NCBI RefSeq assembly: GCF_000002075.1
Contig: NW_004797643.1
Location: forward strand, 33,085-97,084
Length of the DNA stretch: 64,000 bases
DNA from: Aplysia californica
Lineage: Eukaryota
Reading direction: 5' to 3'
Within the stretch, counting starts at the first letter, position 1, and every line of letters begins with the position of its first letter. Both the position numbers and the translations under genes were made by a program. Positions 1 through 64,000 of this stretch are shown here, piece after piece. The notes beneath the pieces are model-generated. The model worked only from the letters and a program-made list of their open reading frames with translations, made no database searches and had not been told where the DNA came from.

Positions 1-11674: not shown

Positions 11675-14600
11675 CAGGTGTGGACTGGCCTATGATGGGC
11701 ATTTGGGCAATGCCCCTTGGGCCGGTGCCGAATGGACAAAGTGGGCCGGTGCCGAAGAGGAAAAGTTGGCCGGTGCTGAAAGGACAAAATGGGCCGCTTG
11801 GTTAAAAAAAAATTGTCTTCAGATTACTGTGTTTATAAGACCGGTACATGTGTATATCTACTCCTTTTTCTTCAACGTTTAATTAAGAAATCTACTTGTA
11901 ACCTCGGCGGAAGAAAAAACGTTTTAAAACGTACGAATGTCTATGTCTGCTTTCTAGGGGTTTTTTTTACGTTGAGTAGAAAAAGAATCATAATTGCTTT
12001 TTCCAGCACTGGTAGGCTACTCGTATCTACCATTGTTTGTAGGCCTGAATGGATAAGTAGTAAGGGATAGATCTAAGTCAAACCACAAAAAAGAAAAGGA
12101 GGTGCGGAGAAGGAACGCGATCGAAAGAAAAAGAACTATCTGAAAGTGCATCAAAATGCCGAAATATTTTGAATACATGTATCATCATCCTTCAGAAGAC
12201 AGATTATATTAGAGTGGTGCAACGATATTTCATTCGTGAAGACGGTTCTAACAGATGGTGGCTATTTTGCTACAAAGACTCCCATGCATTTCACTGTTCT
12301 GTCTGCTCGGTGTTTTCTGCCACTTCAGACATATCCGCATTTCTTGGGGGGATGAAAGACTGGCGACATGTACATTCTCGTATTGAACAGCATGAACGTT
12401 CATCTTTGCATCTGCAATGCTCAACAGCATACCTGGTTGATAAAAAACAATCAAGCATTTCTGACGGGTTGGGTAAGGACTACTGTGATGAAGTCAGAAA
12501 GAAACGGCAAGTGATGAATCGAGTTATGGATGTAGACTCATAGGCAAGACGGGACTAAGCTACAGAGGAAGTACGGAAGAGGCAGCCTACACTCTGGACA
12601 ATGCAGAAATTGACCATGGTATTTTCCTGGAAATTGTTAAGTTGCTACACAAATATGATTCATACACAGCTGGTCATCTCTCTCGCGTAGTCCATGGCAG
12701 CAAGACAAAAAATGAGAAGGCAAACGGTTCAGGCAAGAGGCTTATTTGTTACATTTTTGTCCAAAACTACTGTGCCGTCTATCATTACGGTTATTCGGGA
12801 TAAGATCTGTTGCTCCATTTCGGAAGACATAACAGACATGTTTGCTGCGGAAATTGACACAACACAGGACATAGCAACTCAAGACCAGTGCTCCATTGTC
12901 GTTCGATACGTGAATAAAACTGGCAACATCCAAGAAAGATTGGTGAGCATTGTGAAGTGCGAAGAAGCTACCGGCGAAGCTCTTGTGCAGATTGTTTAGG
13001 ACGTTATGCAAGGGTTGAATCTTGACCTCAAACAAGGCGTTGGAGACGCAACAGACGGTGCAGCAAACATGCAGGGACACTAAAGAGGTTTCATTCAATA
13101 CTCTCCTTTCCTTGCATCTGCGTTTGTTGCCATTTTTTGTCCAAAAGTTGCCACAAAAAGTGGCAAAAGTTGCCAAAAAGGTTGCCATTAATTTTCAAGG
13201 TTTCAACTCTCTGTGACGACGTATATATATATATATATATCAATATGTTGATAGAGGTAACAATCTAAAGCCCCAGAATTTCTTGTGCTCTGTTTTAAGC
13301 ACTCAGAATATCATTTGTAGTCACCCAAAGTATAAAAACGTGAAAAATAAAGGTTTCACCACAGAATGAAATCAAAATTAGAACAGCACCAATAAATAAC
13401 CACAAAAATTATTAGGGCGCCTGTCCACCTATCCGAAGATTGGCTGTTTTAACCCTAAACGTGTGTAATTCAGGAAAAAATACGCCCACAGGATATTACA
13501 TGTAAATTATGGAATCACACACAATTGGGCCGTGCCAGTGCCAGTGTCAGTATTCGGTTTTGGTGGAGACACGCTCTAACAAAACCCTTTTTTTTAAAGG
13601 GCAGGAACAGCATTAAATTAAATGACATTACACTGTATAAACACACAAAAAGAAAAACAAACCATCAGAACAGTTTTTAATAAAATTAACACACCAAAAA
13701 ATTAAAACACAAAAAAAGAGGGGAAAACAAAAGACATACACAGCAATATAGAGCTACATGTAGTACGTAATGTAATGTACAGTACTTATAATATAAGTTA
13801 TATTCTCCGCATGAAAAGAGATACACTTGGACATCTTAAAACTTATCAAGATACATGCCTAATATGTTATGAAGTGTCTTTGTTGTTTTGTCTTTTTGTT
13901 TAAAGGTAAAAATCGCGGCCGCGACCAACGCAGATGCTAGGCTTTCAAGCAAAGCTCCAATGCAGAACCATGTTTGGTACCACGCTCATGTGTTGAATTT
14001 TGTTGTTTCGGAGGCCACAATAAGTGCTGTAGTGAACAGTGCATCACTATTTACATCGATGAACGACATTGCAGAGTTCTTCTGGAAGTCTTATCAGCAG
14101 ATCAACATCTGCAGCAGGCACTCGACAACTATGAAGCGTTTGGGGGCCATTGGTGAGACCAGATAGTGGTCAGAAGATGTTGCCTTAAGGAAGGTGTTTG
14201 GTTCTTTCAACAACCCATCAGAAGCTGTTTGTTGAAGTGAACACCAGCCTCAACACTGTACTTATTGCTGACAACACCCAAGCAGTCATGGCGGACTTCG
14301 AAGCTCCTCAAAAGGCAGCAGCAAAGTTTGTTCAGAGGGTAAATCAAGTAAATGATGCACTGAAGGAGAGCGGGACAGATTCGTTCCTGGAAGAGTCGCT
14401 TCCCTTGAAACGGCAAAGACGACGCAGACGAATTGATGATGAATTCTGTACAGACGAAGCTACATCAACAGCTGACCCAATGAAGAAATATCGTATTGAA
14501 GTTTACAATCGAATTGTAGACACGCTTGTTAACAGCATTGAACAAAATTTTTAAAAAATTTGCAGTGCCTAGATCGTTGGCTGATCAGTCCCTTCTTCAT

Positions 14601-15175
14601 CCAAGAAACTTCGGTGAAGTCCCATCAGAGGCTATGGAAGAGCTGCAAAAGTACTTACTGAGATTTGACGATATCGTCACCGCTGAAGGGTTGCGAACAG
14701 AATTGCAAAGCCTTGGAGAACAATGGAAATCGCCGAAGCAGTCAGCTGCAGACCACAATGAGGTGAAAGACAGCGATATTGACAGTGAATTAGAACTAGA
14801 ACTGAGCGCACAAAATGTTTCAAGTTCCACTGTTATATATATATGATGTATGTATCTCATGCAAAGCTTGCCCACTCTGCTTTTACAAGGTCAATGTGCT
14901 ACTCAAGTTGAACCTCTTCACTAATGCTTGCAAAGGCATTGAGGTTGCTTTCAAGCTACTACTAACCCTGCCTGTGTCAAAGGTTGCATGCGAACGGTCG
15001 TTTTCTGTCCTGAAGAGAATCAAAACCCCTCTCCGAAGCACAACGACACCGGAACATCTGATTTGATTTATACTGATGTCAGTGGAAAATGAGATCTTGA
15101 CCAGACTGGACAATGAATTTGATGCTGTGGCCGCCAAAAGCAAAGAACTTCGCAGTCATCTACTCTCTCAGGTAG
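11675..15175 (+). mobile_element. Degenerate hAT DNA transposon (ZMYM1-like/DUF4371 transposase pseudogene)
   Basis: CAGGTGTGGACTGGCC left end with gggccggtgccgaa subterminal repeats. Frameshifted peptide blocks KRKGGAEKER, a TTF-like CSVC...HERSSLH, GLSYRG, DTTQDIATQDQCSIVVRYV, DGAANMQG, HAHVLN, ETR and the dimerisation motif LLTLPVSKVACERSFSVLKRIK. Right TIR not found. Confidence 0.88.
13114..13937. mobile_element. Inverted-repeat-flanked insertion nested in the hAT transposase
   Basis: GCATCTGCGTTTGTTGC at 13114 pairs with GCGACCAACGCAGATGC ending at 13937; the insert separates the ANMQG..RGF and RLSSKAP..HAHVLN blocks. Confidence 0.6.
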
Positions 15176-15499
15176 GCTATGAGAATTTGTTATTTAAAAA
15201 AAATTAGTCCTTTAGTTCCCCAAATCGAAGTCAGTCCTACCCTCCTCTTTTTACAACATGGGACTGTCAGTGCCCCACTCTTCTCCCGCTTCTAGCCTAC
15301 TCAACAACCTGAGCGCACGTACCCACATTACTGCCACTGGTATGCGTATTTACATCAGTAGAGAAATTCCAACATTCAACGTGGATATATGATGTATTAT
15401 CAAGAATTTAGGAAAGTTCAAGAGCTCAGCAGTTTCACTTAAAGGGAAATAATCCAAGCAATACGTTATCACGTTATCATGTTTTGTGCACAGTTGTTG

Positions 15500-15850
15500 T
15501 TCTTCGACCTGTTCCCAGTTCCCGCGGGGAACGTAACCATGCGGGAGTTTGCGAGATATTGTGATTGAGATGAGAATACCTAGGTTTTCTTCGAAGCAGC
15601 CATTTTGTATTTGATAAAATCCTCATCTGGTGTTGTTCCCACCCTGGTAAGTACCGTTCGTCTTAAAATGTTGCTTATTTATCATGTACTTAGTACTTTC
15701 CCAATGTATTGTGGAAAACTATATTCTAGAATTCGTAAACATGAAATTCCTCGAACAGCTCTACACGGTAAGGAGCTGTGAGAGGCTGAAACTTTCGTAC
15801 TTTTTTTTGTTATGAAACTTGTTACGAAACTTTGGCGCGGGATACCCGTT
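15500..15850 (+). promoter_or_regulatory. CpG-rich promoter with E2F-like and YY1-like sites and a 5' splice donor
   Basis: TTCCCGCGGGGAA 15519-15531, GCGGGAG 15541, GCAGCCATTTTG 15596-15607, CTG|GTAAGT donor at 15646/15647, TTTGGCGCGGGA 15831-15842. Confidence 0.6.
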
Positions 15851-16027
15851 GTTACCTTATAATACGCGGCTGTTGGTTAGTAGATCTATTTAGTCATCTA
15901 GTGTTTAGTGTTTACACTTTTCTTCCGCATTTTCTCGACCGAAAAGTGAAAGAAGACACACTACTGTGGCTTACAATAATTTGTTCTCATCATTTACCAA
16001 AGTGTCGAGTGAATTTCTGTTACCGCA

Positions 16028-18100
16028 ATGCAAACCAGGAGCAGGTCTGGTTCAGGGCTGAGAGACTCCAACTTCAAGTTTCAACTGAAGGCGAAGGGTG
16101 TCAGTGTCCCAATCTATAAAGTGAACCTTGCTGCGAGTGCAGGGGAATCAGATCTTCCTCTGTCTCGTTCTCGTAGTCGTAGTAGTAACCGAGTGTCTTC
16201 AACTTCAACCTCACCTGGTTCTGGATTTGGCAGTGGCAGAGACAGGATGTTTGATAGTCGTGATAGGAGAGAAGTGGAAGGCAAGAAGGCTTTTGTAAGT
16301 GTGAGTTCTAGATCTAGAAGCACGAAACGCCCACTTTACCAAATCCACGGAGATGTCTCTCAGAAAGCGAGAGCGGAACTGGCAGGTGAAGGTGGTGGTG
16401 TGGGAACAAGACTTGGTAGAGGTTTGTTAAATAAAAGACGGAAGGTCGATTGGAGTATGTATAATTCTGAAGTACAGGAAAAATCCAGTTGTATTCTCGA
16501 TAGTGAAAGCAAAGAAAATATCAGGACCAATGTAAGCGGCAGGAATTCGGATAGTACGAATAATGTTGATCAACTGGCATTCAAAAACAGTGATCATGAC
16601 AAATGTGGCACGGTAGAGAAGGATAATATCGGTTTTGTCAAGGTTGCTGAAGATGAATCTGATATTTCAGACGATGAAAATGAAGAATCTTTAGACTATG
16701 TTCGTATGCGTGAAGCGAACATGAAAGCAAATGAGGAATTCTTTGCTAGCTTGGGAATGGATGAAGCCAAAAAACAGCTTCAGGCCTCGGCACTGAACAA
16801 ACCTGAGAAAAAGTACACTCCTACTCAAAAAGGGCTAAGAATTAAGAAGGAGCCAGAGATGATTGTCAGAAGGCAAAGTATGAGAATTCGTCGTATTGAT
16901 CCGAAGGGAACTCCTTTGCCAGAGCCTGAGCCGGTTGAAGAAAATGTGGCCGAACCACGACTGCCAGACGGGCCTGTACCCATGAAAGACTGTATTTTTT
17001 CGAAAGCAGAAAACATCACAGAGAAAGATGTTACATCATTTTCGACTGTCATCTGTAAACAGACTTTGGATGGGAAATCTGCCTCATCGAACATTACGTC
17101 CCTGACAAAGTCACTGAACAAAGTGTGCATGAATGAAAACAGAGTTGCCAAAGTTGTGCCAGGCAGGGTATTCTCTGTATCATGGCACCCATCGCCGTCA
17201 TGTTTGTTAACCGCTGCTGGTGACAAGTATGGCCATGTTGGTTTATGGAATGTTGGGAGTAGTGGGAGAGATGATGTTGAAAGTGTGTTGGTGTTCAAAC
17301 CTCACATTAAGCCAGTCAGCCATCTCTTCTTCCAACCAGGTCATCACAAGCTGTTCTCGTGTAGTTATGATGCCACTCTCCGATGTGGAGACTTTGAAAA
17401 AGGCGTGTTTGACGAAGTTTTTTCAGTACCAGAACAAAACGATGACTTGCTTCGCAATTTTGATTTCATCGATGACGGCAACACAATGCTTGTGTCTCAG
17501 TATAGCGGCATGGTTTCAATGGTGGACACTAGAACGCCGGGAAGCTCTGCAGAGCACGAGTATAACGTCAGCAGAAAGAGCCTTCGAACAGTCAGCGTTC
17601 ACCCAGTCGATCAACATTATTTCATCACTGCTGGGGTGGAGGCAAAGATCAACTTGTGGGACCTTCGTAACATCAACGCTAAGACACCCAAACCACTCCA
17701 GACTTTGTCGCACCACACCAAAGCAATCTCCAGTGCTTATTTCTCTCCAAATGGGGGCAAAATTCTGTCCTGTTCCTCCGATGATACAATTGTTGTGTCT
17801 GATGTCGGGGAAGGAATACGCCTGAAGCTTTCAAAAAGCATTCGCCACAACAACTGGACAGGGAGGTGGCTCACCAACTTCCGACCCACATGGCATCCTT
17901 TCGTGGAGGATGTATTCGTGACGGGCTCCATGCGGCGGCCTCGTGAGATTGAAATTTACAACACCAATGGAACTTTGATCAAAGCCTTGCAAAATGAAGA
18001 CTACCTGGGCTCTGTTTGTAGCCTGAATGAGTTCCATCCTCAGCTGGAGTGTGCTGTGGTCGGGGCCAACTCCAGTGGAAGACTTCACGTGTTCATGTGA
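16028..18100 (+). CDS. WDR76: WD repeat-containing protein 76 (CMR1/DDB2-related), intronless ORF of 690 aa
   Basis: Conserved Y..MREANMKANEEFFASLG helix, RRQSMRIR, KVVPGRVFSVSWHP, AAGDKYGHVGLWN, SYDATLRCGDF, IRHNNWTGRWLTNFRPTWHP and GANSSGRLHVF C-terminus, all typical of WDR76/Cmr1. Confidence 0.93.
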   Translation: MQTRSRSGSGLRDSNFKFQLKAKGVSVPIYKVNLAASAGESDLPLSRSRSRSSNRVSSTSTSPGSGFGSGRDRMFDSRDRREVEGKKAFVSVSSRSRSTKRPLYQIHGDVSQKARAELAGEGGGVGTRLGRGLLNKRRKVDWSMYNSEVQEKSSCILDSESKENIRTNVSGRNSDSTNNVDQLAFKNSDHDKCGTVEKDNIGFVKVAEDESDISDDENEESLDYVRMREANMKANEEFFASLGMDEAKKQLQASALNKPEKKYTPTQKGLRIKKEPEMIVRRQSMRIRRIDPKGTPLPEPEPVEENVAEPRLPDGPVPMKDCIFSKAENITEKDVTSFSTVICKQTLDGKSASSNITSLTKSLNKVCMNENRVAKVVPGRVFSVSWHPSPSCLLTAAGDKYGHVGLWNVGSSGRDDVESVLVFKPHIKPVSHLFFQPGHHKLFSCSYDATLRCGDFEKGVFDEVFSVPEQNDDLLRNFDFIDDGNTMLVSQYSGMVSMVDTRTPGSSAEHEYNVSRKSLRTVSVHPVDQHYFITAGVEAKINLWDLRNINAKTPKPLQTLSHHTKAISSAYFSPNGGKILSCSSDDTIVVSDVGEGIRLKLSKSIRHNNWTGRWLTNFRPTWHPFVEDVFVTGSMRRPREIEIYNTNGTLIKALQNEDYLGSVCSLNEFHPQLECAVVGANSSGRLHVFM

Positions 18101-18472
18101 AATGTGTGTTGTCTTGTACATTAGTGTTATCTTATGAACCCAGCTGGGTGGAGCATGCCGTTTTTACAAATTGTTGATGATGTGTAATCTCTATGTCGGA
18201 CCTTTTTGTTTTCATGAAGATAGTTTATTGTCAAATGATGTAAGTTTGAGATTTGTTTGTGTGAGAATTTTTTACTCTTGTGGTTCAACTTATCAAAATC
18301 AAGTTGTTCTAAACTTGGCTAATTTAACTGATTATAATGTATTCTTTGGAATATTTCTTCTTTTAAGTACCATACTTTTACTTTTAGTATTTCCACAGGA
18401 ATTTTAGGAAGGGGGGGGGGTGCATTGTGTTTAGTCATGGGAGTAATGCTGATTTTAAGGAATCTCTAGATA

Positions 18473-19268
18473 CAGTAGAATACACGGCTCTAGGGGGACT
18501 TTTGGTTCCAGCAGAAAAATCCCGCTGTAGGCGAGTTCCTGCCGTAGGAATACAAAGGGGAAATTACCGAAAAATTTAAAAAAATCCACATGATTACATC
18601 CCTTCCATATATATCAATCAAATTTGCGCTTTAGATTAGTCTTCTTTTCTTGTCAACTCCTTTGATTATAATTTTGGATTTTAATTTGAGTGAGAAGCAT
18701 TTCCTTTTTCGTCTTTGTTTGAGTTTGAAGCCATCTTTTCCTCGACTTTTTGCTTTTGTGCTGTCTATCATACTGGTAGGCCTATATAGTAGGACTGGTA
18801 AAGTGGATGTGTGCGTATGCCTGAGCATCAATGATCGCAATTCAATGAATCAGGAATTATACACTACACACTCTCCTCTTCTTTTACTTTTTGGCTTAGC
18901 CTCTAGGGCTATGGCCTAATGCTCTTTATACGGTACTGAGCGTCAAGGCTAAGGCACATCACTCACTTTAAATTTTGGAGTGGCTCATGTAACGCGTCTC
19001 TCTGCTGCCTGCCTCACCTTACTCATTACTGGACTGGCCAATCACACGCCCCACCCCTGGATGCCTGTTTGGATCCCGCCTACAGCTCCCCAACCCACTT
19101 CCCCACAGATAGAGCTCGCTCGATCTCTCCTGCTGTATTCAAGTTCGGGCATTTCTGTGCCCCGTTAAAGCCGAGCACATATCGTTGAGTTTGCATAGAG
19201 AAATAAAAGGGGGATTCCGGTAAGGTCCCGCTGTGCACAGCGGTTGCTGCTATAGTCATGTTTTACTG
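18473..19268. mobile_element. Tc1/pogo-type MITE, family A copy 2
   Basis: TA|CAGTAGAATAC...GTTTTACTG ends; internal similarity to 6586-7245. Confidence 0.75.
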
Positions 19269-20060
19269 AATAGATCTACAACTTTTTTGGAGTGGTTCAC
19301 ATAACGCGTCTCTTTCCGCACCATCTCTCTCTCTGCCTACCGTGTGCCCCACCTCACTCATCACTGGACTAGCAAATCACAACTCCACACCACTGACTGC
19401 CTGTTTGGAGCCCGTCAACAGNNNNNNNNNNNNNNNNNNNNNNNNNNNNNNNNNNNNNNNNNNNNNNNNNNNNNNNNNNNNNNNNNNNNNNNNNNNNNNN
19501 NNNNNNNNNNNNNNNNNNNNNNNNNNNNNNNNNNNNNNNNNNNNNNNNNNNNNNNNNNNNNNNNNNNNNNNNNNNNNNNNNNNNNNNNNNNNNNNNNNNN
19601 NNNNNNNNNNNNNNNNNNNNNNNNNNNNNNNNNNNNNNNNNNNNNNNNNNNNNNNNNNNNNNNNNNNNNNNNNNNNNNNNNNNNNNNNNNNNNNNNNGGG
19701 GGGCAAGGGTTTTCTTTCATGCAGAATTTCAGAGGGAAGGTGTACTTCACAGGGAAATGAAATTATTGCAAAAAGTTTTGAATTTTGCTCCAAATTCACC
19801 GAGAGATAGGACGTAACCTGCATGTAATGTTTTGTAGGCCACCAGAATTGGCAAATTTTGCTAACGTCTGTGACATCCATGGTGAGGGGAAAAGGGTAGA
19901 ATGCGAAACTAAAAATGAATCATTTTAGGATCTTCATAGTATTCATAGGGGGCAGTGAATGGATAAAGCATTATTTAATATAATACGGTACTTTCACATT
20001 CTTTGGTTAAAAAATTTAAAAGTTTTTGTACTGTTTAACCTCCATCTCTAATTTTTAATA

Positions 20061-20782
20061 CAGTCTGTGCCGGCATGAAACACGTTTTGGACTCAAGCAC
20101 GCTAAACGGCTCTTACCGAATTTTTGCTATTATCTATAAATTACACGCCTTTAAGCACAGTAGCTTTGGTTTCAGACACGCTTCATGTATTATTAGACAG
20201 TCTATATTTTCATGATGACCCATCAAAGTTCGAATAGTCTACACTGCAGCAGTTAGTGTGTAAAAGAGAAACACAAAGAACACAAGTGATGGAGACACAC
20301 ATATACACACGCATGGAGAGGCAGGCAGAGAGATGCACATAGCCGTGCGCATGGATATGGTATCTAGCCTATGGCAAAGCTTCACACAGACTAAAGAAAT
20401 ACTGAGTCGAGGAGACGAGAAAGGGAAGCTGGCTGCGATTTCATCTTTGCCCCTCGCTATCCAATAATCTTGATATGTATCATGAGGTGGGATGAATTTT
20501 AAGGCGGTGGTATGAATGTGGTACGCACAGGCAGTGTGTAGGCCAAGGGTGCTGCATCGTGACTTGCCATCTAAATTAAGTTTTCCTTTCCCATTCGACC
20601 ACAAAACAAACGAACAAAAACTACCTTGGCAGATAAAAATGACAGCGCACACTTTTACGTGTCCACTACTTTCGAACTCAGGAAATTTTCTATGACAATG
20701 TCGACTTCGCACTAAGCACGCTTCGACATTAAGCACGCTTATGCTTTCTCCCGATGACCATGCTTAAAGCCGGCATGGACTA
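20061..20782. mobile_element. MITE with terminal inverted repeats
   Basis: CAGTCTGTGCCGGC...GCCGGCATGGACTA ends; internal ttaagcacgc repeats. Confidence 0.55.
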
Positions 20783-22148
20783 CATGATCTGTTTTTCATG
20801 CACAATATTATAACACGCATATGTAATCACATATTCGTCGAACTGTGACTGGGGTCTGTTTTTTTTTTCCTTTGAATCTTTGTAAGGTCAGGTGTATCCC
20901 TTGGACAACTGAAGCAGGTCCTGACGAATTCGAGCTATCCGTGTTATAGTTATACTTATACTGTATTTCTTCATTAGTTGAATATATCACATGTCATTAT
21001 AATACATAAAAACGTAGTTAGTGATAGTTGCTGCTGCATTATTATATTAACTTTTTTGTTTGTTACTGTAACATTATCACACAATGAACGTCAGAGTCCC
21101 CAACAAACTATTGTTGCTGCGCTCAGGGCAGATTTTTTTTGGTTAATTTTTTTTATCGCTTTGTTTTGTGCCACTGGCTACACCTGTGTATTTTCATCCC
21201 ATTTTTATAAAAAGTTTTTAGCTTTTATTGAGTTTTAATACACTTACATTAATTTTTTAGTTGACTACCAAATATACAGCATAAAATTTACTCATAATTC
21301 ATCATGCTAAAACTCATAGCACTGTTAATATACAATGTACAATGTGAAAAGAGTATCAGGATGTCCTTTTCCCCTTTATCATCTGTCTCTATAGTTGGCA
21401 ATGTTTTATTTTATTTCTTCCAAGAGAGTGTAGTTCCAAAGTGTCTTGCGTAAAATTTGGCCTTTCTACTGTCTGGCACATAACAAACTCAAAATAAGGG
21501 ATAGAAGCTTTTTTTTTTTATCCGCTTACCAACTATGGATGTTTGGAACAGATATTATTTGTAATGTGTCCAATCCCCAATGTGTTTTGAGATAACTGTG
21601 CTCAACTGTACGTTTAAATTCTTAACTTTCTGTGATGTGTAAGTTAGGGTAAGTGTTGAGGTTGCTTATGTTTGATTGTATTTTCATAGTTTCATTACTG
21701 CTTCTGCTTTACACAGTTTTCAACTTTAACACATTTTGGTCTTTGACCGTTTAGAAGGGTATGGGTGGTTATTAATATTGAAGAATGCTTTTTTTTTTCT
21801 TATTATCTAAAATTTTCTCTATTTTACCATTAAACCAGTGTTTTTAGAGATTGGATTGTAATTGTCAGAGGTTCTGTGAGTTGAAATTTTTTTTGAACTT
21901 TGTTATAATGCAAAAGATCATTTTGATTTAAAGACTAATTTTTTTTTTCAATGTTCATTTGTGTGTGTGTTCTGGTATACATTTATTGAAAATTACATGT
22001 TACTGCCAGATCACAGGCTTTGTCAAATGCAATCTGCTTGAAATCTACAAGTTGTGAGTGGTGAGGTGGGATGGCAAATACAGTATTTGTAAGGTGTTTC
22101 TTGAATTGGCAAAACCTGGCTGTTTACTATAAATTGTGGGGGTTTTTT

Positions 22149-24350
22149 AGTAAGGTTTGATCAAATATAGTGGCTTATTATTTCCTTTTTGTTTTTATCC
22201 GGGTATCTAAAAGTCAACATATTTCAATATAGTTTTTTTTCCCCAAGGAATTGGTCAAATACTGACAGAGGTTAGCTAAATGAAGAATAAAATCTGAACT
22301 AATTTGGGTCAAGAAACTTGAAAAGTTGAATTTCAAAATGTTCTAATTGCTTTGTTGGAATGATGAATGAAGTATCATGTTATAGTTGTTTTTGTTTTTT
22401 AAGATTTGAATGTATTGACCACATTGACTGTCCTGAAGAAGGACTTCAAGATTGTTTTTGTGTAAAAAAATGTTGCATTTTTGTTTGTTGATTCTTTTTC
22501 ACTTCCATGAGAGTATTGAAAGATGTTTCCGTTCTAATGTTTCGTGTGTATTGGCATTCTTACCTGTTTTGGTGCTAAGATAGAAACATTTATTATAATA
22601 ATAACAGTGGAAACCTGATATAACAGGGATGGTGGGACCAGACTGACATCGTAGTTTTCTGCATGGAAAATTTCAAAATTTTGCGCAGAATTTTACCCCC
22701 AAAATGACCAAATTCTGCAAAAGTTCTGCTAAGATTGCGACCATGTCTAAACTTCTTTTTCTGTACAGCTTTAAATACAGTGGAATCCTGTTATAACGAG
22801 AGGGAGGGGACCGGAGCAAAATGTCCGCTATAGCAGGATTCTCGCTATAAGGGATCCAGTAATAAATTCAAGGGAAACTGTAAAGTAGGCCTAGTCTATG
22901 GGTTTGGTATTCTGTTTATTTCCTTTTGCTGTCTCCCCTGATGATGATTTTGTTTCAACATGACCTCTGGGTCTTACTTGATCAAAAATCGAATCAGGTT
23001 TCTTTCTCTAGCGCTAGATCTAACGATGTTGACTGACAGCTCGGCGTTGGCGATCAGAAAGAAATGGCTCTGGGCTAACTCACCCGCTGTGTTTTCCCCC
23101 TACCCCACCACACCCTGTGGTGCATTCCGTCAGCTTGCGCACGTCACACATTCACTCCATCCATCACATTGCTGTGACCTCTCCATCCCTGCATCGGAGA
23201 AGTGAGAGGCATGGTAGGCCTTGATAATCTAAACTTGGCATACGCTAGCCTATCCTGCGATGCATTCTGTTTGTCTGTGCATGCCACACCCTCCCTACTC
23301 AGTCGCTCTGGCCTTCAATACTTCATTGTTGATACGCAATGGGCTCCCCCATTCTTTGTTTCGCTAGATCACCTACTAGTTTGTCAACTGGCGAGGTTTT
23401 ACATTATGTATAATTGGCCCATGCACTGCGCACAGCAGCATCAATATTCCGCTATAACCGACTCGTGTGTTTGTCTGATTGCGCTCTATAGCAGTATTTT
23501 ATTTACAAAGGAAAAGAGGAAAAAACGGGGTTTTAGAATAGGGTCTTTATAACAGACTTCTCGTTTTTTCCGGACTCGTTATAAGTGGACTCCACTGTAA
23601 GTACCAATTAAGTACCAATTAATCATAACCTGATAAGCAGCACTACAGACACCTTACATTTTTTTTGATAACCAGCAACAGTAAGGTTTGATCGAATATA
23701 GTGGCTTATTATTTTGTTTTTGTTTTTATCCGGGTATCTTTAAAAGTCAACATTCAATACAGTTTTTTTCCCCAAGGAATTGGTCAAGTATTGACAGGAT
23801 AGCTGACTGAAGAATGAAATCAGAACTAATGTGGGTCAAGAAACTTGAAAAAGTTGAATTTCAAAATGTTCTAATTGCTTTGTTGGAATGATGAATGAAG
23901 TAGCATGTTATAGTGTTCTTTTTTTGAAGATTTGAATGTATTGGCCACATTGACTGTCCTGAAGTAGAAGGACTTCAAGATTATTTTTGTGTAAAAAAAA
24001 TGTTGCATTTTTGTTTGTTGATTCTTTTTCACTTCCATGAGAGTATTGAAAGATGTTTCCGTTCAAATGTTTCCTGTGCATTGTCATTCTTACCTGTTTC
24101 GGTGCTAAGATAGAAACATTTATAATAATAACAGTGGAAACCTGATATAACAGGGATGGTGGGACCAGACTGACATCGTAGTTTTCTGCATGGAAAATTT
24201 CAAAATTCTGCGCAGAATTTTACGCCTAAAATGACCAAATTCTGCAAAGATTGTGACCATGTCCAAACTTCTTTTTCTGTACAGCTTTAAATATATAAGT
24301 ACCAATTTAGTACCAATTAATCATAACCTGAGAAGTAGCACTATAGAAAG
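22149..24350. repeat. Tandem duplication of a ~680 bp unit: copy 1 at 22149-23670 carries a MITE, copy 2 is at 23681-24350
   Basis: Near-identical blocks running from gtaaggtttgatc...gtggcttattattt to tcataacctga...gcactac/tag. Confidence 0.85.
22778..23597. mobile_element. Tc1/pogo-type MITE
   Basis: TA|CAGTGGAATCCTGTTATAACGAG...CTCGTTATAAGTGGACTCCACTG|TA. Confidence 0.85.
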
Positions 24351-24529
24351 TACATAAAAAAAAAAAAAACGGCAATTAGCAGCATACAATCTGTACTATT
24401 TTTTAGAAATGCAAGCCCACAACATAAAATGCTAACAAAAGTGTTACCCAAAGAAATGAGACACTATACCGGTAATGTCAAAATCAGGTGAGCTGGCACT
24501 TTGAGCTAATAGTATGTCACTGAATTGAT

Positions 24530-24772
24530 TGTCAGGAAGCGTTGAAGACAAAAAAGACAATTGTGTTGTTTGAGAAGAAAAAGTCGTAGGAAGATGGGTA
24601 GAATATGTAGGAGAATTATTTGAAGATAATAGACTACCCCTACCACAACCAAGCAACAACAACAATGGTCCCAACATTCATAAGTCAGAGGTAGAGATCG
24701 CAATTAGAATTAGAAACAGCCCAGAAGGAAAAGCCCTGGGTGAAGGTGAAGATGGCATAAACACAGAAATGC
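24530..24772 (+). mobile_element. RTE-clade LINE fragment (linker between endonuclease and reverse transcriptase)
   Basis: Translates to EKVVGRWVEYVGELFEDNR...GPNIHKSEVEIAIR...GKALGEGEDGINTEM. Confidence 0.75.
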
Positions 24773-25089
24773 CCATCCACCGTCGTTGATTTACGGGTGT
24801 GGTCAAGTTCCACATTACATAGACTCTACGCTCTAACAGAACAGTTTTCCGCCAAACACATGTGTGCTTTTGGTAAAACGAAGCTGGCGTTCAGCGGCAT
24901 TTGTTTTCAACGCTTTCTTTCCTTTAAAAAATGTATCCATTTTTGCTTAAAGACAAATTCGTCTCGCCTGTACTCCTATACTAGTACGTGCACAATAGAA
25001 TCTAAATAGAAGGCAGTGCTACTGACTGAATTGTTTTTAGGCCATTCCCGAAGGATGTTTTTTTTTCTTCTATGCATTTTTTTCTTCTT

Positions 25090-25400
25090 TTATGCACAGA
25101 AGAATTGTAAATTATTGGTTGATCAATGTCATGCTCACTCTGTGCCGGAATAACATATGGAGCAGGGGGGAACTGCTGCTTTTTCTTTCCTCATCCTTAC
25201 TAACGTCGTTTTTCCTCTACTTCTTTTGTATGTTTGTCGTTCTCTTGTGAACTGCTATTTCCGGTGTGCCTTGTAGTAGAAGCAGACTTTGCACTGTTGA
25301 GGCTAGAGAGGTGAGCAGTGTAAGCCTGATTCCCCGTTCTCTCTGTTGACATCTGCCCCTTGGCGCTCATATGTACATGTATGCAATTGTGAGCTCCGTA
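25090..25400 (+). mobile_element. Dispersed retroelement 3'-end fragment, family R
   Basis: Reverse-complement copies at 39825-40200, 43545-43810 and 56310-56360; ends in a ggcgctcatatg...cgtaaa stem-loop-like tail. Confidence 0.65.
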
Positions 25401-25964
25401 AATCTTATTAATACAGGGTTCCCACCATGGACAAGATCGGCCGATGTTTGTTTTCAGTTTCAGGCGATCGAGTCGGGCGATCGGCCCGATCCAGCCGTAG
25501 TGGGTACCCCGTTATAAAACAATCAAGAATCTAGATCTAGATCAATTTTGTTTCCCCCAAAAAAGAGCGCTCTAGGTTCCGGTGAGAGGGAGGTCATTCT
25601 AACGTTGTCAGCTCACAATTCTACGTCTGAAAGTTTGATAATGCCGCAAAATTTTTCAAAATTCCTCGGCCGAGCCACGGCTTTTCCATTTTTCCGCTGC
25701 AGTGCCCGCTGAAAACTACGATCTTGCCAGACCAGAGAAAAAGTCCTGTTAAATCAGAAATGCAAAGGAAGTAAGCATTTGTAGACTAATCCAGCTGTAT
25801 TTATTCATGGGTTGTTTCCCATGGCCTGCGCATGACACATAACTCATGGGTGTAGTTAGGCTTAGGGCTAGATCGAAGTCTGCAGCACGTCGCAGCCCTC
25901 TCTCGCTTTACCTGCTGTGTGTGCTTGCAGTGGTGTGGCTTGCATGGGCTTGCTCCCTCACTGC

Positions 25965-26002
<38 letters not shown>

Positions 26003-26232
26003 CCATATTTAACGAGCCTTTGTCCCTGCTATAACCGATTGAGCTCCGATGAGGCCTTTTTATTGCCGATAACTTTTAATAGAGACAAAGAGTAGGAAAA
26101 AACGTGGATTTAAAAAATCCCAGTTTCAGTTTTTACCGGGCCTGTTATATATATATGGTTTCCACTGTATTACATATGTAGTTACGTTCTCAGTGCATTC
26201 ATTCAATTTCAGTTGAACTGTACCTAATGATG

Positions 26233-26289
<57 letters not shown>

Positions 26290-27344
26290 CACTCCTTCTC
26301 TCACTCTCTCTCACCCTATCCTATACAATCTTTTCATTTTTATGTGTTTTGGGGAAACAAGAGATATTATATGATCAAATGCATTATATTATATGAAGCC
26401 AATTTTCATTATTTTAGCTAGAATTTCTTTTGACAAGTATGAGTACTTATTATTTGTTTTCCATTGTTACTGTATGGAGTCTCGAAGTTCTATACACAGT
26501 GTTGATCAGATCATCTGTAGATCTGGTTGCTAAAATATTGTAACTTTACGGTAACACTGCTGAACTCTTCAGTGGGTACCGCTGTCGTCAGATATTCTTG
26601 TTCTTAATTATAACCCCTGGGACTATCTTCTAAGAATAGAACATCCACCAGTTACATTGTGTTCAGAAAATGTTGTAATTTCTTCACGACTTTGTGTTCA
26701 TGTTCAGGTGCTTGTATATGACCATTTGTTTGAAGTGCTGTAAAATTGTTACGCAACTGGCATCTGTGGTGTAGCTGTTATTGTAACGTCATCACGTGTA
26801 GGAGACCCATGTTTAATTCTTGAGTGGGGAGAATTTTTGTAAATGTAATCTTTAGCACTTATATGGCCTTATTTTGTTAAAAGTGCCGTGTGACTTCTTT
26901 CTTAAAACGAAGAGTATCAAAACATGTGAATGATGTGACATTACTACGGGTACGTAACTGTTACAATAAATGTTTTGTAGAGGTACTGAAGTTGGAACAA
27001 GCATATTTTATTACTCAGGAGCTTCTGTTTGAAGTATTGAATACATGTTGGTTATATAATATATTAATAACGTGTGCTTATGTGATGTCAGCAAATGGCA
27101 AATTCTCTCGGCACCCACCTGTTCAAATACTGAAGAAAAATGATATGTGCAGATGTCCTCGAAAAGATGTTTAAAATAATGTTTGGAGGTACATAATGTA
27201 GTCACAAAACTTTAAATTTTTCTTAAGTGTTCGAAAAATCAAACTTGACAACTATCAAGGTTATGAAAAGTGATGATGTTTGCCCCTTTTGGGCCCTCTG
27301 TTACTGTTACCTCAGTTAATATCATGCTATACTACAGAATGGAT

Positions 27345-27515
27345 GGCCCTGGTTTGAATCCCAGACTGGGAGTTTTCGAGATCGGGTAGTTTTGTAAAGT
27401 TTTCATGGCTCTCAACCAATTCAACTCAGTCCTATCAGAGACGGATGTTAAATTCGGAGGTCCTGCCTCTTAAATAACCTACTATTAGTCTATGTTGAAA
27501 GGGACGTTAAACCCA
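27345..27515 (+). mobile_element. tRNA-derived SINE with a V/Meta-like segment
   Basis: GGTTTGAATCCC B box; gacggatgttaaattcggaggtcctg; gggacgttaaaccc tail. Confidence 0.55.
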
Positions 27516-28968
27516 TACACTTTTGATTAAAATTAAAAGGTATGTTTTTGTGCTTCAGTGTGAAGTCTGTTACTTTTGTCCTGTCATGTAGTATGGAGTA
27601 ACACTGTATGAAGCCTACTTGCATTGTCTTTTTCTACTTTTTATTGATGTTTATTCTCTCCCAATATTTAATGGTTAGAGACTTTAGTTTCCAAATGCAC
27701 TGGTTTGTTTTCTTGCATTCATTAGCTTTTTGTTCTTTGTCCGAAATGTACCTCATGTACTGGCAGCATTTACAGGACCACGTTTTTGACCCACCATAGT
27801 ATGTTGCTGACAAAATAAAGTTTAATTTTGATACTACATGAATGCGTGTGTGTGTTTTTATTTGACCTCCATGTATGTATACTTGTAGCGCATCAAATGT
27901 TGATTCAAAAATTGGGCCTAGAAATTTTTTTGAAGCATAGATCTTACTCTAGTTGATCTAGTGGTTTGCTCATTTCTCCTATCAAACATCTATTGTACTT
28001 ATCTCTCAACCTTCTTTTACCATGTATAATGTTTGTTGCCGTCTTAAAATCTTGCAACACCTCAAATCTTCGGCACTCAATCTTATATAATTTAATTGTG
28101 TTGGAAATACCGTAAAACTTTTACTTTAACGAAACAAGTGTTTACACTTAGTATCAGAACAAGAAATTTGCAGCCCTGATCAGAGAAATGCTTTGCACAA
28201 TGACTCAGTGTCATTGTGCTGTGCTTCGTCCATGGGTGTTTGGCAGGTGCTTTAGTTTTAGTATGGTTTGTTCCTTCTTTCCTATGAAACATCTATCGTC
28301 CTTATAAAATCTCTCCTCCTTTTCTTTGTATACTTCTCTCAAGTGTCTAGTATGGTAACACCTGTAATAAAATGATGTTGATGTAGCTAGCTGTGGGGAT
28401 AAGGGAAGTGATGATGAGATGATGGAAGCAAAGATGATGTTGATGGTGTGGATCGTGGATTTCCTCTGATGATGCAAGCGCTCAGGTTTGAAGAGGGTTC
28501 CGAGTTTGTCACTCCCTAGTAATACCTCTAAACTCCGGCACTTATATGACTTTATTGTGTTGAAGTGCCATAAAACTTACTAAAACAGTAGGACTAGTGC
28601 TAGTAGGAGAATGTCTGAAGGGTCCATCTTTCGTCTGTTTTACTCATAGTCATAGACTTACAGTTTAAGAGAAATATCTGCTGACTGCTGTCTGATGTAC
28701 TTTTGGTGCTTTATGTAGTAGGCTACCCCATTTGAGTCAAATGAAGGATAAAGTGGAAAGGTGCTGTGCACTTTCGGCTTTTACTAGACTGGTGTTTTGT
28801 CTTTCATTTAGGTGTAATAATAGCATGGTCCGTGGTGAGCATGCTTGGCTTCGAAGTTTTCCTGGAGAGCAAAGAGTGGCAGCCATGACAGTGAAAAGTG
28901 TAGGGTTACAAATCTTGTGGTGTTTATACAGTTCTGTTTTCTTTTTTTTGTTTTTTGCTTTGTTAGTG

Positions 28969-29135
28969 GCGTCTGTGGTACCATGCAATGGTCAGGTGCT
29001 TTGCTGTCGCAGGCTGGAGACTCAATTTGTGATTCCCGATTGGGGACAAAATTTGTATTGAGTATCTCGGTCTTTCTGCTGAGGTGTTGTATCCCTCTCA
29101 GCGCGAGTTGGCCCTGACAGTCAGAGTCAGAAGAT
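28969..29135 (+). mobile_element. tRNA-derived SINE, family S1
   Basis: gcgtctgtggt head and the shared S1 body. Confidence 0.7.
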
Positions 29136-29397
29136 TCAGTCTGTGTTGCTTTTTCCCTACCCAAAATGACCACGGCACAATCATCGTGTCTATGTGCTGC
29201 CCTTTTCCCACAATTACAGCCAACAAACTAAATTCTCTTTCACTCAACAGAATCCATCACGCCATGAGAAAACCAGTGTTCCTAGTGGATAAACCTTAGT
29301 CCTGCACCAACTTGACCACCTCTGCACCCCCCTCACATATTAGATCCCCACCAGCCACCAGCGTTGATGGTGAGAACGAGCGAGTGACATCACCAAC

Positions 29398-29620
29398 ATG
29401 CCTTTGGACACGTTTATCTGTGGCCAGTGCCAGGATTCCTTCACCGACCTCAATGAGTTCGTGCTGCACAAACAGGGCAACTGTCCTGCCACAGCCCCGG
29501 CCACCCCCGCCCCTCCCTCCTCCTCCTCCCCGGCCCTCCCACAGGGCACCGAGGTCATCCGGCTACACATGAACGAGTCAGGGGAGATCACTGGCATGTC
29601 CTCTTTGCCAGTTGGAGAAG
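29398..29620 (+). CDS. ZFAT: ZFAT-like coding exon 1 (acceptor at 29343/29344; in-frame stops precede the ATG)
   Basis: MPLDTFICGQCQDSF..FVLHKQGNC; donor AAG|gtatgt, phase 1. Confidence 0.8.
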
Positions 29621-31402
29621 GTATGTTGTAGTATACTCTTCATTACATTACACTGTGGCATCAAAAAGAAACTTTAAAATTAAAATGTATTCTCCCAATC
29701 TTTATATTAAATACTTGCACTACTCTCTCATGCAGCATACCAATTTAAAGCTAAATAAATTCTACATTGCCTGACACATTAATATTTCAACTTTAACTAC
29801 GATAAGAGTTGCCCGAGATAATCAAAATTAACCTTAAAAAATCAGAGTGCAAAATAGTGCGAAATCAAAGAGACGATTAAAGTGTGTCCGCGGGTGTATT
29901 AAGGTACACCAGTATTGATAGAATGGACGTACATTGCTTATCATATAAATGGAGAATTTTGTCTCTGCAGTAAACAATATTATATTACGATAGTTTGAAA
30001 CAAATTGGAAAACAGATCATCACAAATACCAGTTAAAAAGTGTGAACCACCGTGTTGCGACAGTTATCAGGTTTGGATGGAAGGTTAGATTTCTTTTCCT
30101 GAGCTTGACCAAGGCTTCCTCATGCCTTTCCTTGCTGTACAGATGAGTCGATGACCAATGGATCAACCTTCACCTTCCTCAATGACGTGAACATGGAGGG
30201 AGATTTTGGAAACACGAATCTAGATGGGAATGGTGCAGGAACTGACAACTCCGCACAGACGCTGATCATCTTGAACAACTCGGAGACTGACGGACTCGGC
30301 GGGCTGGACAGTTCTGGAATGAACCTGTTAACCCCTAGCCAGAGCATGGACGGCCTGACTTCGCAGCCAGAAGGTCCTCTTGGAGGTCAAGAGGTCAAGG
30401 GTGACACACCGGAGGTCATGCCGACCTTGACAGAGCCATTAGCGCCGCCAGAGATGGGGGAGGAGAAAGTTGGAGGATTTCCTCCCAAAAGTAAGCTTTG
30501 TTCTGTGGTCATGAGATTGGACAATGTGGGGAGTATATTGCTGGAATCCCGTGTGATTTAAGTTCTGATGTTTCTTGTGGTGTGAAATGTTTCCCTCTCA
30601 GCCCAAGTTAGCTTTGACAGGCAAGGTGGAGGCAATCTGCCTTCTAAATGAGCTACATTGTGTTGATGGAGACCTAAAACACCAATGATTGCTCTTTTGT
30701 TCTGTTTTTAGTCTGGCATTCATGTCTGTTTTATTCGTTTGTTTTTGTTTTTTCCTTTTTATCTGTTTTTGTCTGGCATTTTTGTCTGTCTCATACTTAA
30801 TGCTTTAGTTTTTATTCTTTCTTGTGTTGTCTACACTTAGTTTGGCTTTCCTGTCTGTCTTGCTTCATACTTTGTATTTNNNNNNNNNNNNNNNNNNNNN
30901 NNNNNNNNNNNNNNNNNNNNNNNNNNNNNNNNNNNNNNNNNNNNNNNNNNNNNNNNNNNNNNNNNNNNNNNNNNNNNNNNNNNNNNNNNNNNNNNNNNNN
31001 NNNNNNNNNNNNNNNNNNNNNNNNNNNNNNNNNNNNNNNNNNNNNNNNNNNNNNNNNNNNNNNNNNNNNNNNNNNNNNNNNNNNNNNNNNGAAGTATTTT
31101 CAGAGCATCAAAACAAAACCAGCAACAAAATATTTAGTTTGGGGTTGTTTTCTTTTGTGTGTCTGGACCGTGACTGTTTTTAGAGCTATTTCATTTGTCG
31201 AGTGTCTCTTCCCTGACTATTTCCCTGTTTGTTTGTTTTTTCTGAAATGAGAAATTCATTGAAATGCCCCATTTTTTTCTTTGGCAGGTGTTTTTGATAA
31301 TTTTCTAGCTGTTTTTTTTTTTTTAGTGTGTTTCTGAAATGAGAATCATTTGAAATGATTGTTTTTGTTTGTTTTGATTTTCTGAGATTAGAAACCCATT
31401 GA

Positions 31403-31437
<35 letters not shown>

Positions 31438-34400
31438 AGATCATTTCTATAGCGCCCACTCCCGTGTAAACACAGCTCTAGGCGCTTTACTTAAATGCGT
31501 GTACGAACNNNNNNNNNNNNNNNNNNNNNNNNNNNNNNNNNNNNNNNNNNNNNNNNNNNNNNNNNNNNNNNNNNNNNNNNNNNNNNNNNNNNNNNNNNNN
31601 NNNNNNNNNNNNNNNNNNNNNNNNNNNNNNNNNNNNNNNNNNNNNNNNNNNNNNNNNCACGCGCACGCTTACACATTGTCACGAAATTAGCATAAATATA
31701 CACAATGCAATTCACATAATACATAAATGGATACATAGTCATTTACATAACATTGTACTGGACATGAATCTACAGACATAAAAATGATGTCATTAAATGT
31801 GCCTTTAAAGATTAAAAAAATTTAGACTCAGATGTTGTATGTCTCAAGGGTTGGGGAAGAGAGTTCCATACTGATGGAAATGACTTACTTTTTATCTTAT
31901 ATCATGAAACACATTGTCTTTTCAACAGAGCGAAGGGGGCGCTCAAAGACGGGAGAAGGCAAAGTGAAGGTCATTGAAGCTGTTCCCCCATCTACGCCAA
32001 AACCAACGGTGCCTGAAACCAGTAAGACTATGACTTCTCTCACAGAGGGTAGCTCATTGGCTCTATCTGTTGTTTTCTCTGGCTACCTGCCTGGTTTTTT
32101 TCTTCTCTGTGTGTCTGTCTTTTTGTCTGTTTGCTTTTCCTGTCGGTCTGTTTTCCCTGTCTGTCTGTCAGTTTTCCTGCCTGTCTGTTTTCCCCATTTG
32201 TCTGTTTTCCCAGTCGTCTGTCTGTTCCCCCACATTTTTATTTTTTGAACATCCTAATCAAACTAGCTCTCACTGGCAAAATTAAAGGCAAATGAGGAAG
32301 GGGTAGGCCCAGAGTAACCTATTAAGGGAACCTAAGCAAATTGGTAACGGGGAAAGATCAGGGTAATATAACTTTTTAAAGAGCATCCGAGCAAAGAAAT
32401 GAATGGAAAACCATGACCACTGATGTCTGCCGCAGATCTGGCACTGGATGATGAATCAAACATTTACACCACATATTCCCACACAAGGGAGCGGGGTTCT
32501 TGTGGAGTAAGGAGTGCAGGGGCTGATCAGGGTCCAAGACTGTAGTAAAGAGAGGCTAGTCACTTAAAAGAAGCAGTCTTTGCCATTTTTACAAGCTTTG
32601 ATATAAAATTAGATGTTGTCACATTGCAGTTGTTTTTTTCCCCAAGTACAACAGTGATCAATCAAACTTTTAGGACAAATTTTGCTTGCTTTTGATTACA
32701 AGACTTAGAAGCTTTTATTTCTAATTTGGTAACTGGCCCGGCAAAAGACGGTTTGTTTTGTCTCTGAAACTCTGATGGCCACCATCTGTGGTGTAGCATT
32801 TAGGGGCTATAGGTTTCATTTGATTTCCAGGTGAGGACAATTTTTATAGGGTGCCTCGGCCTTTTCTGTTGGGTTGTTGTAGTATCCCTCCCAGTTCGTG
32901 TTGGCCCTGACGGGCAGAATCGGAAGCCTGCCTCCTAAATGATCTAAACTGTGTTGATGGGGGTGCAGAAACATTTCTATTTAAAAATCAAAAGCACATT
33001 TTTATGCATGTTTCTTCTCCTCGTCAGACGCGGACGGCAAACTGGTGTGTCCCCAGTGTAAGAGAACGTTTGCCAAGGAGCGACATTTCAACACCCACAA
33101 GTGCCTGGCCACCTCTTCCTACGTCGACATCACCAAGAAGGAGATTGTGAAAATTGATTCGGGTAACTCTCGCATCTATCTGCTTTTTTTTCTTGTTTTG
33201 CGAAAAACTCTTCAAGTGTCGACGGCAAATTGAATCGGATATGAGTTTCGTTCTGTATTGTCATGGCCAATTTAATCAGGTGTAATTTGAGTGGCTATTT
33301 CAGTGTTTTTTGCAAGGTGTATATTGTTACATTTTGTTTCTAGGGAAATGTATATGGAGTAAAATTTTGTTGCCATTAAGATGTAAAGTGTGTTGTTTGT
33401 CTATGAGTGTGTCAGTGTTGTTTGTCTGTGAGTTTGTCACTGTGTTGTGTGTCTGTCAGTGTGTCAGTGTGTTGTTTGTCTATGAGTTTGTCTGTGTGTT
33501 GTTTGTCAATGAGCGTGTGTGTCACTGTGTTGTTTGTCTATGAATGTTTCCCATTCTTGTTTATCTATGAGTGTATTACCATGTTGTTTGTCTATGAGTG
33601 TGTCACTGTGTTGCGTGTGTATGTACAGGTGATGAAGAAGAGGGTCACGAAGACTTGGACGCTGGGGCACATGTTGATGAGGAGGAAGAGTTCACTGCCC
33701 CTGTTGATGAAAAGATGAGTGCTGAGAAAGAAGAGGAAGACGATGAGAAGGAAATGGACAAAGAGGATGTGGAGGAGGAGAGCGCAGACAAAAGGAAGAA
33801 GAAAAGAGGCAGGAAGAGGAAGCGAGGCGGAGAGGATGTGGAGGTGGGTACAACATTGTATTGCAGGGTCAAGTGTTGATTTTTTATAATAGATTCTCGT
33901 CTTTCACCTCCTTGCTGTTTGGAGGTTGGCGGAGGTTGGGNNNNNNNNNNNNNNNNNNNNNNNNNNNNNNNNNNNNNNNNNNNNNNNNNNNNNNNNNNNN
34001 NNNNNNNNNNNNNNNNNNNNNNNNNNNNNNNNNNNNNNNNGTGGGGTAAGACAAGGTTGGGTAGTAGCTAGGGAGGGGGGGGAGGAGGGAGGTGAGCAGG
34101 AGAGGAAGAAGGGTCATTATGAATTTTTGTATTGTAATGCAGGGAAGTCGAACATTTTTTTTAGGTTGGATTTTTGTCGGAAAACTTTTGTTCCCAGCGG
34201 CAGTGGTCGGATCAACGTTTGCAATAAAAGGAAATTTGAGGAAATCTGTAAGTTGCCTCGGGAAAGACCCGGGAAAATACATAAAAGTTCTTGAATACTT
34301 GAAAGCCAAATCCGATGTCCTTAGGTTCATTTTGTAGGTTGTGAACATTCAGCTTTTCCCGGTCTGAGAGTACGTTTCATGCGAACAGGCGGCTATGGAG

Positions 34401-37400
34401 ACTATGGCGGCAAGCGGAAGTGTATGAGTGATACCAAGGCTCGATTGGGAAAATCTAGATATGTTTTCGCTTTCACTACCACCCTGGGGGGGGGAGTTAA
34501 AGGCAACACAAGGGGATAAAATCTGAACTTGGTAGCAAATTTTAGCATTATCATTTAGAATTTTGATTGCAACGAGAGCTTTCTGCATAGCACATGTTGG
34601 TGCAAGCCTTGTGTGGAATCGAGATCCGTCATACCTTGTAAGCCTTGTTATTAAACTAAAGGGTTGGCATGTCATTGGATGGTGATGGTCGAGGTGAGCT
34701 AGTAAGCTCAATGATATTTATATAGAGAGAGTAGAGAGTTATAATAATTATATACTAAGTTGGTTGGTAAAAGTGACGGCATCTAGATTCTTGATCTATG
34801 ACCTTGAAAAAACTCAGCAAGATAGTCTTTGAAGAGGAGAAGATTGACAGCACTTGGATTACTGAAACCCAGGCTAGAGTCGGACTTATTTTTCTTGTGA
34901 TTTTTGTGACTATATGTGTAGACTATATTTAGATAGAGAGATCTAGACTAGATCCAGTACCATGGGAAAGTACTACTTCATCAACACCGAGTGATTGTCC
35001 AAACCCTAAATATTCAGAATGATTGATGGAGTATCAAAATGATAAAAGCAAGTTTAGATGTTAGTTTTGTTCCCAAGTGTATGTCATCGGTCATTCAGGT
35101 GTAAAGGATTTGAACTTTCACATGGTACCTCAAAAACACATGAAAACCCTAACCAGCCAGTGTGGTGCCAAATCTATTCTTAAGGTTACCAAGAACAGAA
35201 CAAGTGTTGTGAGAGATACTGAAAGGAAGGAGCACCAACAGTAATATAATAGTAATCTACTAGAGCAGTTGTTGACATGAGTTTTCTCATTTATGAGATG
35301 TTTTCAGACTCTAAAATAGCAGCGTTTTCAGTGTAATCTCACAAAACTTGGCTACCTTGGAACATTGAGATTGCAGCGGTGATCAAGTCCGCTATCCTAA
35401 GATGTGAACCAAATAACCCCTTCTACGTGATTCTCTTTGACGAGAGCCTTAACATTGACAATGGTGAGAAACAACTTGACCTATAGTGGTAGGATTTTTT
35501 GTGTGGTTTGGTTGGATTTTTAGGACGAATATTTCCCTGGCCACCCTGAAGTGTGTGGTCTGTATCTGTGTATCCTTTTTATACATGGTAGTGATATTTT
35601 TTGTTTTGTTTTCAGAATGGCACTTTATATTTATGCGGAAGCGTCCTTGAATTTGTTAAGTGCAAACATTATGGTGGACATGATTTTCTCGCCGGTTGCC
35701 TTTGTTATATTAAGTTTATGTTTTACTGCACTCGCAACACAAATAGGTAAAAGAAATGCAGAAGATTAGGGGTGTTACTAGAGAGTAACATACAAATTAA
35801 AGAAGGAGGAGAAATAACGACAATAATTGTTTGATTTTAAAAAATTAGCAAACTGCACCTCACGCACCCACCAACCACCCGTGATTTGGGTGTAAACCAA
35901 TGCTTTATCTTACGTATTTCTGTGATATCTGCGACAGTTTGACATGAGCGTCCAGGAGTCGGGGGCGCAACAGATGAAGGCAGCGGCGGACTCGCTGGAG
36001 AACTTGCCGATCTTCAAGAATGACGAGGAGAGAGAAGCTTTTGAGGCCTGTGTGGACGTAGATTTATCCTCTCAGGTAACGGATTACTCAACATTTGTTT
36101 TAAACTACGATAAGAAAAATGTGTATTTGTCAAGATTTGGTGTTTCATCACACTCACTCAAACATGCATACGCCCATACATGTGCTCACACTGGTACACA
36201 CACATTCTTTCTTCCACATATGTCTGGACACATAATGACATGCTTGCACTCACTGACAAACCCGCAGTCACACGCATTATATATGTTGTCAACTAATCAA
36301 CCAATGAAGGAAAGGGGGGAAGAGTGTTTAGGAGACTGTTACATGGAATAGATTTATTATCTACTTATGTTGTCAACTTATAAGGCTTTGGGGGGNNNNN
36401 NNNNNNNNNNNNNNNNNNNNNNNNNNNNNNNNNNNNNNNNNNNNNNNNNNNNNNNNNNNNNNNNNNNNNNNNNNNNNNNNNNNNNNNNNNNNNNNNNNNN
36501 NNNNNNNNNNNNNNNNNNNNNNNNNNNNNNNNNNNNNNNNNNNNNNNNNNNNNNNNNNNNNNNNNNNNNNNNNNNNNNNNNNNNNNNNNNNNNNNNNNNN
36601 NNNNNNNNNNNNNNNNNNNNNNNNNNNNNNNNNNNNNNNNNNNNNNNNNNNNNNNNNNNNNNNNNNNNNNNNNNNNNNNNNNNNNNNNNNNNNNNNNNNN
36701 NNNNNNNNNNNNNNNNNNNNNNNNNNNNNNNNNNNNNNNNNNNNNNNNNNNNNNNNNNNNNNNNNNNNNNNNNNNNNNNNNNNNNNNNNNNNNNNNNNNN
36801 NNNNNNNNNNNNNNNNNNNNNNNNNNNNNNNNNNNNNNNNNNNNNNNNNNNNNNNNNNNNNNNNNNNNNNNNNNNNNNNNNNNNNNNNNNNNNNNNNNNN
36901 NNNNNNNNNNNNNNNNNNNNNNNNNNNNNNNNNNNNNNNNNNNNNNNNNNNNNNNNNNNNNNNNNNNNNNNNNNNNNNNNNNNNNNNNNNNNNNNNNNNN
37001 NNNNNNNNNNNNNNNNNNNNNNNNNNNNNNNNNNNNNNNNNNNNNNNNNNNNNNNNNNNNNNNNNNNNNNNNNNNNNNNNNNNNNNNNNNNNNNNNNNNN
37101 NNNNNNNNNNNNNNNNNNNNNNNNNNNNNNNNNNNNNNNNNNNNNNNNNNNNNNNNNNNNNNNNNNNNNNNNNNNNNNNNNNNNNNNNNNNNNNNNNNNN
37201 NNNNNNNNNNNNNNNNNNNNNNNNNNNNNNNNNNNNNNNNNNNNNNNNNNNNNNNNNNNNNNNNNNNNNNNNNNNNNNNNNNNNNNNNNNNCCCCTCCCA
37301 AAAAAAACAACAACAAAAAACCCCAACAACCCCAAATCTGTTGCAGTTACACCTCTTTCTTTAAATCTAATCCCTGCCTCGTGACTTTGGTCATTTCCCA

Positions 37401-40400
37401 GGAAACCTGTACACTCACATGCGCAAGCACACAGGTCAGTTCTACCGCTGCGAGCAGTGCGACTTCAAGACGGTCAACAAAAGTCACCTGATCGAGCACA
37501 AGATGACCCACGACAGCCGTCGATCTCAGTGCATGATCTGCCGCAAGGACTACTCCACCCTTAAGTCTCTGATCAACCACGTCCGCAAGTACCACACGGA
37601 CAAACCCGGCAAGGAGTATCTGCAGACTTTCTTACAGGTCAGATGAAGATATGTATGGCATAGTGGTGGCACAGGGGCTTGTCAAAATAATTGAATAAAA
37701 AATAGAATACGTACATTGCTTATTGCATTTATTATGCAAACAAATTAATGTTGCTTACTAATATAATAACAGGCACAGCCTTGATACCACAAACACTCAA
37801 ACTGTTTTTCATTGCTGATAATGCATTCCTCTAATTATTTTAGTGAAGTAAGTATTATTACAACATGTTTCCAATGATGTGGTACTGCCGGCATCTGCTG
37901 TGTAATACCAGTAAGAACAAATTTTGGGCCTGAAAATCTGCTCACTATATGCATGTTTCGCTATGTGCCTATTTCGCTATGTGCGTGCTGGACAGTTCTG
38001 TAATTTTACATTCTAACGTTGTTCCCATCAGGCTGTGACCTCAATGGATTTTTTTTCTTCTTTTTGTTGTTCAGGGCCGCGGAGTGCGTGGCACCACCAT
38101 CATCCACCAATGCCACGTCTGTAATCGTAAGTTCAAGAAGCGAATCGACCGCGACCGACATCTATTCATTCACGACATCAAGGACTTGCCTCATGTCCAG
38201 CAGGTAGCTTCTCCTGTTTGTGTCATTGTTGCGTTCCAGAAAACTTGTGTAATTCACTTTTTCTGTGTGTGTGTGTGTTACACTGTAAACTGGTTGACTA
38301 CTGTGTGTGTATATGTGTGTGTGTGTGCTACTCTGTCTATCTGTGTGTGTGTGTTACTCTGTCTATCTGTGTGTGTGTGTTTTAGTGTGAGCTTAAGTCT
38401 GTCAGTATGTGTGTATGTTACACTAACTGTGTGTCGATCTATCTCTCTGTCTTTGTGCTTGTATTACAGTGTGAGCTGTGTGATTACTGGACCAGCCGTA
38501 AGATCTACCGAGACAAACTCTACCTGAAGCATCGGGTCATCTGCTCTCTATGTCTCCTCTGCGTGTCTGTGTGTGTGTCTGTGTGTTTGTCTCTGCATCT
38601 GTGTGTGATACTCCATCAATCTGTGCTTGTATTACAGTGTGAGCTGTGTGACTACTGGGCCAGCCGTAAGATCTACCTGGATAAACACTACCTGAAGCAT
38701 CGGGTCATCTACTGCTGTGCTCTCTGTGATGAGAAGGTCAGTTTGGGGGGGGGGNNNNNNNNNNNNNNNNNNNNNNNNNNNNNNNNNNNNNNNNNNNNNN
38801 NNNNNNNNNNNNNNNNNNNNNNNNNNNNNNNNNNNNNNNNNNNNNNNNNNNNNNNNNNNNNGGGGGGATTGTGTGAGGTTCTGTCTTCCACTCACCCCTT
38901 CAGGACTTCAGGACAGTCTTTGTCTGTATTGTTTTGTTCTGAGATAGCCACTACTTTTATCTACTTGTTATCAACAGGGGATGACTGATGGGCGCTACAA
39001 GTAGGTCTTATTTCTTTTCTTTCCCTTTGTCATTTCTGTTTGTCTTCTGTCCTTTTCCCAGAACTAGATGACCGTTATTATTTCAATGCACTTTTTTTTT
39101 TTTAGTCAAAGATATATTTATTGCTGGGAATGTTGTTTCTGTCTATCTGTCTTACTGCTCTAAATGACTGCTATTGTATCAATGTGCATCTCTTTACTCA
39201 AACTAGCATGATTTAAAACATTTTTTGTCCACAAACCTTGGTTTAAAATGTACTTAATGTTACAATGTTCTTTGATTTAAAAATGTTTATTATAAAAAAA
39301 TTTTTTTTGCTTTGCCAGTTTTTGAGCACAATAAAGTTGTCTGAACATCTAAGCTCCAGCCACAGCGACCATGGGGAGAACGGAACGATGGTGGCGGATT
39401 CCTTGCTGGAGGAATGTATCAACAGGTCAGTCCAGGCCACACCACAGTCATTTAGCTCTTTTTTTTATAGTATAGGTATGCCCCCATTAATGCAAAGTCA
39501 GATCATGTGGGAGGTTGGCTTTTTACCCTGCCTGTCAGGGCTGACCCAGGCTGAGAGGGATACTACGTCCCAGCAGAAAGACCAATATACTCAATAAAAA
39601 TTTCTCCCTTTTCGGGAATCAAACGCGGGTCTCCTGCATGCAATAGTGAAGCGCCTTATCACTACCCCACAGATACTTGTTCATTAACCCTCTAGTGCCG
39701 GCTATAAGAAATAATATTGATATGAAAACTATGACTCATCACGCTGTTTTTATAAAGACAATATAACTGAAATATTTGAAGTCGGTTTACTGAGTTATAT
39801 ATATATATATATTTTTTTTTTTATAGTAGAGGGTTTTACGGCGCTCGCAACTGCATAAGGTCATATGAGCGCCAAGGGGTTGGTGTCAAAAGAGAAGTCT
39901 TTACAGGGAATCAGACTTAGACTGCTCACCTCTCTAGCTTCAACAGCACAAGATCTGCTTCGACCATCAAGGCACCCCAAAATAGCAGGTCAGAAGAGAG
40001 TGACAAACATACAAAAGAAGTAGAGGAAAATGACAATAGTAAGGATCAGGAAAGAAAAAGCAGCAGTTCCCTGTTGTAGATCAGGCACAGTTATGGGCGT
40101 GACCTGAGTCACTCCTTTTACAATTCTACTATACTTGAACGAGAAATGTCCCCCTTTTGGGAATGGCCAAAAGGCACTTCAGTCAGTGGCACTGCCCCGG
40201 GGGGGTTTACTGAGTGAACAATACTTGTAATATTTGCCTCTCCCTCTCTCCGAAAAATAATAGCGACTAAGCCAATACCCTCTAGAGAGTTAAGTGGTCA
40301 TAGTGACCACAACATAATCATAAAAAAACAAAACAGAAAAAAGAATCCCCTTGTATCAACCAATGACAAAGTTCACTCTGTCCAGGTCCCTGTACCTTCC

Positions 40401-43075
40401 CGAGCCGCTGGCTATGACTAAAGATGGCAACAAGTACGTGAACTTGCCCGAAGAACTTCGAGCAACATCGGACAGCAACAATTCAGTGACACCAGCATCA
40501 CTGACGTCAGCACAGACACCATCACCGACGTCAGTACTGACGCCATCAGCGACAACCACCACCCCTTCCTCCGGCAGCAACACTTTCTCACAGACCACAA
40601 CAACAACGACAACAAATGACCGAGGGCCAACCACAGACTCTACCCTGACGGTCGTACCGTCTGCCGAGAGTTCTGGAGACTTCCTGTCAGAGTTCAAAGA
40701 GTTAACGGGTCCCTCAACTGACTTGCTCTCTCCCCCTGCGCCAACCACAGGCCAGACGGTCAAAGCAGACATGTCCGCAAACGATCAAGTTAATTCAGAG
40801 GTCGTGAGCAGCGTCTGTCAGCCATTTTCCAAAGTGGAAGACCTGCTAGATGTGTCGACTCAGGGAGTGAACTCTGTGGGCACAGACGGAGGGGACGCAA
40901 CTGTTGGGTCGCAACTTGTTGAGAATATCGTAGAATCGGAGAACAAAGGTACAGTTGTAGAGGGTTTACGTTTATCCATACTCTACAGCGTGCTTGATCC
41001 ACTTTACAATTATTATTATCCCTGAAGGTGGGTGGAGATCGCCTCTGGTATGTCCTACTTCTGTTGTTTCTGGCTTTTTTCTTTGCTGTAAATGACTATT
41101 GTGGGTGGTTAGGGAGTGTTCTGGGGTTATTTGCTCCTTCTTTCCTATTAAACCTCTATCGTTCTTATCTCTCCTCATTCCTTTATTATACCTTTGGCAC
41201 TTATATATGACCCTATTGTGTTGCAAGTGCTGTAAAACTCTTAACTTAAATAAATAGTGACCATTATTGTGGTGTTCTTCTTTTCTTTTCTCAAACTCCG
41301 TCATTTTGTAATAATTACTCTCCCCAGATACAGAAGACGGTGATGGAATAAAGTCGGAGAATCGGGTCGGAAAAGACTCACAGGTGGCGCCACACGTGCT
41401 CATGTTACAAAACCCTGGCTCTGACTCGGAGGGAGGAGAGGAGGAGGTTTCGGACAAGGTCGGGTCAGAAGAGGCAGCTGAGGGGACGACCTCAGTTGTG
41501 AAGACAGAGGGAGTGGAGGGGATGGAGGAGGAGGCGGAAGGAGGGGAGGGCTCAGATGAAGAGGAAATGTTTGTGGAGGAGCAGCAAGAAGCCGGTCTGG
41601 CTTCAGGGGAGAACAGTGGAGAGAAACTTCCAGAAACTGACGAAGGTGAGAATTGGGGTACAGTCGAACTTAGTTTAGTTTTAGTAATAGTCTTATGGCA
41701 AATTTTGCAACACATTTAGGTTAGGTTGTATAAGTGCCAAAGATTAGAGGTTTTGCTAGAGAGTTACATACAAAGACAAGAATTAGGAGAGATAAGGAGG
41801 ATAGATGTTTAATAAGAAAGAAGGAGCAGACCACACCAGAGCACCCACCCCCACCCACTGCCCACTGTATTGAAAAAATATTTTTTTGAAACTATTTAGT
41901 GTTGTTGTCTTTATGCCTACATTGATACAATTTAAATAATTTTGGAGGTAGGCTCCTTGCCCTGACCTTCGGGGCCATCCTGGGCGAAGAGGAATACAGC
42001 ATCCCAGGAGGAAGATCAAGATACTTGATAAAAATTTCTCCCTCTTGGGAACCAAACTCAAGTCCTCTTGTTGCCACAATGAAGGGACCAACCATTACCC
42101 CATAGGCACTTGTCACAAAATGAGATTTCTTGAGGTCTCAGAAACTTGATGTGCTAAAAGTAACTATGGTTTTTCAGTACACGTCTGTCGTTCATTTATG
42201 TGTCTAATCTTATTCTGCGTGTGTTTTTACATTCAGTTCTCTTTCTATGTGTTTCTTTTTTTTTCCTTTCCTTTTAGTTGTGGCTATTTTTCTTTCGATG
42301 TTTGTTGTAGACCTTCCAGTTTTTATTTTACTCTTTAACTTTAAATTTAGGAGGGGGGGGGAGGAAGATTTTTCTCTCCTCTTATGTTCTTTTTCGTGTC
42401 TCATTTCTCTTATCTTTTTTTTTTTTATTCTGGTACTTCCTCTTTCAATTTGTCTCAGTTTGTTCTTCTTTGTAACCCTTTTGAAAATCTTTTGTCTTAT
42501 TCTTTTTCCTTTTAAAAATCTTTTACATCTTTTTCTCTCCCCCCCCCCCCTCCTTTTTTCATCTTGTTCTCATTTTTTAAATATCTCCTTTTTTTCATCG
42601 TATAATATTATCTTTCCCCCAACCAGTAGGGCAGGAGTCACCTAACGCAATGGCCAAAGAGAAATCGGCAGCTGAGGAGAGTCTGGAGGTGGCTGAAGGT
42701 AAAGCGGCGAGTGGCAGCGCGGGCACAGAGAGCAAGAACGAGAAGATTGAAGCCTTGATCAAGAGGATGGGCTATCGGCGGATGTCTATGGACATATTCA
42801 ACAAGATGAGGGACACGTTCGGCACGGAGGAGTGCGAGTTTTGTGGCAGGCTGTTCTACAGCAAGGTGGACTACGAGCCTCATGTCAGGACTCACACAGG
42901 TGAGGGATAGGAGGGGGAGGGGGAGGAGAGGGAGTAACAGGCTGTTCTACAGCAAGGTGGACTACAAGCCTCAGGTCAGGACTCACACAGGTGTAGCGTG
43001 GCTGCAGGGATCGGATACATGCCTTCTCACTCTGCTGCTCTCTGCCTCTCTTTCTCTCTCTCTGTTTATCTGTCA

Positions 43076-43107
<32 letters not shown>

Positions 43108-43995
43108 CTTCCCACATATACAAATATACTCACACACACACAGACACGCACACACACACATGCGCACACGCTGCGCAAAATGGTGGCATATATCAATTTT
43201 GTCTCTGTGTGGATCACTTACAGTGTACCTCTGTTCCCTCCCTTGCGCTCAAATGACCTTATACAGTTGCAAGCGCTGTAAATCACTTACCAAACTGTCC
43301 TTCCCCACAGGCGACAAACCCTTCGCTTGCGCTCACTGCAGCTTCCGAGCCAACACCAAGGACCAGCTGAAGCGACACTCGGAGAAAGAGCATGAGAAAA
43401 TCGCCTTCCAGTGCAAAGAGTGCGACTTCCTGGCGCCCACACGGACACGTCTGTGGAACCACCAGCTCAAACACCTGGGCATCAGTGGACTCTCCTGTCC
43501 CAGGTGCTCCTGTAAATTTGACGGGTACGTTCTCCTTTGTTTTTAGTAAGGTTTAAGGGCGCTTGCAACTGCATAAGGTCTAATGAGCGCCAAGGGGTGG
43601 ATGTCAACAGAGAAGTCCAAACGCGGAATCAGGCTTACTCTGCTCACCTCTTTAGCCTCAACAGCTCAAAGTCTGCTTCAACTATCAAGGCACCCTGAAA
43701 ATAGCAATTCACAAGGGAATGACATACACACAAAAGAAGTAGAGAAAAAATGACGATAGTAAGGACGAGGAAAGAAAAATCAGCAGTTCCGCCTATGTTG
43801 TTCAAGCACAGTATCTGCTGTCCTTTCGTGTATATAATTAATGTATGGTTGTGAAAGTTCTTCTTCATGTGGTTGAACTGGTTTTTCTTGTTTCTGTGAA
43901 ATATTTTCTCATGTGTGAATGATCTTGTGATTTGTGTAAAGCGCTCAGCTCAGAGCTCATGCTAGTATGGGATAGAGCGCTATGTAAGTGCAATC

Positions 43996-44026
<31 letters not shown>

Positions 44027-44117
44027 GACTCAGTGGGTGTTGGGTGGGTGCTCTGGTGTGGTTTTTTCTTTCCTTTCCACTCTCCCTGTCTCTCTCTTTC
44101 TCTCTCTCTCCCCCCCC

Positions 44118-44175
<58 letters not shown>

Positions 44176-47100
44176 CCAATGTACTTTATTTACACTACTA
44201 TATATGTACAACATACTTTTGTGTTTCCTGTGATCATAGAATGAAACAGCTACGGGCTCATATCCTGAACTGTGTTGTATGTCCAACGTATTTTATGACT
44301 CAATGATATGTAGGCCTACCTCATGTTTGATCGCTTTTAACTCACTGACTACGGATCCCGTCACAGGTACGGGGCGGACGGTCGGTTCGCAGGTACGGTT
44401 CCCGTACCCCCGATGGGATGGACTTTGCGGTTTTGTTCTGTAACTTGTGCTCCCGTCACATGAAAGGGAACGGACTCCAGTGCTAGTTTTGCCTCTTGTT
44501 TGGTTTCGTGCTGAGTTTGGCCGAAGTTTCGTGGTAACTTTTTAAGCAATTGAAGGTGAAGGACAGTCACCTCATCTGGGGTTGACCTGACCGGAACTCG
44601 CGCTATGTTTTTTCTATACAAATGATAGTAATCCGACAGTCGCGTCAAAGTAACGGTCGCATGAACAAGAATCACATAATTTCGCTGTTTTCGACACTTC
44701 TGTACGTTTTGCTAGTTCTAGTGACTCAGGATATGATGTGTCTGATAGTTAGGACCCTGGATATGTACCCGAATACCGCCCGAGTTGTAGTTTTAGGGCT
44801 AGATCTAGCACTAGTACTGTTGTTCTTGTTCGCGTGACGAAATCACAACTTCGTTCCCTACATCTGTCTCATGTAATTCAGTGTATGGGTCTGAATAAAA
44901 GCACAGACCAGCTTTTATATTTTTACCAAACACTCACCCATGGATACAAATCAAAACAGAACACTTTAAACTTTTATTTTTGTTGTTGTTGTGGATTTCA
45001 TTTTATCTGTCATGTCTCTGGAAATTTTTTCTAAAAATCAAATTCATTCCAATTTTGAAACAATCATAAGAATTAAAGTTTTAAACTCAGAGAACTTAAA
45101 TTTTTTGCAATAGATTAAGTTTGAAAGTAACTTTACTATGTCAAAAAATAATTACAATAGGGTAATTCTGAGAGTTGTGGTGGTGTCTTGAAATACTCCC
45201 AAAAATGCCAGTACTCAGCACTAGTGATTTGTGAAAGGGGCCAGTAGTCAGTGAGTTAAGGACAAGCAGGCTAACCCAGATTTTGAGGGTTTCCAGAAAT
45301 CTTGACCGACACCAAAAATGGGCATTGCCCTACCTATAGGAGAAGTTTGGTTTTATTGGTGTGTATGTATAGAGAAAACTCTCCTTGTCATTTAAAGAAA
45401 CTGAACAAGGGGCAAAAACTTTACCTTTGATTTTCTCAAAACAGCATTTTTCAGGATAGCTCCCTTGTGCTTAAAAAGCGACCATTTGTATGCATGTGTC
45501 TTGTGATCACAGAATGAAACAGCTGCGGGCCCACATCTTGAACCAGCACCAGGACATGGACAAACAGACGCTGGAGAAACTGACAGGCTACAGGCACCGG
45601 CCCCTAGGACGCATGGGTCAGTCTCTCCATGCTTGTCGTTTACCGGCTGTTTCACGCAGAGTGTCTTTTACATTGTGTGTCTTTTGTGCTATGTGTCTTT
45701 TTACTTTGTATGCCTTTTACTTTATGAAAAATGGTGTGTGTTTATTAATACTAGAAAGTTATTTTAAAAGGCAGGTCTTTTATTTTGTGTGTTACATTAT
45801 GTATCTTTAACAAGAGTGTGTCTTTTGCTTTATGTGTCTTATACAGTCGAATCTGCTCCAAGTTTTAACGCTTACCTGTATAAGTATAAGTAAGACAATC
45901 ACTTGTACAAACTTCCTATTTCCTCCCTTGTGTATTTTTTTCACCTTATCAATGACATTATGTAAGACGGCCTTTTTCTTCTCGACAGTGGGTGGACATC
46001 CTTGACAGTTTTAACTGTATTATATACTATGTGTATTATATTGTTTTATCACTAGTGACATTTTTAGGGGGGATTTCATTCTTGTATTTCCAACAGGTCG
46101 AAGGTCATTCAAGTGTCCCCACTGCCCGCGTACTTTCATCCGTGCAAATTCTGACTTGCAAAAGCACATCTGGATACATGAAGGCATCAAGCCATTTGCT
46201 TGTCCAATTTGCCCGTATGCTTGCCGTTCCAAAAATAACCTACAGGTACGAGGCTCTCAAAGTCAGGCTTATTCTAATACTGCTGTGCTAAGGAACTTTT
46301 CCTCTCACAGTAGTCACAGTCTACTGGTTTCCATGCTCAACTGATTAGGCTTTTTGCTCGTTTCACATGGAAAGCATGAGTTCAATTCTAAATTTTCCGC
46401 TTCAGTTAGCTCTGAGCCCTACTGTCATAGTGGACACCACACAAAGTTGTAAAAATAAACCACTTCACAATGTTGTAAAATGACACCATCATCTCACGAT
46501 ATATTCTTTCCGGCGTCTGTGGTGTGTAATGGTTAGCCACTTCACTGTTGCTCTCGGGGGACCTGAGCTTGATTCTGGAGTGGGGGAGAAATTTTATTGA
46601 ATATCTCAGTCTTTCTGCTGGGTTGTATCCCTCTTAACCTGTGGTAGCTCTATCCGACTTTTTCCCTGCACTATATGCCCGTTATTGTTTCTTTAATTCT
46701 CTTTGCTAGTCTTTACCTAAACAAACACACAAATGTGAGGAGTGCTGACACAATGAGTTACTTCTCGCAATCCAAGAATGGAGATATCGGCCGAAAATCG
46801 ACACTGGAGTCCGATTTTTTAATTTTTAACTGATGCCATTTTCTTCAAGTCCACCGTGTCTTTTATTATTCCATTCTTACAAATTGTGCAAACTCCAGTT
46901 ATAAAGTAAATGTATCAGGCTAAAATCCGAGAAGTAACTCATTTTTTCAGCACACCTCTCATTATTGTTTTCATATCCCCCCCCCCCCTATAACAGGCCC
47001 ACATGCTGAGACATTCCACGGAAAAGCCCTTCTCCTGCTCCGAGTGTGGCAAGGAGTACAAGTCAAAGACGGCACTCAGGTGGCACGTGCGCTCCCACAA

Positions 47101-50100
47101 GACGGGGAAAGCCTTCAAATGTGATAAGTACGTGCTTCTTTCCCGCTGTTCCTCGTGGTGCACTGGTCTTGATTATGTGTGCTGTAGAAAGGGATAAATA
47201 CGTGGATTTCTCTGCTGTATGTAGAGTCAACTGGCCTTACTTGTATGTGTTGTATATTGTTCATTTTTACTATAAACTTATAAGCCCTATATGTCATCTG
47301 TTATTAGGATATATATTTTTCGTACATAAACCTATATGATGTATCAAATTTTGGTCCGACCAAAAGGTAGATATAGATGTCGTTATAACATGTGTCATGT
47401 TTTCTAGATAAATGTTGTTATGGTATTATTTATGTCTCATATTCTCCCCCCCCCCCGTAGATGTCCATACGAGGCGACCCAGCAGAGTCACCTGAAGCGA
47501 CACATGGAGACGCACGAGGTGATGAAAAGGTTCGTCTGTAAACACTGCGCGTTCTCTGCCAACACACTGGGCTACATGAAGATACACTACGCCCGACACC
47601 ACAAGGTAACGGCAGCTTGTTTTCTTGTTTGTTCACCATGTCAACTTGACTTGTTGCTTACCACAAGGTAATGTCAACTAGTAATGTTGCTTACCACTTA
47701 CCATACACCATGAGGTAATGTCAGTTTGTTTTGTTGTACTACTTGTAGGTACTGCCCCTTTTTTCTTGAAGATGTTTGTTGTAAAATATACATGTAAAAA
47801 AAACTTTAATTGTTCATTGTACTAACATTTATGTAAAGCTCCTAGAGCTCTGTGCTCATGGCAGTAAGCAATGTAAAAATGACCTACATCATTATTATTC
47901 CCCTACTCTCCCCCCAGGGCAAGCCATTTGTCCACGAGGAAACAAGTGAGACCACCATCTCCCAGCCAGAGAAGCGTGTCTTCAAATGTCTCAGCTGTGG
48001 CTACTTGTTCGGTAACCTGTCTGACCTCAAGCGACATCTGAAGATACGGCACCTGGTGCAGATGCAGGCCATAGCCGGGATGGAGCAGCTTCAGATCTCG
48101 GAGGTGGAGGTAGGCAGAGGGGGGGGAGATGGGAGTTGGTAGGTGGAGGGTAGCAGGTAGGAGGCAGAAGGTGGAAAGTGGAAGGATTGGTTTTACAGAC
48201 ATGTTACTCAGACCTGCCACTCATCCCGATTTAATTGGGATATCCCGATTTTTTTCCCCCTATTTTCAAGCATCCCGATTTTTTTGTTCTTTCTGTTGCG
48301 CCAGATTTTTCTAAAAACAAACTCTGCCTTTGTATATTTATGGACACCCGTGGTAAATTTGAAAGCCAGCTGGGCAGTCACCCTGGTGATTCGTCGTTGG
48401 TCCCGATTTTTTTCCCCTGATCCAGATTTTTTTCCCTTGAGATCCTGATTTTTAGATTTTATGGAATGGCAAGACTGTGTTACTGGTGTGGTGTTTAGGC
48501 TCGTTGTTGTCGCTCGCAGAAGGCTTGAGTTGGATTCTTCAGTGGGAAGCCTTGGACTTTAAGCTTGGATTTTGTACCCCTCTCAACTCAAGTTGGGCCT
48601 GACAAGTAGGGTTGGAAGCCCACCTCCTAAATGATTTAAATTGTGTCAATTGGAGTGTAAAAACACCTTCTGGTATATTTGTTTGTTATTTTTTATATTT
48701 TTTAAGAGGAGACAAGAGATACAAAAGATAGCTGAACCTCCAGACTAGTGAGGAAGAAACACTAAACCCATGGACAAAATGTCTCCATTTTTTGTCACTC
48801 AATACATCTCTACATCAGACAAGTTTCGTTTATTGATAGCCAGTATCTCAAGAAATATGTATTAATGTATAATATCTATATTCAATGGTGTTATATTCAT
48901 TTTTTATTTACGTTTTGTGTAAAATATGCCTCTTTACCTGTGTGATATTGAATGAAAAAAAGAAGTGGAAAACAATGTTTGTTGTTGAAATGTTAATAAA
49001 GAGATTTTGACCCTTGTAACCTTCCCATCCATCGCCCATCTCCTCACCAACGTCCCATCAGGTGGTTCAGTACGAGGACACAGCAAATGCTGCGACAGCC
49101 ACCGCCACACTGGCCGACATGTCACAGGTTCAGACAGCTCCCCAGGTTGTTTCAGGTTCGTACCTCATTTTTCTTTTTTTAGTAAGTTAGCTTGCCCCGA
49201 ATTTCCTGTGACTGTCCCAGATTAAGCAATCCACAATGTGAGAGTCTTATCACATACAGTCGCCTCCGTTTGTGTTGAACTTGCTTGGTTTAACTGAACT
49301 TTTTCTCGGGTCCAAGCACCTCTTCTTCTTTATAGTTATAGTTACTGCACGTTTGTAATTGTGTGTCTGTGTATCTCCAGCGGGCGACCTTCAGACTAGT
49401 GGGCCGAGTGACGCGAGTAAACCATCGGTGTCTGCCGTCAGCCTCATACAGCAGCTCTTGGGAATGTCACAGGTCAGGGATATGTTTTATATAGATAATA
49501 TTAGTATATATATATACAGATAATAATTGAAATTGTGTAATATCTGTGCTCTACAGCTGGTCTTTGTGTTTTGAACATTATAAAATAATATAATGTAATG
49601 ATACTACACCAGAATGTGCTATGTTGGGTTTGTTGAAGTGTACTTTATGCTGAGTCAGCACAATGACATGCATTTTATTTAGGCCTGGCAGTATTAAGGA
49701 TTTTTAGTTTGATTAACTTATGAAGTCTTGAGATGAAGGAAGAAATAGTCTGCAGCCACTGAAAGCAGTGGAGATGTGAAGAAAGAGCTCATATTCATAT
49801 GTACAGTCGTAGCATTAGAGTTCACCTCTTGGAATGTAACTCAAGGGTTTTTTCTGTATGTCTTTACGTTGGGAACCCTTAAAATAAGTTTGAGTCAAAG
49901 GAAATCTGAGTGTGAAAATTAAATCGCTCTGTTATGATGGGAATTTCTGTCTCCTTCTTTAAAAGAATATCTTTCAAAAAGAAAAATGGTGCACACTACA
50001 CAGATACGGTACAGTGCCGTGTGTTTGTAAATAATGAGCAAGTAAACAAATGTGTACTGTGTGCCCCGTGTCCCGTCTTTGGAGTGTCATACTAAACATT

Positions 50101-52959
50101 TAGTGGGTGGTTGGCAGGTGCTCTGGTGTTGTTGACTCCTTCTTTCCTATCAGACATCTATGGTCTTTATATATTTTTTTCCTTTAACAAATTTGGGGTT
50201 TTTTTGTTTGTTAATGATACTCTCTAGTAGCACTCATTATCTTCAATACCTGTATGACCTAGCGGTGTTGCAAGTACTGTGAAACTCTTACACCAAAACT
50301 AGGACTTACCCAGTGGCCTTGAACTTCCTCAGGGTGACAACCAGGTGCGCGTGGTGTCGGAGGATGGGGAGCCATTTGAACTTTCCCCCGAGACCATCAT
50401 CGTCCAGCAACAGGACGGTCAGCTACTTCTGACCAACGAGGCGGCCGGGGCCATGGCTGGGGGGCAATACGTCATACAGTACTACAACCCGGGGGAAATG
50501 GTGAGTATGTGTGGGTGTGCGCGCATGTGTGTGTATGTCTTGGGGGGGGGGGGGTATGTCATACAGAGCTGCAACCCAGGAGATGCGGTGTGTGTGGGTG
50601 TGCGCGCATGTGTGTGTATGTGAGGGTAGGGTTTTAGGGAGGGATACGTCATACAGCACTACAACCCAGGGGAAATGGTGAGTATGTTTGTGTGTGGGTA
50701 GGGTTTGGGGGGGGGGGGGGGGGAGACAGTTTGTTATACAGTAGAGGTATTACAGCTACAACCCAGGAATTATGATGAATGTATAGGAGGGATGTTCAAT
50801 AAGTCTTTACCCCGGCTATGAAAGAAGCAAGAAAGAGAGTTTAAATTTGACACCCACAATGCAGCTTCTGTTCATAGAGTTAGAGACAACCTGCAAATTA
50901 TGTGGTTTAATTATGGGAAGACCCGGGTCGGCGATCCCAAAGAATATTATATCAATAAAAATTTTTTAAATATCTAATTTTTGTTTTTTGCTGAAAAACA
51001 TCCCTTGACATCTGTTCTATCGGGTCACAATGATGAAACTGTTGAAAAAACACCCTAAATGACCTAAAAGGGCGTTTGAAAAAATCAACAAATTCACGAA
51101 TCGTACATTTACCTATGAACTTCTTGCACAATGACATGAAAGTGAATACAAGTATTTCGTTTAGAAAATTTGTCCGGGAGTGCACGTCTCCCTTTTAAGT
51201 TTAGGCCGGTGCTACTGGCCTGATCTCGGGTGGCCTGTAGGGAATTTCTGTGACCTCGGGTGGCAAGCATTTTCTGCCCACTTGGAGCCAGTCATCTATA
51301 TCTAGTCTTAGATACGGGGTGCCCACTACGGCTGGATCGGGCCGATCGCCTGAAACTGAAAACAAACAAGGTTTCCCTCGTGAGTTGACTAGATACCCTA
51401 GATCTATCACCCTTTATTTAATTATCTTTCATCGGAATGTCGGTGACAAAGTTACTAACAATAAAATGCAGTGTCGTGATGTTATTAAAGATTGTCTAAC
51501 TACTACCAAGATGTTTCAATTACCCTATCTCGCATCCGAACGAGACTTGGACGCTAGATCTACTTCGTCTTAGCGCGTGACGGCCCGTGATACGAGTGTA
51601 AACAAACGTTCCAGCGCTGAGTTGAAAGCGGGAAATTTTGTCTGCGGGCAGAGAGAGAAAGAGAGAGAGGGGGGAGAGAAAGAAAGAGAGAGGGAGAATG
51701 AGAAAGAGAGAGGGAGAGAAAGAGGTGGGGGGGGGGAGATTTTTGGTTATTAGAATTACTGATTCCTGTTGTTTTCTCTCTGCGTCGATTCACAAACTGA
51801 CCCAGTGCAATACAGTCATTATTGTACTCATTATGCCTAGTCCTATGACATGTATTATAATAATGCCATGTTGACCATCCGACTTTTGACTTTGAGGACA
51901 AGGAGAAGTGACCGAGTGACTGAATCTTGCGCGATTTCTAAAGGAGCATGCGCAGAAATTCCCACAGGCCAGAACACGGAACAAGCGCAGAAATCCCCAC
52001 GTGCAAGAAGCTGCAGACTAGGCAGGGCTAATCGAGCGAATTCATTCGCCTGGAACATGCGCAGAAATCCCCACCGGCCTGTAGCGCCAGGCTACTTGAC
52101 CGAGATCGGGCGACTAGCCACTCCGTTTAGTTTAAGCAGACTCCAGTTTAATTAAATTGAGTTAGCGAGAAAAAAATGTTGTGACTTGTGTTGTTCTCTC
52201 TTGTTTCAGCCGCCTGGGGCGGAGTCGAGTGTCGCCGCAAGCAGCTCCGGTGGGGAGGTACAGCTGGCACCCGCACCGCCAGACGCCGGTCAGTCCATCC
52301 AGTTCCTAACCGCTCCCCAGGACCAGGGGGCGCAGTTTATCATGACCCCGGGTGTGCACCGGCAGATCCTGACCTCTGAAGGTCAAGCACAGATTCTCAC
52401 CCCTGAAGGTCAAACTCAGATCCTGACCTCTGAAGGTCAAGCACAGATTTTGACCTCTGAAGGTCAGGCTCAAATCTTGACCTCTGAAGGTCAGCCTCAG
52501 ATTCTGACCTCTGATGGTCAAGCGCAGATCTTAACCTCTGATGGTCAAGCACAGATCTTAACCTCTGAAGGTCAAGCTCAGATTTTGACCTCTGGTGGTC
52601 AGGCTCAAATCTTGACCTCTGAAGGTCAACCTCGTATACTGACCTCTAACGGTCAAGCTCAGATTTTAGCCAGCAGCGATGGACAAACCCAGATCATCTA
52701 CCCAGAGGACGGCAGTGGGGGTCAGCTGATAGCCATCGAGGGCAGCGGACATCTGCTGTCAGCTGGGGGAGAGAGGGAGGCGGCCGGTCAGTTTGTGGTC
52801 AACACGGACCTGGACACCATCAGCGAGCACCTCATCATCTCTGACCCCGGGGGTCGTGGAGAAGTCCTGGAGGGGGAGGGTGGGGATGATCCCGGCGGGG
52901 CCAGAACTTCGCAGCAGCTGGACGGGTTTACCATCTCTACTGGTGCCGAAGACTCGTAG
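29398..52959 (+). CDS. ZFAT: ZFAT-like zinc finger and AT-hook protein; spliced gene with 23 visible coding exons plus at least one in a gap
   Basis: Finger order and unusual fingers match vertebrate ZFAT as I recall it: CHVCNRKFKKRIDRDRHL, ECEFCGRLFY..YEPHVRTHT, KCPHC..F.RANSDLQKHIWIHEGIKPF, ACRSKNNLQAHMLRHSTEK, and AVSLIQQLL near the C-terminus. All introns are GT-AG with matching phases, except across the gap. Confidence 0.88.
30143..30490 (+). CDS. ZFAT: ZFAT-like exon 2
   Basis: gtacag|AT ... AAAA|gtaagc; phase 1/1. Confidence 0.8.
31929..32021 (+). CDS. ZFAT: ZFAT-like exon 3 (AT-hook-like KKRRGRSK)
   Basis: caacag|AG ... CCA|gtaaga; phase 1/1. An alternative in-phase donor near 32048 is possible. 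Confidence 0.7.
32783..32975 (+). mobile_element. tRNA-derived SINE, family S1
   Basis: tctgtggtgtagc head; cctcctaaatgatctaaactgtgttgatgggg tail. Confidence 0.7.
33028..33162 (+). CDS. ZFAT: ZFAT-like exon 4 (C2HC finger)
   Basis: CPQCKRTFAKERHFNTHKC; phase 1/1. Confidence 0.82.
33385..33620. repeat. ~27 bp minisatellite (tgtgttgtttgtctatgagtgtgtcac)
   Basis: Visible tandem units. Confidence 0.8.
33629..33843 (+). CDS. ZFAT: ZFAT-like exon 5 (acidic tract plus KRKKKRGRKRKR nuclear localisation signal)
   Basis: gtacag|GT ... GAG|gtgggt; phase 1/0. Confidence 0.8.
34140..35548 (+). mobile_element. Degenerate hAT-like DNA transposon in a ZFAT intron
   Basis: CAGGG...CCCTG ends; MGK..F...W-like start at 34962; catalytic-block remnant FYVILFDESLNIDNGEKQLD at 35421-35480. 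Target duplication not preserved. Confidence 0.65.
35938..36075 (+). CDS. ZFAT: ZFAT-like exon 6
   Basis: gacag|TTT ... CAG|gtaacg; phase 0/0. Confidence 0.75.
37402..37637 (+). CDS. ZFAT: ZFAT-like exon (C2H2 fingers)
   Basis: cccag|GA, encoding NLYTHMRKHTG...; donor CAG|gtcaga; phase 1/0. Confidence 0.88.
38075..38203 (+). CDS. ZFAT: ZFAT-like exon
   Basis: CHVCNRKFKKRIDRDRHLFIH; phase 0/0. Confidence 0.88.
38638..38736 (+). CDS. ZFAT: ZFAT-like exon
   Basis: CELCDYWASRKIYLDKHYLKHRVIYCCALCDEK; phase 0/0. Confidence 0.88.
39319..39425 (+). CDS. ZFAT: ZFAT-like exon
   Basis: FLSTIKLSEHLSSSH...ECINR; phase 0/2. Confidence 0.85.
39490..39673 (-). mobile_element. tRNA-derived SINE, family S1
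   Basis: Reverse complement of the S1 head and body. Confidence 0.7.
39825..40200 (-). mobile_element. Dispersed retroelement 3'-end fragment, family R
   Basis: Matches 25090-25400 in reverse; an adjacent poly(T) run corresponds to an A-rich tail. Confidence 0.65.
40386..40948 (+). CDS. ZFAT: ZFAT-like exon (Thr/Ser-rich linker)
   Basis: tccag|G, encoding SLYLPEP...; donor AAAG|gtacag; phase 2/1. Confidence 0.78.
41328..41645 (+). CDS. ZFAT: ZFAT-like exon (acidic linker)
   Basis: ccccag|AT ... GAAG|gtgaga; phase 1/1. Confidence 0.8.
41900..42105 (-). mobile_element. tRNA-derived SINE, family S1
   Basis: Reverse complement of the S1 body. Confidence 0.65.
42627..42899 (+). CDS. ZFAT: ZFAT-like exon (NAGNAG acceptor)
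   Basis: accag|TAG; encodes ECEFCGRLFYSKVDYEPHVRTHT; donor CAG|gtgagg; phase 1/1. Confidence 0.85.
43311..43524 (+). CDS. ZFAT: ZFAT-like exon
   Basis: DKPFACAHC...CPRCSCKFDG; phase 1/2. Confidence 0.88.
43545..43810 (-). mobile_element. Dispersed retroelement 3'-end fragment, family R
   Basis: Matches 39825-40090. Confidence 0.65.
45256..45474. mobile_element. TTAA-flanked MITE (Kolobok-like), family K copy 2
   Basis: TTAA|GGACAAGCAGGCTA...TAGCTCCCTTGTGC|TTAA. Confidence 0.75.
45513..45616 (+). CDS. ZFAT: ZFAT-like exon
   Basis: MKQLRAHILNQH...PLGRM; phase 2/1. Confidence 0.86.
46097..46245 (+). CDS. ZFAT: ZFAT-like exon
   Basis: RRSFKCPHC...SDLQKHIWIHEGIKPFACPIC; phase 1/0. Confidence 0.9.
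46512..46650 (+). mobile_element. tRNA-derived SINE, family S1 (3' truncated)
   Basis: gcgtctgtggtg head and the shared S1 body. Confidence 0.7.
46997..47127 (+). CDS. ZFAT: ZFAT-like exon
   Basis: AHMLRHSTEKPFSCSECGK; phase 0/2. Confidence 0.9.
47461..47605 (+). CDS. ZFAT: ZFAT-like exon
   Basis: CPYEATQQSHLKRHMETH...HYARHHK; phase 2/0. Confidence 0.9.
47918..48109 (+). CDS. ZFAT: ZFAT-like exon (last finger)
   Basis: FKCLSCGYLFGNLSDLKRHLKIRH; phase 0/0. Confidence 0.88.
48209..48477. mobile_element. MITE with a 7-bp flanking direct repeat (P- or hAT-type)
   Basis: TGTTACT|CAGACCTGCCACTC...GAATGGCAAGACTG|TGTTACT; internal tcccgatttt repeats. Confidence 0.75.
48485..48670 (+). mobile_element. 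tRNA-derived SINE, family S1 (degenerate)
   Basis: Shared cctcctaaatgatttaaattgtgtc...taaaaacac tail. Confidence 0.6.
49062..49155 (+). CDS. ZFAT: ZFAT-like exon
   Basis: catcag|GTG, encoding VVQYEDTANAAT...; donor G|gttcgt; phase 0/1. Confidence 0.72.
49381..49472 (+). CDS. ZFAT: ZFAT-like exon
   Basis: ctccag|CG; encodes ...SAVSLIQQLLGMSQ; donor |gtcagg; phase 1/0. Confidence 0.75.
50333..50500 (+). CDS. ZFAT: ZFAT-like exon
   Basis: GDNQVRVVSEDG...YVIQYYNPGEM; donor |gtgagt; phase 0/0. Confidence 0.8.
52210..52959 (+). CDS. ZFAT: ZFAT-like last coding exon
   Basis: tttcag|CCG, phase 0; open to the TAG at 52957-52959. Confidence 0.82.
   Translation, partial: PPGAESSVAASSSGGEVQLAPAPPDAGQSIQFLTAPQDQGAQFIMTPGVHRQILTSEGQAQILTPEGQTQILTSEGQAQILTSEGQAQILTSEGQPQILTSDGQAQILTSDGQAQILTSEGQAQILTSGGQAQILTSEGQPRILTSNGQAQILASSDGQTQIIYPEDGSGGQLIAIEGSGHLLSAGGEREAAGQFVVNTDLDTISEHLIISDPGGRGEVLEGEGGDDPGGARTSQQLDGFTISTGAEDS
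52363..52698 (+). repeat. Coding 27-bp minisatellite, ~12 copies of QILTSEGQA
   Basis: cagatyytgacctctgaaggtcargcw units, in frame. Confidence 0.92.
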
Positions 52960-52975
52960 ATCTGACCTACAGTAC

Positions 52976-53182
52976 CGCGTCTGTGGTGTAGCGGTTAGGT
53001 GCTTCACTGTCGTTCTCCGGAGACCTGAATTCAATTCCAGAGTGAGGAGAATTTTTGTTGAGTATTTAGGTCTTTCTGCTGGGATGTTGTATCCCTTTCA
53101 GCCTGGGTTGGCTTTCACGGGTAGGGTCAGAAGCAGCCTCCTAAATGATCTAAATTGTGTCAATGAGGGCGTTAAAACACTT
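52976..53182 (+). mobile_element. tRNA-derived SINE, family S1; most complete copy, just after the ZFAT stop
   Basis: TGGTGTAGCGG A box, TTCAATTCC B box, full body and gcgttaaaacactt tail. Confidence 0.85.
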
Positions 53183-53814
53183 ACATTTTAATTTGATTTA
53201 GACCAGGCATGCAGTGTCATCCTTTGTTGTGCCTGGACTGTGGGGTCAGATGGGAGGGACTCGCCATGAATGAGAGTCTTGTTAGCATAAGTGTAGCATT
53301 CTATCAGTTGCCTTTCTACCTCATATCACAGTGAATGTTCAATGGTCTGATGATGTTTCCAATGGTGACAATCTCACTTTTATTTCAAGTTCAAGGTGAC
53401 TTGACTGGTAGCGCCCCCCTGTTCAAGTAAAATTCTAAATAAGGGGGGGGGGGGGTGTTCCTGATTAACATAATAACATACTTGGTTGAAATGCTTAATT
53501 ATCAGATCAATTACAAATCCAGGTAGGCTACCATACAGAATGTCAAAGTTCATTCCTGTAGGTTTACCACTACTTGTCTGTAAGAAGGAGAATGTTACTG
53601 TTTAAGTTTAAGGATGTTATAATATAATTTGAATTGATTCTGTTGTGTGGATTCCATTTGTCAAAATCTATAGATTGTTGCTAACGTTACCTCATTGCTT
53701 ATTAACAGCTGTGTGGGTCCTGTAGAATCGGTGTCATGTGGTGAGAGGTTAGAGAATACTTTGGCAGGTGTGGAAGTCTTCATGAAGTTAGTAGTTTTAG
53801 TACTTGCGTTTGAG

Positions 53815-54010
53815 GAGAAGCATAGCGCTTAAGCACTTCACTGTTGCATGCAGGAGGCCAGAGATCGATTCCCAAGAGGGGAGAATTTTTATCGGGTATC
53901 TGATCTCGATGTTTCTCCTGAAATGTTGTATCCCTCTCAGCTCTTTTGCCGCCGACAGGCAGAGTTGGAAGCTCATTTGCTAAATTCTGTCGACTGAGGT
54001 GTAAAAACAG
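53815..54010 (+). mobile_element. tRNA-derived SINE, family S1
   Basis: GATCGATTCCC B-box variant and the shared S1 body. Confidence 0.65.
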
Positions 54011-54661
54011 TTAAACTAACTCTCTCCCCCCCCCCCCCCCCCCCCCCCCCAATCTTTATGACAGGCCAGCCCGTGGTTGGTAGACAGGTCAATGCCAGCT
54101 GCCACCTTGGTTCTCAGAGAAAAAGTGTGAAGTGTAGGCCTACCAGTCTACAGACTACTACCCACCACTAAGATAAAGAAGACTTGCACAAAATGTGAGT
54201 CGTGATGTACACGAGCCCAGCACTACAACAGATGGGCTAGAAATAAAGAATGCACTGTGGGATTTTCTCTCTCTTAACCGAATGTTTGGAAAAAGTGAAT
54301 TAAAACAGAAAGTGGGATTAAAGAATGTTCATTATATGTTGGTGTTTTTACGCCCTTATCGACATATCGAGGAGCCAAGTATTGCTTAGGCCAGAGGGAG
54401 GAAGTGAGGTTTAAAAATAGCCTGGAGCTAAGTGTAAGGGTTAATGTACCAAGAAAGTATTAATGGACGGTGGTATTAATGATTTTCTGATGCTGATATG
54501 TATAGTCAGTTGTTCAGTCCGTGGTGATGTACATAGTACATAGTATATGTATGTGGTGAGGGGCCCCTGTGCCAACTTGCTGTTGATTATGTCGTGTGTG
54601 TTTCAGCTGTTTTCTGTACGGTATAAATTATGATTGAAAGTGAAAGGAGTTTTCTTTGTGC

Positions 54662-54667
54662 AATAAA
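54662..54667 (+). other. Candidate poly(A) signal of the ZFAT-like gene
   Basis: AATAAA ending a UTR-like stretch 1.7 kb past the stop. An earlier AATAAA occurs near 54242. Confidence 0.35.
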
Positions 54668-55070
54668 GTTGATAACATATTCATACTTGCAAATGGCTTG
54701 AATTCAAATTACTTATATTTGACGGCAAAGTTTTCCTCACACAAGAGACGAAAAACAAGAAAAAACTAGCACTAGGTAAAACGAACTGACCCCGTCGTTT
54801 TATGCAAGAAAAATTCTGAAATGATGCAAAATGAGCCCAAAAATGTGAAATTATGCGATTCTGTTAATTTTAACCAAGAATGATAAAAAGGAAAATAATA
54901 AGAAATTGTGCAAAAAAAATCGAATTTGGCTAAATTGTGCGGGGTGCTTAAAACCACGGGGACAGAACGAAACAGTTGTCACTAGTATCGGGCGCTCACA
55001 GCCTTGGATGGGGAACAGGGTTACTACCGCCGGACGCTCCCAGTCAGGGTCTGTTGGGGTGTAAAGAGTT

Positions 55071-55474
55071 TTAAGCGGGCATTACGCATATTTTAAAACA
55101 GACTGCTGTTTGTTCTCTCTTAAATAATATTATAAGAAAATAATACATGATGTCATTCATATTAGATCTATGTTACTTCATTTTTTTGGTTATATTCAAA
55201 ATCCAGCGGGAAAAAGAGTCGCCCGCCAGTCTTTGTTAATTTTGACGGACTGGTACCAAATTTGGTATTATTTTTACGATAGGAAATAATTTTCAATAAG
55301 TTTATAAACGAGAATTTTATCACATGTTGGCAGCAGAACTTGCTAGATTAAAGATCACAACAACAAAAAGTGATTTTATTAAGTTATTTTAACAAGGTTG
55401 CATCATGTTTTATTTTGTTACCACAAAGAAGACAAACAATGTCAGTTTAAACTAAAAATGTAATACCCCCTTTA
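55071..55474. mobile_element. TTAA-flanked MITE (Kolobok-like)
   Basis: TTAAGCGGGCATTACGCATATTTT ... AAAAATGTAATACCCCCTTTA imperfect TIRs. Confidence 0.5.
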
Positions 55475-56952
55475 GAAATGCATCATAGGACGCTACTTAA
55501 CGAAGCGCCCACAGTATGGTAGCCTATTTGGAAACCATCCCGTCTCCAAACAAGAAGTCAAAATTCCATTTAAAATATGTGTAGGAGTTTACTTTATTTC
55601 AACATTACTGTGTCAGATGCTTGCTGCACAGTATCAGGAAATAATTTATTTGACAAAATTTTTTTTAATCTCCATGTTCTAGCAAGTTTATCTCTAGTAC
55701 TAGTAGGCTACATCAGTGGTGGATGTCAGTCCTGCAGTGGGCAGTTGGCATAAAATAAAAATTAAACAAATACAGTCGGGCAGAGATAGCTCTAACATGT
55801 ACATGTAAAACTTGAAATCAAGGACAGGTTGTACAATCAGCCATTCCCCAACTGCTATGTTTTATTTTTCGTTAACGGTTAATCTGATTGATGGATGTGT
55901 CAACACATATATTTATCAATCCACGACGCGTTTGAGTTATATATCTATGCCCCACTATACACTGTATGACTGTATGATATCAGCATCAGTCAGTACATCT
56001 CATAGTAATAGTAAAACAAGGACACTTTTTTTTCTGTAAGAGTTTTACAGCACTTGCAAAACAAATAGCTTAAATTTTAAGTGCTGAAGATTAAAGGAGT
56101 AACAAAAGAGTAACAAACACAAAAAAGAAGGAAAGAAAACGAAAATAGATGTTTAATAGGAAAGAAGGAGCAGACCACACCAGATGTTTAGTTTTAGTAG
56201 AAGTTTTACGGCACTTGCAACACAATAAGGTCATATATACGTGCTGAAGATTACAGGTGTTACAAGAGACTAACAAACACAAAAAAGAATGAGGAGAGTT
56301 TTAGTTTTAGTAGAGGTTTTACGGCCCTCGCAACTGCATAAGGACATATGAGCGCCAGAAGATTAGAATTAGAGGTGTTGCAAGAGAGTAACGAACATAA
56401 AAAAGAAGAAGGGGAGATAAGGACGATAGATGTTTGATAGGAAAGAAGAAGCAAACCACACCAGAACCACCCATATACAGAGACATGATGTAATGCAAAA
56501 AATTGCACACAATATATAATACCTGTCACAGGATTTATGGATATTCTATTAATTTATTTTGTTCAGCGATGAATTTCTACACCGCATGAACACTGCTCCA
56601 TGTGGCATGTAGTTCTTTTTGAAAAAAATAATAAATGTAGGTAATTTTTACGCCCCAATCAACACAATTTCAATCAATTAGGAGGCGGGCTTCCTACCAT
56701 CAGCCTCTGGCAAGTAGATTTGACAGAATATGATGAAATCACAAAATTTAATGTATACACATTACAGTACACACATACATAAACTCATACCGTACTCAAA
56801 AAGTAACCTCACACAAATAGCTACAGAGTAGCTACACACACACAAAACACTTAGAGTAACTGCACATACACAGAACTCAAAAGAGTGGTTTACACACACA
56901 CAGAGAACTCACAGATTAATTACAAACTCACTCAGAACTCATTATATTATAT

Positions 56953-57551
56953 GGAAGAGGCTAGCCGTACTTAATGACGGCTAGACTGGCAGTCTAGCCG
57001 TACTTAAGTACGGCTAGACTGTAAGTCTAGCCGTACTTATTCTTAATATGATGGCTAGACTGACCATTTACAAAAAATAGGCCTACTGAATTGTAAATAT
57101 ACATTTTTAGTGTGCAGTACCTAAAGTATTTGTATTTGAGACAAAACCAGGTTCCTTAATGACAGTGCATGTATTTTAAACCTCCTGTTTTCTAATGTAA
57201 ATAGGGCCTAAGATAGGTACGGCTAGACTGGCAGTCTAGCCGTACTTAAGTACGGGTAGACAGCCAGGCTAGCCGTACTTAAGGACGGCTAGACTGTCAG
57301 TCTAGCCGTACTTAACATTGATGGCTGAATTGTAAATGAAAATTTTAGTTTGCAATGCCTAAAGTATTTGTATTTCAGACAAAACCAAAAGGTGCCTTAC
57401 TGACTTGCATGTATTTGAACCTGAATAATAACTAGATCTAGATCTCATGAGACCTGTGTACTTAACAGGATTGAGTCGATTGGGCCAAACCTAGATCTAA
57501 GTACGGCTAGACTGGCGGTCTAGCCGTACTTAAGTACGGCTAGCCACTTCG
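56953..57551. mobile_element. Mutator-type foldback MITE with a 9-bp target site duplication
   Basis: ATATTATAT|GGAAGAGGCTAGCCG...CGGCTAGCCACTTCG|ATATTATAT; internal arrays of the palindrome AGTCTAGCCGTACTTAAGTACGGCTAGACT. Confidence 0.85.
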
Positions 57552-58744
57552 ATATTATATTAATTACAAACACACTCAGAACTCATGATTCATAGTCATA
57601 GATTAACTACACACACACATGATACAGAACTCATAGAGTAATAACACATACAGAGAGAGAACTCATAAAATAGAGTTTCCCATCTCTTCAGCCAGTGAGA
57701 CTGTCACTGACAAATACTTGTCTGCAACACATCCGACATTATGTAATGAGAAAAAAGACAACGGCATAACCTTGAGTTAAAAATAATAAAATCTGTTGTG
57801 ATTTGAAAGAGCATCAATAATAATACTATACTGCTATAATTTTTAAAAATACAGTAGGCCCTACTTGCAGTTTGTACAATTTTACAGGAGAGCCTAATTA
57901 CGTAATATTGTAATCAAGAAAACAAATTCTTTGCAAACATCCCAAGAAAATATTTTAAAGAACACATTTCTGATAACTTTTTTATTATCTTTCAAGCAAA
58001 TGTTTTATTGGTAACAACATTTATTTTGGCTGCATTTACTGTATTTTAAAAAATGACGGCAGTATATTTACAAGAGTTAAAAAAGAAAGACTGGAATGAC
58101 TCATTGTTCATTAATATATACAAGAGCTGTTCTAACACTACCACTGTGCTATGGATGTCTAATGTTGCTATTATATAAAAATACAGCACATGTATTCGTA
58201 AAGGGTTTTTCTGCTGTCAAGCAATTTTCTTCTTACAACTTGTAATAACAGCTGCACTTACTTAAACATATTAATGGTATCAAATTTAGCTTGCTTTCGC
58301 TAGATAATGATGGTATTGTGGCATATATAAATGAAACAATTGAATAAAGTCAGCCACTATATATATATATAAAAGTACTATATAAAAGAAGCTTCACAAA
58401 TCGACAGCTAAAAACAGAAGCCATCAAAATATAAATCATCTCCCTAAAAACTTTCAGTTGTCAGGCTACATCTCTACATTGTAGTTGTAGACGAACACAT
58501 CAATCGAAGAACGTTTTCCATCTCAATACCGGTAAACTGTAAGTAAACAGAAAACAGCAGATAGAAATTTTGTAAGACGGTTTCATGGAGGTGGAGTTCA
58601 TGTACTGATTTCTCCCTATTGCTATAAATTATAAATAATTCACAGTAATCTTCAACTTCAATTGCACAAAAAGATGTTGACTTTTCACACAAGCAAATCA
58701 CAAACATCAGAAATTCATCCACACACTAGGAGTGAGACGCAACG

Positions 58745-58893
58745 TTAAGAGTCTTTTCTCTGGCGTTTCTCTCTCCGACTCCTCAGCTCCGCCTTCTTGC
58801 TAGGGTCACTTTTAGCTCCATCATTGTCAGGGAAGATAATTTCTCTGACAAAGCGAATTTTGGAGAAAAACAGGTGCCACATGATCATCCAAG
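58745..58893 (-). CDS. SMIM13: Last coding exon of a small integral membrane protein 13-like gene
   Basis: Minus-strand acceptor ttttcattttcctcag|CT, phase 1, then WMIMWHLFFSKIRFVREIIFPDNDGAKSDPSKKAELRSRREKRQRKDS*. This resembles the SMIM13 motif WYFVWHLFLSKFKFLRELV as I recall it. The upstream transmembrane exon was not identified in the window. Confidence 0.8.
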
Positions 58894-60664
58894 CTGAGGA
58901 AAATGAAAAGACATCATTTTACTTAGTACCAGTTCACCTAATGCAGCAAGGACTGGGATGCGATGTATGAATCATTTTTGTTGTGCTTGACTTAAAGTTT
59001 ACTCTGATACAAAAATAGGCCGGGATGCATCAAATCTTCATTCCTTTCTGAATATTTTGGTTGGTAATACATTCTTTTAGCTTGAAATCTATCTTTTCAA
59101 TACTGAAAATGCCAACATTTACTATTTTAAAACTAAGCTTGCTGCAATAAATCAGAAAATAGGCTTAATACTTGTAAGAATTAATCAAAAGAAATACACC
59201 TGCAACTAGATACTTAACACTAAATTTTCACATAGATCATCTTCATTTTAAGTGAAAATGTTATCTTTGTATCAAAAAAACTTTTTAATTTTTATTCTGA
59301 GAAAATAATTCTGATACCAAATCTAATGCAACAGGATAACATTTAAGAAGAGAATGTTAAAAATATTTGACATTGCATTTTTGAGCACAATGTGCAAATA
59401 TTTTTTAAAAACCCACCATTTCTAGAGACAACCCACAAATAAACAAACTTTGCAAGCCCAACCAAACTTCTTCAGCCAAGAGATACTTGTGCATAGACTG
59501 TAGAAAATGACCCAGACACCGAGTTCACACATTTGATAAAAGAATAAGAGGATGCAAAAACATCAAAATATTGAAAATGTTATCAATTTGAAAATGTAAA
59601 GAAAATTCACCAGTGTGATTAATAGATACACATTCATCAAATTAAAGATAAAGAACACTTTCGCATGAAATGAGAAATTATCATAATTAATATCAATGTT
59701 GTTTGGTTTCAAACGAGAGGCATTTCTTTTCTTCTGAGCAATACTTGACATGCTCCAACCACTTGGAATAAAACAGTCTTTCAAAAAAAATTATTATTCA
59801 GTCATTCAGACGCATTTGGCATAGAGGCAAATAAATAAGCTACCAGCAAGACGTTTTTCATTTGGCTCAAATGGTATAGATTATTAAGTCAAAATTTTAA
59901 TGATTATCATTAACAACATTAAGAGAAAAATTTAAAAATTATAAGGCAGAGATCAGAGAGAGTTACAACTTTAAACTATGTATCCACTTATTAAATACAA
60001 TTAAGTATCAAATGGAACAAACAGATGATAGAAAGAATTAAAATACCAAGTTCAAATTTTTTTTTTTGAGTTCAGAGAATGAAAGAATCAGAGCAGATAA
60101 ATTTTTAAATGGCAAACTTATAAGCAACTCTTGTCTCTATCTGTACTCTATGTTTGTTGAGATGTTACTTTTTATCCAACTCTAAAGAAACTGTATACGC
60201 AGTAGCTACATTCATGGCGCCCTGAATGTATTTAGTTTGCAATTTAATTTAAGAATGATTTTGCTCACTTCACCCCCTACCCTTTTACTACTTCTTTTTT
60301 TCATCCCTTCCCACCCCTCTTCCCGCGTTGGCCTTCTTCCATTCTCCCTTGTGTCTTCTTTTATTTTTAAATTGTCAAGCGTTGCTAGGTCCGCACATGG
60401 GAAAAGGATCAAAGTTAAGTGCTGCGCACTGAGCGAGCGAGGCCAAGTTGACCGAGGCTGTTTTGTTGTGCTCGCCTTCGCTCTCCATAAACCGGTAACT
60501 TGTTTATACCGGAATCTCCAGAAATCACCCAATACCTCCTCAAAATTTCTATGATATGTCATTTGCTATGCTATCTATTACTCTGGATAAAATATTGATC
60601 TGCTATACAATTTTATTGTATTTGAAAACTTCTTGATTCTAAATAAATTATTTTTAAAAGCCCC

Positions 60665-61055
60665 ACAAAAATGGAAATAATATTGTCTTAAAACTCAACA
60701 TCCACTCAGTGGAAATCACTCAAGCTGGTTGAGCTTGAGCATAAAATCCACGCACTCGTTCAAGCGCAATACAGGGACATGCAGAGAGCCTTTTGTGGAT
60801 TGGAAGAGTGTGACCTGTGCGATGAGTTCAAACATTCTAGAGTCCAGAGGGATGTCTGGTTCCAATTTTCAGATCAGCACCGGAAGAAACATCTGGCAAA
60901 ATTCTTGAAGCAATATAAAGATGCTGGACTTGTTCGTTCCACAACAGGTGGACAGGGTGTAGTAAGAATCCCAAAGGCAAAGAGTAAGAAGCCAGGGCAA
61001 GTAAAACGAAAAAGGACAGCCAGAACACATACACCATCCAAGAAACTGAAGCTGG
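60665..61055 (+). mobile_element. C-terminal remnant of a probable MULE-type transposase
   Basis: LVQAQYRDMQRAFCG...VWFQFSDQHRKKHLAKF...VRSTTG...KKPGQVKRKRTART; isolated fragment with no intact start. Confidence 0.45.
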
Positions 61056-61099
61056 AGAGAGAGCGAGAGAGAGCGAGAGAGAGCGAGAGAGAGAGAGAG

Positions 61100-61930
61100 A
61101 TTCAAGATTCAAAATGATTTATTGATTTGAAAGGCCTTGGGCCCATACATCCACATATTTTAACATATGGTTCGGCAATTACATACATTGGTGCAGCACA
61201 TTGGATGTTTAACATAAATTGGACATGCACGCCCACATACACGCATGCACGCACGCACGCACACTCACGTGACGCACGCACATACACACNNNNNNNNNNN
61301 NNNNNNNNNNNNNNNNNNNNNNNNNNNNNNNNNNNNNNNNNNNNNNNNNNNNNNNNNNNNNNNNNNNNNNNNNNNNNNNNNNNNNNNNNNNNNNNNNNNN
61401 NNNNNNNNNNNNNNNNNNNNNNNNNNNNNNNNNNNNNNNNNNNNNNNNNNNNNNNACTTCCACACAGTGCTATGAATGAGGCAGCGAGAGAAATCGGGAC
61501 ATGTTTCACTCTGAGAAGTGAATACCATTATCTTTTTCATACATACATTACATATAAAATAGTACCCATTACAGTAGATACAGAGTTACATATATGCGAG
61601 TGAATACCTTTTCCCTAGGACAGACGTGTCCGTATAACAACATAATTTAGGAATGAGATTAACTTTTTACAATGGACTTCATCTGAACAGACTAATATGC
61701 CATTGAGCTTAGACATTGGCCCTTCGGGTGTCTGAAGTCTGACGCACTCTGGTAAAAGCTGCTCTCGTATTTCATTATATCGTGAACGTCTGAACAATAC
61801 ATGGAATTCATTTTCTACATACTTTTCATCACACTGGAGGCAACGATAACTGTCGACAATCCCCAACCGGAACAGATTATTTTTCAACGACAAACTGAAA
61901 GTTCTGAGTAATGCAAGGATCCTTCTACCT
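61100..61930 (-). mobile_element. 5'-truncated LINE 3' end
   Basis: RCLQCDEKYVENEFHVLF..SRYNEIREQLLP is a decayed CCHC C-terminus; minus-strand AATAAA followed by a TTGAATCTTGAA tail at 61100-61125. Confidence 0.7.
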
Positions 61931-64000
61931 CTTGCAGAGATGGTGAATAGAGAGAGAGAGAGAGAGGTAATGCAAGGTACTTCCTCATTTTGAAGTGATA
62001 TTATTTAATAAGTTAACATTTGCTGCCCTCACTCTTTACCATTGTTGCTCATGCAGTTTTTTTGTTGGTTTTTATTTTAGCTCCCCAGACCCCCTATTTT
62101 CTAGGTTTATTTTTAGCTGCATGGAAATGAGTATTGCTTCACAATAGGCTGTCTTTGCTTTTTATAACCTGAGGTTTGGTCCCAGAAGTTTAAGAAATTA
62201 ATGTAGTTTGACGGTTACAAATATTACGTGAGTGACCGCTTTGTTTTTTTATTGACAAGTATTGTTTCTTATAATCTGTCCTCAGAGAAATTCGCGCCCG
62301 CAACCCGCAAGTTGCGCGCGCAACTTTTGCCCTCAGCGCAACTTTTGCCATTTTCGTTAATTCGAGAATGTTAGCCAATTTTCAGCAAAAGTTGGAAAAA
62401 TTATAAAAAAATTTCTTTAAAAATTAAAAACACCTAAACTTTCTTCCAAGACTAAAAATAATGACACCAAGGGGGATAATTCGCTCCTTTGCACTATGCG
62501 GTGCCCATCCAGTGCCCACCCATTATGGATGGGATCGGGACCTAATCGGGACAAGTCAGGTCGGGTCGAGATGATCGCCCGACTTGTCGTCTGAAAACAA
62601 TCTGTTTGTTTTTTAAGGGAACGAGTCGGGTGTGATCAACTTGTGAGTCACGATAGCCGTTTTGCGTCATCAATCTGGCGGGCAAACCGACCCGACTCGA
62701 CCCCCCCCAATAGTCCTGTTTGGATTGAATCATCTTCCAGCTAGATTTAGATTTAGATCTAGTCTAGATCTAGATTAAATCAATCTAAACACGATCGTCT
62801 GATTACTTACCTTGCGTAGTTCCATAGCACTTTGTAGATAGATCCAGTATAAAAATTTGTGAAAGACTTTAAATCTTAGGCTAGGAGCTAGGAGGGTAGA
62901 TCTAGGCATGGATCAATTCATCCAGAAAACCCCTAATGACAAGTAGATCTAGTCTAATTTTGATTTACACCGGAGCGGTTAAAGTGGTAAAATGACCATT
63001 GTACCATAATAATTAAGGGGGGGGGGGGGGCGCTACACCCCCCAAAGTCAAAATTCGGCTCAAAATTATGGAATTTGAGTTGTAGGCAATTTTAGCTTCC
63101 TCAGCCTCTCCTACAACTATTTCATCACATAAGAACCCCCCAAAACCGTATTTTCTCCCATACCGGGAATGTTTGTCACCGCCATTTCCTCATAAAGTCA
63201 GTATTTTTTTTTTCTTTATCGGCCGTTTTCTCAAAACGCGACTTTTCTCTATACTTTTTTGAATAACTCCACTATTTTTCATCCAATCTTCATGAAATTT
63301 TCAAAGAATGAAGAGAAGATATAATACTAAAAATTTGTCTGTTGAATTTTTGATATATGGAATAGATTTTTGTTGGTGGTGTCTGGAGTGTGGATTTTTA
63401 CATATTTTTTTTAGCTATACACGTTTTGCAACTTTTCTTGCAACTTTTGCAAATTTTTCTTGCAACTGTTTGCAACTTTTGCTATTTTCAAAAGCAACTT
63501 TCTCTGAGGACAGTATAATAAATTAAATTGCATTGGCTTCCTTTGAAATATTCTGGCTAAGTTTGATCTCAATTTCAGCTGCTAGGCTTTTGAAACAGAG
63601 TCCCCATAACATATTTAGAAAATTTCCGTTATTAGAATGTATTATTATTAGTACAGTTGTGTGAGAAAATTGACATTAGGAATGAAAATGGGAATTCCAA
63701 CTATTTCAGTGCACTTGGCTTCTTATTTCGTTCCTCTTTAAATTTTTTCCCCCTTAAAATTCACAGAAAACTTCAGAGTTCTTAAGAGAAATCAAGAAAG
63801 TTTTTATCTTAGCATCTAAGGTGTTTTATGAAGAGTTATCTTTGGTGACACTTAAAATCTGTCGCCTGGTTCTTGGCTCTTTTTATTAGAGAAAATGATG
63901 GTTTGTGAAATCTTTGCTCAACTTCATTCTTTATTTTGTTTTAACTGATAAGCGACTGCTCAGGTTGTAATTAATAGCCTGTACTTCTTAGAATTTTAAT

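Follow-up and report, generated by a model that had tools for sequence, protein, structure and literature searches.

Genes and features of the locus

The window analyzed here (the whole stretch of 64,000 nt from Aplysia californica, contig NW_004797643.1) carries a CAS-family gene, a single-exon WDR76 gene with a short conserved non-coding block ahead of it, and a ZFAT-like zinc-finger gene. The features discussed below are listed in window coordinates.

98 to 3070, + strand: last large exon of a CAS-family (BCAR1/NEDD9-like) gene, an ORF with YDxPP repeats; upstream neighbour and synteny anchor
15551 to 15646, + strand: putative non-coding exon 1 of the ZFAT-like gene, from a four-species alignment in which conservation begins near 15551
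15647 to 15652, + strand: conserved 5' splice donor GTAAGT (CTG/GTAAGT at 15646/15647)
15748 to 15840, + strand: conserved module in which two inverted repeats accompany an E2F consensus; probably a regulatory element common to both genes, and the probable WDR76 promoter
15815 to 16027, + strand: leader of 213 nt without ATG and with weak acceptors only; likely WDR76 5'UTR
16028 to 18100, + strand: WDR76 CDS, single exon, 690 aa, stop codon included
18101 to 29343, + strand: rest of the proposed ZFAT intron 1, WDR76 3' flank followed by repeat-rich sequence
19422 to 19697, no strand: assembly gap (N), non-coding, inside a repeat cluster, about 1.3 kb past the WDR76 stop
29344 to 29621, + strand: first coding exon of the ZFAT-like gene, with acceptor at 29343/29344, 54-nt leader, ATG at 29398 and donor at 29621/29622

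The ORF at 16028–18100 is intact and its ATG lies 381 nt past the donor at 15647. It encodes WDR76, a WD40 protein of DNA damage and chromatin belonging to the Cmr1/WDR76 WD40 family, with DDB2 as the next family. Gastropod WDR76 proteins match it at 47–61% identity (E-values to 1e-191) and vertebrate ones at 36–43% (E-values to 1e-98). The product ends in a C-terminal WD40 propeller, to which Pfam assigns WD40 families and for which the best full-propeller PDB match is DDB2 (residues 379–673). A six-frame search of the whole 927-Mb assembly returned this single WDR76 locus and no second copy. Selection has kept the frame open: in two DNA data sets the indels inside the CDS are of +6 and +9 nt and those outside it of 4, 2 and 1 nt, and six SNPs comprise 2 synonymous and 4 missense changes. 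The 3' flank is unique up to about 18407, DNA depth rises from about 60x to 800–6900x from 18408 on, and no AATAAA or ATTAAA occurs until 1.1 kb past the stop.

The first coding exon of the zinc-finger gene opens with an acceptor reading CACATATTAG/ATC at 29343/29344, carries an in-frame TGA at 29371 ahead of its ATG at 29398, and is closed by the donor GAAG/GTATGT at 29621/29622. Orthologous first coding exons are present in Biomphalaria, Bulinus and Physella (tblastn E-value about 1e-20), and a strong polypyrimidine-AG acceptor 42–54 nt before the ATG is kept in 4/4 species, the window included. Eight regular C2H2 fingers and one atypical pattern match are found on the + strand between 29.4 and 48 kb. 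Examined exon by exon, the gene can plausibly be called ZFAT. Among single PDB domains, human ZFAT (2rsi, 42.5 bits) matches the exon at 37419–37643 best, other proteins' single domains scoring 26 at most, and for two further zinc-finger exons ZFAT is merely one among many matches. The ORF at 33598–33879 holds a basic stretch, KRGRKRKRG, in which the R-G-R-P core of an AT-hook was not seen.

Gene order and structure in related genomes, the comparison suggested in the initial annotation, proved informative. The order CAS, WDR76, zinc-finger gene on one strand is common to the window and three other species, namely Physella, Bulinus and Biomphalaria, with SH3/Serine_rich/CAS_C-domain genes upstream of WDR76 in Physella and Bulinus. 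No reading frame crosses the gap at 19422–19697, which makes the intron length of 13,697 nt an estimate and leaves the adjacency of WDR76 and the zinc-finger gene resting on a scaffold join; this join is supported by the recurrence of the gene order in the three other species. That the join is wrong and the two genes are not neighbours is highly improbable: the gap does fall between them inside a repeat cluster, but order and strand are the same in three independently assembled genomes.

The promoter-like block in the window and in other snails

The sequence at 15250–16027 is single copy in the genome and, with an observed/expected ratio of 1.12, forms the CpG peak of the 13–31 kb stretch. Inside the putative exon 1 a YY1-like motif, AGCCATTTT, lies at 15598–15606, and the E2F consensus TTTGGCGC lies at 15831–15838, 190 nt before the WDR76 ATG. 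The last ATG ahead of 16028 is at 15812, so that 213 nt are free of ATG where 3.6 would be expected (P about 0.024). The donor at 15647, the E2F site, the WDR76 ORF, the weak acceptors, the ATG-free stretch and the zinc-finger acceptor were all found where the initial annotation had placed them. Its description of 15500–15850 as promoter-like and non-repeat also held up, given the single-copy sequence, the CpG peak and the repetitive nature of the rival CpG spots that were checked. Nine GTRAGT donors occur on the + strand of 15400–29343, and such a donor alone is thus at chance level. A structured RNA in the block was also considered and rejected, as 15300–16100 has no Rfam match and the inverted repeats show no covariation.

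The interval that follows WDR76 is of a different kind. High-copy repeats occupy 20300–20782, 25150–25850, 25800–26180 and 28943–29133 (about 1000 to more than 8000 first-look candidates); the repeat map leaves out about 21.2–25.1 kb, and 26.3–27.6 kb is without match among the 40 candidates scored. No block of 18101–29343 is conserved with other species, and within the intervals checked for repeats no unique CpG-rich sequence was found in front of 29344. Two candidates for a separate zinc-finger promoter were rejected here. The second E2F-like site, TTGGCGC at 25360, is part of a repeat for which more than 4800 first-look candidates were counted, and the CpG-richer spot at 20.5–21 kb is repetitive at least over 20300–20782, with more than 1000 candidates.

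Alignment of four species (window, Physella, Biomphalaria, Bulinus) revealed a non-coding block of about 290–300 nt that is conserved with fixed spacing. It comprises AGCCAT, 45–54 nt, a GTRAGT donor, 119–125 nt, GGAGCT, TTTCGTA and an 18-mer ending in TTTGGCGC. The donor reads GTAAGT or GTGAGT at the homologous site in Physella, Biomphalaria and Bulinus, is the sole GTRAGT within each species' segment of about 450–500 nt, and stands at 125/125/125/119 nt from GGAGCT in the four species. The module at 15748–15840 is found as one strong copy per species (nhmmer E-value 1e-19 to 1e-23), and a 24-mer of it is identical in Bulinus and matches at 23/24 positions in Biomphalaria. The block is the only conserved non-coding sequence of the interval, even when the two planorbids are compared with each other.

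Its position differs between lineages. In the window and in Physella the block precedes the WDR76 ATG by 190–380 nt. In Biomphalaria it follows the WDR76 stop after 3.1 kb and is itself followed after 5.1 kb by the zinc-finger acceptor, and in Bulinus the corresponding distances are 1.6 kb and 1.3 kb. It is as well conserved in planorbids as elsewhere despite this position downstream of WDR76, and being upstream of the zinc-finger gene it can there serve that gene only. No WDR76 pseudogene relics were found downstream of the planorbid block. Of the module, planorbid WDR76 retains only a partial copy of the E2F end, 70–350 nt before its ATG. In Lymnaea, Candidula, Elysia and Plakobranchus a search up to 10 kb from WDR76 found neither the block nor a zinc-finger exon downstream, indicating that the arrangement is not universal in heterobranchs. 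The conserved 18-mer resembles a motif of a transposon family of about 1000 copies, and about 1021 near-copies exist in the genome. It was rejected as a mere transposon fragment, since the near-copies share homologous flanks and have a C for the G of this locus, and the flanks in the window are unrelated to theirs. The Lymnaea match to the 18-mer is of the transposon type.

E2F control of the block is suggested by the sequence. Human WDR76 is listed among the genes controlled by p53-p21-RB/E2F (PMC9090780), and, as in RB-E2F target promoters of S-phase and DNA-damage genes, the canonical and species-conserved TTTGGCGC precedes the WDR76 ATG closely; this TTTSSCGC-type motif at 15831 is present in 4 species near the predicted start site. 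Unlike in such targets, the best-conserved copy of the E2F site remains in planorbids with the zinc-finger gene and not with WDR76.

Proposed nesting of WDR76 and alternative readings

We propose, with a probability of roughly 0.55, that WDR76 lies nested within the first intron of the ZFAT-like gene and has the promoter block in common with it, transcription of WDR76 probably beginning separately, next to the E2F site. This reading is drawn from the comparison of snail genomes because the RNA runs were uninformative. Two poly(A) RNA runs gave almost no coverage of the locus, with 0 and about 2–4 reads on WDR76, zero on 15500–16027, and no joint or loose end at 15646. Two other runs are genomic DNA, judged by uniform depths of about 60x and about 6x and contigs of up to 186 kb. 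A spliced WDR76 5'UTR was not seen in two Logan contigs of ambiguous RNA/DNA type (L027 and L028), which are colinear with the genome or unalignable, and a word search with the 74-aa first zinc-finger exon, in which a 5'UTR was sought, returned no candidate transcript fragment.

In the proposed arrangement the zinc-finger gene would start at a short non-coding exon, at about 15.55–15.646 kb, that bears the YY1-like GCCAT motif, and splicing would join the donor at 15647 to the acceptor at 29344, which lies 54 nt ahead of the zinc-finger ATG, and so remove an intron of about 13.7 kb. The conserved E2F module would then stand about 100–190 nt into ZFAT intron 1, and WDR76 would most likely be transcribed from its own start site just past the E2F site, with an ATG-free leader and an unspliced mRNA. 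Both genes would share one regulatory block of about 300 bp and not necessarily one start site. The planorbids would have resolved the nesting: the full block would have remained with the zinc-finger gene, and WDR76, which has a copy of the E2F end, now precedes this block. The nested arrangement appears to predate the split between the lineage of the window and Hygrophila. The initial annotation had already proposed that the donor at 15647 belongs to a non-coding ZFAT exon 1 with WDR76 inside that intron; this has gained substantial indirect support from footprinting in four species, from the position of the planorbid block and from the kept acceptor. The sequence is our basis for inferring where the two genes start, that 15646 is joined to 29344, and in which direction the planorbids were rearranged.

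The alternative that survives best, unlikely as we consider it, is that the two genes are ordinary tandem neighbours. The block would then serve WDR76 alone, as its promoter and 5' exon, the ZFAT-like gene would have its own, poorly conserved first exon within 18.1–29.3 kb, and the planorbid block would have been left by a relocation of WDR76 and captured secondarily by the zinc-finger gene. The close position of the block ahead of WDR76 in the window and Physella agrees with this, as do the E2F sites found close upstream of WDR76 in every lineage examined, a stylommatophoran contig included; moreover, the uniqueness checks covered parts of the 11-kb interval, and no read of the RNA runs carries the long splice. 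However, two extra planorbid events would be needed, a new promoter for WDR76 and promoter capture by the zinc-finger gene. In no species pair is there a second conserved block between WDR76 and the zinc-finger exon, and the sequence ahead of 29344 looks little like a promoter, with a CpG observed/expected ratio of 0.32–0.5 over 2 kb and a SINE-like repeat ending 210 nt before the acceptor. The conserved donor would also need an acceptor before the WDR76 ATG, where all acceptors are weak and the best is AAG/T at 16003.

These same weak acceptors count against a second alternative, which we hold to be quite unlikely, in which both mRNAs begin at one start site near 15.56 kb. Splicing from 15646 to 29344 would yield the zinc-finger mRNA, and a transcript left unspliced and polyadenylated after WDR76, or spliced to the weak acceptor at 16003, would be the WDR76 mRNA. 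In an unspliced leader from near 15.56 kb there would be five or more upstream ATGs (15570–15812), against none in the 213 nt past the E2F site, and planorbid WDR76 works with the E2F end only, which in Bulinus lies 70 nt from the ATG and so points to transcription starting next to the E2F site. A single start site would fit the single conserved promoter block, the late position of the first AATAAA/ATTAAA, which would favour read-through, and the known retrocopies in host introns that are expressed as chimeras with host 5' exons (PMC4772013). A single transcription unit or start site is in our view less likely than two start sites in one block of about 300 bp, because of the ATG-free leader, the weak acceptors before the WDR76 ATG and the fact that planorbid WDR76 kept only the E2F end. 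A WDR76–ZFAT conjoined transcript through a strong donor past the WDR76 stop (+140 in the window, +58 in Physella) was considered as well and set aside. That donor is probably due to chance, because a physid relative with a contig colinear with the genome reads GTAATT there.

Returning to nesting with a shared promoter block, a more far-reaching version is offered only tentatively and is doubtful as a whole. According to it, an essential DNA-damage gene would have existed solely as a retrogene in the 5' intron of ZFAT from a time before the Hygrophila split, one E2F/YY1-type block would obligatorily drive both genes, their outputs would be coupled by a choice of splicing or polyadenylation, or of one of two start sites, and planorbids would have escaped by partial duplication of the promoter. 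If true, this escape would be a natural case of duplication-degeneration-complementation in which the duplicated unit is a promoter and not a gene.

Origin of the intronless WDR76 and comparison with known systems

The WDR76 CDS is single-exon in nine heterobranch loci, the window and eight others (Biomphalaria, Elysia, Physella, Candidula, Plakobranchus, Bulinus, Lymnaea and a further sacoglossan), and the presumed insertion is older than heterobranch diversification. In the abalone Haliotis, WDR76 has at least 13 exons over 25 kb. Single-exon in heterobranchs, multi-exon in abalone and present in the genome of the window as a lone copy, WDR76 has the appearance of an old retrogene that took the place of a parent with introns. 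We infer retroposition as its origin. Apart from the promoter block, the flanks of WDR76 are not alignable between species, and a poly(A) remnant or target-site duplications are unrecognisable at this age, so that the introns may instead have been lost wholesale by another route.

Orphan retrogenes that replaced their parent include, as given in one account, RNF113A, MARS2 and TRMT12 (Ciomborowska 2013, as cited in PMC4772013). Like these, WDR76 is the only intact copy in its genome, has a CDS without introns and an intron-rich outgroup ortholog, and is conserved throughout a large clade; unlike them, it is a molluscan case and shows no recognisable poly(A) remnant or target-site duplications. 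Retrocopies lying in the introns of host genes and expressed through the host promoter or 5' exons are also known, such as mouse Taf9 within Ak6 (Carelli et al., 2016, PMC4772013). The proposed arrangement resembles them in having an intronless, mRNA-derived gene in the same orientation within a 5' intron of an unrelated host, with proposed reliance on the host promoter region. It differs in several respects. The Taf9/Ak6-type cases are shown by transcripts, mostly young and mammalian, whereas the nesting of WDR76 in ZFAT is proposed from genome comparison and would apparently be older than the Hygrophila split; WDR76 probably has its own start by the intronic E2F site and does not use host exons; and one lineage, the Planorbidae, would have undone the nesting.

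As in nested genes of animals generally, a complete gene would here lie within an intron of another gene. To our knowledge, most described nested gene pairs are on opposite strands and have independent promoters, whereas WDR76 and ZFAT are on the same strand, with the proposed inner promoter less than 200 nt from the first donor of the host. If the predicted splice is true, the locus would stand out for its age and clarity as an example of a parent-replacing retrogene in the first intron of another gene on the same strand. If it is not real, the locus reduces to two ordinary neighbours in tandem, together with a WDR76 that lacks introns throughout heterobranchs and an E2F promoter element that is well conserved. 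For annotation, the true 5' end of the ZFAT-like gene may lie 13.7 kb 5' of its first coding exon, beyond another gene. Close relatives showing nested and un-nested states would provide a natural experiment on the ways in which a promoter is shared or divided between an inner gene and its host. The contrast also bears on host transcription past the inner poly(A) site and on how such entanglement resolves. It counts against the proposed nesting that, on the same strand, the host would have to be transcribed past the WDR76 poly(A) site.

Gene order and the conserved block

The gene-order comparison proposed in the initial annotation was run, and a CAS-family gene, WDR76 and a zinc-finger gene were found in this order on one strand in the window, Physella, Bulinus and Biomphalaria, with the CAS gene preceding WDR76 in Physella and Bulinus as well.

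Features of the window
98-3070: large last exon, coding for part of a CAS scaffold protein (BCAR1/NEDD9-like) with many YDxPP motifs
16028-18100, + strand: WDR76 ORF, 690 aa without interruption
29621/29622, + strand: donor of the first coding zinc-finger exon

Between the CAS gene and the zinc-finger exon, whichever two species are compared, one block alone is conserved outside coding sequence.

Parts of the block, in order
1: GAGA..CGA patch
2: GG(C/T)AGCCAT(T/A)TT, after the patch
3: GTAAGT or GTGAGT donor, 45-54 nt past part 2
4: GGAGCT(GTG), 125/125/125/119 nt past the donor in the four species
5: TTTCGTA, 18-21 nt past part 4
6: 18-mer with the 3' end TTTGGCGC, 36-49 nt past part 5

The strong donor CTG/GTAAGT was confirmed at 15646/15647 and is the conserved donor of the block. 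GTRAGT by itself is non-significant (n = 9 on the + strand within 15.4-29.3 kb); each segment of ~450-500 nt from the four species has exactly one, at the homologous place, and the chance of a donor match within ±6 nt in two independent lineages is about 4e-5 (our estimate from base composition, per-position frequency near 5e-4). The E2F consensus (15831-15838) and the promoter-like, non-repeat region were also borne out, as 15250-16027 is single copy with a maximum CpG observed/expected of 1.12, while the other CpG-richer spots of the interval are high-copy repeats; across the 2 kb preceding 29344 the ratio is 0.32-0.5. The conserved module contains two inverted repeats, at 15749-15785 and 15789-15833 (ACAGCTC/GAGCTGT and TTTCGTA/TACGAAA). 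Since both arms of each are invariant across species, they look like paired protein-binding sites, a prediction from sequence, more than RNA structure; they have no Rfam match.

In Lymnaea, Candidula, Elysia and Plakobranchus, searches reaching 10 kb from WDR76 turned up neither the block nor the zinc-finger exon. Two sacoglossans share an element of ~75 nt (L003:8409-8485 and L026:2985-3054) that starts with an E2F-type site, GTTACACAAGTTTCGCGCGG, and lies 1.6 and 6.5 kb 5' of single-exon WDR76, a distance that hints at splicing of the 5' leader, or at some other arrangement, in these species.

WDR76 and the downstream zinc-finger gene

The WDR76 protein of the window contains a WD40 propeller (domain search), and its nearest solved propeller in the structure database is DDB2. 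Protein search gave, as closest named relatives, the heterobranchs Candidula, Bulinus, Lymnaea, Physella, Plakobranchus, Elysia and Biomphalaria (51-61% identity) and Haliotis (47%), which places the source among heterobranch gastropods; vertebrate WDR76 was matched too. A six-frame search of the 927-Mb assembly (4332 contigs) revealed one copy only. Eight other loci also have a single coding exon (Biomphalaria, Elysia, Physella, Candidula, Plakobranchus, Bulinus, Lymnaea and one more sacoglossan), called where the gene range equals protein length x3 plus the stop codon; in Haliotis the coding sequence is split into 13 or more exons spread across 25 kb. The loss of all coding introns and the absence of a parent fit an orphan retrogene, presumably retroposed and fixed before the heterobranchs diversified. 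In two genomic data sets, both coding indels are in-frame insertion polymorphisms (+6 nt at 16455, +9 nt at 16526) in the disordered N-terminal half of the protein, and those outside the coding sequence, at 14834, 18410 and 18643, have lengths (4, 2 and 1 nt) that are never a multiple of three, which argues that the reading frame is maintained.

The first coding zinc-finger exon is as initially described (acceptor 29343/29344, ATG 29398, in-frame TGA 29371). Its 54-nt leader holds a six-codon upstream ORF (29366-29386; ATG 29366, TGA 29384) in a different frame from the main ATG. The polypyrimidine-AG acceptor is kept ahead of the ATG in all four species (54, 54, 42 and 43 nt). Orthologs of this N-terminal exon open the coding sequence of the 1401-1411-aa zinc-finger proteins adjoining WDR76 in Biomphalaria, Bulinus and Physella. 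Many exons on the + strand at 29.4-48 kb encode C2H2 fingers (eight regular and one atypical pattern match). Searched exon by exon, the gene appears to be ZFAT-like: the top single-domain PDB alignment of exon 37419-37643 is human ZFAT (2rsi, 42.5 bits), and two other exons match ZFAT as one among many zinc-finger proteins.

A putative nested arrangement

The block lies 190-380 nt 5' of the WDR76 ATG in the window and Physella; in Biomphalaria and Bulinus its place is beyond the WDR76 stop, by 3.1 and 1.6 kb, and ahead of the zinc-finger acceptor, by 5.1 and 1.3 kb. It is conserved in these planorbids as elsewhere (24/24 in a 24-mer between the window and Bulinus), while other non-coding DNA is saturated even between Biomphalaria and Bulinus, which argues that it is under selection there; judged from sequence, it can serve no gene but the zinc-finger gene in planorbids.

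The most economical reading, with a probability of roughly 55%, is that WDR76 is nested, with the block supplying the ZFAT-like gene of all four species with its promoter and its non-coding exon 1, that the E2F module is shared, and that the pair was un-nested in Planorbidae, through partial duplication or relocation. WDR76 would lie between ZFAT-like exons 1 and 2 in the window and Physella. If the window's species is outside Hygrophila, this common state would make nesting ancestral. Alternatively, the two genes may be mere tandem neighbours, which we consider less likely. Reads were placed on 14400-19400 only; in the poly(A) RNA sets X21 and X22 (~15 million reads each; X1 and X15 are genomic DNA) WDR76 received 0 and about 2-4 reads, too sparse to show or exclude a junction, 15500-16027 received zero, and 15646 has neither joint nor loose end. 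Zinc-finger exon 1 was also sought among protein fragments derived from transcripts, with no match.

The strict version, one start site for both genes, is more doubtful still. In the favoured reading, the E2F module just inside the intron would also act on WDR76, for which it would most likely be a separate promoter, as suggested by the leader, which is ATG-free from 15815 as claimed (213 nt, 3.6 expected, P about 0.024), by the acceptors ahead of the ATG, likewise weak (best AAG/T at 16003), and by a partial copy of the module's E2F end 70-350 nt ahead of planorbid WDR76. A scaffold misjoin is highly improbable. The assembly gap at 19422-19697 falls within a non-coding repeat cluster and is crossed by no reading frame.

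In mammals, retrocopies in host introns expressed with upstream host exons, and orphan retrogenes in place of their parents, are documented (PMC4772013), and human WDR76 is listed among the p53-p21-RB/E2F-controlled genes (PMC9090780). The present case, if true, would differ in being molluscan, very old and same-strand, with nested and un-nested states both represented among relatives; it would be a further case of a known phenomenon rather than a novel category.

Repeats and the 3' side of WDR76

The 18-mer (15821-15838) has ~1000 genome copies at ≤2 mismatches (about 1021 near-copies). These form a transposon family (e.g., L009-L024) whose members have flanks homologous to one another and differ from the window's 18-mer in the base at position 6; the flanks of the window's 18-mer are unrelated to them, and the ~780-nt region there is single copy. 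A transposon-type copy occurs in Lymnaea (L025:6555-6575). The dispersed family carries GTTACCAAACTTTGGCGCCATTTTCT, E2F-like and GCCAT (YY1-like) motifs fused; both motifs also occur in the block, 230 nt apart. Decayed hAT-type transposase ORFs (12169-15143, frame-shifted pieces, + strand) end ~400 nt ahead of the block, and the zinc-finger acceptor is preceded, at a distance of 210 nt, by the end of a SINE-like repeat (28943-29133).

A strong GTAAGT donor follows the WDR76 stop in the window (18240, 140 nt) and Physella (L005:11711, 58 nt); a physid relative reads GTAATT at that site, and the six other species have no strong donor within ~900 nt of the stop. In the window, the first AATAAA/ATTAAA after the stop comes only at 1.1 kb. 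These features may be relevant to transcription reading through the inner gene, or may be chance.

What the first reader, a model, noticed from the sequence alone, without database searches (positions are those of the whole stretch)
38380..50785. Recurrent local copies of ZFAT exon boundaries inside flanking introns
At least six ZFAT exons have diverged copies of a splice junction nearby. Acceptor copies lie upstream (38381, 38450-38545, 44220-44270) and donor copies lie downstream (42938-42992, 47193-47218, 47660-47735, 50552-50785). In every case the degraded copy falls on the intron side and the reading frame survives. This could reflect a high rate of short tandem duplication filtered by selection, or a reservoir of decoy and alternative splice sites.
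Basis: partly seen in the sequence, partly recalled or inferred. Interest (0 to 1): 0.7.

Follow-up and report, generated by a model that had tools for sequence, protein, structure and literature searches.

The report
Splice-junction echo duplications in sea-hare ZFAT
Five exons of a sea-hare zinc-finger gene have real, decaying copies of their own splice junction in the neighbouring intron, but in a sample of other genes from the same genome such copies are no commoner at junctions than in plain intron DNA, so they are likely harmless leftovers of ordinary short duplications, like the "mirages" known from lancelets.

Summary
The copies are real. The gene is ZFAT (labelled Aplysia californica by a source). 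Five of 44 junctions (exons 9, 13, 15, 18, 22) carry clear diverged copies on the intron side; the sixth (47193) is weak and lacks GT. Transcript-like contigs of four runs use the annotated sites. The proposed control is negative: in 41 other genes of this genome 39 of 1180 junctions (3.3%) have a copy, against 1256 of 23,846 intron tests (5.3%); 0 of 1178 lie on the far side. Gene rates track local intron duplication, and 4 of 24 well-sampled genes match or exceed ZFAT. The one-sided polarity follows from tandem geometry plus the need for one intact exon. These are mirage-type exon-boundary duplications (lancelet, human F7); this scan noted them before in urchins, protists and another gene of this genome. 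No sign of a splice reservoir. One residue is unexplained: pooled copies differ from working exons mostly at silent sites (73 silent, 53 replacement; neutral simulation gives 42% silent), though not significantly in ZFAT alone.

The parts
29398..52959 (+). ZFAT coding region, 23 visible exons (one or more further exons lie in the N stretch 36396-37291)
   Evidence: exon translations match P0001 exactly; 100% hit named zinc finger protein ZFAT [Aplysia californica]
38638..38736 (+). exon 9 (one C2H2 finger), source of the acceptor copies
   Evidence: X18 contig length between exon 7 and exon 11 equals exons 8+9+10 = 335 nt
38397..38556 (+). tandem copy of the exon 9 acceptor (about 70 nt TG-rich intron + 76 nt exon), AG kept, same splice score as the real site; use would add 56 open codons with a broken finger
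38346..38393 (+). older, shorter unit of the exon 9 acceptor
   Evidence: 0 of 3000 random windows reach its score
42938..42993 (+). copy of the last 53 nt of exon 13 plus GTG, 2 differences, after a 35-nt G/A-rich spacer; GT kept, weaker (6.4 vs 12.2); use would shift frame (+91)
   Evidence: single match in the genome; spanned by an X2 contig
44222..44270 (+). copy of the exon 15 acceptor (18 nt intron + 31 nt exon, 86%), AG kept, weaker; frame stops after 21 codons; 4 silent and 0 replacement differences
44337..45259 (.). 923-bp element with 23-nt inverted ends beginning TTAA (MITE-like, inferred); with a second repeat (about 45260-45487) it pushed the exon 15 copy away from its source
   Evidence: inverted arms; 39 of 39 other scored places match query 56-998 at 88-94%; 45287-45487 recurs at 11402-11609
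47188..47250 (+). doubtful copy of the exon 17 donor, GT lost
   Evidence: (28 of 3000 random windows reach it)
47660..47737 (+). two copies of the exon 18 donor (about 10 nt exon + 20 nt intron), GT kept, scores 7.5 and 6.3 vs 7.1; use would shift frame (+62, +109)
50541..50807 (+). three further units of the exon 22 donor (period about 88-110); unit 2 keeps an identical donor 177 nt downstream but its use meets a stop at codon 41; unit 3 has lost GT
   Evidence: joint 50499-52209 in 4 of 4 runs

Best explanation
The ZFAT copies are decaying short local duplications that include a splice junction, likely produced by the same background duplication process that fills this genome's introns and likely unused in splicing. 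Shown: the copies exist, lie 50-450 nt from their source (median offset 180) unless later split by insertions, always fall on the intron side, and are no more frequent at junctions than at intron positions in 41 other genes. Inferred: a tandem duplication across a donor leaves the full exon upstream, and one across an acceptor leaves it downstream, so the partial copy must be intronic; duplications wholly inside exons are removed by selection; exon definition and first-donor choice keep using the real site, and most mis-splices would shift frame or meet a stop and be cleared by nonsense-mediated decay. The molecular route (slippage, unequal exchange, or break repair with filler) is not determined. 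ZFAT is in the upper tail of a very uneven gene-to-gene distribution, and was picked for that.
For: 39 of 1180 junctions (3.3%) vs 1256 of 23,846 pure-intron tests (5.3%), ratio 0.63, gene bootstrap 0.37-0.95; intron positions positive on one side only (array interiors left out) 2.8%; far side 0 of 1178; exon interior 10 of 3466. Same order at score cut-offs 32-60 and against intron within 200 nt of a junction, 288 of 6766. Junction rate tracks intron rate across 24 genes with 16 or more junctions, rho 0.70, p 1.6e-4; 4 of those 24 equal or exceed 5/44. Beta-binomial P(5 or more of 44) = 0.12. Annotated splice path in contigs of 4 of 4 RNA-like runs. In-frame offsets 10 of 44; copy weaker 21, equal 19, stronger 4; GT/AG kept in 37 of 44, about what this divergence gives. 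A MITE-like insertion accounts for most of the one long spacing.
Against: ZFAT's own pure-intron background is low (14 of 678, 2.1%) while its junction rate is 5 of 42; a plain binomial on the first dynein set gave p 0.005-0.03. The exon parts of copies show a silent-site excess that simple neutral decay does not give (73 silent, 53 replacement in 482 codons of 43 copies; neutral simulation 0.415, 0 of 4000 resampled sets reach 0.579). The control is three gene families, not the genome; the eight chaperonin genes had 0 of 116, so gene classes differ. Only 3 of 32 copies abut their source within 10 nt, so strict tandem origin is inferred. Minor isoforms cannot be seen in contigs, and 23 joints were not displayed.
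Confidence: 0.8

Rival explanations
1. The copies are background duplications in origin, but their exon part does not then decay neutrally: either the copy is partly constrained (about 0.6 of the expected replacement changes), or silent sites of the working exon change two to three times faster than intron DNA, or the copy came from a divergent allele.
For: Silent fraction 0.58 (copy bootstrap 0.49-0.68) vs 0.41 expected; four-fold sites 45 of 177 differ, second positions 20 of 482. Simulation through the same detection pipeline gives 0.41-0.42 under neutrality and 0.53-0.55 under each of the three alternatives. Seen in dyneins (49:37) and myosins (16:9), in 18 of 24 copies with two or more differences, and after dropping the top five copies (47:40). 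Likelihood fit with intron parts gives omega about 0.6.
Against: Not significant in ZFAT alone (8:7). Same in in-frame and out-of-frame copies, so not translation through the copy. Three aligned blocks from two near-identical contig pairs, taken as likely alleles, differ by only 1.5-2.4% in introns and 1 of 493 exon sites, far below the 8% an allele origin needs. The mutation model came from 182 intron pairs and may miss exon-specific effects. No far-side copies, so truncated whole-exon duplicates are not the main source.
Confidence: 0.12
2. A junction-targeted mechanism (splicing-coupled or RNA-templated repair, or microsatellites next to splice sites) makes duplications preferentially at exon boundaries, at least in genes like ZFAT.
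For: ZFAT 5 of 42 junctions vs 2.1% own intron background; the exon 13 copy stops 3 nt after the donor; exon 9 and 22 units sit in TG-rich tracts.
Against: No enrichment in 41 genes; no link with simple repeats beside the junction (odds ratio 1.05, p 0.85); most copies carry intron sequence, which a spliced-RNA template would lack.
Confidence: 0.05
3. The copies are a functional reservoir of decoy or alternative splice sites that tune ZFAT output.
For: 8 of 10 ZFAT units keep GT or AG; two have the same score as the real site; the exon 9 copy would give an open 56-codon insertion.
Against: Contigs of four runs follow the annotated path; other ZFAT copies give frameshifts or stops; no excess of in-frame offsets or of retained dinucleotides.
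Confidence: 0.03

Closest known systems
Amphioxus 'mirages' (globins BflGb6/BflGb9, Adh3; PGBD5, TnC). PMC3087553 and PMC3902484, passages read; the original Adh paper was not held and is known only as cited there
   Same: Tandem duplications spanning an intron-exon boundary at either end, many but not all keeping AG/GT, normal mRNA splicing, unit sizes in the same range (10-160 bp there; about 50-180 bp here).
   Different: ZFAT units are mostly 2-4 degenerate copies, 75-96% alike, some with spacers or later insertions; copy-number or somatic instability was not tested here. The passages read give no matched intron background; here the background shows no junction preference.
Human F7 intron 7 37-bp VNTR (PMC1557585, abstract and outline only)
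   Same: First unit spans the exon-intron boundary; downstream pseudo-donors stay silent because the most upstream donor is chosen, as seen at ZFAT exons 18 and 22.
   Different: F7 is a homogeneous polymorphic minisatellite at one donor; ZFAT has several independent degenerate events at donors and acceptors.
Internal tandem repeats at exon-intron boundaries and intron gain by tandem duplication (PMC2812944 and PMC2891723, passages read; Gao and Lynch 2009 not held, seen only as cited)
   Same: Short intragenic tandem duplications are common raw material and are filtered by selection.
   Different: No new intron or alternative isoform is shown at ZFAT; the copies lie inside existing introns.

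Membership tests
Mirage-type exon-boundary duplication | Direct local repeat whose unit spans an exon-intron boundary | tested here: met
   5 of 44 ZFAT junctions; 39 of 1180 in other genes
Mirage-type exon-boundary duplication | Many but not all units keep AG/GT | tested here: met
   8 of 10 ZFAT units; 37 of 44 copies overall
Mirage-type exon-boundary duplication | Regular splicing is not disturbed | tested here: met
   annotated path in contigs of 4 of 4 RNA-like runs; minor forms cannot be seen in contigs
Mirage-type exon-boundary duplication | Minisatellite-like array of several units | tested here: inconclusive
   exon 22 has 4 units, exons 9 and 18 have 3, exons 13 and 15 only 2; Tandem Repeats Finder lists none of these junction units
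Mirage-type exon-boundary duplication | Length polymorphism between haplotypes or somatic instability | not tested
Mutually exclusive / tandem duplicated exons | Whole exon copied with both splice sites and an open frame | tested here: not met
   ZFAT copies hold 10-76 nt of exons of 99-270 nt and one junction only
Alternative 5'/3' splice sites | Copied site is joined in transcripts | tested here: inconclusive
   none among the joints and pieces listed; raw-read depth on exons near zero
ZFAT zinc-finger genes | Sequence identity with annotated ZFAT proteins | tested here: met
   100% to P0001 and 59% to a Biomphalaria protein, both named ZFAT by a source; exon by exon

The most novel reading that the evidence does not exclude
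Intronic junction copies in this gastropod are not neutral debris: their exon part diverges from the working exon mainly at silent sites, implying either hidden constraint on untranslated exon copies or accelerated silent change in exons that have a decoy beside them (for example selection to out-compete or un-pair from the decoy). Such pairs would be a genome-wide natural experiment on selection at silent sites.
Probability: 0.15. Interest if true: 0.65.

Novelty: new member of a known kind. Interest (0 to 1): 0.3.

Why it matters
As a locus it is ordinary. Its use is as a control: mirage-type junction copies, described as a possible lancelet peculiarity, occur at about 3% of junctions (36 of 590 introns) in sampled genes of a gastropod and at no more than the intron background rate, which argues against a junction-targeted mechanism here. 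The copies can mislead gene predictors and read mappers. The silent-site excess, if it holds genome-wide, would be a new handle on how exons and their decoys evolve.

Tried and rejected
Raw RNA reads X21-X23: ZFAT exons had near-zero depth and repeats swamped the tables; no evidence either way. No listed holder was on record as RNA; the runs are RNA by guess, but their contigs skip GT-AG introns. PDB search of exon 16 gave generic C2H2 hits, with ZFAT fingers low in the list. let the query overlap its own flank, which hid scores under 40; redone. mis-aligned four copies; redone. The short C752 region was dropped in favour of its longer version D752, and one chaperonin-family region with no modelled intron (t152) was left out before the pooled count; one copy with no frame (C469) was left out of the codon count. 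ZFAT intron 6 (masked) was left out, hence 42 rather than 44 junctions. Alignment A2 mixed non-homologous regions and was not used. Rejected: assembly doubling (copies 4-25% diverged); a long target-site duplication for the exon 15 copy (the spacer is two separate repeats plus about 70 nt of other sequence); truncated whole-exon duplicates as main source (0 far-side copies); simple-repeat seeding; allele origin of the silent excess at present-day diversity; selection through gene-conversion load (my estimate: with diversity about 0.015 and divergence about 0.08, 4Nc is near 0.2, too weak; inference). Literature: 9 searches listed no mollusc mirage paper and no junction-versus-intron test; the library lacks most subscription journals, two key papers were not held, and no supplements were read, so absence from print is not established.

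Full report
Gene and organism. Reading the window and translating candidate exons gave 23 visible exons from 29398 to 52959 on the + strand. Exon 13 hit a 1711-aa protein at 100%, named ZFAT [Aplysia californica] by its source, and a Biomphalaria ZFAT at 59% (8 hits among 155 candidates). All 23 exon translations lie in order in that protein; residues 385-458 fall in the masked stretch. The window lies in G000:C373.

Observation. Each of 44 junctions was tested as a 60-mer against 1.5 kb on either side, with 60 random flanks as null. Five have a junction-spanning copy far above null: acceptor 9 (82), donor 13 (56), acceptor 15 (61), donor 18 (36), donor 22 (78). The exon 17 donor case is weak (28 of 3000 random windows) and has lost GT. 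Divergence of 4-25% rules out assembly doubling; X2 contigs span two of the sites, though X2 may be the assembly's sample. The exon 15 copy is 1273 nt from its source because a 923-bp TTAA-ended element with inverted ends (39 other scored places at 88-94%) and a second repeat lie between; without them the period is about 120 nt.

Splicing. Raw reads of three RNA runs had almost no depth on ZFAT exons. Contigs of four RNA-like runs show joints 43523-45512, 45615-46096, 46241-46993 and 50499-52209 in all four, contiguous record coordinates across the exon 13 donor, a gap matching exons 17+18, and in X18 a 335-nt gap equal to exons 8+9+10. So the real sites are used at all six junctions; 23 joints were not displayed and contigs drop rare forms. 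If used, the copies would give frameshifts (exons 13, 18), early stops (15, 22) or, for exon 9, a 56-codon insertion with a broken finger.

I located dynein, myosin and chaperonin genes, fetched about 1.6 Mb, and modelled introns by spliced alignment to homologous proteins; the junctions show normal GTRAG and YAG profiles. With simple repeats masked, the same test was run on junctions, intron positions every 40 nt and exon interiors. Pooled over 41 genes and 590 introns: junction, intron side 39 of 1180 (3.3%); junction, far side 0 of 1178; pure intron 1256 of 23,846 (5.3%; 2.8% if only positions positive on one side are counted); exon interior 10 of 3466. Ratio junction/intron 0.63 (0.37-0.95). 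By family: first dyneins 18 of 720 vs 434 of 13,576, myosins 9 of 188 vs 206 of 3940, chaperonins 0 of 116 vs 392 of 3032, further dyneins 15 of 164 vs 257 of 3458. The order holds at four cut-offs. Gene rates are very uneven and follow the local intron rate (rho 0.70, 24 genes); four genes match or exceed ZFAT (6/30, 4/22, 5/28, 2/16). Against this, ZFAT is high relative to its own introns (5 of 42 vs 14 of 678) and p is 0.005-0.03 under a plain binomial, but 0.12 once gene-to-gene spread is fitted, and the gene was chosen because it stood out.

How it works. Shown: local direct duplications are common in these introns, rare inside exons, and hit junctions at about the background rate. Inferred: tandem geometry forces the partial copy to the intron side, since the full exon must keep its other end; selection removes duplications inside exons; the splicing machinery keeps the real site, as shown experimentally for the human F7 donor array (PMC1557585, abstract). 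There is no sign of selection to keep or destroy the copied signals (GT/AG kept 37 of 44; in-frame offsets 10 of 44) and no link with adjacent microsatellites. The route of duplication is open: only 3 of 32 copies abut the source within 10 nt.

Unexplained residue. Prompted by the 4 silent and 0 replacement differences in the exon 15 copy, and by earlier notes on protists, I counted differences in 482 codons of 43 copies: 73 silent, 53 replacement. With the mutation spectrum of intron pairs, neutral decay of the copy plus silent change in the exon predicts about 41% silent, also when simulated through the detection pipeline (0 of 4000 sets reach 58%). The excess is spread over families, frames and ages but is not significant in ZFAT (8:7). 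Partial constraint on the copy, faster silent change in the exon, or an 8%-divergent source allele each fit; likely allelic contig pairs differ by only about 1.5-2.4%. I cannot choose among these, and an unmodelled mutation effect remains possible.

Known relatives. Lancelet 'mirages' are the same kind of structure (PMC3087553, PMC3902484; passages), as are the F7 VNTR and boundary repeats in human paralogues (PMC2812944, passages). Instability, one mirage feature, was not tested. The scan's earlier notes report the same in urchins, protists and RCBTB1 of this genome; these gave me the literature leads and are not independent support. Nine searches listed no mollusc case or matched background test, within the limits of the library.

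Verdict. Real, five solid cases, a new member of a known kind, explained by background duplication and selection; not junction-targeted in the genes sampled and with no evidence of a splice reservoir. Interest 0.3, held up by the negative control and the silent-site residue.

Noticed in passing
window 52363-52664: 27-bp coding minisatellite, 11.2 copies, in the last ZFAT exon (nine-residue repeats).
   Followed up: no
window 33389-33613: 27-bp intronic minisatellite (8.3 copies) that ends just before the exon 5 acceptor without including exon sequence.
   Followed up: partly
window 42624-42629: Tandem acceptor CAGTAG at exon 13; P0001 has one more residue than my model, so it uses the upstream AG.
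   Followed up: partly
window 22149-22777 and 23680-24293: 630-bp intergenic direct duplication at 91% identity.
   Followed up: no
window about 16030-18100: Long single-exon ORF with WD40-like ends; WDR76-like by recall, not checked by any search.
   Followed up: no
window about 12100-15170: Decayed transposase-like stretch, hAT-like by recall, not checked.
   Followed up: no
window 134-3070: Large terminal exon rich in YDxP motifs; p130Cas/BCAR1-like by recall, not checked.
   Followed up: no
G000:C752:179062-180090: Three tandem matches to the same dynein domain segment (positions 133-173 of PF12774), a likely whole-exon triplication; similar doublets in a chaperonin gene on C369 and a myosin on C596.
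   Followed up: partly
G000:C307:174001-224000: Dynein gene with 6 of 30 junctions carrying copies, more than ZFAT.
   Followed up: partly
G000:C2481 vs C26, and C1025 vs C596: Near-identical gene segments on separate contigs (1.5-2.4% intron difference), likely uncollapsed alleles.
   Followed up: partly
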